A stretch of DNA of 64,000 bases, taken from positions 5,766,001 to 5,830,000 of the forward strand of contig NW_025964372.1 in NCBI RefSeq assembly GCF_023055435.1. Reading direction: 5' to 3'. The DNA is from Haliotis rufescens (lineage: Eukaryota). Shown here one piece after another: positions 1 through 64,000 of this stretch; the first letter of the stretch is position 1; each line of letters opens with the position of its first letter. A program made the translations under genes and the position numbers. Below the pieces are notes generated by a model. That model saw nothing but the letters and a program-made list of their open reading frames with translations, did not search any database and was not told the origin of the DNA.

Positions 1-200
1 CTAGGCTTCACACAATATTCCCCATCTAAAACACAGGCATAGGATATACATCTAGGCATGTATACTGCATACTCGACTTGTGTTTCTTTTGCGTGTGAGT
101 ATACATCTAGGCTTCACCCAATGATACCCATCTGACACACAAGCATAGGATATACATCTAGGCTTTACCTAATATTACCCAACTGAAATACAAGCATGCC
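1..200. repeat. Degenerate ~51-bp tandem repeat (ctaggcttcac...gcataggatatacat), intronic
   Basis: The ctaggc unit start recurs at about 1, 52, 107 and 158. Confidence 0.7.
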
Positions 201-208
201 ATGGTTAC

Positions 209-3200
209 CTTGCCGACGATGCTGGATATATTGATGATAGATCCATTCTCCACCTTGCCCTCCATCATACATTTGCCGACTGCCTGGTTCACCAGGAACG
301 TGCCCTGGCAAGGGGAGAAATACTGCATCACAACCTGTTCCCAGGGACAATCCAGGGAGGCTACAGGGGGAGGGGTGGCAAAACATGACAGCTACAGGGG
401 GTGGGGTGGGTGGGTGTGTTTAACCTGACAGCTACAGGGGGAGGGGTGGGAAACATGACAGCTACAGGGGGTGGGGTGGGTGGGGTGGGTGGGTGTGTTT
501 AACTTGACAGCTACAGGGGGAGGGGTGGGTGGGTGTGTTTAACCTGACAGCTACAGGGGGAGGGGTGGGAAACATGACAGCTACAAGGGTGGGGTGGGTG
601 GGTGTGTTTAACTTGACAGCTACAGGGGGAGGGGTGGGTGGGTGTGTTTAACCTGACAGCTACAGGGGGTGGGGTGGGAAACATGACCGCTACAGGGGGA
701 GGGGTGGGTGGGTGTGTTTAACCTGACAGCTACAGGGGGAGGGGTGGGTGGGTGTGTTTAACCTCAATGCTACAGGGGGAGGGGTGGGTGGGTGTGTTTA
801 ACCTGACAGCTACAGGGGGAGGGATGGGTGGGTGTGTTTAACATGACAGCTACAGGGGGAGGGGTGGGTGGGTGTGTTTAACTTGACAGCTACAGGGGGA
901 GGGGTGGGTGGGTGTGTTTAACATGACAGCTACAGGGGGAGGGGTGGGTGGGTGTGTTTAACCTGACAGCTACAGGGGGAGGGGTGGGTGGGTGTGTTTA
1001 ACCTGACAGCTACAGGGGGTGGGGTGGGAAACATGACAGCTACAGGGGGAGGGGTGGGTGGGTGTGTTTAACCTGACAGCTACAGGGGGTGGGGTGGGTG
1101 GGTGTGTTTAACCTGACAGCTACAGGGGGAGGGGTGGGTGGGTGTGTTTAACCTGACAGCTACAGGGGGTGGGGTGGGAAACATGACAGCTCCAGGGAGA
1201 GGGGTGGGTGGGTGTGTTTAACCTGACAGCTACAGGGGGAGGGGTGGGTGGGTGTGTTTAACCTGACAGCTACAGGGGGTGGGGTGGGAAACATGACCGC
1301 TACAGGGGGAGGGGTGGGTGGGTGTGTTTAACCTGACAGCTACAGGGGGAGGGGTGGGTGTGTGTGTTTAACCTGACAGCTACAGGGGGAGGGGTGGGTG
1401 GGTGTGTTTAACCTGACAGCTACAGGGGGTGGGGTGGGAAACATGACAGCTACAGGGGGAGGGGTGGGTGGGTGTGTTTAACCTGACAGCTACAGGGGGA
1501 GGGGTGGGTGGGTGTGTTTAACCTGACAGCTACAGGGGTCGGGGTGGGAAACATGACAGCTACAGGGGGAGGGGTGGGTGGGTGTGTTTAACCTGACAGC
1601 TACAGGGGGTGGGGTGGGTGGGTGTGTTTAACCTGACAGCTACAGGGGGAGGGGTGGGTGGGTGTGTTTAACCTGACAGCTACAGGGGGAGGGGTGGGTG
1701 TGTGTGTTTAACCTGACAGCTACAGGGGGAGGGGTGGGTGTGTGTGTTTAACCTGACAGCTACAGGGGGAGGGGTGGGTGGGTGTGTTTAACCTGACAGC
1801 TACAGGGGGTGGGGTGGGAAACATGACCGCTACAGGGGGAGGGGTGGGTGGGTGTGTTTAACCTGACAGCTACAGGGGGAGGGGTGGGTGTGTGTGTTTA
1901 ACCTGACAGCTACAGGGGGAGGGGTGGGTGGGTGTGTTTAACCTGACAGCTACAGGGGGTGGGGTGGGAAACATGACAGCTACAGGGGGAGGGGTGGGTG
2001 GGTGTGTTTTACCTGACAGCTACAGGGGGAGGGGTGGGTGGGTGTGTTTAACCTGACAGCTACAGGGGTCGGGGTGGGAAACATGACAGCTACAGGGGGA
2101 GGGGTGGGTGGGTGTGTTTAACCTGACAGCTACAGGGGGTGGGGTGGGTGGGTGTGTTTAACCTGACAGCTACAGGGGGAGGGGTGGGTGGGTGTGTTTA
2201 ACCTGACAGCTACAGGGGGAGGGGTGGGTGTGTGTGTTTAACCTGACAGCTACAGGGGGAGGGGTGGGTGTGTGTGTTTAACCTGACAGCTACAGGGGGA
2301 GGGGTGGGTGGGTGTGTTTAACCTGACAGCTACAGGGGGTGGGGTGGGAAACATGACCGCTACAGGGGGAGGGGTGGGTGGGTGTGTTTAACCTGACAGC
2401 TACAGGGGGTGGGGTGGGAAACATGACAGCTACAGGGAGAGGGATGGGTGGGTGTGTTTAACATGACAGTTACAGGGAGGGGGTGGGTGGGTCGGTGGGT
2501 GGGTGGGTGGGTTTAACATGACAGCTACAGGGGGAGGGTTGGGTGGGTGGGTTTAACATGACAGCTGCAGGGGGAGGAGTGGGTGGGTGAGTTTATGACA
2601 GCTACAGGGAGAGGAGTGGGTGGGTGAGTTTAACATGACAGCTACAAGGGGAGGGGTGGGAAACATGACAGCTGCAGGGGGAGGGGTGGGTGGGCGTTAA
2701 CACAACCTGACGACCTGATCCATGCGGGTGACAATAATTGTAATTGTTTAACAGATGGCATACCTAACACATCAATGACTAAGTATTTCATTCGTACTTC
2801 TATTCACAAATGCAAATTTGTCAGTTTTAGCATTGTGTCATTAAAATCACTTCTCAAAATGAAAGATTTCTTAATTTTTCACTCATCATATTTCAGAATC
2901 ATTTTGGGATTTTTATATGAATATAATAATATTTCGAATAAAATCACATCCACAAACCTTCAAATTGACATCAATGACCTTGTCGAAATTTTTCTCATCC
3001 ATTTTCATGAGGAAGTTGTCTCGTGTTATTCCTGCAGAGTTTACAGCCACAGATGGCAGCACCGAAAATTGGCTTTTAATTTGTGCCATCATGGCGTTAA
3101 TATCGGTGGAGGAGGCGATGTCGGCTGTGTATGCCTGGTGCTTCTGGCCTGGCGGAGATAGAAACATTACAGAATTATAAATTGCTTTTGTAGACAATCA

Positions 3201-4951
3201 AATGCCACAGAATCACTTGCAGATTTGGGTGTTTTACAGATGGGTGTTTGTTGCTGATAGAATGTTTTACTGATAAGGTGTCATTCTGACAAAATGTTTT
3301 AATGATAAGGTGTCATTCTGACAAAATGTTTTACTGATAAGGTGTCATTCTGACAAAATGTTTTACTGATAAGGTGTCATTCTAACAAAATGTTTTACTG
3401 ATGAGCATTTATTACCAATGGCTGAAAACCAAAACTAAAATTTCAAATTTCAAATACTTGGACCATCAGGCTAGAATACTTACTGCCTTGTGGGAGTCCT
3501 GACACTGTTGCCTCAGCATTGGACTTGTCGATGTCCACCACTGCGAGTATAGCGCCCTCTCGGGCAAACACCTGACATATTGTTTTACCTATGCCACTGC
3601 CTCCTCCTGTAACCATGGTAACAAAGAAACATCTGACTAAATTTGATGTTACAACCCTATATTGATTTAGAAAACTGAAACAGTTGAATTTTTGACAGAT
3701 GGAAATTGATGTAACCCATAGCAACCAGAGAACATTATAGTACAAAAGGAGAAACTATATTATAAGAGTCATTTCTGTTGCATGCTGCTAGGGTTGTTCT
3801 CGACCACGGTGCTTTCAATTAGGAGATCAACATGCTGTGTTTTCAATGTAGAGCTATTTTACCTGTAGATTTAACCCCGCTAAATTGAATTTGAAACCAA
3901 ACACCCAGCGTGAGGTTTCAAATGTTTAATTTAGCATAGTTAAATCTACAGGTAACCTAGCTCTACATTGAAAACACAGTATGTTTTTCTCCATTCTACC
4001 ATGACTAAACATAACGCGAACTCTTTGGTGTTAGCAAATATATAGAGTGGAGCGGGATTGGTTGAGTCCAGTATTTTGAGTGGGTTATCAATCTGAATTA
4101 CGGAATCACCAACAACAGCCTGTAAACAAAATATGGCGCTGTATATGCTCAAGCAGTTTGTCTACACTGTAATACTTCTCCCGAACATATCACAGGCATT
4201 GAAAGCATATAAGCACGGTAACTTGGTCAGCTAGCATGAGGTGGGCATCCCTAAAGAAAACAAAGCAAGCATTGCAAGGCTTTCGTTCTACACCGAACGT
4301 CACCATTATGACATCATATCACTCATTGTCACGCAAAAGATTGACAAGTTTGTTTTTTGCAAGACAGAAGAAAACTATCATAAAACATGTCCTTCACTCA
4401 GATCCTGTGAAAAACTAGAGTGGTAAAATGCAAAACTTACACCGTAGTACATTTAACATTGCCTGATGTAAATGTATGTAAGGTCGAAAGATATAATGAG
4501 TGTACCCTGGTCAAGAACTACCCATCACTATCACTTCCTGTTTTTTGTAGTTTTTTTACACTGAAATAAGTTTTCAAAGTGCTCAGTGACATTTAACTGT
4601 TTTGGGTTTCAAGTTTGCAACACAGTTTGATAACATTATCTTGACGGAAAGACCTGAAATCCGACGCTACTTGACAATGAGTGTCATTCCCAATTCGATC
4701 GAATCAGGTTGAGGTCAATGACAGCCAATGTCATTTGACACGACATACAGGTGACACCCATTGCCGACAACACAGCACAAGTTTTCACCGACAAATAGAC
4801 AATAATGTTGGAAGTTTACATCGCTAATAATGCATAATATTTAATAGGTATGAGGTAAACAAGTTTAGAATAAATATATAACTGAAATGTCCTAAAATTT
4901 CAAGATACCCGTCACGATAGCTAATCTTCCTGCAAGTACTCCCGACGCCAT
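209..4951 (-). CDS. HSD17B8: (3R)-3-hydroxyacyl-CoA dehydrogenase / 17-beta-HSD8 (KE6, mitochondrial SDR); 5' four exons, gene continues past the left edge
   Basis: Exons 4951-4909, 3606-3484, 3148-2958, 304-209, all GT-AG and phase-consistent. Translation MASGVLAGRLAIVTGGGSGIG...[42 protein letters not shown]...GSIINISSIVGK has the SDR TGxxxGIG motif and the HSD17B8/FabG-type [15 protein letters not shown] and SIINISSIVGK motifs. Confidence 0.9.
356..2695 (+). repeat. G-rich minisatellite with 40-bp and 30-bp units in HSD17B8 intron 3
   Basis: Units acctgacagctacagggggaggggtgggtgggtgtgttta and acctgacagctacagggggtggggtgggaa. A 530-bp higher-order period is visible from variant acatgaccgc at 1291, 1821 and 2351. 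Confidence 0.97.
3263..3402. repeat. ~32-bp tandem repeat (tgttttactgataaggtgtcattctgacaaaa), about 4 copies
   Basis: Direct repeats visible in HSD17B8 intron 2. Confidence 0.9.
3837..3978. mobile_element. Small inverted-repeat element (MITE-like hairpin)
   Basis: Arms of about 39 bp, gtgttttcaatgtagagctattttacctgtagatttaac and gttaaatctacaggtaacctagctctacattgaaaacac, around a ~65-bp spacer. Confidence 0.6.
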
Positions 4952-5148
4952 GCTGCTTGTTATTTATAGCCACAGGAAGTTCACGTACGCAACTTATTTT
5001 TAGATTTGGGGATTTCGATCTTTTCTATTTCTATAATAATATTGACCAATCAGGAAACGTGTTACAGATAAAGAATCCCGTGCGGTCCTATAAGAATTTC
5101 TGTTGCATTAGTGTTTGGTCATGAATTGCACATGGTGATCGTTTCATC
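4952..5148. promoter_or_regulatory. Bidirectional promoter between HSD17B8 and the PTRH1-like gene
   Basis: Divergent ATGs separated by only 197 bp. ETS-type CAGGAAGT at 4973-4980 and CCAAT box (gaccaatcag) at 5046-5050. Confidence 0.75.
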
Positions 5149-8100
5149 ATGAGTTTTACAGTTGTTCTGAATTCTTGTGTTGCTGGCGTTCTCAAATCCT
5201 TCACAGTTGATGCCCGTATTTTAACGAAGAGATCATGCATCCGAAAAAGTCTTAACAAGGTTGTAACCGCTAGATTCTGCACCAGTATCGGTTATCCGCA
5301 GTTGACATCCAGAGATGACGATTCCGAATCCGACTCGGAGAATGAAGTTGGAGAGACAAGATCGCTCACAAATAAATTTTTGGTAACTCTTTCTTTTGAA
5401 GTATTCTCAATTACAACAATGTATAGATGTATAAACCACGGAAAGTGTGTCTGGAGCAGTTCACTATGGGCACGACTGAGCAGACACGTGTGCACCGGTA
5501 CTCTCAGGCTAGCCAGACGATCTCATGAATGACATTGACAAACATGCTTCAATGTCGGTATAATGTCGTATTTTTATGCTTGTATTTCTGTCTTCACGTC
5601 AGTTCTTGTTTAGTGAAATACAAAATATCAACACTGTAACACACAATATTCTGTAGATGATCTGAACAGTTGGCTTTGCTACAAAAGGCCAGGAAACTGA
5701 AGGTCAAAGTTCAAAATTCTGAATTCATTTATAAGAAATAAATATAGATCTAATCACAGATTTTGTAAAACTTGTGTTTATAGAACTTGCATCTGTTTAA
5801 TCAGAAATTGGCCCTGTTCGCATTCCAAGCTAGAATACATATTCTGAACATCTGCTTGTAAACTGTAAGTTACATATGCTAAATGGATCAGGTGGCCATA
5901 TGTTTGGTGACCATGGCAACTGGATGATTGCATGTTATTTTACGCTGATTGTAGGATATCAATCACTCGTTTGTCTGGTCCTGAATTTGGCCCGTAATGA
6001 TTGCTTGAATAACCTGTTATGGTCTGATTAGAACTGCAAACAGTTGTTGTGCAAACTGATAGTTGTTATCAAAATGTTATATTTGTATTAATAATCGGAG
6101 CACCTTTAGAATACAGTACCACAACTTCTCGTGAGGACGATCTCTGCCGTAGGTCACATGTCACAAGACAAGCAAACAGTTTTAGTGAGAATCCGTCGGA
6201 CGCGAACCCGCGACCTTCGGATTGTTAGCCTGACAGCTAACCGACTGAGCTACGTCCACACTGTTAAACTTAGTGCAAATTTACCTAGTCATTCCTATGA
6301 TGTTACGGAACTGAACGAAAGGGTCGAATAGGTGACGAACACTTACGAAAGTTAGGGGTAGGCATGGTGTCTCGTGACTTTAGTCTACGGACACTTACGA
6401 ATGATCCCGATGCCATTTGGCACACTCGTCCCATTCCGTAATCTACAAGATACTGGGTGGTGATCAGGAATGAGCCGATATGCCGCGGACTGAAAACGGC
6501 TCCAGGCGTCAGACGTCAGACGTCGAACTCGCGAGTGCGCATGAATGATATGGTATTTAATAATTCGTCGGGTGATTTTTGTGACAGAAAAGTGTGGTGG
6601 GGAACACTGTAAGGATGATTTGGATAATAGTAAGGAACGATGGAGGAATAAGCATGACTAGTGACGACACAACGGTGAGTTCGCTTTTGAATCTGTACTG
6701 AAAAATGTAGCCGGTGAAAGTGGCTTGTGTGAATGTTCCAGGACAGTTTCCAGTAGCCAAAATATTCGACACAAAACCATTTCATCCTTTTTACTCGACG
6801 TTTTTGTGGGAAGAATATAAGGAGTCGCTATATAATCTATAATAGCCACTAAACGAGTACCTCGGCCCCTAACCCTAATGATCGTAAAGGGGTGATTGAT
6901 CGTAAAGAGGTTAAGGGTTAATGATCACGTGTTTGAAAAGTTTGTGGTACTGTATTCTAAAGGTAGGCCTAATAATCATGTGCCATTATGTTTGGGTACA
7001 GTTTATTTTAATATTTTCTCAATGTTATGTATTCACTATTAAATATGTAAAAAATACACTGTTTACATTATTATGTTTGCACACATCTTTCATCATGTTC
7101 ATATGTGTCAATCTCATTCAAATAAATCCATGGAAGACAGGAAATACTGCAATGAATGTCATTCAGGATATACTGTGGCATGACATTCAAATTCAGCTTG
7201 GACAGTTGTACCTTACACTGTAGATGTATTAATTATTTTGATATCATGAAATGGTTAATCGACACGAAACAGTTTCATCATGTTCAGTTAGGCAAGTAAA
7301 CAGTTTAAGATTGTTCAAACTGTGACATCCCTATCCAGAATGATTATTTACCGGCTGCCATCACGATCTCTAGCCCATTTTTATTTTGTGCTGTCAACTC
7401 ATTCTTTCTTCTTTTAAATGTGCCTCAACTAGTTTTAAATCTAATCTGTTATATGCTAGTTATCGTACTGTCCTTCGATGACAGGTTTTTATAAAGTTTA
7501 AATATATGTATTATAAATGTCTATCTTCTCGTCACGATATCGCTGAAATATTAACTCACTCACACACAGTACTGGACCACAATTATGTTTCTAGGTTTGT
7601 CAGCACCATACACGTGCTCTTTGGTTTCACCGAAGTGGTAAACGTCTAAGACCTGCATAACTTCGGGCTTTCCTCCCACATTAAGCTGACACAACGTGAT
7701 ATAACTGGAATACTGTTAAAAGCAGCGTTAAACACAACTCACTCACTCAAAGGACTGGAATATTGCTGAATGTGGCATCAAACAACAAACAAACAAATTG
7801 TTGTTTGGAAATCTGCTCATTGAATCAATCTTGAAGGTCTTGCGATTAAGTCTTGATCCATCTGTATGATCTTCCCGATTCAAGGGTCCAGGGTGGAAAC
7901 TGAACTTTTATAGTCAGTTAATGTCCTTGGATCGGGAAGATGGTCTTGATCAAAAGACCATTTGCCACTGTATCATTGTTTTCAGATTGTAGGTCTCGGC
8001 AACCCAGAGATGCAGTCAAGTCGCTACAGTGTGGGGATGCAGTTTGTGGACCTTCTGGCCAAAAGGATGCGACTGAGGTGGACCGCACACATGTTCAACA

Positions 8101-11100
8101 AGACGGGTGGATTCACTGCGTCGGCGCACATCGGCAACTACACCGAGTTACACCTTCTCAAACCACGGTTGCCTGTGAATATCAACGGGGCAAGCGTCAT
8201 CAAATCAAGTGAGTTCACGACTACAGAAGACTCAAGTTACCGTGGTTACTAGTGCATAGGTTGATATGTTTTGCTATGGATTCTTTCTAGCCAGGAGGTT
8301 AGGTTGTTATGTAAGTTTTTGCTGCCGTCCATTGTTTGTGGGACCGCCTCCGTGGTCTAATGGTAGAGCGGAATATTTGGGGTTCAATCCCCGACCGCGT
8401 CATACCCAAAGACGTTAAAAGATGGTACTTGTTGTTACCCTGTCTGGCACTCAGCATTAACAGGCTAAAACAGGGACTGGTCGGCTCGGAGTCAGTATAC
8501 TGTGTCTGAGTGGGGTATTCATGTTAAACTGCGGCATGGTATCTTAGTGAGCTAGCACTATAAATCGGCATCAGTCCGGACTAGTACAAGCAGCCACACA
8601 CACATGCATGCACATCGCTACATAAGTGCAATAATCTTGGATGCGACGTTAAACCCCATTTCACCTGACATTGTTCGTGGTCCTGTCATACATCGGAAAG
8701 TGAGTTTTGTTGGAAATCATCAATTGATTCTGTAACCATGTTAATAGCCATTAAAAAATTAAGATTTGAGACCTCAGGCTGATCATGCTGTTGGTTTCAA
8801 ATGAAGTTTTTGGTCATTGAATATTCCATTTTCTTTCAACTCGACCCATACAAGATCGCGTCAGGTAGCGTGTATAATTAAGTAATCAGTGTCAAGACTT
8901 CTAAATTCTCAGAACAAATGAGCAAAGTGTTTGGATTAGCATATTTGATTTCTGTGCCTTGAAAAAATCTAGAACATCCATTTCCTAATGTAGATATTTA
9001 AGGCCCTGACATTATTTTGTTATTGTGGATATTATTTACTCCCGGCCATTTCTGAGCGCCATGGCCCCTCCATCCATCAAGGAATGTTTGTACTATGTTT
9101 GATCTCTGGCACACGAATGTGAGGACTTCTGTGCTAGGTTAGTGATAACGAGGATGGAGACGTCGACATCACTCCCAAATGAACCTATGGTCCAGGGAAT
9201 ATTTGGCATCAGAGATTGGAAATTAGCGCCATTCTCCTGAAGCAAGGGAGTTAACTGACCATAAAAGTCCTGTTCCCACTCTTGCCGAACTAGGCTGGAA
9301 TTATGGAGTTATGCTTTATCTGGACGCATAGTCTACGCATAGTCCAATCAAAATTGTGTAGCGAAATCGACATTCAGTTTGTAAACTGACGTGCAGATTG
9401 TGGTTGATTCAGGATTTGCAAAGTATGTTTACCGACAGATATTTTCCAAATCTTGTCATGTTTTTAATCAAGGAATGCACATGTTTTGATGCACTTCGTG
9501 AAGTAGAACCCATTTTATTAGAATATAGATCTTCATTATCGATCAGATCCTCTTCACTGGGCGATGCACATTTTATATTAAGAAAATGCAAGTGATATGA
9601 GAGGTGGGATCTGATTGGTCAAAAGGAATGACTTAGGAGGGTGTTAACTTGGAATAGCCACTGGTTGCGCTACGATCAAGTCCAGGAATTCCAGCCTAGT
9701 TCGTCAAGGGTGGAAACTGGACTTTTACAGTCAGTTAACTCCCTTGCCTCAGGAAGATGTTAAACACTTGCTGATGTGTGTATGATCAACTTTCACAGTG
9801 TAGGAACTATTTGTTCTTCCAGCTCGTTTCTTTGATGTGAAAGCGGGGAATGTGTATTTGGTACACGCACTGCCTGATTTAGCCCAAGGGGAGTTCGAAA
9901 TCTCCAAAGTGGACAGCACCAGGTAAGAGAGCGGTCAGTTGGAGGGAGATGGTCAATACAATCATATAACACAAGGGTCAGGAGGCACTTTGCACAATTT
10001 GATGACTAGTATTATTTGTCAGTAATTTTGAAGAGCCANNNNNNNNNNNNNNNNNNNNNNNNNNNNNNNNNNNNNNNNNNNNNNNNNNNNNNNNNNNNNN
10101 NNNNNNNNNNNNNNNNNNNNNNNNNNNNNNNNNNNNNNNNNNNNNNNNNNNNNNNNNNNNNNNNNNNNNNTTCCTCAACATGCTCAACAAGTCTGTGTGT
10201 TTACAGACCCGTGAAGACCTGGGGTAAAATAGGTCTTCAGCAACCCATGCTTGCCATAAAGGGCGACTATGCTTGTCGTAAGAGGTGACTAACGAGATCG
10301 GGTGGTCAGGCTCGCTGACTTGGTTGATGCACGTCATAGTATCCCAATTGCGTGGATTGATGCTCATCATGTCAATCACTGGGTTGTCTGGCCCAGACTC
10401 ATTTATTTACAGACAGCTGTCATATACCCCGGTAGCTGGAATATTGCTGAGTGCATCATTAAACAACAAACAAACAAACAAAACATCTGGAAGACAGCAT
10501 GTCGCAATTCAAGCACAACCTTGTGAGGTTCCACAGTTGAATGTTTAGATGGCAGACTGGGATATAACTGAAATACTGTACAAAGGGGAGGTAACTCACT
10601 CATACCTTGGTCCCACGGTTCGTCAGGAGAAAGGCTGGTTGAGTCAGTGGTTGGTATAGTGGAATGTGTTGATGTTTCAGCTACAGTGGTGTGGCGTCCA
10701 CGGTGGAGACCCTCAATTCAGATGTAAGTATTGTAATGAAGTTTTTTAAATCAGGAATTATTTTGCTCATGTAACACATGTGTCAGGATGTTAAAAAAAT
10801 AATAGATAGTGATAATCATTCGGGCAGGCTATCGATATAGATTATAGAGATCGATAATCGCTTACTAAATATCAATCAGTTATTGATAAATATCGGCGAA
10901 GTAACTTTAAGTAAAAAAATATGCAGATATAACAAAAACAGTTGCTTTCCGTCTTTGACAATTGACATATCAACAAAAACATGACTGTCTTGGTAATTCT
11001 CCAATTGATTTCATCACAATAGTTTATGTAAGTTTTGTAGTGCAGGGGAGATAACTACATCAGAGAAAAATCCCTTCTATGTTTCGGCTGTTTTGTCAAT

Positions 11101-12145
11101 CAATTTTGAAGGGAAACATAATTAATTAAGGAATTTCTGTGTAGATTTTAGTTCAAATGATACAAATAATAACGAACCTAGTTGTACTTATTATTACGGA
11201 ACACAGAAAAGAAATGGCAATACATATTGTTTGAAAAGCCGGTATCCATGGTAGTCCTAGAGGAGGTGCAACATGAAATCACCTCACTCACTCTGTCCTT
11301 TATTTACCGCCTCCGTGGCCTAGTGGTAGAGTGTCCGCCTGGAGAGCGGAAGGTCCAGGGTTAGATCCCGACCGCGTCATAACAAAAGACTTTAAAAGAT
11401 GGTACTTCTTGTTACCCTGTCTGGCGCTTGGTATTAAGGGGCTAAAACAAGAACTGGTCGGCTCGAGGTCAGTATACTGTGTCTGAGTGGGGTATTCATG
11501 TTAAACTGCGGCATGGTATCTCATTGTGCTGGCACTATAAATCGGCATCAGTCCGGACTAGTACAAGCAGCCACACACACACACGTACATGCACGTCGCT
11601 ATATAAGTGCAATAATCTTGGACGCGACGTTAAACCCCATTTCACCTCACCTCACCTGTCCTTTATTTGTTTTTGTTTTTGTTTTTTCATGGTAATCTTC
11701 CCCTTGTGTTGTGTTTCAGGAAATGACGAGTCTTGCTATCGGAATAGACGGTCCAGCAGAAGATGAGGAACCGGATGACTATGTGTGGGATGATTTCACA
11801 AATGATGAATATGGCAACATTGACAATGCCATCAAGGATGCCATGGAAACGCTGATAACACACATTGAAGAGAAACATGACATTGAGCTGGACATTAGGG
11901 TATCTCGGCCCTTGCATGTCAAAGACGAAGGCCTTTCCAAATACATGACAAAAATGAAGAAACTGTCCAAGACGAAATATTCCAAGGATTATCGGAGAGG
12001 TCATCGGAATGAGAGAGATTCTCGGTATGAGAGAGATTCCCGGAATGAGAGATATTCTTGGAATGAGAGAGATTCTCGGAATGAGAGAGATTCTTGGAAT
12101 GAGAAAGATTCTTGGAATGAGAAAGATTCTCGAAGATACTATTAA
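5149..12145 (+). CDS. PTRH1: Peptidyl-tRNA hydrolase (Pth1/PTRH1)-family protein, 341 aa, predicted mitochondrial, catalytic residues substituted
   Basis: Exons 5149-5382, 7986-8208, 9823-9922, 10681-10723, 11720-12145, all GT-AG and in frame. Translation NKFL|IVGLGNPEMQSSRYSVGMQFVDLLAKR...LLKPRLPVNINGASV...VYLVHALPDL...SYSGVASTVETLNSD|EMTSLAIGIDGP...YVWDDF is colinear with the Pth fold motifs LIVGLGNP, RHNxG, LLxP-xMN, VHDELD, GHNG and RLRIGIGxP. Symbol assigned from family and position next to CFAP157; could be a paralog. Confidence 0.85.
6185..6259 (-). pseudogene. Degenerate tRNA-like sequence (tRNA-Ile-like SINE head or pseudo-tRNA)
   Basis: Minus strand reads gtagctcagtcggttag...gctaacaa...aaggtcgcgggttcgcgtcc with A/B-box-like segments, but the acceptor stem does not pair. 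Confidence 0.5.
7583..7748 (+). mobile_element. SINE family D, 5'-truncated
   Basis: Matches the 3' half of the copy at 14662-14940 (ttatgtttctaggtttgtcagcacc...actcactca). Confidence 0.8.
8343..8666 (+). mobile_element. tRNA-derived SINE family B (MetaSINE-like central domain)
   Basis: tRNA-like head, then gtcatacccaaagacgttaaaagatggtacttgttgttaccctg core. Flanked by an imperfect TSD, cattgtt(t/c)gtgg. Several near-identical copies in the window. Confidence 0.85.
9230..9759 (-). mobile_element. MITE family E (~70-bp TIRs), diverged copy
   Basis: TIR catc..cc.gagcaagggagttaactgac and its reverse complement. Internal sequence matches the copies at 32037 and 38310. Confidence 0.85.
10039..10170. 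other. Assembly gap (132 N) in PTRH1-like intron 3
   Basis: Run of N bases. Confidence 1.
10206..10482 (+). mobile_element. Retroposon family A (no tRNA head, GACCCGTGAAG start, (AAAC)n tail)
   Basis: Near-identical to more than 12 other copies in the window. Confidence 0.9.
11307..11655 (+). mobile_element. SINE family B (MetaSINE-like), full length
   Basis: tRNA head, (cacct)n tail and a 13-bp TSD, ctgtcctttattt. Confidence 0.9.
12005..12133 (+). repeat. Coding 18-bp tandem repeat giving (R/W)(N/Y)E(R/K)(D/Y)S x7
   Basis: cggaatgagagagattct-type units in frame in the last PTRH1-like exon. Confidence 0.9.
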
Positions 12146-14143
12146 TCATGTAAATAATGGCTGTGATTGTGATGGATTGTGCTTCAGACAAGCCTCCGTA
12201 TGCAGTACATTTGTTCTGGATACAATATTTTACTTAGTTGTTATTCTGTTACCATGGTTACTCAGACCTTTATTGCCAAATCTGTTATTGCCAGTGCCAC
12301 AGATTTGAATTTGTTCTCAGTTGTATCATTATTGGCTGTACAACCATTACAGTCGGCACTTTTACTCTGATCGGCCTTTGACAACACTATTCGGAAATAT
12401 CTATCTAACTAAAAATCCACACAGAGCACAAGTATTCCTTTTCGATACTACACCCTTTTCAGGTTAAATGTCATGGCGCTTAGAAATGACAGGGTGTATG
12501 AAATAACCTCATCATATGTAGTACTGGCTTTATTATTTTCCATTCAGAATTGGCTGTTCATGTTCATTTTCGAGATCAGAAAATGCTGTTCTGAATGATT
12601 TGTTCGCTCGTACAGAGAAATTAGACTTCTTGACACTGATCAGCTGATTAAAAGGTTGACCTGGGACAACCCCACATGGAAACTTTGTCTGATCATCACA
12701 CAGAGAGGTATTGTGTTGGATTCATTTGGAGTAAAAGATGTGACTTTAATGAGATTGGTGTGGTGCATCTGTTGCCAGCTTTTCTCATTAGCTATCGCTG
12801 CATCCCATTACAGGTCATGTCAGAACTACCAAAGGCCTTTCATCTGGCCAATCAGTGCATCGCTTATGGCATCGCAAGAGAGAAAATCTGATTGTGGATT
12901 CTAATCATGCGGCCATGAAATGGTTAATACAGGGTATTCCGAATGACAGTTATTGGAAGTACGACTCATTCTGTCAAAATCATCGTCAGTCTCCCTATAA
13001 ACATTCATAGCCCATGGAAAGTACTGCCATACAATCTCTGCCTTCTATTAGATTTTCCAGAATTTTCTTGTATTCAGTTTTCAAATTTTATATCAAGAAT
13101 TTTGAGAATATTTTTCAAAGCCTAGTCTGGAAAGAAAGTCGCCATTTTAGAATTAGTGTCGTAAAACCCAAGAAAGCTGCTTTCTGATTGGCTAATGTTG
13201 ACTTCCTGTTAGTCATGTCACTGGTTGATCAAAGTTTGCGAAGGGTCATTCTGACGTGACCTGTAAAAGGATGGCCTCAGATCTTTGGTGTTGCGGTAGC
13301 AAACTATAATACAAACAAACTAAGCTTTCTCATCAGAAGTTTGTGTTTTCCTTTCATTTTCTGATGGGAAGAAAATACATCGTCATCCATGATGACAGAA
13401 TTAGACACAAAGAGAACTCTTCCATAAAAAAGAAAATTATTATTATAAAAACTACTACAAAAACCATATTTCTTATTTAACAAAACCAAAATGTTTTGAT
13501 TGCTCTGAAAATAATTCTTCACACGAAATGACCTTAGACTTGTTTCCAGTTTTCTTGTAGCCAAATAATGGCATTCTTGTCACATTTGAAGAAATTTGAA
13601 ACTGGAAGGGTACCGGTATGTTGAGAAGGGCAGTCATTCTTAATCTTGATAAGTTGGCTGCCGTAAAATTTGATGCTAGTTTAAGATATTGTATCTTGAT
13701 ATGATGTGTAAAAATGTCTTCGATAAATATTTTGCTTTTACCAATCTATTAACTGAGAAAACTTCATGCAGGATTGTGAGTGAGTAATATTATCACATTA
13801 TTTAATATGTTTGCCATGTTTCCACACTAAGATAACAATAATAATCTTTGAAAACTTAATGCTGTGATTGGTATTGTGTGCGTATATTGGAGAGAAGGGA
13901 GGAGGCTTTGGGGATGCCAGATTTTTGCTTACAGTTGACAAAATGTGTTCATTATCTGTAAGATTACTGAGGGGAATAGGTGGCCCAGAGTTACATCCCT
14001 TTGGCATGCCAGGAACCTATCATCGTTGGTTAAAATCTCAGATTTGCACTGTTTATGTTCCTAGGTTTGTCAGCACCATACCCGTGAGTGGTAAGCATCT
14101 AACATCTGCATTGCTTTGGCTTTCACCACAGCAAGCTTACACG

Positions 14144-14273
14144 CATCTTCCCAAGGCACGGACGTTAAGTGACTATGAAAGTCCAGTTTCCCCCTTGCTA
14201 GTAATTCCAGACCAGTTCAGCAAGGATGGAAACTGGACTTTTATAATCACTTTAACCTAGCCTTGGGAAGATG
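14144..14273. mobile_element. MITE family E, TIR-only miniature
   Basis: catcttccc...gggaagatg termini with a near-identical 9-bp TSD, gcttacacg/gctgacacg. Confidence 0.75.
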
Positions 14274-14661
14274 GCTGACACGCTGTTTGAAAGATTGTTT
14301 AGAGCAGTGTCTTGTATGTACTTCCTATTCTTTTATATGTTGAAACGGGTATTAAATATTATGACAAAATTAGTTAGTATGTGAATCTAGTTAGATTTTA
14401 TCATGTTCAGTTTTGGACAACCTAGTCAAAACTTGAAATATGCCCAGCATCAAAAGTTAAGCACCATCCAATTTTGATTAAACAGACATTACAGTGTATT
14501 AGTATTATAGATTCAGGTCTTGGTGTTTTTGCAAATACAAATTTGTGTTTTGTGTCTGTCCCAAATAACCTAAACCTGATTATTGCAGAATGCTCCAACA
14601 GGTGTAATCATGAACATAACTTGAGGCACTCGTTATGGGGTTCTCTGGTCACTAATCAAGC

Positions 14662-14940
14662 GGGGGCACGGGTGTCCAGTCGTCTAAGGTGCCGCGATTC
14701 GCTGTGCAGAGTTGCGTCCCTTGGGCACGCCAGAAACCTATGATTGTGGGTTTGAATCCCGGTTCGCCCTGATTATGTTTCTAGGTTTGTCAGCACCATA
14801 CCCGTGCTCATGGGTTTCACCGAAGTGGTAAACGTCTAAGACCTGCATAACTTGGGGCTTTCCTCCCACAATCAGCAGACACGCCATAATATAACTGGAA
14901 TACTGTTATAAGCGGCGTTAAACCCAACTCACTCACTCAC
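14662..14940 (+). mobile_element. tRNA-derived SINE family D
   Basis: Head gtccagtcgtctaaggtgcc...gggtttgaatccc (tRNA-Leu-like A/B boxes), shared tail ctggaatactgt..agcggcgttaaaccca(actc)n. Confidence 0.85.
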
Positions 14941-15606
14941 ACTTGATCAATGGCTGCCGAAGTGTCAGGACAGATCCTGGTACATATTCTTCAGTTGTCT
15001 TGAGACAATGCCTTGTACATAGGAAGTGTGTAGTTTGATAGTGTTATTGATGAAGGGTATATTTGACATGTTCAGGTCTGTCTTAGAAACAAATTATCTT
15101 CTGGGACAAGCGGAACAGAAATGATTTATTGTGATATCAATATGTAGAACATTTTTTCATCAATAAATTACAAACCAAACTTGATCTTCAGACTTTTATT
15201 TCTGTGTTTATTACATCGTAAGTGATGCCATGGTTTACACTAGAAAAACATCTGTGTAATATGAACTAATACTTCTGCTTTATTGACTAGACAACATGGA
15301 CGATGGTCAAACACATGTCAAACACATGCTCCTCAAATAAGGGAGGATTTAAGAAGAATCTACTGGCCATCATACTGATGAGGATTCTGGTTCAGACTTG
15401 GTCCCCAGCAACCTATGCTGGTCATTGAGACGACCAGATGAATTGGGTGGTAAGGCTCAGGGTCATTGTACCAGAGCGGTGTGAATCATTCTGTCAAATA
15501 CCTAGAATATTGCTGAATGTCAAACCAAATCACACATGGAATTGGGCGGTGAAGTCACTTCAATGTAAACTGTTAGCAGAACTCACCATGGTCACAGCAC
15601 TGTAAT

Positions 15607-15902
15607 GAGTGAGTGAGTGAGGGAGTGAGTTGGATTTAACACCACTTTTAACAGTATTCCAGTTATATCACAGCGTGTAATGTCTCCTTAATGTGAGAGG
15701 AAAGCCCAAAGTGATGCAGGTCTCAGACGTTTACCACTTTGGTGCAACCCACAAGCACAGGTATGGTGCTGACAAACCTAGAAACATAATTGGGGCGAAC
15801 CAGGATTTGAACCCACAAACTTAGGTTTCTGGCATGCCCAAGGGACGTAACTCTGCACAGCGAATCGCGGCACCTAAGATGACTGGGCAACCCGTGCCCC
15901 CC
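15607..15902 (-). mobile_element. SINE family D
   Basis: Reverse complement of 14662-14940. Confidence 0.85.
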
Positions 15903-16285
15903 AGCAATGTAATATCATCCATAGAAAATCACTGTTTGTTAAAAATTGAGGGAACTATTCATCCATTTGTTAATATGTTTTCTCACTAATATACAGGAAT
16001 TATGCAAATTATTTTCTTTAAGAATAAGATGTTATCAATCTGTGGTAAAAACATTAATTACTATTTGTGGTATTTTAATATACTGATTTCCTACATGCAT
16101 CTACAGTTAAGTATTAATCTGGTGAATTAGTGTTCTGAATGCACAGTGCCCAACTTTTTTTTTTTTCTAACAATTAAATTAGATTTTAAAATACCTATCA
16201 GATAAAACCTTTAATACCTTACATAGACCAGCAGAAGTGTGAATCTAAGCTTGTGAAGTAATCCGAGCTCTCTGGTTAACAAACT

Positions 16286-16552
16286 TTGGTTTTGTTTTGT
16301 TTGTTGTTTTACGCCGCACTCAGCAATATTCCAGCTATATGACGGCGGTCTGTAAATAATCGAGTCTGGTCCAGACAATCCAGTGATTGATATCATGAGC
16401 ATCAATCCATGCAATTTGGATCGATGACATGCATCAACCAAGTCAGAGAGCCTGACCACCCGATCCCGTTAGTCGCCTCTTACGACAAGCATAGTCGCCT
16501 TTTACGGCAAACATGGGTTGCTGACCTATTCTACCCCGGAATCTTCACGGGT
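16286..16552 (-). mobile_element. Retroposon family A
   Basis: Full length, TSD taacaaacttt. Confidence 0.9.
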
Positions 16553-16868
16553 AACAAACTTTGAATTATGATGAATGTTGCATCACTAATGGCTTTGTTT
16601 TTAGTGGAAAACCAGGGTTTTGAATTCTTTGTATTAGAGTGCCAATGACATGATTAAAATAAGTTCCTGTTGCTTTAAGGGGACACTTAAAATTTGTTTC
16701 TAGTTTTTTCAAAATGCCTTCAGATTCTGTACATTTTCGAAGCCAATGACAGATGTTCTTTTAAGTAACAAACACCTAATGCAACGTATAATATTAATTA
16801 AATTAATGAAGTGATTCAGGACTTGAATTCCAATGTCATCAGTTACCAATCTCAATGAAAAGGAAGAA

Positions 16869-17129
16869 GACCCGTGAAGATTGGGGTAGAATGGGTCTTC
16901 AGCAACCCAAGTTTGCTGTAAGAGGAGACTTTGCTTGTCGCAAGAGGCGACTAACGGGATCAAGTGGTCAGACTCGCTGACTTGATTGATGCACATCATC
17001 GAATCCCAATTGCATAGTTTGATGCTCATGATATCAATCACTGGATTGTCTGGTCCAGACTCGATTATTTACAGACCGCCATCATATAGCTGGAATATTG
17101 CTGAGTGCGGCGTTAAACAACAAACAAAC
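16869..17129 (+). mobile_element. Retroposon family A
   Basis: Full length, imperfect TSD gaaaagg.ag.a. Confidence 0.9.
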
Positions 17130-17928
17130 GAAAAGGTAGGAGGCTTTAATTGAAATTAGTTAATATCTAGTTCATGGTGAAATGAGTTTGAAGATGGATC
17201 AAAGTATTCAAAAGACACACTTAGTTCCAAATGGCACACCTAAACATCTTTGTAAGCGCCCTGGGGCACACTCGAAATGGAATATGTCTTTCCCTGAAGA
17301 GTGACAAAGTGATTCTTTTCACTCAAGTTTTCATTCACCAATTGTTAAACCTGCTAAATGGATGTGTACTTCTTGTCAATATCAGCTTGCCGTGAAAGGT
17401 GTTGACTGACTATTTCAAGTTTCACATTCAGTTACTTTTGTGGGAAAGAAATATTTGTGAAAATGAGAAGAGAAACATGGACAACTGGCTCTCAAGCATG
17501 GCTGACATTGGGAGGATTACCTAGGATTATTTATTAACACTTACATTATGGTGAAAATGGCTACATCGAAAAATGAAATATACCAACTGAGCACAGTCCC
17601 CTGACTGGTACCCTTTTACAATGACATCTATTTCGGCTATTTGTATCTGTAGTAAAGGATTCCTGGTGTTCAGGTGGGATGATCTTCACTGCTTCATAAA
17701 TAGCTGCTACCTGTAACAAAATAGATTTTATTCTTAATTATCTGTCTTATACAACTACATTGTATAAAAAATGTGCTGTTTTCATTCATGATAATTTTCT
17801 CAGCTCAGTATTTAGTGAAAAAAGAAATGATGTTCACCAATTTTGGCACCAAAGTTCAAGGCCTGATATAATAACCAAATTCTGGAAGAGTAGAATTTCA
17901 ATTAGAACAGTTCACCTATACATCATCA

Positions 17929-18900
17929 TATGAGGAGAGATTGATAGGTTCCAAGCCTGACATCGGAAGACTTGACTATAAGACATTAATATGATTTATT
18001 TTTCAACATTATACCCTTCTACATTGAGACACTTTTGGACAATGTTGAAGGGATTTCTCTTGGCTTGTCCTCTTGGCTGTCCAAAACGTTTTCCACAGCT
18101 GCTATGTCATGTTTGGGAACAGGTGGAAGTTTGACAGAGCCAGATAGGAAAATAAGGTTGGCGCTGAAGGAGTTCACAGCCACTCGTGGATAGTAGCCAT
18201 GGGAATGACTAATTTGTGCACTGGCATATTGTCCTGGCAGAAGAGTACACCTCTTAGTTTCCTGCAGTTGCCTCAAAGGTGCAGCATTATATGCTCCGTT
18301 TATTGTGTGGCCTTTTAGAAGATAGTACACCATGATGACACCCTTGAACCATGACACCATGATGACAACACAAAGGCCATAACTTTCCATCTGATGCAAC
18401 AGCCTTCGTCCTCTTTGGCAGTGGTTATGCCAAATGCTTCCAAACGTTTGAAATTGTGGTTTGGACTCAGGTTTCATCCATTGTTAAAAATCATTGCAAA
18501 AACCTTTCTGGTTCAGCTTCAAACAGAGCTAGATTATCAGGAGACATGCTTGGTGCGTTTTGGATCAGAGGTCGAAGGTTATAGCATCCAACAAGGTGAT
18601 ACTATCAGCTCCAGTTTCTGTAATAATGGAATGTACTGTCTCCTTGGAAATGCCTTTGAACTGGCAATATGACACTAAGTCATTTGCTGGTCAGTTGTCA
18701 CTGTATCGTGGATTCTGTGGATCATTTCCGGTGTTGCTGACATGACAGGCCTTCCAGGACAGGGGTCACTGGACACTTCCATGCTTAAACTCTGCTGCCC
18801 ACTCTGATGCTGTACACATGTCTTCACATGGCTTTTTTCTGCAAGTTATTGATCACTACAAGTTCCTTAATTTTTCCTTGATATACCTCTATGACATCAT
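17929..18900 (-). mobile_element. Decayed mariner-type (Tc1/mariner) transposon
   Basis: Minus-strand fragments WAAEFKHG...DPCPGRP (HTH region) and WFKGVIMVYYLLKGHTINGAYNAAPLRQLQE (mariner DD domain) with frameshifts. TIR-like tatgaggagagattgataggttccaagcctgac at 17929. Right boundary approximate. Confidence 0.8.
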
Positions 18901-19226
18901 GTAATGTCCACAACAAAAGCTTTTTATTTATTTATTGCAAAGACTGACACAAGATCCACTTCACAAAGTTATCAGATGTCTGGAGGCAGTAACCCAGCAG
19001 CATGTTGCTAGTGGCATGATCGTGTCCAGGGCGACCCACAGCTTCTGGGTGGAATACACCACCACCAGTGTCTGTTGACCAGTATTGCTACATTAGATTC
19101 TTGATTCACAACAGCTACTACCATCGATGGATGTCTTGTGAGACTATGCATAACCAACAGATGGATCATTGTTTCATTGCATCTAGGGTTAATATTGAAG
19201 AGGGAATTGTCCTAAAATACATTTGG

Positions 19227-21335
19227 GTGGAGCAAGGGGAGATGGTGGAGCAAGGGGAGATGGTGGAGCAAGGGAGATGGTGGAGCAAGGGGAGATGATG
19301 GAGCAGGGGGAGATGGTGGAGCAAGGGGAGATGGTGGAGCAAGGGGAAATGGTGGAGCAAGGGCAGATGGTGGAGCAAGGGCAGATGGTGGAGCAAGGGC
19401 AGAAGGTGGAGCAAAGTAGAGGGTCGAGCAAAGGAGAGATGGTGGAGTAGATGGTGGAGCAAGGTCAGATGGTGGAGCAAGGGGAGATGGTGGAGCAAGG
19501 GAGATGGTGGAGCAAGGGGAGATGGTGGAGCAAGGGAGATGGTGGAGCAAGGGCAGAAGGTGGAGCAAGGGGAGATGATGGAGCAAGGGGAGATGGTGGA
19601 GCAAGGGGAGATGATGGAGCAAGGGAGATGGTGGAGCAAGGGGAGATGGTGGAGCAAGGGAGATGGTGGAGCAAGGGGAGATGGTGGAGCAAGGGGAGAT
19701 GGTGGAGCAAGGGAGATGGTGGAGCAAGGGAGATGGTGGAGCAAGGGGAGATGGTGGAGCAAGGGGAGATGGTGGAGCAAGGGGAGATGGTGGAGCAAGG
19801 GCAGAAGGTGGAGCAAGGGGAGATGGTGGAGCAAAGGAGAGATGGTGGAGCAAGGGGAGATGGTGGAGCAAGGGGAGATGGTGGAGCAAGGGAGATGGTG
19901 GAGCAAGGGAGATGGTGGAGCAAGGGGAGATGGTGGAGCAAGGGAGATGGTGGAGCAAGGGAGATGGTGGAGCAAGGACAGATGGTGGAGAAAGGGGAGA
20001 TGGTGGAGCAAGGGAGATGGTGGAGCAAGGGGAGATGGTGGAGCAAGGGAGATGGTGGAGCAAGGGAGATGGTGGAGCAAGGGAGATGGTGGAGCAAGGG
20101 GAGATGGTGGAGCAAGGGGAGATGGTTGAGCAAGGGGAGATGGTGGAGCAGGGAGATGGTGGAGCAAGGGGAGATGGTGGAGCAAGGGAGATGGTGGAGC
20201 AAGGGGAGATGGTGGAGCAAAGGAGAGGTGGTGGAGTAGATGATGGAGCAAGGTCAGATGGTGGAGCAAGGGGAGATGGTGGAGCAAAGGAGATGGTGGA
20301 GCAAAGGAGAGGTGGTGGAGTAGATGATGGAGCAAGGTCAGATGGTGGAGCAAGGGGAGATGGTGGAGCAAGGGGAGATGTGGAGCAAGGGAGATGGTTG
20401 AGCAAGGGGAAAGGTTGAGCAAGGGAGATGGTGGAGCAAGGACAGATGGTGGAGCAAGGGCAGAAGGTGGAGCAAGGGGAGATGGTGGAGCAAGGGCAGA
20501 AGGTGGAGAAAGGGCAGATGGTGGAGCAAGGGGAGAAGGTGGAGCAAGGGCAGAAGGTGGAGCAAGGGGGATAAGGACAGATGATGGAGCAAGGGAAGAT
20601 AGTAGAGCACAGACAGATGGTGGAGCAAGGGAAGATGGTGGAGCAAGGACAGATGGTGGAGCAAGGACAGATGGTGTGGCAATCGGAGATGGTGGAGCAA
20701 GGGCAGAAGGTGGAGCAAGGGGGACAAGGACAGATGATGGAGCAAGGGGAGATAGTAGAGCATGGACAGATGGTGGAGCAAGGGCAGAAGGTGGAGCAAG
20801 GGAGATGGTGGAGCAAGGGGAGATGGTGGAGCAAGGGGAGATGGTTGAGCAAGGGCAGAAGGTGGAGAAAGGGCAGATGGTGGAGCAAGGGGAGAAGGTG
20901 GAGCAAGGGCAGAAGGTGGAGCAAGGGGGATAAGGACAGATGATGGAGCAAGGGGAGATAGTAGAGCACAGACAGATGGTGGAGCAAGGGAAGATGGTGG
21001 AGCAAGGACAGATGGTGGAGCAAGGACAGATGGTGTGGCAATCGGAGATGGTGGAGCAAGGGCAGAAGGTGGAGCAAGGGGGACAAGGACAGATGATGGA
21101 GCAAGGGGAGATAGTAGAGCATGGACAGATGGTGGAGCAAGGGCAGAAGGTGGAGGAAGGGGGACAAGGACAGATGATGGAGCAAGGGGAGATAGTAGAG
21201 CATGGACAGATGGTGGAGCAAGGGCAGAAGGTGGAGGAAGGGGGACAAGGACAGATGATGGAGCAAGGGGAGATAGTAGAGCACGGACAGATGGCGGAGC
21301 AAGGGAAGATGGTGGAGCAAGGACAGATGGTGGAG
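19227..21335 (+). repeat. Purine-rich 17/18-bp minisatellite (gatggtggagcaagggga) with higher-order blocks
   Basis: More than 100 units. A 359-bp block repeats (atggtgtggcaatcggag at 20671 and 21030), and there are 81-bp sub-blocks at about 21081, 21162 and 21243. Confidence 0.97.
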
Positions 21336-22603
21336 CCATCAACCAACTCATTCCTTGTACATACGAATACATATACTTTGCATGTAGTCATTATTTATAA
21401 CCAACAAAACAAACCACATCCTGGTATTAACAAAGACTTCAAGAAAAAGTGAATAAGAAAAGTGATCCGACTAATGAGCTTGAACGCTCAGATTACATCG
21501 CAAGAAAACGTACATAGATAAGTCTTTACATTGCAGAAACAGTAATATTTCTTCTGCAACACATCACAGATTTGCAGCCATCGACTCTAAATACTGCTTT
21601 AATATCAGGTAACAAAAGGTCCCTGCACAGGATTGGGTTCACTTGAGTGTCCTCAGTTATATACGGCCTAATGTCATTTCTTGATAAACATCTGTCACTA
21701 CTACACAATATAGGCTGTATCAATGGTGATGGCGTAACTCAGTGTTTACAAACCCTTGAAACATTGATGATGCATCACATTCAGATGAGTGACAAGATAT
21801 GTGACATATTCAAGACAGTGAAAAGATAAGAAGATGCTGTGACTAAGATGCAGGTTTTTTATTTCTCAAAAAAAGAAAGAAAAACACCTGTGCATTAATA
21901 AAATATACTTTCAATATCACACGATAAGTAGAATTTAAATATACACACAACAATAATACTAAAGATGAATTGACTATTAACAAAATCTGTCCAAGTTTAA
22001 AATCACTTTGATCCTAAATTTGTACAAAGATCAATATTTCTTTTTACACAGCTTAAATCAAATAAACAAATGTACAGATATGTTAAATCTGTAAACAAAT
22101 AAGATACATAATTGTTATGTACATAAATATATTTGCCAATTAACTGGACGGAATTATATTTAGTTGCGCAAAATGTAAATGTTAAATTTCAAAGGTTTTA
22201 AGTTCATGATTTTGACTTCAAATTTAATTGTCATATTGACAGATATAAAAACCTATATCACAAATTTACATGGCTAATAACATAAAACTAATTCAATTTT
22301 TGATTCAATAAATTTAAAAAACATATCACATAACAATCCTAAAGATAATCAACAAAATCATGTGACCAATTCATTGAATTCACTTAATTTCAGGCTATAT
22401 TGTTATTGGAATTATTTGATAATTGGACATCAACATAGGAAGTGAATGTGAAATGTGATTGACACAATGTTGTTAATAGCATGTCAATATCAGAAGTGAA
22501 GACTGTGTTTACAGTGAGCTGCATGATCAGAATGATGTATATTTCATCACAGATGTCACTGATTGGCAAGGCATGCAATGTGCTCAGTGTCATATACACA
22601 GCT

Positions 22604-25600
22604 TTAGTATACTTTACTGGAAAGTCTCTTGGATGTTGCGATTGGTCCAAGAGCGATTGGTGTCTTGGGTTTATCCAATGAATGAAGCTCTTGCATGACT
22701 ACATGTTGTGTGGACATTGGTACCCGAGTGAGCAGCTGGTCAGCATAAAACATGGCCTGAAAAATAGAGTTTCAACTGTAACTTACACATTTATACAGAG
22801 AGTGAGTGTTGGGCTTAATGCCGCTTTGAACAGTATTCCAGTTATATCATAGCGTGTCAGCTTAATGTGGGAGGAAAGCTGAAAGTGACATAGGTCTCAG
22901 ATGTTAACGACTTCGGTGAAACCCATGAGCATGGGTATGGTGCTGACAAACCTAGAAACAAAATCGGAGTGAACTGAGATTCAAACACATGATCCTAGGT
23001 TCCTGGTCTGCCCAAGATGCAACTCTGCACAACGAATTGTGACACCTTAGACGAATGGATCACCTGTGCCCTCTTTTATACAGTGCTTGAAGAGGGTCAG
23101 TTCACCCACAAGTGGGCAAACATAAAAAGAAAATGACCCCCAATGACTTTGATAAAATTCACACAATTTTCTGTTTGATGCAGCGTACAAACGAGTCTAA
23201 TTTCCCAATTGAGATAGAGTTGACATGGTCTTCATCTTCATCTTCCCTCAAATTGACATCATGGTACAGATGCTGGTACTATTACCAAGCGAGTGTTGAG
23301 ATGTCCTAGCCAGTTTTTGATCACTTGCTTCATAAAGGTAAATATGAAAACATACAAGTTTATTGATAACAACTTCTGGTTTATTGAATCTGGAACATTT
23401 CGATGTAGATTCTTACACTGCAGGTTGATCTACATCTTTACTCACCAACTTCTAGAATGCCAGTCAAACAGTTAGTAGATAAGAGAGAAAATGAGTTGTG
23501 TTTTACCCTGCTTTTTGCAATATTCGAGCAATATCACAGCGGGGGACACCGGAAATGGGCTATACACATTGTACCCGAATCAGGAATCGAACTCGGGCAT
23601 TTGGCATGACAAGCGAACGCTTTAACCACTAGGCTTGCCTACCCTTTCGCCCCCAGTTTGATAAAGGAACTAGCATCTGTACCAAAACGTATTTCTTGCA
23701 TTAGAATCTTGGTGCCTGTGATTTTGCAGCAGACACTATCATGATTTTGTCAACATGTAATAGGACATTATCTATATAATTACCAAATTTGAAAAATATC
23801 TCTAGGACAATTTGGATGACAATCAGTTAATGTCCTTGAAAATGAACAGATGAGCCCTGTGGTAAAATTGTTTATCACCTGTCAATCAAGCAACATGATT
23901 GACCAATCAGAAAGTCTGAAGCAATACAAAAAACGTCATTTTGTCTGACAACTTTCAACCTGTACGACTTATACCAAAGTGACAGATGCTTTAAACATAT
24001 ATATGACAATGTCACTCACATCAGTATCTTCGGAAATGTAACATTTTTCATTAGTAGAAGTATGAAGACTTTAAAAAAAATACCCATACATGTTGATGAC
24101 TAATTTGTGTTTCCTTGTGTTTGGGTAGAGGTAAACTCCACTCTGGCGATAGGGTAATTAAGTCAAAGGGGGTATGTGGGGGTGTCTCAAAATAGGAGGA
24201 ATTTATTTTTCTATCCAACATGATATTTTCATTATTTCAATACTGTCGGACTTCCTGTTCTCACCTTGGGGGCGCTGACAGTCTGGATGCCCACAGAGCG
24301 AGTGAGGACCTTCCTGAGGGTGCCGAGTCTGGTGGTGGCCGACAACACCCTCATCTTGTCCAGGTTGGTGGGGATGAGCTGCTTGGGGCGGGGGATGAGC
24401 CCCAGGTCACCCAGGCTGTAGTGAGGCAGTGTACCTCCGGTGTTTGAGATCGGGGACAACGGTAACTGACTGTAAGAGGATACAAACATTCTCTGTAGAT
24501 GCCACAAAGCTGTAGAGGGACTGGATCACTGTGGATGACTGGGATTTGACATGTTCATGCTCTTGTTTGAATACGGGGACAAACGAGGAAAAAAAACAAC
24601 CAACGATACAAGGAAATAGTCACTGGGGGCTAAGTCTGGGCTGTACAGTTAAATCACCCACCCTACAGCCCAGACTTAGCCCCCAGTGACTTTTTCCTGT
24701 TCTGGCAAATGAAATCTGCCCTACTTGGAAGATGCTTCCAGGATGATGAGGACATAAAGGCTGCCACAGAGGCGTGGTTAGAGGGCCAATCTGTGTATGT
24801 CTATAAAAGTGGTATTAAAAGCTTGAAGGACAAATGGAATAAGTGTATTGAGGTGAATGGAGATTATATTGAAAAATAAAAGTGCAAAAGATATTCTGCG
24901 ACTTGGTCTTATATTGAAGTTGCAAAACTTATTGAACGCCCCTCATATGACAAATTATTATTATATACCAGAACTTACCCTCTCCTAATGCCCTTGCCAC
25001 TGCCAGGAATTTTACTTGCACTCCTCTCCATCTCCTCGTACTGCTTGCCCAGTTCCCCGGGGGGTGGGCCGACGCCCACAGCTGCAGCACTGTTGAGGAG
25101 GATGAGCAGCTGCTCCAGCATCCGGTCCCGGCTCTCCATCTCATTCAGAGCATCTTCTTCATCTAGGTCCTCTTCTGCATCAGTTTTCTAGACATCAGGG
25201 AGGGAAATCAGATTTAATGTAATAATTTTGATACAACTGGCAAATTGAAACATATAGTATTAATAAGGGAAGCACAATGATTCAATAATATCAATCACTT
25301 GATTGTCTGGTCCAGACTCTATTTTTTACAGATCGCCATCATATAGCTGGAATATTGCTGAGTGCGGTATTAAACAACAAACAAACACACACAAAAATAA
25401 AAAAGATATCCTTGTACCATGTCCCACATTTCAAACTACAATCATAGCTGAAACAATTGGCTGATTTGACAATGGTAAGAGAGGGATTTTGAATCAAGAC
25501 AATGACTTTTGAAAATACAGTGCGGGTGGGCGTTTTTTTGGCTTGTTCAAACTAGTATATAACCCAATAAACTTTTGTGTATCTGGGAAACAGCCCCTCT

Positions 25601-28600
25601 ACATTAACAAGCATACAAACTCCTAATTGCTGCCATGACAATAAAAAAAAGTTGTGCCGTGAATCAGTGCGCATGTAAAGGGAAGTAACTGTGTGCAATA
25701 TTGGATCGCATTGTTCTTAAGTATTAGGATTTTTTAATTTTTTTAAAAATGGAAATAAAAACGAAACGTGTGGCAGACTTTATGATGATGCGGGCAGTGC
25801 CTTAGAACCAAGACTAATTTTTTTTAGCCTTACATTTGAAATTTTATTTAGAACTGAAAGAATTGTAGATGCAGAGGTTTACTCAGTAGCACCTTCAAAT
25901 CTGTAAACACATATCTATACCAGGACATTGTATAAACAAGAAAGCCATTTTGAGAGCTGGACACAATATCAAAACATACCCTGACAGCCATTTTGAGAGC
26001 TGAACACAATATTAAAACATACCCTGACAACCATCTTGAGAGATGAACACAATATTACAACATACCCTGACAGCCATCTTGAGAGCTGAACACAATATTA
26101 CAACATACCCTGACAGCCATTTTGAGAGCTGAACACAATATTACAGCATACCCTGACAGCCATTTTGAGAGCTGAACACAATATTACAACATACCCTGAC
26201 AGCCATTTTGAGAGCTGAACACAATATTAAAACATACCATGAGAACCATTTTGAGGTCTGAACACAATATTACAACATACCCTGAGAACCATCTTGAGAG
26301 CATAGGCAGTGTCTGCCAGAACTCGGTCAATCTTGGCCTTTTCTTTCCTCTCCTTTTCCAGATGGTATGTGACATCTCGAAGCTGCTCTTCCTGTTGATC
26401 CTTCTCCCCATACAGCTGCTGGTTCTCCTCGCGAGTTGACTCCACCTGTTGACGGAGGAGATCTGCCTCGGCATCACGCTCTCTATACTCCTCCTCTCTT
26501 AGCTCGTACTCTGCTATCATAGCTTCCTGGTTCCGACACTTCTCCGTGAACATCTTGATCATCTGAACACAAACAAAGTTATGACTCGAATATTTCACAC
26601 ATCTATTTATTCTTCTAAAAATAACATTGTTTAATATACCAAGAACAAGTTATGAATAATCTGTCATTAAGTATTCTAGTTCTTTTTTTCCTTTGATATA
26701 AGCCTCAAAAGGCTATTTCCATGTTTTACTGTTGAAAAGGCTGTGTTCGATGTGATCTAGGTAGTGTACAACCCAATCCACACCTTGAGTGTCTTACACC
26801 CCAGCTACTCCCATACATGATACATGGACAGTTTGTACAAAACAGGGCGGTTGGGCAGCCTAGTGGTTAAAGCGTTTGCTTGTCACGCCGAAGACCCAGG
26901 TTTGATTCCCGACATGGGTACAATGTGTGAAGCCCATTTCTGGTGTCCCTGCCGTAATATTGCTGGAATATTGCTGCATAAACCCATACTCACTCACTCT
27001 ATGCCAAAAACTTTAGAGTCAAACAGCCCGAATTAGCTCTTGGCATCATTTAATTTTAGTGCTGTTATATGGACTATTTTTGTACTAGACCAAACAGAAT
27101 TTTACTAGACTCGGGCTTCTGACAAGTGACTTAAGTCGCAGACTGTATGGAGACTGTAGTCCCATGCTATAGACAGGTGGAGAGTGTAGGCTTACCATAA
27201 ATGTACACACAATACAGATTTCAATCATGGAGAAGAAAACACTTCAAACAGAACATTTGTAGGGTGTAGATAATATTGAATTTGGTTGCTTGGCAAAATA
27301 CTTCTAATGTCTTTTGCAAAATGACATGAGTGCCAAAAAACAGTTCATTCAAAACATAACAGATCGCTTTCTGGTACTGAACACAGGGATGATTCCTAAG
27401 TTGCATCAGCCATCAGACAGAACCAAGAAGAGCCTGATGAACCAACGATGCAGCAAGTACCATATCCTGCCTAACATAAGGTGATTAATTGAAAGAAATT
27501 GTTTTCCTGATCTGTCAAAATGAACAATAGCAAAATGAAAATCTAATAAAAAAATAATTCAGATATTGTTTTAATATTGATCTACTGGTATAATTTAAAA
27601 AAATAAAATAATATGCAACATCACTCTAATAAATTTGTGTTGAAAAGAATATTCATTGTGACATGCAAAATACTAATGCAATAGTGAAGTGTTTAATGCA
27701 AACTTTAAAGCTATGTAATCCTTCAACATGACATATCTGGTTGCGCAGTCATTTAGGTGGGAAAATGGCCACATTCATGTGCCTCAAGAGTGCAGTTGAG
27801 ATCTTATTATTTCTTACCACCAACACTGCAAGAAAAAAAATTAAAAGTGTGTAAATCAACTAAACAAATATTTATTGCGGAACCTGTCCAACAAATGATT
27901 CAAACCATGTACCTTTTGACCGCTATGATTTTTCTTCAGTAATTCCTTCTCATTTGTCTCCAGCATCTCAATCTGCTGTTTCTGTTTCTTCTCCCGCTGA
28001 CGGAGTTCATCGTTTTCCTGAATCAGTTCCATGGTTTTGTCTGACATTTTCGCTAACTGTGCGTTGATTGACACATTTTCCCGTATTGTCCTTTTAGTTG
28101 TCTCTGCCATTTGCTTGTTGGAAACTTTTCTAAACTCGGCAGCAACTTGGTTCACTCTCAGAATCATCTCTTTCTTTAACCTGTCAAAGTTCATCATAAA
28201 ATAAAAGAAACACTTATTTCAACGACATCAACTTATCAATGTAAAATCAATGTTTACCCATAACAATAATTTTTTTCAGCTTTCTCTCAAATATATTTCT
28301 GCAAACCTCCAAATCCATAATATGCAAAATTTGAAAAAATACAATGTGGCTCTCACTCAAAGAAAGTGGTGTGGGATGGCAGCTTATATTTTCTAGTGTT
28401 AAAAGAGTATGCTATAGAAAGGGCTTGTATCTAGGTATTTTCATATTTCAGGGTTCACTCTAGGAATTTTCTGACATGGACCCTTTATGTGAAAATTTCA
28501 AATTTTCCAGAGGTAAGCCCATACAGCACAATGTTAAAATGCCCCATTGTATTTGAAAATGTGGGCCTTTTTTCAAATTTAGGGGCTAAAAGCACAAGGC

Positions 28601-31600
28601 CCCACCCCAGAATTATCCCTGATATTCCCTTTCTTAAAACTGACTTAAATGCTCCCATACATGTTCTTTTGTTGATGATAATATTACCCAAAATGCAAAT
28701 TTCATTGCCTTAACTCAGCATAAGTAAGTTTGTGAGTATGGCGTTACATTGCTTTTGGCAATATACCAGCAATATCAAGGACGGGGACACCAGAAATGGG
28801 TTTCACACATTGTACCCATGTGGGTAATTGAACCCATGTCTTCAGTGTGACCGCTTTAACTAGACCGCTTTGTACTAGGCCGGACTGATGCCGATTTATA
28901 GTGCCCGCACAATGAGATACCATGCTGCAGTTACACATGAATACGCCACTCAGACACAGTATACTGACTCCCAGCCGACCAGTCCTTGTCCCTTAATGTC
29001 GAGCGCCTGACAGGGTAACAACAAGTACCATCTTTTAACGTCTTTTGGTATGACGCGGTCGGGGATCGAACCCCGGACCTTCCGCTCTCCGGGTGGACAC
29101 TCTACCACAAGACCACGGAGGCGGTCTTTGAACTGAGAAACCTAGAAACATATCAAGGCCCAAATCTGGGATTCAAACCCACAATCAACAGTTCTTTGCA
29201 CCCCAAAGTGATGAAATCTGCACAGCAAATTGTGCCTTGGATGACAGGACCACCCATTTCCAGGTTCAACTGTATACCAATCACCCCTAGCTGCTGATCA
29301 CTGACCTGTCTTTATCAATGACAGCCTTCTTCTCCAAGGCATAGATGGCCTCCTTGTGATCCTGATCCTTCTTGGCCAGCTCTTCTTCCATCATGGCAAA
29401 CTTGGCCATCAAGTCCTCCTTCTGTACCTTGAACTCCTCCAGAGAAGCTAGCTTGCCACCTACAACAGGGAGAGTGAGTGAGTTGGGTTTAATGCCGCTT
29501 TGAACAGTATTCCAGATATATCAGCGTGTCAGTTTGATGGCAAGGAAGGGCTAACTGATGCAGGTCTCAGACGTTGACCACTTTGGTGAAACCACAAGCA
29601 TGGGTATTGTGCTGTAAACCTAGAAACATAATCAGGGCAAACTGGGATTTGAACCCATGATCATCGATTCTGGTGCGTCCAAGTGATGCAACTCAGCACA
29701 GCGAAATGAGGCACCTTACATGATTGTGGCTACCCGTGACCCTGACAAGGGCGTGAGTGAGTATGCATTTATAGAATTACAAAAGTAATACAGATGACAA
29801 CGACATTCCTTGATGAAAATGCATCAACATGACATCATACAAGAAATGACATTGTCTGTAAGAAATGACAAAAAAAGTCATGACATTACTTTGGGCATAA
29901 TGGATTTTAACAATGGGATCGACATTAATGCCACAGATTACAGCCCTTGGCCCCGTTCCACAAAGCAATCTTAGCGCTAAGACAATCCTAACTCCCATAT
30001 CTTAACATAGACTTATGATAATCTTAGAGCTAAGATCACTTTGTGCAACAGGGCCCTGAAATAGATCTGATTCCTGCATGCTTTCAGTATCGCCAGCATC
30101 ACTTATCCCTTACCTAAGATCATGTTCTCTGATGTCAGCTGATCCTTCATCTCCTGGTACTCATTCCTCAAGGACTGCAGCTGATTCTCGTAGGTTTCCT
30201 TCTCTGCATCTTTGGCTTGTTGCAAACCAATGAAACGATCGTTCAAGTCTGCCAGTTCATCAGCTGAAAAACAATGGTTCAGGTGACAATAACGCCCTTG
30301 AAAATAGTTTAAAAAAATGAATATAAAAAATAAATTGCCTCCAACTTCACATTTAGATTGAGTTAAAATTTTACATCGCGATACATGGCAATACTGCAGC
30401 CATATTGCGATGAGAATAAGTTATTTATCATTAAATATGTCGACAAAGGAGAGTGAAACAGTAAGGTAAGTATCACAGTTAAAGTATAAAACAAACCAGA
30501 TCAATATTAAAACACATCATTTTACAATAGATTATTTAGTATCAATCAAGACTATGCTATAGACTACTAGCAACCAAAGCTAGACCACCTAACTGGGGAT
30601 CATGGTGACTTACAGTGCTTTTGCTTCCTGCATGATTCCCAGCAGGATTAATGCCATCACTTTGGTTACCAGTGGCTGAATGCAATGCTAACCAATATTA
30701 AAAAACAAAGTACACTCAAGAAATTAAAACACTAGTCAATGTTATATACTTCAATGTACCATTGGATGAAATTGTAATAATTAATTTCTTGGGGTGTATG
30801 CATTATTGCTACTGTTTATTGTTGTACAGCTTGTTATAAGATGCAGAAGCTTACACTTTTTCTCCACTTGTTGTTTCCAGAAGGACACGATCTCCCTCTT
30901 ATCCGTGTCCATCTGGTCAAACTTGGCATGGAACTGGGCATTTCCAACTTCAAGCTCATCACACTTTTTCTGATACCTGCAGGGATTAATAAGACAGATT
31001 AGTCTTTGTTTGTTTGTTTGTTTGTTGTTTAATGCCACACACATCAATATTCCAGCTACATGACGACGGTCTGTAAATAATCAAGTCTGGGCCAGACAAT
31101 CCAGTGATTGACATCATGAGCATCAATCCACGCAATTGGGATACGATGACATGCACCAACCAAGTCAGCAAGCCTGATCTCGATCCTGTTAGTCGCTTTT
31201 ATGACAAGCATAGTTGCCTTTGATGGCAAGCATGGGTTGCTGAAGACCAATTCTACCCTGGATCTTCACGAGTAATAGAGATTGGTAGAAGTATTAGGAT
31301 GATGTATCAAGTGAGAGGCTGTTGTTTTATGCCACAGTCAGCAACATGAAAGCAGGGACTTTTCAATCTAGTGACTGAATCCATGCTGAAAGCAAAGGTC
31401 ACATTGGGATACGATCACCTGCCAATCATATTACCATCTTAGTCAGCTCATTTAGATGACCTAAAGGAGAAGGTGTTTTCAGGCCCCTTTTGGCCCATGG
31501 ATAAGCATAATTTAAGAAATGAGGAAACCATTTTAAGTCATTAATACAATTGAAGAGCTTAGAGCTAAAAGGGGCCAAAATGCACTTTGGCCCTTTTTGC

Positions 31601-34600
31601 ATATTATTGCATAAATAAAATCTATGAGTTTTTGTCTACCTGTAGGAAAAATATTGTATGTTTTCATTGATGCGTTTTTGAAATATAGCTACTTAAAATT
31701 ATATAAAAGGGCCAAAGTCAAGTTCCAAAAGGACCAAAGTCACTTTGCTAGATTTTGGCTCTTTTAGTTCTCATTTCCGTGTGTGGTTGAGACTGGTTGT
31801 CTGAGAGAGATTTTGAAAGTTTGGACACCTTATTATTATCTTGGCATTAGTTTGTGGTGGCACAAAGAGAAGGCATTACTGGAAATGGGATTGTGTAACT
31901 CAAGATAAAAGAGGAAAAAGATTTTGAGTAGGCGACGCCAGGTGAAGGGTTCAGTAAAGAAACTGGAAAGATGCATATTTATTGTGGTTGAAGTGGGGAG
32001 CGGAGTGTGTGTTATATTTTTAGGCCTTACAGAAATCATCTTCCCGAGGCAAGAGAGTTAACTGACTTTAAAAGTCCAGTTCCTACCCTTGCCGAACTTG
32101 GCTGGAATTCCTGGGCTCGATTGTAGCGCCACCAGTGGCCATTACGAGTTATGTCCTTTCTATGCCTTTCCTATTGACCAATCAGATTCAACCTCTTGTA
32201 TCACTTGCATTTGCTTCAAACAAAATGGTGGCGCCCAGTCAAGACGATCTGATCGATAATCAAGATCTATATTGTGATAAAACGAGTCTTACATCGCAAA
32301 GTGCATCAAATCACGTGAGCACCTTGATTAAAAACATGAAAAGATTTAGAAAATATCTGTTGACAAAGAGTTAGCGGTGCACATGCTTTGCAAATCCTGC
32401 AGTCGACCAAAATCTGCATGACACATTACGAAACGATTTCGGTGCGCGATTTTGATAGGACTATGCAGAGACTCGTTAGTCCAGTCAAAATGTAACTCCA
32501 TAATACCAGCCTAGTTCAACAAGGGTGGAAACTGGACTTTTATAGTCAGTTAACTCCCTTGCCTCGGGAAGATGTACAGAAATAGAACTGAATCTACTAT
32601 AGATACTGAATAATTCACTCTTTCATTTCCTATCCAATTTTCATATCCTATAGTTTGTCACAAGTGACCAATCCCAACAATGAATTATACATGACAATTA
32701 GTTATTAACGGGACACAAATTGGCACTAGCTCCCTAGCATGAGTCAGTTTGTCTAATGTTTAGGTGGTGTTCTTATAGGGTATCACTATTCTGGCTAGTA
32801 AATCTTTAAGATTACCGTATTCCACGTAATAAGCGCCCCGCTGTAATAAGCGCCCACAGCGATATTTGCTAATATATTGGCTAGTGAAGAATCCCAATTA
32901 GCACCCCTTCCGATTGATCAATGTACACAAGACTTATTTATTCGCGTATAATATGCACTCGTGTGTTATATGCACCCTTAATTATGGGCAATTATATTCT
33001 GGAAAAATATATCTCTCGTATATAAACATTTCAGGCTGTCAGCATAAACCACAAAATTTATCTTTCAACTCTGTTTTTTTTCACCAAAATAATATTCTAA
33101 TAAAAGCCCACTATTTCTAATTTTGAGAGCACCCTAGGCGCTTATTACAACGAATACGGTAAGTTGCATCCCTATTTAAGTACATTGATAACCACTAGAC
33201 CAATGATGACATATAGAGAATCTCACCCGAGTGTCTTTTGATATGAAATATATCAACACGAGTTGATAAAAGTGGAAAAATTCTGAGGCTTGTCGAGGAT
33301 TTTTGCCACTTTTATCAACGAGTGTTGATATATTTGATATCAAAAGACACAAGGGGGAGATTTTATTTATCATCCAACATCATTCTTCCAGCTTTTTCAA
33401 CAGTAATTAGCAGTGTCTTCAGTGTAAAAAAGTACTGCTTACAGCTTCAGTAGCAGAGCCATTAGTGATGTCATTTGATTGTGACGTCATGGTAACCAGT
33501 GGCGTCACAATGGTCTGCAAAGCATTGTGATGTAATTTCATTGCAGCGATATCTACAGTTTAGATATCGCTTGATCTCATCCAAGCGATATCTCCTGTGG
33601 GAGCCGGTTTGGGATGATAAAACCGATTAAGAGAAAAGTTGAATGAAGGACTAAGCTATCACGGTCTTGATGGGGTGTGTTCCACGTCAGTAGTCAGTAA
33701 ACATTTCGGACATCTAGTCAGTAGTCATTATTTTTCAGCTTAGAAAAAAATACCTTGAATAACGGACAAGCTGTCAGGTTGAATATAGTTTTATTTAATT
33801 TATGCTATGCAGCGCTTTATGGACAGTTTACGTTAATCACTGACTTATCTAACTTTTACAATAGTTTTCTTTTACCGTATTCGACTTAATAAACGCCCAG
33901 GGCACTCTCAACATTAGAAATAAGGGGCTCATATTAGAATATTATTTTGGTGAAAAACAACATAGTTGGAAGATCGTAAAATTTGTAGTTTATGCTGAGA
34001 GCTTGAAATGTATATATACGACAGATATATTTTTCAAGAATTTTATTTCCCACAACTAAGGATGCATATAACACACATATTATACAAGAATAAATGAGTC
34101 TTGTGTACATTGATCAATCGGAAGGGGTGCTAATTGGGATTGTTCACTTGCCAATATATTAGCAAATATCGCCGTGGGCACTTATTAGAGCGGGGCACTT
34201 ATTATGTCGAATACGGTAGTTGCTTTATGCTAAGCAGTATTCCCATCAGTATCCTCATCTATCAGTGTACCAGGCAAACTAATGAAGACTTGAAATGACA
34301 ACAGATGAATGAATGTTGTTTTACAGCACTGTATTACAGCTATGTTGTGGAGGGCTGTAAATAATCAAGCCATTACCAGACAAACCAGTGGTTGACAGAA
34401 ATATCAACATTCTTCCGATCAGAACAATGATACAAGGATCAGTAATGTGATCACATGGCAAAATTAACCCTCAACAACTGTAACAAAAACATGGCCTTTC
34501 AAAGCATTATTCAATGTACTTTAAAATATTTCTTTCAATATGTGTTCAACATGTTACAATTTAATTATTTGCATTATAACAGTGTTCAGTCAATCAATAT

Positions 34601-35025
34601 TCATAAATATGACATGTACACTTCTACTGCTAGTCAACTGATGCATGACACTGTTCATGTATTTGGACCTATAGTTGGGAACATATATTAATGTGTCCTG
34701 GTAAAAGCTGTTATTTTGTATTCAAAATATTTGTCAAATAAATCAATACTATAACATAAATGTCAAATTCAGTCAATGCTCTTAAACTCTCTTTGCATTT
34801 TGTCAAATCATTTACAGAATTCTACAATGACATCATTACAGTTGACATGAAAAGTATAGCAAACCTGACGAGTCTGTTCTCAAGATCTCTGATTTGTATC
34901 AGGAAAAATTCTTTGGACAATTCGCTGAGCTGTTCGGTGGAAACTTTGGCTGGAGATCCACGTCCAGACTTCTTTCCACTCTTTTTCCCCTTCTTCTTTC
35001 CGCTCTTCTTCTTCTTGGGCGGCAT
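22604..35025 (-). CDS. CFAP157: Cilia- and flagella-associated protein 157, 567 aa
   Basis: Exons 35025-34865, 30976-30855, 30263-30114, 29459-29306, 28180-27913, 26562-26281, 25187-24979, 24469-24265, 22756-22604, all GT-AG and in phase. MPPKKKK start, KEFFLIQIRDLENRL, QLTSENMILGGKLASLEEFK and [30 protein letters not shown]...ETTKRTIREN match the CFAP157 coiled-coil. The last exon is the least certain. Confidence 0.9.
22799..23071 (-). mobile_element. SINE family D
   Basis: Matches the family D consensus in reverse orientation. Confidence 0.8.
23490..23653 (-). mobile_element. Short tRNA-derived SINE family C
   Basis: Reverse complement of the copy at 54874-55033. Confidence 0.75.
24655..24947 (+). 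mobile_element. 3' fragment of a mariner transposon (transposase C-terminus plus TIR)
   Basis: In-frame HPPYSPDLAPSDFFLFWQMKSALLGRCFQDDEDIKAATEAWL...KWNKCIEVNGDYIEK* (24655-24879), then TIR aacttattgaacgcccctca and TA. Confidence 0.9.
25943..26300 (-). repeat. 43-bp tandem repeat derived from the CFAP157 exon 6 / intron 6 junction, about 8 copies
   Basis: Unit on the minus strand is ctctcaaaatggctgtcagg|gtatgttgtaatattgtgttcag. The first unit overlaps the end of the exon. Confidence 0.92.
26845..27000 (+). mobile_element. SINE family C
   Basis: tRNA head gcctagtggttaaagcg...ggtttgattccc and an (actc)n tail. Confidence 0.8.
28735..29255 (-). mobile_element. Cluster of adjacent SINE pieces (families C, B and D)
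   Basis: Family C at ~28735-28860, family B at ~28870-29125, family D head at ~29135-29255, all on the minus strand. Confidence 0.75.
29472..29742 (-). mobile_element. SINE family D next to the CFAP157 exon 4 acceptor
   Basis: Matches family D. Its (actc)n tail runs into the polypyrimidine tract just before the AG at 29461-29460. Confidence 0.8.
29948..30056. mobile_element. ~105-bp palindromic MITE family F
   Basis: ggccccgttccacaaagcaatcttagcgctaag...cttagagctaagatcactttgtgcaacagggcc. A second copy lies at ~41461-41562. Confidence 0.7.
31006..31273 (-). mobile_element. Retroposon family A
   Basis: Full-length copy in reverse orientation. Confidence 0.88.
32037..32574 (+). mobile_element. 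MITE family E, full length, 9-bp TSD
   Basis: TIRs of about 70 bp and a perfect TSD, tacagaaat, at 32028-32036 and 32575-32583. Confidence 0.93.
32815..33159 (+). mobile_element. Tc1/mariner-type (pogo/Tigger-like) MITE with TA TSD
   Basis: TA|ccgtattc...taataagcgccc ... ggcgcttattac..gaatacgg|TA. Confidence 0.8.
33875..34216 (-). mobile_element. Same TA-TSD MITE family, opposite orientation
   Basis: Reverse complement of 32815-33159 across its length, flanked by TA. Confidence 0.8.
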
Positions 35026-35358
35026 GACTGTTTACTTATGCGTGACAATGAAAATATTGAATTGTCAAACCATCAACGAAAACTATCAGTATATAATTGC
35101 TGACATCTACCACTTAGGATGGACGTTTAAATGTTTACACATCCACATAAATTCTTCTGCCGTCCGCCATATTTGTTGTCATAACCCGTGACGTCACGTC
35201 CATAGAAACGAGTAAATTGTTATATACTTTTTAACAGACATATATTCATACAGTGTATTCAGATAATATCTAACATGAAATACTCCTTAATAATAAAACT
35301 ATACTTAAATACTAAACTCATCGAGAACTTTTGTACACCACATCACGTGATCGTCAAA
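35026..35358. promoter_or_regulatory. Bidirectional promoter between CFAP157 and PIGC
   Basis: Divergent ATGs separated by 333 bp. Palindromic CRE TGACGTCA at 35189-35196, E-box CACGTG near 35344, YY1-like aaaatggc over the PIGC ATG, and weak RFX X-box-like half sites flanking the CRE. Confidence 0.7.
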
Positions 35359-38300
35359 ATGGCTGCCAAACCAAAGTGGCGAAAGATCCTCTACGAGGAC
35401 CAAGGTGTTCCTGATAACTACGTCGACGCCAGTTTCTTGGATGAATTAAAGAAGAATTGTATGCTTGCATATTTCATCTAACGAAAATCTTCCATGTCTA
35501 ATTCGAAAGACCTTTGTTGGAAGCGTTTGGTCCTGATTTGATTCTGAGGGTTATGAATAAGAAACACGAAATGAGAAATAAATGTCATGTCTCATGAACT
35601 GTGTCGCGATAGTATCATACGATACGTAACTGGATTGTATGATGATGATTTCCATATGTTCCGGACATTGTTCATTCTCGCCTCATGTTCCCATGTTTGG
35701 TTGGACTGTGGTGATTAGGCTAGTAGAGTTTCAATGATATCCAAAGGCGCCTATGATTGCAGTGGCTCTGTTTTTAAATGGATTTTAGTTGGAATTTAAT
35801 CTAAATTACGTAATTGATCATTATTGTCATTATGGCCGCAAATAAGTTCAATTTAGTAATAACTCAAAAACAGAAAAATACTCAAGCACAACTGTGCATA
35901 TGGTTGATGTGTGTGTAATATACATTGTCACCTGTCATGGTAGATCGTTTGGCCTGTCATTGATTGTGAATTTGTGTACATAAGTAGCCAATTCAAATGG
36001 GATATAAAACACTACGACAATGTCAAATATGTCAGTGAAACATGTATGCATGAATTTTAATTGGTTTACGAATCCACCATCACTCAACAATGGTTAAAAG
36101 TGGAAATCTAGCTGAGAGTCTGAAAAGCACTATTTGTACTGTTTGTTCTATTCTTACAAATGTAAATTTACATAAGTCAATAAATAGATATATTCCTGTA
36201 TTAGTTGAAATGTTTACATCTTTTTGTTTGCCAGTGTACACCCGGAAATATGAATACCTGCCGCTGGTTTACGAGTCAGGAGTGATTACTCAGCATCTTA
36301 GCAGGTACCAGTAGCATAAACTGCCAGGTCTCTTTTTACAGATGTATTGAGCATATGCAATTCAATTTGCAAAGCAGCATCATTTTTTATCATGGGTTTA
36401 AATTCTAGAATTGTCCTGATTATCGTTCTTGGTGTTCCTTGGTTCCTCACACATTAAGCTGACATGCTGTGATAGAACAGAAATACTTACAAAAGCAACA
36501 CCAAGTCTCACTGAGCATAAGTCAAAATGCTTGTATCGATGCTCATGACATCAGTCACTGGATTGTCTGGTCCAGACTCATATATTTACAGACTGCCGTC
36601 ATATAGCTGGAATATTGCTGAGTGCGGCATTAAACAACGAACAAACAAACAAACACAAAAATACCTTGTGATGATGTATATTATGTGAAGCCAGAGTGAT
36701 AAAAAAACTGTACAATCACACCTTTTTATGTAATTTTAGAGAAAGCTTTTCTTCTTGTTGGCACACTTAAATCCCAAAAGCACACCAGAATGTTTTTAGG
36801 AGAGTCCTGTGGCTGATGTAGTCCAAGGTTTTCCTCAGTCATGATTGAATGTGTATCGTTAAATATTTACATGTAATAGGGTTATTTTACATGGTGTCAT
36901 CTCCTGTTCCAGCGTCTGCTTGTTTGTGATAGTGTTTGTGTACATGAATGAGAAATGGTTGTCGGCGGAGAGTCTGTGTGTTGTGTCCACTGGGGTAACT
37001 GTCGTGGCGTACCTCCTCAATGAAGTCATCGATGGTGGACAGAGTCGGTCCCAGTCCAAGAGGACAAGTAAGTTTGCCGTCTTTGTAGGCGTGTGTCAGA
37101 GATACAAACCCTGTAAACACCATCTTCTCAGAAACTACTGGACCAATGAAGCTGAAACTTCACATGCTTGTTGGAAGCAGAATTCATGAGGTTCCAATGA
37201 GGTGCCACCGTGGCAGCCATATTGAAAAAGCTATTTATGTCTTGATCGTTGTATGATTAAAAGTGTGTGTTTGAATATTTGAATATCAATACTAACAACA
37301 ACTGACCCGTGAAGATTGGGGTTAGAATAGGTCTTCAGCAACCCATGCTTGCTGTAAAAGGCGACTATACTTGTTGTCAGGCGGCTAACAAGATCGGATG
37401 GTCAGACTCGCTGACTTTGTTGATGTGTGGATTGATGCTCATGATATCAATCACTGGATTGTCGGGTCCAGACTCGATTATTTACAGACCGCCATCATAT
37501 AGCTGGAATATTGCAGAGTGCGGCGTTAAACAAGAAACAAACTGGCAGCAGCATTTTCTTTGTTGACATTTTAGACCGTTGACTACAGCTGGGGTGCCGT
37601 GGCACTAGACTAGTTTTATGCTGATGCACTAATTTGCACCCTGTAAAACTCTGCATGCATGTTATATTCATAATATATTCATAATATATTCAATTCGATA
37701 AATACTAGACAGAAGGTTTGCTTAGTTGATTTTATAGGCATTCACCTTATGAGTATTCCGTGCAGAATAAGTCCCTGTGATACCTGTTGCTTGTTGTAAG
37801 AGTTGACTGAAAAATGTTGATCGAGGGATAGTGTGCAATCGTACAACAAAGGCTGTTAACCACTTGTTTACTCCAAATTTTTGCAATCGTGATACAGCTG
37901 GAATATTAATAGGATGTAGCAATAACGTATTAAAACAACATTTGTTCGTGTCATGTTTCTGTGAAATCATATTTGTTTGTAGAATGGCCCAAATAAGGAA
38001 TAAATTTTTAACAGATATTTTCGAAATTGAAAAAGTAAATGCTTTGCTTAATTTCTTATCCAGTGATGGACGATCTGAAGACGGCGGTTCTGTTTTCCGG
38101 CTTCAGTTTTGGTCTGTCACCGATCTTAGTGTCCCTGACAGAGACAGTCAGCACTGACACAATCTATGCCATGACAACTATCATGCTGCTGGCCAACGTG
38201 CTGTTCCACGACTACGGTGCAAGTGCTGCGATGTAGGTGTTAATATATTCACTGAAATACTGAGCATGTTGAGTGATGGATTATATCAGCGTGTCAGACT

Positions 38301-41279
38301 GAACCAGGACATCTTCCCGAGGCAAGGGAGTTAACTTACAATAAAAGTCCAGTTTCCACCCTTGCCGAACTAGGCTGGTATTATGGAGTTACATTTTGGC
38401 TGGACTAACGAGTCTATGCATAGTCCAATCAAAATCGCGCACCGAAATCGAAATCCGGTTCGTAAACTGTCATGCAGATTTCGGTCGATTGCAGGATTTG
38501 CAAAGCATGTACACCTCCAACTCGTTGTCAGCTGATATTTTCCAAATCCTTTCATGTTTTTTATCAAGGTGCTCACGTGATTAGATGCCTTACGCGATGT
38601 AGGACCCGTTTTATCACGATAGAGAACTCGATTATCGATCAGATCGTCCTGACTGGGCGCCACCATTTTGTGTGAAGCAAACGCAAGTGATATGAGAGGT
38701 GGAATCTGATGGGTCCATAGGAGAGGTTTAGTAGGGTCATAACTGGTAATAGCCACTGGTGGCGCTACGATCGAGCCCAGGAATTCCAGTCTAGTTCGGC
38801 AAGGATGGAAACTGGACTTTTTAAGTCAGTTAACTCTCTTGCCTCCGGAAGATGGATACAGGAGGGGAATGATGCAGATCGTAGAATTTACCACTGGTGA
38901 CACAGTGTTGGAAATTAAACTTCTATTCCAGACAATGATCATTAGGTTCCTTAAGGTTGAAAATTGTAAACTGAAAAAAAAATTGGCTTTCTGGAATGTC
39001 TTTCAGTTGGCCGGTTATTGTATGGCAGTACGTCCCATGGTATATGGAAATTATCTTATGTTCCAAATGTTTATCCTATTGGACAGGACCCGTGAAGATC
39101 CGGGGTAGAATAGGTATTCAGCAACCCTTGCTTGCTGTAAAAGGCGACTATGCTTGTCGTAAGAGGCGACTGATGGGATCGGGTGTTCAGGCTCGCTGAC
39201 TTGGTTGATGCATGTCCCAATTGCGTGGTTGATTATTTACAGACTGCCATCATATAGCTGGAATATTGCTGAGTGCGGCGTTAAACAACAAACCAATCTA
39301 TTGGACAGAGATCATGATTTGATGATAGATGATAGATGATGATTTGACAGTATAAGTCATACAGCCCATCATTGTCGTTCGGAAAGCCTTGTATTAAACT
39401 TTTCAAGATTGTATGATTAGAAAACACATTTGGACTTTCACATTCATGGTTTCATCAGCTGCCATTACCCTGTGGGGATTCTAGGTTAGAATATTCTGGA
39501 AAAGGACCCCAGTGTCCCATGTTTGTCGTAGCAGACGTCCACTTGAATCAGTATTCATGTTCGGTGACTGGGTGGATTGTACCCAGGTGGCATTGGACAT
39601 TGTTCATTATCATGATTATCATAAATCATGATAATATCAATCATGGGTTTGTCTGGTCCAGACTAGATTCTTTCTGTGTGAGGTGTTATACAAAAACAAA
39701 ATCCATGTAATCAATCCCTGAATTATTTATTGATTGTGGAAACTTGGAGAAATTCCTTCTTGAAAGTGTAATTAAAGCTGCATATAACTGTTTATCCAGC
39801 TTGTTCTACATGAAGGTGACTGGATTAGATGCATGGCATCACATCTTGTCCCAGCCTCTAGTCATGAACTCTGTTGATGTTCCAGTGTGTCTGGCACCCT
39901 GTCTCTAAGCGCGGCAACGTTCGCGTCCGTGTGCCTGGCGTCCCGCCTGAACACCACCTGGCATGCCTTCACAACCATTGTGTTTTCCTTTGAGCTGTTC
40001 GCTCTGTGGCCTGTCCTGAGGCGGAAACTGAAGGTATGTGTTTGATGGCCATTCCCCGTTCTAGTTTGCAGATTATCCTCCACCAAAAAAGTGTTTTGCG
40101 GCAGATATCGAAACGGGTTCCATCTGTCCGTCCGTCATGTTTTGTTTCCAGAGCATAACTCAGAAACCATTTAATATATCTTCATGAAACGTTATATACA
40201 TTTCATGCATGCATTGAACTGTTGCCTTTTGCTATTCGGGATTTTTTAACAGGCTTAAACTTTTTGTGCATGTGATGACCGTAGAATATCCAGGTTTATT
40301 CATGGTGTCACTATTTGCATTCAGTGATGTCATTTTTTTTCATTTCCCAAGAATCTTTTGCACCAATCTTCCTTTAACTGACTATAAATATTTGTACCAA
40401 AATAAAGTAAAAGTGTCATCAAGTTATTACTTCAAAAGAGCTGCGCGTCACAGCCTTGTGGCGCTATTTTGTTTTCTTTTGGAGGACAGCAGTTTGCAAA
40501 CACACAAGATAATTCAAGTGGCCTCCAAGTCTCCCACATATTTGTTTAAAGTTGTCTCCACTATAGTGGCTGAATTGTCTTCAAACAATTTTAAGGTGTC
40601 ATGCTTGTCGAAGAGGCGACTAACAGGATCGGGTGGTCAGACTCGCTGACTTGGTTGATGCATGTCATCGTATCCCAATTGTGTGGATCGATGCTCATGA
40701 TGTCAATCACTGGATTGTCTGGTCCAGACTGGATCATTTACAGACCGCCGTCATATAGCTGGAATATTTCTGAGTGCGGCGTTAAACAACAATCAAACTA
40801 ACAAACAAAATCAAACAATTTTTAAGCATTTCTTACTAAAACAAATTGTGTTTAAGTTTTAGTTTGAATTAAAGAAAACATGCTTTATGTTTATGGCATG
40901 AATGAGAAAATAACAAGTTCCATATAATTTTTCCAGACTCATGCACCCAGCAGCCAGGTTCCACTGACTGTCCTCCTGGGGGGCGGGGCACTGATGCTGC
41001 TGTTGTCCGTCACAACAGCAGGCGCTGTGTTGTTCGCTGTGTTCCATCTGTTCATCACATTCATCTGCCCCTACTGGCTCACCAGACTACAGCTTTATAA
41101 AAAGTGAGTATGCATTAATTCTAGCTTTTTAATTGAACCATAATAAACTTTTGAGAGACAAATGTTTCTGACACTATAAAATCCTATTTCTTTTGAACAT
41201 GGAAATGAATGTATTTCTTTTTTTCAGTAACATCTACGGTCCATGGGATGAAGCTGTGATTAAACCTGATCCATCATAA
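35359..41279 (+). CDS. PIGC: Phosphatidylinositol N-acetylglucosaminyltransferase subunit C (GPI2), 286 aa
   Basis: Exons 35359-35458, 36235-36304, 36913-37067, 38064-38232, 39886-40033, 40937-41103, 41228-41279, all in phase. Motifs [55 protein letters not shown] and [10 protein letters not shown]. Confidence 0.95.
37304..37541 (+). mobile_element. Retroposon family A, internal deletion
   Basis: Starts at GACCCGTGAAG and has the family tail. Confidence 0.88.
38310..38854 (-). mobile_element. MITE family E, full length, internal 98-codon ORF open
   Basis: TIRs, near-TSD gaaccagga/gatacagga, and ORF 38666-38370 (MVAPSQDDL...CNSIIPA). Confidence 0.92.
39087..39295 (+). mobile_element. Retroposon family A
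   Basis: TSD ctattggacag flanks the GACCCG start and the aaac tail. Confidence 0.88.
40601..40810 (+). mobile_element. Retroposon family A, 5'-truncated
   Basis: Matches the family A body and tail. Confidence 0.85.
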
Positions 41280-41417
41280 CACGATGACAGTGTTGTTATA
41301 TAGACATGCGAGTGAGAGAAAGGTTGAATAGTGGTCAGTGTGTGATTGTTGCTGCCAATTTAATAAATTTGGCAGGTGTTATTTATTAGTACTGAATTAT
41401 GGATGTCTGTTCCTGTC

Positions 41418-42472
41418 CATCTTCCTGAGGCAAGAGAGTTAACTGACTTTAAAAGTCCAGGGCCTGGTTCAACAAGGCGATCTTAGCGCTACGATCATCG
41501 TAAGCCTATGTTAAAGTATGGGAGTTACGATCATCTTAGCGCTAATATCGCTTTGTGGGGCCTCGGCTGGAATTCCTGGGTTCAGTCGTAGCGCCACCAG
41601 TGGCTATTATGGGTTATGTCCTTTCTATGCCTCTCCTATTGACCAATCGGATTCAACCTCTCATATCACTTGCATTTGCTTCAAACAAAATGGCGGCGCC
41701 CGGTCAAGACGATCTGATCGATAATCAAGATCTATAGTGTGATAAAACGCGTCTTACATCGCCAAGTGCATCAACTCACGTGAGCACCTTGATTAAAAAC
41801 ATGAAAAGATTTGGAAAATATCTGTTGACAACGAGTTGGCAGTGCACATGCTTTGCAAATCCTGCAATCGATCGAAATCTGCATGACAGTTTACAAACCA
41901 GATTTCAATTTCGATGCGCGATTGTGATTGGACTATGCATAGACTTAAGAGTTAACTCCCTTGCAACTGGACTGGACTGCATAGTCCAATCAAAATTGCG
42001 TAATGAAATCGACATCCGGTTCGTAAACAACATGGATTTAAACTTGGCGTCCACAGATATTTTCCAAATCTTTTCATGTTTTTTATCAATGTGCTCACGT
42101 AATTTGATGCACTTCGTTAAGTAAGACCCATTTTATTACAATCTATATTTTGATCATTGATCAGATCGTCACGACTGACCTCGCCACTATTTTGTTTTGA
42201 AGCAAATGCTAGTGACATGAGAGGTTGAATCTAATTGGTCAATAGGAGGGGAAGAGAGGGGGCCGATCTCATTAAAATCAGATCTTAGTTCTCGCTACCG
42301 CTAAACAAAGCTTTGTACTAAGATCTGATTTTAATGAGATTGAGAGGGGGCAAAACTCGTAATAGCCATTGGTGGCGCTATGGTCGAGTACAGAAATTCC
42401 ATCCCAGTGCGGCAAGGGTTGAAACTGGACTTATAGTCAGTTAACTCGGGAACAGTTTGCCTCGGGAAGATG
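41418..42472. mobile_element. Composite inverted dimer of MITE family E with two small palindromic MITEs nested inside
   Basis: Forward copy 41418-~41965 joined to a reverse copy ~41967-42472. Inserts at ~41461-41562 and ~42260-42345. Confidence 0.85.
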
Positions 42473-42574
42473 GGTTTGTGTGGACAACAGGTAATTGGAA
42501 CCAGATCTGATATTGACTGGATATTTCAGGCAATAAAATATTTATTTTTTCATCATGTTTCTGTGCATCTGTTT

Positions 42575-42720
42575 GAGTGAGTGAGTGAGTATGGTTTTAT
42601 TCCGCTTTTAGCAATATTCCAGCAATATCATGGCAGGGGACACCACTGCCCATGTGGGGAATCAAACCTGGGTAATCGGCATGAGGAGTGAACGCTGCAA
42701 CCACTAGGCTACCCCACTGC
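42575..42720 (-). mobile_element. SINE family C
   Basis: (gagt)n then tail and tRNA head in reverse orientation. Confidence 0.75.
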
Positions 42721-43399
42721 CATGCTTCTGTTATAAGTGAGGAGGAAGGTCAAATGATATCATTCTTCAACACATTGACTCTGAATTATCTTTACAAATT
42801 GGTTGAAACAAAAAACATGGCACCATGTTGGGATTCCCTAGCAACCTATGCTGGTTGTAAGAGGCGACCAAATAGATCGGATGCTGAGACTCCTTGACTT
42901 GGATGATGCCATGTCATTGTACCCAACCCTGGATCCTTGTTCACAATATCGATCACTGGATTGTCTGGTCCAGAGTCATATAGTTGGAATATTACTGTGT
43001 GCAGCGTTAAGCAACAAACAAACACACATGAACATTATGAACAGTAAAATTGTTATGATTACACATAAACTCCAAAGCTGTAAAAAACGACTATGCTTGT
43101 CGTAAGAGGCGACTGATGGATCAGGTGGTCAGGTTCACCGACTTGGTTGATGCATGTCATCTTATCCCAACTGCGTAGATTGATGCTCATGATGTCAATC
43201 AGATTTCTTGTTTGGTCCAGGTTAAACAACAAACAAAGATAACAAGGAGTATCGGTCCAAATAATTTACTATCTTGGAAGGAATTATATATTTTCATATC
43301 CCATGGAAAGAACACTGACTTAAAGCACAGTATGGAACAACTGTCCAAATGAAGAGTGTTCCTGCGAAAACCATGTATCCGCATTGGAGGGAAGTACAT

Positions 43400-43740
43400 T
43401 TCTGAGCAGTAGAATAAATGCTTGGTTCCCCGCCATGGAGAAAACAGGCTGACCGTGGATTTCTGAGCGGGAGAATAAATCTCTTTAATATACCACGCCA
43501 CAAAGAATACAGGCTGCATGAGGATTTCTGAGAGGAATAACTAATACTCGCACAAAGAAAACAGGCTGCACGTGGATTTCTTATCTGCAGAATAAATCCC
43601 ATACCCGCCACGAAGAAAGCAGGCTGCACGCTGATTTGTGAGCAGGAGAATAAATCTCTTATACCACACCAAGAATATGGGCTGCGCTTGGATTTCTGAG
43701 CGGGACAATAAATCCCTTATACCCCGCTTCTAAGAAAAAA
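43400..43740. repeat. Degenerate ~59-bp tandem repeat
   Basis: aggctgc..ggatttctgagcgggagaataaatc...acc.cgcca recurs about 6 times. Confidence 0.75.
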
Positions 43741-43875
43741 GCTGAACAGTCGAACACCTGTTTTTGTTTTTGTTTCATTTAATCAATTTTCAATTTGATT
43801 AAATTCTTTTACAATGGCAGATTGTAACATGTCGAAAAGATAAATTCGTTGTTGAAGTATCACTCGGGGTATATG

Positions 43876-43980
43876 TATCTTCCCGAGGCAAGAGCGTTAA
43901 CTGACTTTAAAAGTGCAGTTTCCACCCTTGGTGGAAGCTGGACTTTTATAGTCAGATAACTCTCTTGCCTCGGGAAGATG
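43876..43980. mobile_element. MITE family E, 105-bp TIR-only hairpin
   Basis: Perfect 9-bp TSD gggtatatg. Confidence 0.9.
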
Positions 43981-44459
43981 GGGTATATGTGGTTTTATGC
44001 ATCACTTTATGATTTATACCGCTCAGTTCCACACATGGCTCGTGGTATAAAACTTAAAGCAGATAAAACCACATATACTCCGAGTAATACTTTTACAATA
44101 GTTACTGAGTATAGTATTTGGAACATGTTGCAGACGTTTCATTTCATCCCAGTCATGTCAGATTGTTGTATATGATATGTATGTAAATCAGATACTGATG
44201 CTCAACTCTAGCAAGGTGATCTGGCGTTATTGTGTTAGGGTGTCACTCTAGGGCCGTTCTGTTAAAAAAAGGTAAAATTGCCGTTTGTAAAATCTCATCT
44301 TGATATCTCACAGCATTCAAATTTCCATCAATCACAATCATTTGAGTCCTTCCTGTAGCCGTTATTCCAGCCCATATCATACCACCACTATCCCAAAAGC
44401 GTCCCCTTCAAGAACACATGGCGTAACGTAATGTTCACGCCAACGCTTGTAGACAAGGG

Positions 44460-44656
44460 GACCCGTGAAGCCGAAGCGACTTACGGGATCGTGTGGTCAG
44501 GCCCCCTGACTTGGCATGTCATCGTATCCCAATTGCATAAATCGATGCTCATGTCGTCAATCACTGGCTTGTCTGGTCCAGACTCCATTATTTACAGACC
44601 GCCGTGAATATAGCTGGAATATTGCTGAGTGCGGCGTTAAATAACAAACAAACAAA
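44460..44656 (+). mobile_element. Retroposon family A with deleted head
   Basis: 12-bp TSD ttgtagacaagg. Confidence 0.85.
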
Positions 44657-45009
44657 TTGTAGACAAGGATCTCGCCATCGGATCTGACCGAGTGGCATTG
44701 GCATGGAATTAGATATCGGACATTTTATAGATAACACCTGCAGCAATTTCTACTGCAGTTATTCCATGAAAAAAACCCCAATGCAATACCAGCGACAATT
44801 TGGTTTGTTTGTCTCCGAGATTTTTCATGAGCAAAAGCCAAAATTTAATTTGGAGGTTTTGAAGTGAAAATAATCCACCTGTTGCCTTTGAGTATATTTG
44901 CTTGAGGTACACCTACAAGGCAGGCTCGAAGAGCGTTTCTCAGACGGGGGTGTCGAGACCAAACTAAAGGCATATGATTAAATCTAAACATGTATAAAAA
45001 TAAGTCAAG

Positions 45010-45832
45010 GGATCAGATGGGCTCAATGATTGAGCGGATCAGGTGTTCTCAATGACTGAGAGGATTAGGTGGGCTCAATGACTGAGAGGATCAGGTGGGC
45101 TCAATGAGTGCAGGGATCAGGTGGGCTCAATGACTGAGAGGATCAGGTGGGCTCAATGACTGAGAGGATCAGGTGTTTTAATGACTGAGAGAATCAGGTG
45201 TTCTTAATGACTGAGAGGATCAGGTGGGCTCAATGACTGAGAGGATCAGGTGGGCTCAATGACTGAGAGGATCAGGTGGGCTCAATTAGTGCAGGGATCA
45301 GGTGGGCTCAATGACTGAGAGGATCAGGTGTTCTCAATGACTGAGAGGATCAGGTGTTCTTAATGAGTGCAGGGATTAGGTGGGCTTAATGACTGAGAGG
45401 ATCAGGTGTTCTTAATGAGTGCAGGGATTAGGTGGGCTCAATGACTGAGAGGATCAGATGGGCTCAATGACTGAGAGGATCAGGTGTTCTTAATGAGTGC
45501 AGGGATCAGGTGGGCTCAATGACTGAGAGGATCAGGTGGGCTCAATGACTGAGAGGATCAGGTGGGCTCAATGACTGAGAGGATCAGGTGGGCCCAATGA
45601 CTGAGAGGATCAGATGGGCTCAATGATTGAGCGGATCAGGTGTTCTCAATGACTGAGAGGATCAGGTGGGCTCAATGACTGAGAGGGTCAGGTGGGCTCA
45701 ATGACTGAGAGGATCAGGTGTTCTTAATGACTGAGAGGATCAGGTGGGCTCAATGACTGAGAGGATCAGGTGGGCTCAATGAGTGCAGGGATCAGGTGGG
45801 CTCAATGAGTGCAGGGATCAGGTGGGCTCAAT
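45010..45832. repeat. 26-bp minisatellite (ggatcaggtgggctcaatgactgaga), about 31 copies
   Basis: Tandem units with tgttct and gtgcag variants. Confidence 0.95.
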
Positions 45833-47379
45833 GTATTAGCAGCTTTGCTGTAGTAATTAAATAAGGCGCCTGAACATCCATCTGAGGTATAGCTCCGTAT
45901 GTTGATTATTGATCCCACTCGTTTTGACCTCAGACCGACATTTACTCCCAGAAAGAAAGTTATACTATTTTAAAATATATGTCTACAAAGTACAAACTAA
46001 AAAAGATCCAGCTGGAGCCCAGAACAGTGGTTAATTTCACGGACCCTAGAGCTGGGGCATTCTAGACTTGAGTTGGAGTTTAATATATTCCCTAGGGTCA
46101 AGGAGAGGCAATTTTGGCCTTTGAATTCCGACTTACCCTTAAACCCAGTGATAACCAACGATTTGAAAGTTTATAATCATGTTGTGTTGTTCCCCGTGTA
46201 ATCACATGAACAATGAAACGAAAAGCATAAACATTTTATTCGCATAAATACATTAAATTTTTTAAAAAAAAGCTGTAATACTGGCCGGTGACAATATATA
46301 ATTATGAATGTGAAAACTAAAAGTACATGTGCACAATTTGGCCTTTGTACTTCATGTCAACGCGAGGGCAGAATGGCTCTCTGTACATACATGAAGATGG
46401 ACCCCGCCATTCGTTCAAATAATAAAAGTAACAGCTGTGATCAAATCTCAGGTATATTTCCATTCTGCAGGAACCTGCGCAATAAACACAAAACATCCTG
46501 CCGCAATTAATGGAATCTGTTGTTTCGACAATAATACCACACACGCTACAGACTTGGTTGGATGTCGGATGATTGATGGGATGATTGTCAGGTTCAACTG
46601 TAATTTAGTTTTGATTTGAAGCATTCCTGTAATTTGATGATGTATTTTATATAATCATCCACCCAAATCTATGTCTCAGATGTGTATATTAACGCTCGCC
46701 ATTCACACATCTGACAGTTAACTTTCCATGGTCAGAACCCAATGTAACTGATGTCTGGGTTCTCAAAGCAAAGGTGGAAGTTAATCGCCGCCCCCCCCCC
46801 CCCCCCCCCAAATCACCCCCCACCCCCTCACAAACACCTTCAGTTATATCCATCCAATTTATAAGATATACCAAGCTTCTATCTCTTTCAATAGTGAGAC
46901 TCCCATATTACTGATATCTTGCCTCTCAGCGGATGACCGTGCAATCCTTAACACAATCCTTAAGTTGCACAAAATAATTGGTACTTCAATGATCTTCATG
47001 TTAAAAGTTGGACGATCCTTGGTTATCCGTCATGCACTTCGTCAACACTTCACGGGATTGTACATACTTCGTTCCGCCCATGAATAAATGAGGCTGTATA
47101 TACCGTATTTCCTTTATTAGAATCCAATTTTCGCGGACCTCTAATTAACGCAGGGCCATATATGCTCTGACCAACAATAGAAGCCACAAGGCTACGACAC
47201 GTCATTCATACGTCATCATACATCCCGCCCACGTCATCCTCTCATTGGAACCAATCCTTTGCATGAGTCCTTGGTAAGACTACATAGCAAGACGCCGCTA
47301 TGTATCCACGGGTGTCGGAACTTATTGTACACAAGCCCGTGAAGTCTTGACGACCTGGAACACCCTATCACCACCTCAG

Positions 47380-50300
47380 TCACAGCGCCTTGTGGAGGAC
47401 GTCCACGTTTTGCCGGACCCAGTCCTCGAACGAGAGCAGGTTAGGGTTCATCTGCCTGGTGGACGCCACGTTGTATCTCTGGTCAACTCGGCAGAAAAAG
47501 TAGAACATGTTGGCCCAGTCGCGGACACCAGGGAAGTCAAGCATCTTGTAGTCGTTCACGCTAATCTGAAACACAGGGAATAAGGTGGTCAAATAAAAGC
47601 GACAGAAACATTTCTATTATACATAATTTCATCTTCTTGAGGCAAGGGTGAAAACTGGACTTTTATTGTCAGTTAACTCCCTTGCCTCGGGAAGATGACA
47701 AAATTCATACTTCAAGTTCACCGTACAATGTCATAACATGTGTTAAAGAATCACTATCAAATAGTAATGATACCAGGTGTTTGCGAAAAGGTGAGCGTAT
47801 TCTGCCCCACCAGTGGCATCCGCCTCAAACACTTGCAAATGCAAGTCAATTGAAAAACAACGTTACATATAGCAGAAGTATAGAAAAAACGGAACTAAAT
47901 CGAATATAATCTTTGTCACTGATGCGTCAAATTTGGAAGTTCCCTACACTGAGGTCTTGAGAGTTGTAACCCTGATCAAACAACTTTTGACCAAGTGCTG
48001 CAACGTTTAATGCATCAAAAATAGCGAGCCTGACCACCCGATCCCGTTATTCGCCTCAAAGCATACTCGCTATTTACGGCAAGCATAGGTTGCTGAAGAT
48101 CTATTCTACCCCGGATCAAGCATGAGTGACTGGGGACCTTTAGTACCATAGACCTTTAGTACCGTAGATTACTGGGTTGGGAGATAATGAATAAATACCA
48201 ACATGAATACCAACCCAATTTCAAAACCAAATGTAGTATGGATTTTGATATTTTGGCCCCCTCCCTTTTTGAAATGCTTGATTCAACCATGTGCGAAGCC
48301 CATTTCTAATGTCCCCAGTCGTGATATTGCTGGAATATTGCTATACTCACTCACCCACTCACTGCAATTGCAAGACTGTCGTTACATGAAACACTGTCAT
48401 GGTTACCTGTTTCTCTTTAAACGTTTTGGGTTTGAGGTGTGTGGTGAGGATCTGGGCAATCTCTCTGATCGTGAGCTTGTCGCCGCACACGCTGACCGTC
48501 TTGTTGAGGTACATGTCGCGGCAGAGGAAGATCTTCCGCACGACGTCCCCGATGTTGTCGATGCAGATCATGTCTAGCGGGGCCTGGCCTATGGGCAATG
48601 CTGTAAACAGACATGTCAGATTTCCTAAGAAGCGGGCGAGGTCAAAGAAAGGTGAGGTGACGTGAAATTGGGTTTAACGTCGCGTCCAAGATTATTGCAC
48701 TTATATAGCGACGTGCATGCACGTGTGTCTGCTTGTACTAGTCCGGACTGATGCCGATTTATAGTGCTAGCCCACTGAGATACCATGCCGCAGTTTAACA
48801 TGAATACCCCACTCAGACACAGTATACTGACTCCGAGCCGACCAGTCCTTCTTTTAGCCCCTTAATGCCGAGCGCCAGACAGGATAACAACAAGTACCAT
48901 CTTTAAACGTCTTTTGGTATGACGCGGCCGGTGATCAAAACCCGGACCTTCCGCCCTCCGGGCGGACGCTCTACCACTAGACCACGGAGGCGGTCAGGCC
49001 AAAGAAAGAACCTTCTAACTGTTACCAATTTGGAGGAACCTATGGATTCATGGTACTTGCAGATCGTTAAAAAGATGTTCACTCATCGGTGATAATTCAA
49101 GTTGCAGTATCTTGTTCAATGTGTGCTGAAGGTTTAATTAAAAATTGAAATGGTTTGCACTATAACAATAGTATAAGATAGCGACAGCTTGTATTTCCAC
49201 ACCCGTGAAGAACCGGGTTAGAAGAGGTCTTCAGCAACCCATGCTTGCCGTGAACGGCGACTGTGCTTGTCGTAAGTGGCGACTAACGGGATTAGGTGGT
49301 CAGGCTCCCTGACTTGGTTGATGCATGTCATCTTATCCCTATCGCGTGGATCGATGCTCATGATGTCAGTCCCTGGATTGTCTGGTCCAGATTCGATTAT
49401 TTACAGACCGCTGTCATATAGCTGGAATATTGCTGAGTGCGGCGTTAAACAACAAACAAACACAATCTATTTTCACAACCGTGGACCTGGTGAGTGAATG
49501 AATGTTGTTTAACGCCACCGTCAGCAATATTCCTGGAACAGCTGTATTAGGGCAAACAACCTGCAAACAACCGTGTCTTGACCAGACAAACCAGTGGTTG
49601 ACAGCATGAGCAACGGTTTATTGATGACACACAGCCATCCCGGTATCGAGGCCACACACTGCGCTCCCCATCAGTCGGCTATACGACTAGCATGGGCTGC
49701 TTGGCAAATATCCTGCTGCGGAATCTCTGAGGGGTATACGTGTTTTTCCACAACCACCTGTCATTTGACTGAAGAAAACATTCAAGACCTTTTAGTGTGA
49801 TAGTATGACAGGCAATAGAAACGGATGTCAATTATGTCCACAGTCAAAACGGAGAACACTCATCTTCCCGAGACAATTGAGTTAACTGACTATAAAAGTC
49901 CTGATGCACCCTTGCACTACTAGATTGGAATTATGGAGTTATATTTTGCAAAGCATGTGTACGGCAACCTCGGCGTCGACAGGTATTTTGCAAATCTTTT
50001 CATGTATTTAATCAAGATGCCCACGTGATTGGATGCACTTCGCGAAATAAGACCCTTAATATTACAAAAACGATTTTGATTGTCGATCAGATCGTCTTGA
50101 CTGGGAGCCGCCATTTTGTATGAAGCAAATGCAAATAATATGACAGGTTGAATTTGATTGGTCAGTAGGCGGGACATAGAAGGGACATAACTCGTAATAG
50201 CCACTGGCGGCGCTACGATCGATCCCAGAAATTCCAGCCCAGTTGGGCAAGGGTGGCAACTGGCCTTTTACAGTCAGTTAACTCCCTTGCCTCGGGAAGA

Positions 50301-50730
50301 TGGAAATTATCTGGGAATCATTCAGTAAATATTTATTGAGCCGCCATTTGAATTTTTATTCCCTAATCTATTAAATCAATAATTCATGTATCGATATCAC
50401 AAATTCATTTTTAGATACGAATAAAACGAATGTATTTGTAGATGTCAATAAATGAATAAATTGCAATTGGCTGACTAAGAAATATTCCATAAACCGAAAA
50501 CAATATCAGGCCACGCCCACTAACGGACTGCTCCACCTGGTTGGATGATAACAGAAAGGGCGGGGCTTCCGCTGCATTATTGAGCCGAACGATGTCACTG
50601 ACTTCGAACTGGCCAGAGTTCTGTTTGTGCTTATCATTAAATAAGCAGGCTGTGTAGTTATTAGTGTTATATCATAAACTACATTTTAGGGTATCACAGT
50701 TATCTAAAGATCGAATCTCACATTAATAAA

Positions 50731-50786
<56 letters not shown>

Positions 50787-51356
50787 TTATTTTATATTTT
50801 AAAATCCTATTTTTTTAAACTTACATAATCTGTATTCGTGTTGGTCAACCTGATCTGGTCTGAAAAGGCCCATGAACTCTTCATAATAGCACGGCACCAT
50901 GATACAAGTTAGGGGGAGTTTCTTCTCATATAAGTAATCCTCGATCTCCGCCTTGGCGTCGAGGTGACGCACTTCAATTCCCAGCATGCGTTTCGCGTGC
51001 AACTGTGTACTGAAAACTACATGTTTCACACCAGCCATTGCGCATGCGTCTGCTATAAGACGACCTTGACGAATTTCATTTTCTTTGCACGATGGGTCTT
51101 TAAAGTCGGTGTATGTGACAAGGAAACATGCGTCGGTGCCGTCCAGTGCCATTTTGATGCTGTAAACATCATCCAAATTACACTGGCGAATGTCAACTCC
51201 CTCATTCTGAACTAATTGTTGAGGCCTGTTCGAGTCAAGTGTACTGGTCACCGCTCGTACCCGGATGTTGGGATCACGTGCAAGGGTACGTGCAACAGCG
51301 CCACCTTGCGATCCGGTTGCTCCAAATACCGTGATGATAAGTGGCTGCGCCATCAT
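47380..51356 (-). CDS. NMRAL1: NmrA-like family domain protein (NMRAL1/HSCARG-like NADPH sensor), 303 aa
   Basis: Exons 51356-50825, 48600-48407, 47565-47380. Motifs ITVFGATGSQGGAVARTL, VRAVT, CFLVT, EIRQGRLIADAC..AGVKHVVFS, HLDAKAEIEDY, PCYYEEF and NPNLLSFEDWVRQN. May be one of several paralogs. Confidence 0.85.
47630..47697. mobile_element. MITE family E remnant
   Basis: Fused TIR ends with near-TSD acataattt/acaaaattc. Confidence 0.7.
48651..48994 (-). mobile_element. SINE family B (MetaSINE-like), full length
   Basis: TSD approximately agg(t/c)caaagaaa. Confidence 0.9.
49201..49461 (+). mobile_element. Retroposon family A, full length
   Basis: Close to the family consensus. Confidence 0.9.
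49861..50302 (-). mobile_element. MITE family E with internal deletion
   Basis: TIRs catcttcccgag...ctcgggaagatg. Confidence 0.88.
50733..50783. repeat. (AT)n microsatellite
   Basis: Seen directly. Confidence 0.97.
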
Positions 51357-52359
51357 TTATCTGGAGAATGCAAAACACGAATTATACAAATGTACACACT
51401 TTTATTCCTTAGTGTATAAATGCTTTTCATAGTGGGATGCTAGTGTTGAACATTATTCAAATCAGATTACGGCATTTTTAAAACCAAATTCCCCTTAATT
51501 AGTTTTGACTTGATTATATCGCACCGTCGGTACGCATCGTTGCACATGCTATCAAACCCTGGTATGTCAGGCCAAGACCGTCGTCAGTCTAATTAAAATC
51601 AGATCTTTTTACTCCGATTGGATACCTCTCTCTGTGAAGATTTCAGGACACCTACATAGAAGGTCGCGTCAGCTGAACTTTCTAATCAGCTAAAAGGCGT
51701 CGAGGCCTTAAAATTGTCGGTAAGATTGAGCGAAGCTTTCAAACCAGCACATATGAGACCTGTATCTCGAAAACGAAACTAATCGGTCGGTTCTGAATGA
51801 AATTGATAATGCCGGGATTATATTTTTTGTTCTGTTGCATTTAACACAGTTAACATAGTTCACTGATGTACAAAGAGATGATAGCTTGACAAGAATTTGG
51901 TGACGTGATCCTTATACCCTTGCATTATTTACTTCGTGAGTATGGTATCGAATCCAAGTGTTTTGTTTTTTTGCTGAATGTTAAAGTGTTTTGTGCAAAA
52001 ACGTGTTAACAGGTTCAGAATTGGTATTGTGAAAAAATTAAAAACTTTGAACATAAAAAAATAAAGAATAAGTCTCCATCATACCTAAATCATTTGTTAC
52101 TTCAAAATATGTAACCTGTTTACATAACATACAAAATATTACTTTTCCTTTTGCCAAAAACAACCACGTTTTTAAAAGTCAATTATAACAAATGGAAATC
52201 ACAAAATAAAAATACTGTTTTTATAATTGAATTAAATACAAGAATGTATCCAAATATTTCAGTTATGGAAAACATGTAAATAAAATATTACATACAAGAC
52301 TTCGACATAGATGTAGCAATCTGAATGATGATTTGTTTAGAGTTAATGTGCCTCCTCAC

Positions 52360-52438
52360 CATGTGGTTGAAATAATAGAGTCAACTGGTAATATACATTA
52401 CACTTAGCACCTCGTCAATACACGTTAGCTGTTATATA
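52360..52438 (-). promoter_or_regulatory. Probable TATA box and short 5' leader exon of the NmrA-like gene
   Basis: TATATAA at 52438-52432, donor ATG|GTGAG at 52360/52359, and a matching acceptor ctccag 4 nt before the main ATG. Confidence 0.5.
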
Positions 52439-52746
52439 CGGACTGTAATCAATATTCACGACCCGTCTGTCGCACGGGACAATCTATACACCGGGATAAT
52501 CCCTGTCTGAGCGCCCCTTTTGTGTCGTCCTTGAAACAGCACTCGATCCGCAATTGAAAACCGTTGATTGAAATCAACTTGTGCCGTCAGCTGATAAAGG
52601 AGCTATAGGAATTGTTGCTGTAAAACACGCTGTGTGTCGAGATTGACAGCTATACCAACGTGTCACTATAACAGTCAATACTGATATTAACACATATTGC
52701 GGTGTCTGACATCTACCTGGTGTTCAGATCTGTTGTACAGGATTTC

Positions 52747-53289
52747 GGGGCGGGTAACCCAGTCGTCTATATGTCGTAATTCGCTGTGTGGTGTAGCCCC
52801 CCTTAAGCGTGTCAGAACCTATGGTCGCGGATTCGAATCTTGGATTCGTCCTGGTTATGTTTCTAGGTTTGTCAGTAGCTACGGAGCCGTGCTCGAGGGT
52901 TTGACCAAAGTGGTAAACGCCTAAGACCTGCATCACGTAGGTCTTTCCTTCCACAGTAAGCTAACACGCCGTGAAATACTGTTCAAAGCCGCGCTTTACC
53001 AAACTCACTAGACCCGTGAAGATCCGGGATAGAATAGGTCTTCTCCGAACCATGCTTGCCGTAAAAGGCGACTATGCTTGTCGTAAAAGACGACTATGCT
53101 TGTCGTAAAAGGCGACTCACGGGATCGGGTAGTCAGACTTAGCTGATGAATGCCTTCGTATCCCAGTTGGGTGGATCAATGCTCATGATATCAATGTCTG
53201 GATTGTCTGGTCCAGATTCGATTATTTACAGACCGCCGTCATCTAGGTGGAATATTGCTAAGTGCGACGTTAAACAACAAACAAACAAA
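52747..53289 (+). mobile_element. SINE family D (52747-53009) followed by retroposon family A (53011-53289) inserted in its tail
   Basis: The family A copy starts at GACCCGTGAAG inside the actcac tail, and the tail resumes after it. Confidence 0.8.
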
Positions 53290-53545
53290 AATGCTCACTC
53301 ACTCACTCGCCTCGCTCACCTCACTCAATCGTGCTACTATAATTTTTCAATGTTGGATTTTCTGTAACTGACTGATTTGTTAAACACGGTCTCTTGTTCA
53401 TAAAAGCGAGGTTGGGTGTGACGTCACTTTGAGCATAATTCAACTGTGTTGATTTGTTTAGTGTATTGGGCTGTCGGTATTAATTCTGACATGAAGTAAA
53501 ACATTCTTTTTATTATCTCAATTTTCCCCGCCGCTGTGAATATTT

Positions 53546-53824
53546 CATCTTCACGAGGCAAGGGAGTTGACTGACAAGTCCAGTTTCCACCCTTGCTGAA
53601 CTAGGCTGGTATTATGGAGTTACATTTTGGCTGGATTAACGAGTCTATGCATTGTCCAATCAAAATCGCGCAACGAAAACGAAATCCGGTTCGTAAACTG
53701 TCATGCAGATTTCGGTCGTTTGCAAGATTTGGCGCGACGATCGAGCCCAAGAATTCCAGCCTAGTTCAGCAAGGGTGGAAACTGGACTTTTAAAGTCAGT
53801 TATCTCTCTAGCCTCGTGAAGATG
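53546..53824 (-). mobile_element. MITE family E, internal deletion, 9-bp TSD
   Basis: Perfect TSD tgaatattt. Confidence 0.92.
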
Positions 53825-54439
53825 TGAATATTTTTTCCCCGATGTGTTACAAACAATACCCCTAAAATTGCACTACAAAGGCAGACCAGCTTGATCTTTC
53901 TTCAGCTATATTTATGAAACATTCGCTTCTTTCTGTTTGAAGTTGAAGATGTGAAACACAGAAAATCAATGGATGGCCTTAGGGAGAGAAGCATGTTGTA
54001 AACGTTTATAACATAGTTATAATGGGGTTCGAACCCGCAGTCAGCGGATCCTGATTTAGTTTATCAATAAAGTTTTGCTGGAGTTGCGGCACCTTAGATC
54101 ACGTGTCCTCCCGTGTCCTTAGCACTTCATACAACCTTAATTTTAGGGTCAGTCGTATACTAGTACTAGTATATTATAGGGAGGCATGGTTCACCAAGTC
54201 GGCTAAGATGCAGGGTTGCATGGTTGCGTCCCTTAGGCTTGACAGTATCCGATTATATATGTGGGTTCGAATCCACGATTCGCCCTGATAATGACCTGCA
54301 CCATACACGTTGGTTTCCCTAAAGTGGTAAAAATCTACCTTCTGCATCATCCTTTCCTCCAACAGTAATTTGGCATTAAAGGCGCCGAGATGTAACTGAA
54401 ATACTCACTCTCTCTCTCACGCACTCACATGTCTAGTTG

Positions 54440-54765
54440 GACCTCCTCGCGGTCTAGAGGACAGCGTATGCCAGGAGGGTGGACGGTTTGGGGGTTCGAT
54501 TCCCGGCCGCGTCATTCCGAAATGACGTTGAACGATGGTACTTGTTGTTACCCTGCCTGCTCGGCAATAAGGGATAACACAAGGACTGATTGATTCGGAG
54601 TAATATTATGTCTGAGTGGGGTATTCATGTTAAACTGGTATCTCAGTGGGCTAGCTCTATAAAACCGACACTAGTCCGGACTGATACAAGCAGACCCCGC
54701 CGACCCCTCTACACACAAACACACACATATACACACGCAAGCACATACGAACGCACACACACACG

Positions 54766-54844
<79 letters not shown>
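54440..54844 (+). mobile_element. Diverged SINE family B ending in an expanded (CA)n microsatellite
   Basis: Family B body, with (CA)n at about 54768-54844. Confidence 0.8.
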
Positions 54845-54846
<2 letters not shown>

Positions 54847-54873
54847 TCAGGTACAATCAATGTCTTTGTGTCC

Positions 54874-55033
54874 GGGGGCGGTGGGGTAGCCTAGTGGTTA
54901 AAGCGTTCGCACGCCGAAAACCCGGGTTCGATTCCCGACATGGGTACAATGTGTGAAGCCCATTTCTGGTGTCCCCCGCCGTGATATTGCTGGAATATTG
55001 CTAAACGCGGCGTAAAACCATACTCACTCACTC
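54874..55033 (+). mobile_element. SINE family C, full length
   Basis: tRNA A/B boxes and TSD tctttgtgtcc. Confidence 0.88.
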
Positions 55034-56379
55034 GCTCTTTGTGTCCGATTGATTGAGGATGTAGTACTATAACAGCTTACCCCGTGGTTCAAGGTCAACA
55101 GGGAATATGGATTTATCGACATGAAACTATATCAAATATAAACACTGTCGATATTGTTATCAATGTAATAAGATCCACCGCGGGCGACAATTCACAATAT
55201 TGAGCGAGCGGGCGAATTAGATTATACTGATTGAGTTAAGATAACACAACGCACGTAGCTGCTTCGACCTCATGCATATTGGGCTGCGTTTTAATTTTAT
55301 AAAGAAAGATATATATAATCAAATCTTTTCAGTGTTGCCTATTTTCATTGAGATATTTGAATAACAGTGAGTTTCGGAATGCATTTTCGCCGTAATCAGC
55401 AGTATTCAAACTGTAAGTTATATATATTTAGGCACCAGCTTAAGGTCGGCATGTAGATGCATTTCAAACAAGCAATGAAAAAGCACTCGAAATATACGAA
55501 CTTTTGATATCCTATTCTCTCTAGTTTTAAAAACAACACTCTTAAATTACCTTGTTATTTCGACTATTCAATCCAGCGTCCAGGAATGCTTCCATTCAAA
55601 AGGTCATTATTCTTAGTCAACGTCGTACAATGAAATACATCAAATTAAAATATTAACGGTTTTTTTTAAATGTTGTGAAGCTGACCGAAAAATCTCCTAT
55701 CAACGGAATGACATTTCATGTGTGCCATCAACAAGAGACCATATGCCGATATCTTGTATCTGCGCGAACTGTCGTGTGACAAAAATAAAAAATAAATAAA
55801 CAGTTGGAACGCGTGATTCTGATTCGCTATAAATACACAAATATTGACGATAAAAAGTTGAGATAAGCTCTAACGCTCTATAGCTCACTAAGTTACTCGG
55901 AAACTCTTGAGATGGCAGTTTAAATCAAATGTGTCATTCTTTTCTCGGTACTTAAACAACAATTCCGTGTCGTATGAAAGTGTAGCGGTTCTCCCCCAAA
56001 CAAAGACTAAAGACTAACCTCGTCTGTCCCTCGTGGCTGTCACAACTGCCAGTGTTTGGCTCAAGGAGTTAGCAACGGTAGTGACCGTCTGCGCATGACG
56101 AGAAGGCTTGTTTACATTGAGCTGTTGACACTTGACACGACACTCGTGTTTGAACCTGTCAGTGGGTAAATAGCTTTTAACATGTCGTCAGAGGGTGACA
56201 GAGTTGTGTCCCTTAACCCAAAAAGAAACGGGCGTAAAATTCCAAATTCGTTTATCAGTTTGTACCCTTTTTTTCTATTGAGTGTTTATTGTATCTGTGT
56301 TTGTGTAAGAATCGACCGCCTGTGGTCTAGTGGCATCGGAATGCCTTGGTTCGATCCCCGGCTGCGTCATACTAAAACA

Positions 56380-57003
56380 CATTTTGGACCCTCCGGACTG
56401 GTGAATAGCAATGACTCCTATCAGTTCGAACTAAATCAAATGGAACTAGAAGACCTTGTTTCAACAACTGTTCCCGATTCCTATTCTTACCTTTTTCTAA
56501 AGTCATTAGAACTATAAAAACTGACATTTTCCTGCCTTCAAAAGAAAGACCAAAAGTAGTTTCGTTACATTGGATTAAAAATGCCTGTGAGAGCATGAAC
56601 AACATCATCAAATTAAGTACCAATTGGAAATAAATGAAAATCCCGGATTTAACTGACAGATTTCACACAATTGTAAAAATGCAGTTTGCTGACATGCGCC
56701 GTGCCCTCTACGGCCAAGGCAACTACCAACTGACACCGTGGATCGCAGGCTTTAAATTGTCTAATGCCTGCTGGACATCAAAAAGCCAACAGGAGAAAGA
56801 CAGACATTTTCGGAAGTTCCTGCGTGGCCCCAGATGTCAACAAGGCATTACTGTTTCGTCGGATGATCCTGCGTGGCCCCAGATGTCAACAAGGCATTAC
56901 TGTTTCGTCGGATGATCGCCTCCACATCCCCAAGACACCACAGACAGCCCGAAAACCAGAACAACGAAAGAGGATTAAAAAAGCAAAGACGTTCACACAC
57001 TAA
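56380..57003 (+). pseudogene. DNA-transposase C-terminal relic (Mutator-like); second copy at ~59238-59811
   Basis: FGPSGLVNSNDSYQF...HWIKNACESMNNIIKLSTNWK*MKIPDL...QFADMRRALYGQGNYQL contains the N-x-x-ES-x-N-x-x-IK catalytic-E signature of MULE-type DDE transposases, with a stop codon and frameshifts. Confidence 0.55.
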
Positions 57004-57586
57004 GAAAGTAGTATTTTCAACAAAATAATTCATGTACTATAGGAAAGTAGGAAGTAAGTCAGATAGATATGATGAACATTGATTATTATTTATTAAACAT
57101 CTTATGTATTGTAAATAAGTACGCGGGTTAGAATTGGTCTTCAGCAACCCATGCTTGCCGTAAGAGGCGACTATGCTTGTGGTAAGAGGCGACTAACAGG
57201 ATCGGGTGGTCAGGCTCGCTGACTTGGTTGATGCATGTCATCGTATCCCAATTGCGTGGATCGATGCTCATGATGTCAATCACTGGATTGTCTGGTCCAG
57301 ACTCGATTATTTACAGACCGCTGTCATATAGCTGGAATATTGCTGACTGCGGCGTTAAACAACAAACAAACAAACATTTTTTACATTGTCTGTAATTACT
57401 TATACGCCCGCCTTGTTGGATAAAGAACAAAACCTTTACGCCCTATTAAATATCTTTTACCCTGTTACTTGTACTCATTTTTGTTTTTATTTGCTTTGAG
57501 TTCTTTTTATTTGTACGCCAGTTGTTTTTCTCACGATCTTACCAAACTGAGAAAGACATGTCTTATTGACTGCACTGTATTTTTAA

Positions 57587-57792
57587 ACTCCCGGACGTCT
57601 GATGAAACCTCCCGGACGTTTCCGGACGTCTGATGAAACGTCCCGGACGTTTCCGGACGCCCTCGGACATTCTCACGATCTTTCCAAACTGAGAAAGACA
57701 TGTTTTATTGATTGCACTGTATTTTTAAACTCCCGGACGTCTGATGAAACCTCCCGGACGTTTCCGGACGTCTGATGAAACCTCCCGGACGT
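57587..57792. repeat. Array of palindromic ccggacgt(c/t) units; second copy at 60396-60630
   Basis: ctcccggacgtctgatgaaac...tccggacgt repeats inside a ~138-bp duplicated block. Confidence 0.85.
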
Positions 57793-60700
57793 TAAATAGT
57801 AGGACCCGTGTCAGTATACTGTGGCTGAGTTTGGTATCCATGTAAAAAACTACAGCATAGCATCTCAGTGGGCTAGCACTAAAAACTGGCATAAACCTGG
57901 ACCAGTAGTCACATACACATGTATCCACAGTGCTACATTTAAGTGAAATATATATATTATTGAACGCGACGTGAAAACCCATTTAAACTCGCCTCACTGT
58001 ATTTTTATATTTCTTGGAATTAAATCATTCCTGATTGTCAGTCTTTTCACACATTTTGATCTCTGTATTAATATGTAAATAAATTGTCAGGTGAAAACTT
58101 TGATTCTTATATATCGCACGGATGTAAATGCACATAGATCACTCACACGGAAAAAATTAAATTGTGGTAGATGACAGAACGACGACTGTGTTGCACATGT
58201 TACCCACAATTCCCTGGTGCAAGATTATATCGCAAAGATTTACGACAAAAAGTCAGGCCTGAATTCATTCCACTGCCGCGGTGGTCTATTTGTAATAGTT
58301 TCCTGAAAAGTCTTTGGGACTAGTGGGCAATTGAATATGGGTGATTATTGTAAACAATTGATGTAACATGCCATATTTGGTCTACTAGTTCTTCACATTC
58401 CCAGTATTTTGTTAGTTGTCCAGTTTTATTTCATTTACACCCTGACACTGCATGACAGTTGTGGGAAAGTTTACCGCAATAGTGATTGGGAGACAATGCC
58501 AACAAGCCTATTAATTACAAGCTGGACCGAGTTCTGTCGTGAATAGGCTACTGTGTTTATTTACCTTGAAGAGACATTGCTTATAAAAATTCAGCATGTA
58601 AGGGAGGTAATCGCATTGTAGTAAAACAGATGTAAAACAAGGAATGAATTGAAACCAATATTTTTCGTATTATTGAAAACACATATTTGCTGATTAAACA
58701 GTTTGGGAAAATTTAAATGTTGTAAGTTTATTTTGACGATAAAAGAGTTTGCCGCCGTGTTGATTCCTCGCTTCAAAGCTAGTGTTCTTGTTTTCTACTG
58801 TCGCAAATATTTTCCCTTCCGTTTCCAGAACCAGAATAATCTCCCTTGTTAACACAAGCTCCCCACAGCGAAAGTCCATTTGCGCAGCTCTCTACCCCAT
58901 CGCGCTGTTACCGAGAGTGTAACGAAGTTAGCAACGGTAGTGACCGTCTGCGCATGACGAGAAGGCTTGATACATTGAGCTGTTGACACTTGACACGACA
59001 CTCGTGTTTGAACCTGTCAGTGGGTAAATAGCTTTTAACATGTCGTCAGAGGGTGACAGAGTTGTGTCCCTTAACCCAAAAAGAAACGGGCGTAAAATTC
59101 CAAATTCGTTTATCAGTTTGTACCCTTTTTTTCTATTGAGTGTTTATTGTATCTGTGTTTGTGTAAGAATCGACCGCCTGTGGTCTAGTGGCATCGGAAT
59201 GTTTTGGTTCGATCCCCGGCTGCGTCATACTAAAACACATTTTGGACCCTCCGGACTGGTGAATAGCAATGACTCCTATCAGTTCAAACTAAATCAAATG
59301 GAACTAGAAGACCTTGTTTCAACAACTGTTCCCGATTCCTATTCTTACCTTTTTCTAAAGTCATTAGAACTATAAAAACTGACATTTTCCTGCCTTCAAA
59401 AGAAAGACCATAAGCAGTTTCGTTACATTGGATTAAAAATGCCTGTGAGAGCATGAACAACATCATCAAATTAAGTACCAATTGGAAATAAATGAAAATC
59501 CCGGATTTAACTGACAGATTTCACACAATTGTAAAAATGCAGTTTGCTGACATGCGCCGTGCCCTCTACGGCCAAGGCAACTACCAACTGACACCGCGGA
59601 TCGCAGGCTTTAAATTGTCTAATGCCTGCTGGACATCAAAAAGCCAACAGGAGAAGACAGACATTTTCGGAAGTTCCTGCGTGGCCCCAGATGTCAACAA
59701 GGCATTACTGTTTCGTCGGATGATCGCTTCAACATCCCCAAGACACCACAGACAGCCCGAAAACCAGAACAACGAAAGAGGATTAAAACAGCAAAGACGT
59801 TCACACACTAAGAAAGTAGTATTTTCAACAAAATAATTCATGTACTATAGGAAAGTAGGAAGTAAGTCAGATAGATATGATGAACATTGATTATTATTTA
59901 TTAAACATCTTATGTATTGTAAATAAGTACGCGGGTTAGAATTGGTCTTCAGCAACCCATGCTTGCCGTAAAAGGCGACTATGCTTGTGGTAAGAGGCGA
60001 CTAACAGGATCGGGTGGTCAGGCTCGCTCACTTGGTTGATGCATGTCATCGTATCCCAATTGCGTGGATCGATGCTCATGATGTCAATCACTGGATTGTC
60101 TGGTCCAGACTCGATTATTTACAGACCGCTGTCATATAGCTGGAATATTGCTGACTGCGGCGTTAAACAACAAACAAACAAACATTTTTTACATTGTCTG
60201 TAATTACTTATACGTCCGCCTTGTTGGATAAAGAACAAAACCTTTACGCCCTATTAAATATCTTTTACCCTGTTACTTGTACTCATTTTTGTTTTTATTT
60301 GCTGTGAGTTCTTTTTATTTGTACGCCAGTTGTTTTTCTCACGATCTTACCAAACTGAGAAAGACATGTCTTATTGACTGCACTGTATTTTTAAACTCCC
60401 GGACGTCTGATGAAACCTCCCGGACGTTTCCGGACGTCTGATGAAACGTCCCGGACGTTTCCGGACGCCCTCGGACATTCTCACGATCTTACCAAACTGA
60501 GAAAGACATGTTTTATTGACTGCACTGTATTTTTAAACTCCCGGACGTCTGATGAAACCTCCCGGACGTTTCCGGACGTCTGATGAAACCTCCCGGACGT
60601 TTCCGGACGTTCCCGGGCGGCCCCGGACGTTAAATAGTAGGACCCGTGTCAGTATACTGTGGCTGAGTTTGGTATCCATGTAAAAAACTACAGCATAGCA

Positions 60701-61973
60701 TCTCAGTGGGCTAGCACTAAAAACTGGCATAAACCTGGACCAGTAGTCACATACACATGTATCCACAGTGCTACATTTAAGTGAAATATATATATTATTG
60801 AACGCGACGTGAAAACCCATTTAAACTCGCCTCACTGTATTTTTATATTTCTTGGAATTAAATCATTCCTGATTGTCAGTCTTTTCACACATTTTGATCT
60901 CTGTATTAATATGTAAATAAATTGTCAGGTGAAAACTTTGATTCTTATATATCGCACGGATGTAAATGCACATAGATCACTCACACGGAAAAAAATAAAT
61001 TGTGGTAGATGACAGAACGACGACTGTGTTGCACATGTTACCCACAATTCCCTGGTGCAAGATTATATCGCAAAGATTTACGACAAAAAGTCAGGCCTGA
61101 ATTCATTCCACTGCCGCGGTGGTCTATTTGTAATAGTTTCCTGAAACGTCTTTGGGACTAGTGGGCAATTGAATATGGGTGATTATTGTAAACAATTGAT
61201 GTAACATGCCATATTTGGTCTACTAGTTCTTCACATTCCCAGTATTTTGTTAGTTGTCCAGTTTTATTTCATTTACACCCTGACACTGCATGACAGTTGT
61301 GGGAAAGTTTACCGCAATAGTGATTGGGAGACAATGCCAACAAGCCTATTAATTACAAGCTGGACCGAGTTCTGTCGTGAATAGGCTACTGTGTTTATTT
61401 ACCTTGAAGAGACATTGCTTATAAAAATTCAGCATGTAAGGGAGGTAATCGCATTGTAGTAAAACAGATGTAAAACAAGGAATGAATTGAAACCAATATT
61501 TTTCGTATTATTGAAAACACATATTTGCTGATTAAACAGTTTGGGAAAATTTAAATGTTGTAAGTTTATTTTGACGATAAAAGAGTTTGCCGCCGTGTTG
61601 ATTCCTCGCTTCAAAGCTAGTGTTCTTGTTTTCTACTGTGGCAAATATTTTCCCTTCCGTTTCCAGAACCAGAATAATCTCCCTTGTTAACACAAGCTCC
61701 CCACAGCGATAGTCCATTTGCGCAGCTCTCTACCCCATCGCGCTGTTACCGAGAGTGTAACGAAGGTGTCACGCGCTGGGAAGGAGCTTGCACAAATCTG
61801 GACGCACTCAGTCGATTGAATGAAGGAAACACTGGACGTTTAAGAAATATCATGACGGAATTGGTTCGGTTTATCCCGGCTTTTAAACTTTAATCCGGAA
61901 TGCATTTGATTAGTATTAGAATTCAATACAGATACAACACAAATAAGGTCACAACTATTAACTATTATTATAT

Positions 61974-62198
61974 TTGTTTGTTATTTAACGACCCACTCAG
62001 CAATATTCCAGCTATTTGACGGCGGTCTGTAAATAATCGAGTCAATCCAGTGATTGACATCATGAGCATCGATCTACGCAACTGAGATACGATGACATGC
62101 ATCTATCAAGTCAGCGAGCATGACCACCCGATCCCGTTAGTCGCATATTCCGACAAGCATGGGTTGCCGGAGACCAGTTCTAAACCGGAACTTCACGG
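61974..62198 (-). mobile_element. Retroposon family A
   Basis: Reverse-orientation copy with a single hairpin module. Confidence 0.85.
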
Positions 62199-62817
62199 CT
62201 TAATAATTATTATGCGTCCCAGGGGTTATCTTTTAGGATATGAAGGACGATGTAATTTGGAAATACCAATAAGTGAAAAAAAATCTTTAAATATTTATAA
62301 ACTATGCAACAATAGATCGAGTATTCATTTTCAGACTGCACTGGTCAAACCTGTGTCTGATACAATGAGCACCGTTTCACGCAATCGGGTACGCCGAAAT
62401 ATTGTATAACTTAAATATACGTTAATGTCCAGCGGTGATTCCGGGGTAGAATAGGTCCAAGGTATCTATGTTTATCAGGTTCGGTGACTTGGTTGAATTT
62501 GTGTCATCGTACCCGAACAACGTGGAGCGTTGCTCATAATATCAACCACTGGTTTGGCAGATCCAGTCTCGACTATTTACGTGGGCCGCCGTGATATGCC
62601 TGACATATTGCTAACTGTGGTGTTAAATAACAGTCACCGACACACTAAGGTCGCATTGTGTGAACACAACCTGTGCATATACAACCCTAGTTTCCCAACA
62701 GGGAGAAATACCTTTCTCATAAGTCATAGTCGTCTCTTAAGTCATACATATAGACATACGATGCAGTAGTCATTATCATCCGTCAGTTAATGGACGTTAT
62801 TTTCGAGGTAAAGTTGA

Positions 62818-63999
62818 CTATATTCTCGCTGTGTCATTGAGGTATACTTGACAAAAGAAGTGTCTGCCAGACTCCCTGGACAGGTGGCGCTGCAGTTTAA
62901 AGGGATGGAGGTAAACATTATCAGTGCTATAAAAAGATCTATACTGACTCCGGAGACCATATAAGTTACCTTTTTTCACGAAATGTATATTTTCCCACAT
63001 TTGAAGCCCAAAAGCTACATTGACAAACCCGATTTCTACCATAACGTTATATTTTAACAACAAATTGGCCATAATTGTGTAGTTATGCTCGAACGCCATT
63101 GGGATATACATAAAGTCAGCACTCTGAATAAAGAAATATGTAAAATTTTGTGAATTATTTTGATAATTCAACAGAAACTGTGATTCAAATGATGTTTTTG
63201 GCTTCAATTGCGATATGTTCCTAATTTCGTCTATGACAGCCAACATATTTGGTTTGTATTTCCAAAACCCCCACCTCGGCACTAGTTCTTCAAGAGAAGC
63301 ATTCGCCATATTGAAACCAGTGTGCAGCCAGATCTTATCACGTGGCAGTGTGTCAATGTTCCAAGGGTTAATCAGAGTGTCATCTCCAATCTGTAAGAAT
63401 CCTTTTACATCGACATTAAGCTTCATGGCCTCAACGGTGCATTCATACATAAAGTACCAACCTCTTTTGAAGCGCTCTATGAAAATGAAGTATGGAAGTG
63501 CAAGAACCCTCATATACTTCTTGAACTTCGTCAAGTTTGGTCCGCAGTAGATTATGACAGAAAAGTACGGGCGATACATTGCTTCGAGGATGTTGATATT
63601 GGAATACAGTTTACCCACATTGAATGTTATTATCAGGGCTATGTCATCTATTACCTTATTTGGAAACCTTCTAACAGACGTGGGACACAATAGCTTCAGC
63701 TGTTCATGGGATTCGCTGTTCACTGATGTCCTTTTAGGTACAGTACCGGCGGCCCCGAGTGTTGGGTTCTCCCGTGGTTGTATTGGTTGGGCTTCTCTCT
63801 GTGGTGTCTGGTATTTAATTGACGTCAGTTCTGAAACCCATTTGTTGATCATATGGAGATCCCGCATTGTGACTAATAGCTCTCCTGCCATTATAGTCAT
63901 GGCATTTTCCAAACATTTTAAGATATCCAAACCATGAACGCATTTCCATGACAACAATGCAGATGGAACATTCACATCGCGCTTGTTGTTAGACGTGCC
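62818..63999 (-). CDS. STELLO/DUF288-like putative glycosyltransferase, 5' end beyond the window
   Basis: Uninterrupted frame of more than 390 codons, open to the window edge. Motifs DIALIITFN, YRPYFSVIIYCG, GWYFMYEC, GFLQIGDDTLINPWN, SADFMYIP, VEIG and YLHPFKL resemble the STELLO C-terminal domain, preceded by a low-complexity stem. Confidence 0.7.
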   Translation of the reverse strand, partial: GTSNNKRDVNVPSALLSWKCVHGLDILKCLENAMTIMAGELLVTMRDLHMINKWVSELTSIKYQTPQREAQPIQPRENPTLGAAGTVPKRTSVNSESHEQLKLLCPTSVRRFPNKVIDDIALIITFNVGKLYSNINILEAMYRPYFSVIIYCGPNLTKFKKYMRVLALPYFIFIERFKRGWYFMYECTVEAMKLNVDVKGFLQIGDDTLINPWNIDTLPRDKIWLHTGFNMANASLEELVPRWGFWKYKPNMLAVIDEIRNISQLKPKTSFESQFLLNYQNNSQNFTYFFIQSADFMYIPMAFEHNYTIMANLLLKYNVMVEIGFVNVAFGLQMWENIHFVKKGNLYGLRSQYRSFYSTDNVYLHPFKLQRHLSRESGRHFFCQVYLNDTARI

Positions 64000-64000
64000 T

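What the first reader, a model, noticed from the sequence alone, without database searches (positions are those of the whole stretch)
5149..12145. Intact Pth/PTRH1-family gene that has lost its catalytic site: candidate mitochondrial pseudo-enzyme
Seen: five exons with canonical splice sites give an unbroken 341-aa protein colinear with the Pth fold. By-eye alignment to E. coli Pth and human PTRH1 shows RH(N/S)xG changed to RYSVG (general base H20 to Y), VHDELD to VHALPD (D93 to A), and the GGS/HxxGHNG loop to VDSTSYSG (H113 to Y, N114 to S, glycine loop lost). N10 (GLGNP), N68 (PVNING) and the hydrophobic core are kept. The basic tRNA-contacting segments appear replaced by neutral or acidic residues (GEFEISK for GxxRLK, TSLAIGIDGPAEDEEPDDYVWDDF for RLRIGIGRP). 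Established: H20, D93 and N114 are required for Pth activity, and maize CRS2 shows that a Pth fold can be repurposed as an organellar RNA-splicing factor. Inference: this protein is conserved for a non-hydrolytic role such as a scaffold in mitoribosome assembly or rescue, or RNA processing. I do not know of a described animal example.
Basis: partly seen in the sequence, partly recalled or inferred. Interest (0 to 1): 0.85.

Follow-up and report, generated by a model that had tools for sequence, protein, structure and literature searches.

The report
Abalone's catalytically dead peptidyl-tRNA hydrolase
Abalone's only bacterial-type peptidyl-tRNA hydrolase gene is intact, spliced and expressed, but it has lost the residues that do the chemistry and hold the tRNA, so it is most likely a conserved "dead enzyme" with a new, unknown job.

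Summary
Five GT..AG exons (5149-5382, 7986-8208, 9823-9922, 10681-10723, 11720-12145) give an open 341-aa reading frame. The N gap (10039-10170) lies inside intron 3. Spliced transcript contigs from three coded abalone species join the exons as modelled, so no exon hidden in the gap is used.

The organism is a Haliotis species. The H. asinina orthologue (P0001, 82% identical) carries the same losses: H20 to Y, D93 to A, E94 to L, N114 to S, K105 and R131 to S, R133 to A. In 39 other animal and bacterial Pth1 proteins, H20 and D93 never vary.

The Pth core has changed from basic (typical net charge +6) to acidic (-12). The predicted fold is still Pth. Three whole-genome searches find no second Pth1-type gene, while three PTH2-family loci exist.

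Replacements between the two abalone proteins are more conservative than random mutation would give (p about 0.0005). Among close species, the listed exon differences are 5 synonymous and 2 not.

Verdict: probably a selected, lineage-specific pseudo-hydrolase, a new variant of a known kind, with plant CRS2 as the only described parallel. The mitochondrial location and the RNA role are untested, and the acidic core argues against tRNA-like RNA binding by the fold.

The parts
5125..5148 (+). Minimal 5' UTR, holding a 6-codon upstream ORF (5132-5152) whose TGA overlaps the main ATG
   Evidence: Spliced contigs of X5 and X10 carry 257 nt before exon 2, which is 234 nt of exon 1 plus about 24 nt (table 8). 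The uORF was read from the sequence. Exon 1 itself was not in the stretch laid.
5149..5382 (+). Exon 1 (aa 1-78): basic N-terminal extension (aa 1-52: 8 K/R, 1 D/E), then an acidic Ser/Asp/Glu stretch (aa 53-75)
   Evidence: ATG and GT donor. 76% identical to residues 1-80 of H. asinina P0001. Composition.
7986..8208 (+). Exon 2 (aa 79-153): N-terminal half of the Pth fold. GLGN (N10) and NING (N68) are kept. The catalytic His20 codon is TAC, Tyr92, at 8025-8027
   Evidence: PF01195 at 32.5 bits. Laid in spliced contigs of X1, X5 and X10. Alignments.
9823..9922 (+). Exon 3 (aa 153-186): HALPD in place of HDELD (Asp93 to Ala168 at 9867-9869, Glu94 to Leu). The K103/K105 positions are Glu178/Ser180
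   Evidence: The 8208|9823 joint is seen in contigs of X1 and X5 (table 8). Alignment.
10039..10170 (.). Assembly gap (N) inside intron 3; not coding in the observed transcripts
   Evidence: Transcript contigs leave only 46 nt between exon 3 (up to 9919) and exon 5.
10681..10723 (+). Exon 4 (aa 186-200): degenerate GHNG loop, with Tyr187 (10682-10684) for His113 and Ser188 for Asn114
   Evidence: AG acceptor and GT donor. Its 43 nt fit the 46-nt segment in the contigs. 11 of 15 residues are identical in P0001.
11720..12145 (+). Exon 5 (aa 201-341 plus stop): SLAIGID for RLRIGIG (R131 to Ser204, R133 to Ala206), an acidic patch, the C-terminal helix of the fold, a basic linker (aa 253-292, 90% conserved) and a repeat tail
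   Evidence: Laid in contigs of X1, X5, X9 and X10. PF01195 at 15.9 bits. 78% identical to P0001 residues 200-346. Region identities.
12004..12132 (+). In-frame 18-nt tandem repeat, 7.2 copies, coding (R/W)NERDS hexapeptides in the C-terminal tail
   Evidence: Tandem Repeats Finder. H. asinina has a six-residue longer, Trp-richer version.

Best explanation
This is the abalone (Haliotis) orthologue of animal PTRH1, the bacterial-type peptidyl-tRNA hydrolase, and the only Pth1-type gene in the genome. On the stem leading to Haliotis it lost five things: the His-Asp pair that activates the attacking water, the Glu that reads adenine-76, the Asn of the oxyanion hole, the glycine-rich loop, and the Lys/Arg residues that clamp the tRNA. 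Its core surface changed from basic to strongly acidic. The protein still has the Pth fold, is transcribed and correctly spliced, and has been kept open and conservatively evolving since H. asinina split from the window's species. I therefore read it as a pseudo-enzyme that no longer cleaves or holds peptidyl-tRNA and is kept for a binding role. My inference is that the acidic Pth-fold body, which still has N10, N68 and the peptide groove, binds a basic protein or peptide partner. The newly gained parts would give partner contacts or regulation: the Ser/Asp/Glu stretch after the N-terminal extension, the conserved basic linker, and the Trp/Arg/Asp hexapeptide tail. Real peptidyl-tRNA recycling would be left to the PTH2-family genes. 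Shown: gene structure, expression, loss of residues, single copy, fold, charge flip, and signs of constraint. Inferred: loss of activity, the binding role, and any location in the cell.
For: Gene model and splice sites. Spliced contigs in three coded species, with the exact exon lengths: table 8. No intronless copy exists in the genome that could mimic them. Family: PF01195 on exon 2, PF01195 precomputed on orthologue P0001, and Pth structures as best sequence matches in the PDB. Fold: the AlphaFold model of P0001 has pLDDT above 90 over about residues 75-255, and Foldseek gives TM 0.86-0.90 to solved Pth structures. Residue loss: 10 of the 35 columns conserved at 80% or more are changed in both abalone proteins, and these sit on catalytic and substrate positions. 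His and Asp are invariant in the 39 others. PMC11994314 states that these residues are strictly conserved and describes the Asp-His-water mechanism and the acidic adenine pocket. Charge: core net -12 and pI 4.7-4.8, against a median of about +6 and pI above 9. Single copy: PF01195, chiton P0005 and limpet P0002 each find only this locus in the 1.33-Gb genome. No canonical Haliotis protein appears among the 120 best relatives of limpet PTRH1. Back-up enzymes: three PF01981 loci. Constraint: the 61 replacements against P0001 have a mean BLOSUM62 of +0.25, against -0.39 for simulated random nonsynonymous changes (0.05% of simulations reach it; core alone 0.7%). The core is 86% identical, against 77% and 69% for the N-extension and tail. 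Among close species, 5 of the 7 listed exon differences are synonymous. Differences tend to fall in columns that vary in the family (p = 0.06). Tree: the abalone pair sits inside the animal clade on a stem of 1.29 changes per site, with tips of 0.06-0.07, where the median tip is 0.62.
Against: No enzyme assay was done. Tyr and Ser could in principle support some other chemistry. The structure model was built on an alignment of canonical homologues, so it would show the family fold in any case. 82% identity between two congeners is low for a housekeeping protein, so constraint is partly relaxed. No partner, location or phenotype is known. Absence of a second copy rests on exon-wise six-frame searches of one assembly that contains gaps.
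Confidence: 0.62

Rival explanations
1. The gene is drifting towards loss. Pth1 activity became dispensable because PTH2-type enzymes suffice, the catalytic site decayed, and the still-open, still-transcribed frame has no function of its own.
For: Pth1 is dispensable in yeast (abstract of PMC4929431) and has been lost in some eukaryote lineages (PMC6514570). Three PTH2-family loci are present. The stem branch is long. Identity between congeners is only 82%, and the tail varies in length.
Against: The frame is open over 341 and 346 codons in two species, and every length difference is in frame within the repeat tail. About 3.6% of random point changes would give a stop. Replacements are significantly conservative. 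The core and the basic linker are better conserved than the flanks. Nine of the ten changed conserved positions carry the same new residue in both species. Splicing is exact in three species.
Confidence: 0.17
2. It is still an enzyme. It would have a rebuilt active site, for example Tyr92/Ser188 with the retained Asn residues, acting on peptidyl-tRNA or on another ester substrate.
For: N10, R19 and N68 and the groove-forming strands are kept. The Asn114 position is known to tolerate other residues, such as Arg in Thermus (PMC11994314). H. asinina keeps His at the 113 position.
Against: His20 and Asp93 are invariant in all 39 compared proteins and are described as strictly conserved catalytic residues. 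The adenine-pocket Glu and the tRNA clamp residues are lost as well, and the surface is acidic, so the natural substrate should be repelled. The window's species and H. asinina differ at the 113 position (Tyr against His), which is not what a new catalytic residue would show.
Confidence: 0.08
3. This is the reader's version: a mitochondrial RNA-handling factor in the manner of plant CRS2, working in mitoribosome assembly or rescue or in RNA processing. RNA would be held by the basic linker and tail rather than by the Pth core.
For: CRS2 shows that a Pth fold without activity can serve organellar RNA splicing (PMC9275481), and CRS2 structures are among the fold matches. The first 52 residues have 8 K/R and 1 D/E. 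The linker at residues 253-292 has pI 9.8 and is 90% conserved. Eukaryotic Pth broadly tracks the presence of mitochondria (PMC6514570).
Against: No targeting predictor was available, and human Ptrh1 also acts on cytosolic 60S complexes (PMC6514570 citing Kuroha 2018). The core's net charge of -12 is the opposite of an RNA-binding surface. CRS2 is no closer in sequence than bacterial Pth (37.5 against 52 bits). No partner or RNA target is known.
Confidence: 0.13

Closest known systems
Animal PTRH1 / bacterial Pth1 (PF01195), e.g. Patella vulgata XP_050413482 (P0002), Liolophura sinensis (P0005), E. coli Pth (2PTH)
   Same: It has the same fold and family signature and is collinear over the whole domain. 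It sits inside the animal PTRH1 clade, has an N-terminal extension as in other molluscs, and is single-copy.
   Different: The catalytic His and Asp, the adenine-pocket Glu, the oxyanion Asn, the Gly-rich loop and the Lys/Arg clamp are all replaced. The core is acidic (-12 against about +6). It has an added acidic Ser/Asp/Glu stretch and a Trp/Arg/Asp hexapeptide repeat tail. The stem branch is about twice the median tip length.
Maize/rice CRS2, the chloroplast group II intron splicing factor derived from Pth (PDB 1RYB, 1RYN)
   Same: It is a Pth-fold protein that has given up hydrolase activity through a few substitutions and is kept for another job (PMC9275481). CRS2 is a structural match to the model.
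   Different: The origin is independent (plant against abalone), and CRS2 is no closer in sequence than bacterial Pth. CRS2 works with CAF1 and CAF2 on organellar group II introns, which is a role I did not test here and for which I have no abalone evidence. The abalone protein has an acidic core and new tails.
Dom34/Pelota, as a parallel only: the inactive paralogue of release factor eRF1
   Same: It is a translation-rescue hydrolase fold that lost its catalytic residue and was kept as a binding factor (PMC6514570).
   Different: The fold is unrelated. Dom34 is an ancient paralogue that exists beside an active copy, whereas here the only Pth1-type copy itself is the inactive one.

Membership tests
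Pth1 / Pept_tRNA_hydro (PF01195), as a fold family | Sequence match above Pfam's gathering score | tested here: met
   Exon 2 alone scores 32.5 bits against a cut-off of 27, and 31.6 bits in the genome search. Orthologue P0001 carries PF01195.
Pth1 / Pept_tRNA_hydro (PF01195), as a fold family | Pth alpha/beta fold | tested here: met
   Tested on orthologue P0001, not on the window's joined protein. pLDDT is above 90 over about residues 75-255. Foldseek gives TM 0.86-0.90 and E about 1e-17 to solved Pth structures. The model leans on an alignment of canonical relatives.
Active peptidyl-tRNA hydrolase (Pth1 enzyme) | Catalytic His20 (E. coli numbering) | tested here: not met
   Tyr92 (TAC, 8025-8027) in the window and in P0001. 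His is present in all 39 other proteins.
Active peptidyl-tRNA hydrolase (Pth1 enzyme) | Asp93, which polarises the His, and the acidic adenine-76 pocket (D93, E94, D96) | tested here: not met
   HALPD: Asp to Ala168 and Glu to Leu169, with only the last Asp kept. Roles of these residues are from PMC11994314.
Active peptidyl-tRNA hydrolase (Pth1 enzyme) | Asn10 and Asn68 | tested here: met
   GLGN and NING are kept in both abalone proteins.
Active peptidyl-tRNA hydrolase (Pth1 enzyme) | G-rich loop with His113 and Asn114 (or a basic residue) at the oxyanion position | tested here: not met
   The window has STSYSG and H. asinina has FESHSG. Asn is replaced by Ser in both, and the Gly residues by Asp and Ser.
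Active peptidyl-tRNA hydrolase (Pth1 enzyme) | Basic clamp for the tRNA acceptor end (K103/K105, R131/R133) and a basic surface | tested here: not met
   The residues are Glu178/Ser180 and Ser204/Ala206. Core net charge is -12, the lowest of 39 proteins. The E. coli numbers come from my own knowledge of the family and from motif equivalence.
Active peptidyl-tRNA hydrolase (Pth1 enzyme) | Hydrolysis of peptidyl-tRNA; rescue of pth(ts) | not testable with these tools
   This needs a bench assay.
Animal PTRH1 orthologue group | Placement inside the animal clade, and the only such gene in the genome | tested here: met
   The animal clade has 99% SH-aLRT support and the abalone pair lies inside it, with its position among molluscs unresolved. 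Only one locus was found by three genome searches. Synteny was not tested.
CRS2-type splicing factors | Specific kinship with CRS2; CAF (CRM-domain) partners; organellar group II intron targets | tested here: not met
   Only kinship was tested. CRS2 scores 37.5 bits against 52 for mycobacterial Pth, so CRS2 is a parallel, not kin. Partners and targets were not tested.

The most novel reading that the evidence does not exclude
Abalone turned their single bacterial-type peptidyl-tRNA hydrolase into an acidic, non-catalytic Pth-fold adaptor with a new Trp/Arg/Asp repeat tail. It has been kept by selection across the genus. This would be the first animal Pth1 pseudo-enzyme and an independent repeat of what plants did with CRS2, possibly acting in translation quality control or organelle gene expression by binding proteins rather than tRNA.
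Probability: 0.5. Interest if true: 0.6.

Novelty: new variant of a known kind. Interest (0 to 1): 0.5.

Why it matters
Pth1 is a textbook housekeeping enzyme and an antibiotic target, and its catalytic His and Asp are treated as invariant. An animal genus whose only Pth1-type gene is intact, expressed and conserved, yet lacks both those residues and the tRNA-binding surface, matters in three ways.

- It shows that animals can dispense with Pth1 chemistry.
- It offers a natural "dead" Pth fold with which to ask what else the fold can do. CRS2 in plants is the only described precedent.
- It warns that automatic names such as "probable peptidyl-tRNA hydrolase" mislabel it.

The case is confined to one lineage and its new function is unknown, so the interest is moderate.

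Tried and rejected
1. Second Pth-like site. The PF01195 genome search gave a 16.9-bit match (E = 3) at G000:C16:55166-55291, an open frame with a GRHNG motif. tblastn of six Pth proteins and the model over C16:35200-75099 found no other Pth exon. The match sits next to a SINE and runs unbroken across what are separate exons 4 and 5 in the real gene. I rejected it as chance.

2. The look-up of encoding contigs for the H. asinina gene was closed, so I obtained no H. asinina DNA, no true dN/dS and no synteny.

3. Protein atlas search with the C-terminal 93 residues of P0001 gave no usable hit.

4. Cluster look-ups to find other vetigastropods among the near hits returned only unnamed transcriptome fragments, all with RH. 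The loss can therefore be dated only to after the split from limpets and other molluscs and before the H. asinina split.

5. Paper searches for an inactive animal PTRH1 or a Pth pseudo-enzyme found nothing relevant. Jenkins and Barkan 2001 (PMC145411) is not held.

6. ARAGORN found no tRNA genes in the introns.

7. Earlier notes of the scan held nothing on this gene.

8. The joined 341-aa protein has no reference, so I sent it to no search, family, structure or homology tool. Exons were searched one by one by reference. The joined frame was built only inside scripts from /data/window.fa, and orthologue P0001 stood in for the fold and PDB searches.

9. Complex prediction was not used because there is no candidate partner.
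Full report
**What is there**

The exons are:

| Exon | Coordinates (+ strand) |
|---|---|
| 1 | 5149-5382 |
| 2 | 7986-8208 |
| 3 | 9823-9922 |
| 4 | 10681-10723 |
| 5 | 11720-12145 |

All four introns begin GT and end in a pyrimidine-rich tract plus AG. Searched exon by exon by reference, exon 2 alone passes Pfam's cut-off for Pept_tRNA_hydro (PF01195, 32.5 bits against 27). Exon 5 matches the end of the same model weakly (15.9 bits).

The joined protein has no reference, so I sent it to no search, family, homology or structure tool. It was built and aligned only inside scripts from the window file.

**The gap**

The N run at 10039-10170 lies inside intron 3 (9923-10680).

Laying the contigs of four runs on 7900-12010 (table 8) gave long spliced contigs:

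- X1 (1895 nt) and X5 (2101 nt) cover 7985-8208, continue directly at 9823-9919, and resume at 11720 after exactly 46 contig letters. That equals the last 3 nt of exon 3 plus the 43-nt exon 4.
- X10 (1825 nt) covers exon 2 and exon 5 with 143 letters between them, which is 100 + 43.

So the transcripts of three coded species use the modelled exons, and nothing from the gap.

The runs are only guessed to be RNA. However, the own-genome search with the orthologue finds the exons only at this locus and finds no intronless copy, so intron-free contigs must come from mRNA. The X5 and X10 contigs carry 257 nt before exon 2, which fits exon 1 plus about 24 nt of leader. It is 76% identical to residues 1-80 of the orthologue.

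**Whose gene it is**

A HMMER pass of exon 2 over 1.8 billion representative proteins gave one close hit, P0001 (346 aa, 93% identical over the exon). It also gave 51 distant hits at 38-49% identity. P0001 is NCBI's "probable peptidyl-tRNA hydrolase [Haliotis asinina]", so the window comes from another abalone species.

The distant hits with names are ordinary PTRH1 proteins. They come from:

- a limpet;
- a chiton;
- bivalves;
- octopus;
- a pond snail;
- echinoderms;
- an acorn worm.

**The losses**

In a 41-row alignment, 35 columns are conserved at 80% or more among the 39 non-abalone proteins. Both abalone proteins differ at 10 of them, with the same residue at nine of the ten. The E. coli numbering below comes from my knowledge of the family and from motif equivalence.

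| E. coli position | Window residue | Note |
|---|---|---|
| His20 | Tyr92 | His invariant in the 39 others |
| Met67 | Val142 | |
| Asp93 | Ala168 | Asp invariant in the 39 others |
| Lys105 | Ser180 | |
| Two Gly of the loop | Asp183, Ser186 | |
| His113 | Tyr187 | H. asinina keeps His |
| Asn114 | Ser188 | |
| Arg131 | Ser204 | |
| conserved Leu of the YVL motif | Trp223 | |

In addition, Glu94 is Leu169, Lys103 is Glu178 and Arg133 is Ala206. GLGN (Asn10), Arg19, NING (Asn68) and the core glycines, prolines and hydrophobic residues are kept.

PMC11994314 describes the mechanism: Asp holds the protonated His, which takes a proton from the attacking water. It calls His, Asn68 and Asp "strictly conserved", describes the acidic D-E-x-D pocket that holds adenine-76, and notes that the Asn114 position can be Arg in Thermus. 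So the Asn114 change alone would not be telling, but the His, Asp and Glu changes are.

None of the other hits in which the motif could be read has lost the His. PDB sequence alignments show the same equivalences.

**Charge**

Over the aligned core (window residues 76-252), the abalone proteins have net charge -12 and pI 4.7-4.8. These are the lowest of 39 proteins, whose median is about +6 with pI above 9.

The other segments are:

- a basic N-terminal 52 residues (8 K/R, 1 D/E);
- an acidic Ser/Asp/Glu stretch (residues 53-75);
- a basic linker (residues 253-292, pI 9.8);
- a tail coded by an in-frame 18-nt repeat of 7.2 copies (12004-12132), giving (R/W)NERDS units.

**Fold**

An AlphaFold model of P0001, built with a 41-sequence alignment, has pLDDT above 90 over about residues 75-255. 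Both ends are disordered. Foldseek matches solved Pth structures at E about 1e-17 with target TM 0.86-0.90, and CRS2 (1RYB) is also among the hits. The alignment consists of canonical relatives, so this shows that the sequence is compatible with the fold, not that the fold is proven.

**Only copy**

Three searches of the 1.33-Gb assembly each find only this locus: the Pfam model, the chiton protein and the limpet protein.

A 16.9-bit match on contig C16 has no companion exons within 40 kb, and I take it as chance. The 120 best relatives of limpet PTRH1 include no canonical abalone protein.

Three PTH2-family loci exist in the genome, so other peptidyl-tRNA hydrolases are available.

**Descent**

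In a maximum-likelihood tree of 39 proteins (quick search, SH-aLRT only), the abalone pair lies inside the animal clade, which has 99% support. Its stem is 1.29 changes per site and its tips are 0.06-0.07. The median tip in the tree is 0.62. Its exact position among molluscs is unresolved. This pattern fits one orthologue that changed fast once and slowly since.

**Is it still under selection?**

The indirect evidence is:

- The frame is open in both species, and the only length difference is an in-frame six-residue block plus one terminal residue in the repeat tail.
- Identity is 86% in the core and 90% in the basic linker, against 77% in the N-extension and 69% in the tail.
- The 61 replacements have a mean BLOSUM62 of +0.25. 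Simulated random nonsynonymous changes of this coding sequence give -0.39 ± 0.21, and 0.05% of simulations reach the observed value. For the core alone the figure is 0.7%.
- Replacements tend to fall in columns that vary in the family (p = 0.06).
- Among the near-identical species in the runs, the seven exon differences listed are five synonymous and two not (R105K, A241S). Three further differences counted in table 8 were not listed.

Together these favour continued, somewhat relaxed, purifying selection.

**Reading**

The most likely account is a lineage-specific pseudo-hydrolase. It would be the PTRH1 orthologue with both chemistry and tRNA grip removed, kept for a binding role. I put this at about 0.6.

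That the partner is a protein or peptide rather than RNA is my inference from the acidic core and the retained peptide groove. The Trp-bearing repeat tail and the Ser/Asp/Glu stretch look like gained interaction or regulatory modules, but nothing tests this.

The rivals are:

| Rival | Confidence |
|---|---|
| Slow decay without function | about 0.17 |
| Rebuilt enzyme | about 0.08 |

The basic N-terminus is compatible with an organellar presequence. However, no predictor was available, and mammalian Ptrh1 is also reported to act on cytosolic 60S complexes (PMC6514570).

**Compared with what is known**

It belongs to the Pth1 fold family and to the animal PTRH1 orthologue group, but it fails the tests for an active Pth1.

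[quoted passage not shown] CRS2 is a parallel, not kin: it scores lower against P0001 than bacterial Pth does.

Paper searches found no inactive animal PTRH1. The gene itself is already annotated in H. asinina under an enzyme name.

I rate it a new variant of a known kind, with moderate interest.

Noticed in passing
window 161-4951 (- strand): A short-chain dehydrogenase gene (PF00106 on three exon ORFs) lies head to head with the Pth-like gene. Its first coding exon starts at 4951, only 197 bp from the ATG at 5149, which suggests a shared bidirectional promoter.
   Followed up: partly
window 5132-5152 (+): A six-codon upstream ORF lies in the implied 5' leader. Its TGA overlaps the main start codon (ATGA), an arrangement that can couple termination to re-initiation.
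   Followed up: no
window 8390-8669 and 11367-11650 (+): Two same-sense copies of one SINE-like element (92% alike) sit in introns 2 and 4. Contig depth over them in the RNA-like runs is thousands of times that of the exons, so the family is very abundant in transcripts.
   Followed up: partly
window 9230-9759: A MITE-like element with 73-nt inverted ends (88% complementary, 384 nt between them) ends about 60 bp before exon 3.
   Followed up: no
P0021 / P0073 (Octopus sinensis, O. vulgaris PTRH1): Octopus PTRH1 has GLGH for GLGN (Asn10 position) and GHSG for GHNG (Asn114 position), and a near-neutral core (net -3), while keeping His20. This is a milder drift of the same enzyme in another mollusc lineage.
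   Followed up: no
G000:C1:13910435-13912380, C1:78565082-78565602, C124:12805669-12809060: Three separate PTH2-family (PF01981) loci are in the genome, presumably PTRH2, PTRHD1 and one more. One match holds a TGA inside it.
   Followed up: no
G000:C16:55166-55291 (L002 1468-1677): An isolated open frame with GRHNG and IGVG motifs next to a SINE scores 16.9 bits on PF01195. No other Pth exons lie within 40 kb. I take it as chance, but a relic fragment is not excluded.
   Followed up: yes

Follow-up and report, generated by a model that had tools for sequence, protein, structure and literature searches.

The SINE at position 49201 of the Haliotis rufescens DNA analysed here (a stretch of 64 kb, referred to below as the window) begins with a head of ~70–90 nt for which we predict, with the support of covariation among homologues, a 5′ H-type pseudoknot formed by helices S1 and S2, followed by a stem, P3, that closes an invariant hairpin, termed D. 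The type of element is already known; the RNA fold, which by comparison of sequences it appears to share with viruses, is undescribed and well supported, and its function we infer. A preliminary description of the window had taken the head for a structured, pseudoknotted RNA, and the covarying H-type pseudoknot upholds this view, though partly with other helix partners.

An Abundant LP-SINE-Type Element With a Sharp 5′ Boundary

The copy under study is full-length (49201..49464, plus strand) and consists of the structured head, a middle part of ~110 nt, a Nimb-like tail and an (AAAC)n end. It belongs to a tRNA-less repeat of ~260 nt with many sisters in the window, and its probable TSDs, located at 49192..49201 and 49468..49477 of the same strand, are weak (9 of 10 positions identical). 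Mollusc SINEs of this kind, the LP-SINEs, are 255 nt long, occur in Haliotis and other molluscs, and share their first ~70 nt with Nimb-17_LMi, I-3_DR and RTE-9_CPB, a part for which a promoter role was suggested without a test (Matetovici et al., 2016; PMC4758252). As far as the accessible parts of that paper go, our element resembles the LP-SINEs Hdi_LP and Hmi_LP in being tRNA-less, in its length (about 255 nt), TSDs and short tandem tail, and in a ~70-nt head shared with LINE 5′ ends, whereas the poly(A)-like hexamer stated for Hdi_LP is not evident in the 49201 copy. Set against Hdi_LP by description, the SINE is probably of LP-SINE type and a member of the same family or of a sister one. 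The same hairpin-junction motif is present in the scallop “Nimb-17 homology” block, which by eye has the same layout in the available supplement of PMC4758252. Beyond the promoter proposal, the accessible parts of the paper give no RNA structure, viral copies or upstream ribozyme for LP-SINEs.

All nine heads listed previously were recovered on checking the sequence. Six of the listed positions (10206, 16869, 37304, 39087, 44460 and 53011) denote the G preceding ACCCG at 10207, 16870, 37305, 39088, 44461 and 53012, while 49201 is the A of ACCCG itself. On the plus strand, the sister copies at 10207..10476 and 16870..17129 are full-length, that at 37305..37542 carries internal deletions, in that at 39088..39296 a single base (G) separates the TSD from the head, that at 44461..44654 retains little of the knot after an internal deletion, and that at 53012..53290 contains a third hairpin repeat. 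On the minus strand, full-length copies lie at 16292..16552, with the TSD directly at the head, and at 31015..31273. A tenth head, at 62200, is missing from the earlier list, which includes the minus-strand heads 16552 and 31273; it belongs to a single-hairpin minus-strand copy (61973..62200). The abutment of TSDs and heads noted previously thus holds for several copies in the window.

In 40 evenly spaced 10-kb stretches of the genome (400 kb) we counted 70 SINE copies of at least 60 nt, which extrapolates to ~230,000 copies per genome. The common start base seen in the window proved to be a genome-wide property, the 5′ boundary being sharp rather than heterogeneous: in the 400 kb, the 3′ end is intact in 46 copies, of which 17 begin in nt 1–4, 6 at nt 5–15 and 23 further in, so that half of them are 5′-truncated despite the sharp boundary. 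The first base, immediately before ACCCG, is G in 69 of the 95 full SINE heads, with positions −2 to −4 mixed; in three other retroposon families it is G (10/10), G (8/10) and A (6/10), and in a fourth it is mixed. The absence of obvious Pol III A and B boxes was likewise borne out, since the sole box-like pair (49310, 3 mismatches; 49348, 2 mismatches) is matched by 535 of 2,000 shuffles. No tRNA was found in the SINE and no tRNA-like head with A and B boxes, which argues against a tRNA-derived SINE; with no box pair above chance, the head does not appear to be Pol III-derived.

The main subfamily carries the hairpin twice, a feature omitted from the preliminary description. This arrangement represents a 22-nt duplication within the conserved core, and exact head 34-mers in the 1.33-Gb genome number 7,560 for the double-hairpin and 1,478 for the single-hairpin form, with 0 matches for the reversed-sequence controls of both. 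In the 49201 copy, the extra imperfect hairpin typical of the main subfamily spans 49247..49261 (plus strand). This copy also carries mutations at two positions that are otherwise invariant, with AGAAGA in place of AGAAUA and UAAGUG in place of UAARAG.

Covariation in the Head

Homologues were collected with a 17-letter head pattern, which retrieved at least 120 metagenome loci representing several repeat families of animal-like DNA and also matched viral contigs. In the supported fold, all of whose parts lie on the plus strand of the 49201 copy, the first helix of the pseudoknot, S1, joins ACCCG (49201..49205) to CGGGU (49214..49218), the 5′ CCCG pairing with CGGG 8 nt downstream. The 8 nt between the S1 strands (49206..49213) pair in turn with the strand that follows AGAAUA (49226..49233), giving S2 and thereby an H-type pseudoknot. 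The loop between them (49219..49225) contains AGAAU, which all 21 aligned homologues share and which is replaced by AGAAG in the 49201 copy. In P3, the CCC of AACCC (49238..49242, CCC and AU) pairs with the GGG after UAA (49287..49290, (C)GGG), enclosing hairpin D (GUCGU/GCGAC), which together with its UAA junction occupies 49269..49286. Three separate patches of the head are invariant and unpaired among the aligned homologues, namely AGAAU, the hairpin loop and the UAA junction.

We used a partner-swap test on 19 hand-picked representatives, with segments cut at anchors defined by sequence only (one row, L084, was off by one base), in which cognate strands were compared with swapped ones. S2 (z −7.9) and P3 (z −4.5) were each equalled in 0 of 20,000 permutations, and S1 gave z −2.1 (503 of 20,000), improving to z −2.9 on 12 less related rows. 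P3 was tested by duplex energy and not by columns because it shifts register between families. Its 5′ strand had previously been assigned to a pseudoknot, GGGKU/AACCC, for which the test returned z −1.3, and an outer stem, CCCGU/ACGGG, gave z −0.1 (19 rows each); both values are at chance. Jointly, these two helices are 56.6% paired in 14 retroposon-type heads, with 375 of 500 shuffles as good. The stem UGAAGAYC/GGUCUUCA, on the other hand, is real and equals S2, and the hairpin GUCG...CGAC corresponds to the invariant hairpin D. Of the covariation anticipated for the head, that in S2 and P3 stands out clearly and that in S1 is modest, while none above chance was detected for the outer stem or for GGGKU/AACCC.

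Alignment-based measures lead to the same fold, with the reservation that it was derived from some of the very rows on which they were computed. In a MAFFT alignment of the 14 retroposon-type heads, S1, S2 and D together are 88.6% paired and 8 of 16 pairs change on both sides. After addition of LINE and viral rows (21 rows), the share of paired cells is 86.1% and 11 of 18 pairs show changes in both partners; on each of the five pairing measures, all 500 shuffles fall short. All eight S2 pairs change on both sides in this alignment, whereas covariation in S1 is modest (2 of 4 pairs); hairpin D shows none because its five pairs never vary. An out-of-sample test was provided by a GTDB scan in which only loop and hairpin letters were fixed and no S1 or S2 bases: 6 of 7 matches pass the S1/S2 pseudoknot filter, as compared with about 7 of 123 chance matches, among the matches listed. 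All seven GTDB matches lie in eukaryote-like, simple-repeat or contig-end DNA of bacterial assemblies, and a prokaryotic occurrence of the motif was rejected; a search of phages gave chance matches only.

Single-sequence folding of the SINE family is no better than that of shuffles (z −0.47 and −0.63) and favours the outer stem; in the SINE family alone, both this stem and the covariation fold are possible on paper. As for known RNA families, the earlier suggestion of an Rfam match was not borne out for the head, as neither an Rfam ribozyme nor an xrRNA matches it: the scan of the window gave nothing at gathering score, and loose E-values gave nothing relevant for the head, 19 homologue loci or 9 more. 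Twister, pistol, hatchet and hairpin ribozymes were considered and rejected on their helix order, and also lack an Rfam match.

Nimb-Like LINEs With a Related Head and a Predicted Upstream Ribozyme

One of the GTDB matches is an intact LINE that has the knot at its 5′ end and encodes an ORF1 of 449 aa and an ORF2 of 1,236 aa with endonuclease, reverse transcriptase and RNase H, followed by a short tandem tail. This ORF layout is that of the Nimb/I group. With the proteins of this LINE as queries, at least 150 relatives were detected in the H. rufescens genome, and in 28 of the top 30 loci retrieved with one ORF1 query, a sample that is not random, the knot lies 615–680 nt upstream of ORF1. These LINE heads add compensatory changes in two places, P3 and the base of hairpin D.

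The SINE head is 73–75% identical to LINE heads of the same genome over 60 nt, and the SINE tail (49405..49464, plus strand) resembles their 3′ ends, with 31 of 35 positions identical to two of the LINEs, L396 and L400. The proposed bipartite, LINE-derived nature of the SINE is thereby substantiated for its two ends, both of which have Nimb-like counterparts in the same genome, but not for the ~110-nt middle, which matches only neighbouring SINE copies and nothing inside the nine LINE stretches tested. In the same way, autonomous LINEs with a related head and tail do exist, yet none of these nine combines the SINE's own head with an (AAAC)n end.

Directly 5′ of the knot, 26 of the 28 LINE heads carry a separate 57-nt module, predicted to be an HDV-type ribozyme since in 25 of them it meets an HDV descriptor (P1 with a G-U wobble, P2, a 3-bp P3, a 7-nt L3, the GG of P1.1 and a C-N-A-A junction); the 26th has a mutated P3 and fails it. 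Against the Rfam model RF02682 the module scores 27–28 bits, below the cut-off of 44. Upstream of its first base, G1, the flanks of the 26 loci are unrelated, which indicates that the LINE starts at G1, and a TSD abuts G1 in four of five full-length LINEs examined (L396, L398, L400 and L403; not seen in L402). The module is common to three LINE families that are only 67–76% alike. The other two of the 28 heads, L340 and L341, lack the ribozyme; here the element starts at the knot and, as in the SINE, TSDs lie directly against it. LINE L397/L401, without a ribozyme, begins about 0–1 nt before S1. The SINE and two or three metagenome families, likewise ribozyme-less, share this start position.

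These observations bear directly on the preliminary interpretation of the head as an HDV-like ribozyme with a non-standard fold, in which its helices were mapped to those of HDV. The mapping drew on the hairpin followed by C-U-A-A, which resembles P4 and J4/2. It lacks P1 and the GG of P1.1, however, and the helices proposed as P2 and P1.1 are those found at chance above. In all 21 rows, the C of GACUAA has its complement in the G at the start of hairpin D; the pair is invariant, and with this pairing predicted no unpaired catalytic C would be left in J4/2. The HDV descriptor that recognises 25 of 28 LINE heads matches 1 of 95 SINE heads, weakly and with use of the flank, and a stricter version matches 0 of 130 other heads outside this genome's SINE set, some of them redundant. 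With a true HDV-type fold adjoining the head in LINEs, the explanation is largely refuted and keeps a negligible probability; judged by its sequence, the SINE head is not the HDV-type ribozyme.

The presence of an upstream ribozyme in LINE families also disfavours self-cleavage or a promoter start at the head's own 5′ edge. The knot would not normally cleave or start transcription at this edge in these LINEs, because the upstream module would then be lost in one copying round, although the abutting ribozyme could mask a cleavage site.

Copies of the Motif in Viral Contigs

In six of six distinct small RNA-virus contigs (L186, L187 with its near-twin L192, L189, L191, L193 and L309), the motif is located on the coding strand after the last ORF, ~6 to 120 nt past the stop codon, and in two of them (L186 and L309) it occurs in tandem. 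Pfam searches identified an RdRP in four of the contigs and only an RNA-virus capsid in the remaining two, L186 and L187; a tombusvirus-type RdRP_3 is the best match in three of the six. From this location on the coding strand of RNA-virus contigs it follows that the motif very likely acts at the RNA level. Looser viral scans added one more virus (L309) and then none, among the matches listed.

In a large DNA virus (L188; 212,482 nt), the motif is flanked by an ORF on either side and precedes the next ATG by about 150 nt. An HDV-like ribozyme has reportedly been described for this iridovirus; no HDV fold was detected with the descriptor within 10 kb of the motif. A SINE reported in its genome at 157.8 kb (PMC6401454, as far as accessible) was rejected as the source of the motif, which lies at about 92 kb.

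Possible Functions of the Head

We tentatively propose, at somewhat short of even probability and by analogy with xrRNAs, that the head blocks 5′-to-3′ exonucleases and in this way may set and protect the 5′ end of an uncapped RNA. The proposal is made because this one activity would be sensible both for a retroposon, at its first base, and for a virus, where its 3′ UTR begins. A SINE copy would first form part of a longer read-through transcript; once this is decapped or cleaved upstream, XRN1/XRN2 would degrade it to the foot of S1 and stall there. The surviving RNA would begin 0–1 nt before S1 and could be copied by the Nimb-like LINE protein recognising the shared tail. In LINE families whose knot is preceded by an HDV-type ribozyme, the end would be made by that ribozyme, with the knot as a second guard; in RNA viruses, the knot would give rise to a 3′ subgenomic RNA, in the manner of known xrRNAs. 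Tandem copies in 3′ UTRs are typical of xrRNAs, which need a pseudoknot, according to the accessible part of a review (PMC8374639). In the xrRNA of ST9a, the available text describes a 9-bp pseudoknot formed from a hairpin loop, with XRN1 halted at the 5′ base of the first helix (PMC11702639).

As a point against the block, hairpin D, the most conserved part of the head, lies 3′ of the knot and would be unneeded for a purely mechanical obstacle. An invariant hairpin is what a protein-binding site or a catalytic core would need. The purine first base of most retroposon families, another point against the block, fits a start site or a cleavage site too.

The most serious of the alternatives, which we nevertheless rate as unlikely, is a role mainly as a cap-independent translation element, in which hairpin D would bind a conserved initiation factor or the ribosome, acting as a 3′ CITE in viruses and as a cap substitute on ribozyme-cut LINE RNA; the SINE would thereby sit near the ribosomes that make the LINE protein. 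It accords with an invariant sequence on a covarying scaffold, and with the retention of the motif behind an HDV-type ribozyme, 615–680 nt before ORF1, on RNA that is presumably uncapped. Tombusviridae are uncapped and use 3′ CITEs, and the three contigs with tombusvirus-type RdRP_3 as best match agree with this explanation, as does the motif's position before an ATG in the large DNA virus. Yet, a translation element alone leaves unexplained why, in many families, the ends coincide with the foot of S1, and the SINE is non-coding; our literature search for a CITE counterpart of the module returned nothing. Translation and exonuclease block are compatible and may coexist. A self-cleaving ribozyme of a new class, cutting just 5′ of S1, with the site blocked or redundant in LINEs where an HDV-type ribozyme abuts, seems improbable to us. 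The three invariant unpaired patches and the fixed, purine-rich first base would suit it, other LINE clades use 5′ ribozymes (PMC5786205 and PMC6765202, as far as accessible), and linear RNA viruses carry active self-cleaving ribozymes in their UTRs, exceptionally in 3′ UTRs, according to the available text of PMC13725137, for which reason the viral location is compatible with a ribozyme. Conversely, upstream sequence is kept in 26 of 28 LINE heads, tandem heads persist in three loci (L084, L186 and L309), the commonest subfamily bears its 22-nt duplication in the conserved core (7,560 vs. 1,478), the junction varies among intact LINEs (UAA, CAA, UGA, CUA and CGA), and the head is without any Rfam ribozyme match.

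An internal DNA promoter, a “LINE promoter” with the RNA fold secondary, is the proposal presented without test in the accessible parts of PMC4758252, which also describe a 77-nt head of L1Tc that is both promoter and ribozyme. The invariant palindromic stretch of the head could be a DNA site, and the G at the first position agrees with such a role. We consider it very improbable in view of the covarying pseudoknot and of the occurrence in RNA viruses; a start fixed at the head would, moreover, delete the upstream ribozyme of 26 of the 28 LINE heads.

Relation to Known RNA Elements and Implications

Of known xrRNAs, those of class 3 in Tombusviridae/Solemoviridae (for example ST9a, SCNMV and PLRV) come closest to the head, as far as their sources are accessible. 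Common to both are a 5′ stem-loop whose loop pairs downstream (3–9 bp there, 7–8 bp here), an AG-led motif conserved in the linker before the pseudoknot strand, a 3′ UTR location and a terminus of the RNA at the base of the first helix. Unlike class 3, as presented in the accessible text of PMC11702639, the head has no P1/P2 stack, J1/2 bulge or L2B loop and has AGA instead of AGY; it also includes an extra invariant hairpin domain and occurs in cellular retrotransposons. At best, it would work like an xrRNA without being a class 3 member. Neither class 1 nor class 2 applies, as the supported fold has no three-way junction and Rfam gave no match to these classes.

As a structured module at a retrotransposon 5′ end, the head is like the HDV-like ribozymes of R2, RTE, ingi/L1Tc and other LINEs (PMC5786205, PMC6765202 and PMC8256844, in their accessible parts), but in this genome it is the 57-nt HDV-type fold that starts the Nimb-like LINEs, and the SINE head is without it.

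Another known mobile element, s2m, is a short, sequence-conserved RNA motif in the 3′ UTRs of unrelated RNA viruses. Our motif is similarly short, conserved and present in unrelated viruses; unlike s2m, it is pseudoknotted and heads retrotransposons, and it has no Rfam s2m match. A description of this head fold was not found in the literature searched, subscription journals and Repbase being outside its scope.

The module is small (70–90 nt), has many natural variants and comes with a built-in control in the form of LINE heads with and without the upstream ribozyme. Precise 5′ ends of promoter-less retroposons are known to arise by two routes, Pol III heads and ribozymes, and an exonuclease block, if true, would be a third. 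More speculatively, in a model that we hold with slightly less confidence than the block itself, the heads would define a hitherto undescribed class of exonuclease-blocking RNA, the first one known from cellular genomes, which animal retrotransposons and RNA viruses would exchange and use in place of a cap; its pseudoknot would stall XRN1 and set the 5′ end of LINEs and SINEs without promoter or ribozyme, and hairpin D would recruit a conserved host factor. In the accessible part of a 2021 review, xrRNAs in cellular RNA are treated as not yet found (PMC8374639). The block, if true, would also account for the likeness of unrelated LINE families in their first 70 nt and nowhere else, a point left open in the accessible parts of PMC4758252, and with the predicted upstream ribozyme Nimb would join those LINE clades that possess one of HDV type.

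Head Copies and Other Repeats in the Window

Besides the SINE copy starting at 49201, the window carries a second, degenerate variant of the head at 49503-49720 on the minus strand, placed tail to tail with that copy; its GUCGU/GCGAC hairpin is altered and has an A-U pair at the foot. Two 5'-clipped SINE copies (57117-57372 and 59925-60180) lie within a 2.8-kb tandem duplication. Two heads per retroposon locus, in tandem or closely spaced, were observed at L084, L050, and L345. Another dispersed repeat, roughly 400 nt or longer, occurs on both strands of the window (32037-32435, 38456-38854, 41562-41945, and 49945-50302). The window also includes long tandem arrays, whose units measure 40 nt (546-2400), 18 nt (19191-21320), 43 nt (25897-26369), and 26 nt (44867-45997).

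Occurrence in Viral and Bacterial Sequences

In the AT-rich genome of a large DNA virus (L188), the motif is located at 7981-8059, flanked by a short ORF on one side and an ORF of 1,056 codons on the other, and downstream of a gene encoding an NAD-dependent DNA ligase. The second helix of its pseudoknot is close in sequence to that of the SINE. Eukaryote retroposon DNA was also present in seven GTDB bacterial assemblies (L327-L333, L335), where it represents contamination; this DNA includes an intact 6.1-kb LINE on a bivalve-symbiont scaffold.

The 5' Region of Nimb-Like LINEs

We found that most of the sampled Nimb-like LINEs of H. rufescens (L336-L365, top matches to one ORF1 query) start with a predicted 57-nt minimal HDV-type ribozyme fold devoid of P4, located at 717-773 in L358 and detected in 25 other of these loci. 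Nimb is absent from the ribozyme-bearing clades listed in PMC5786205. In one small-RNA run, the LINE head at L358:780-810 is covered by 127 antisense reads that share one start and have a piRNA-like size of about 30 nt; these reads may be duplicates of a single molecule, and their source may be a related species.

The LINE families (L396-L403) share a 5' region that is about 90% alike over 726 nt, whereas their bodies are only 67-76% alike, which suggests that the 5' module has been swapped between LINE families.
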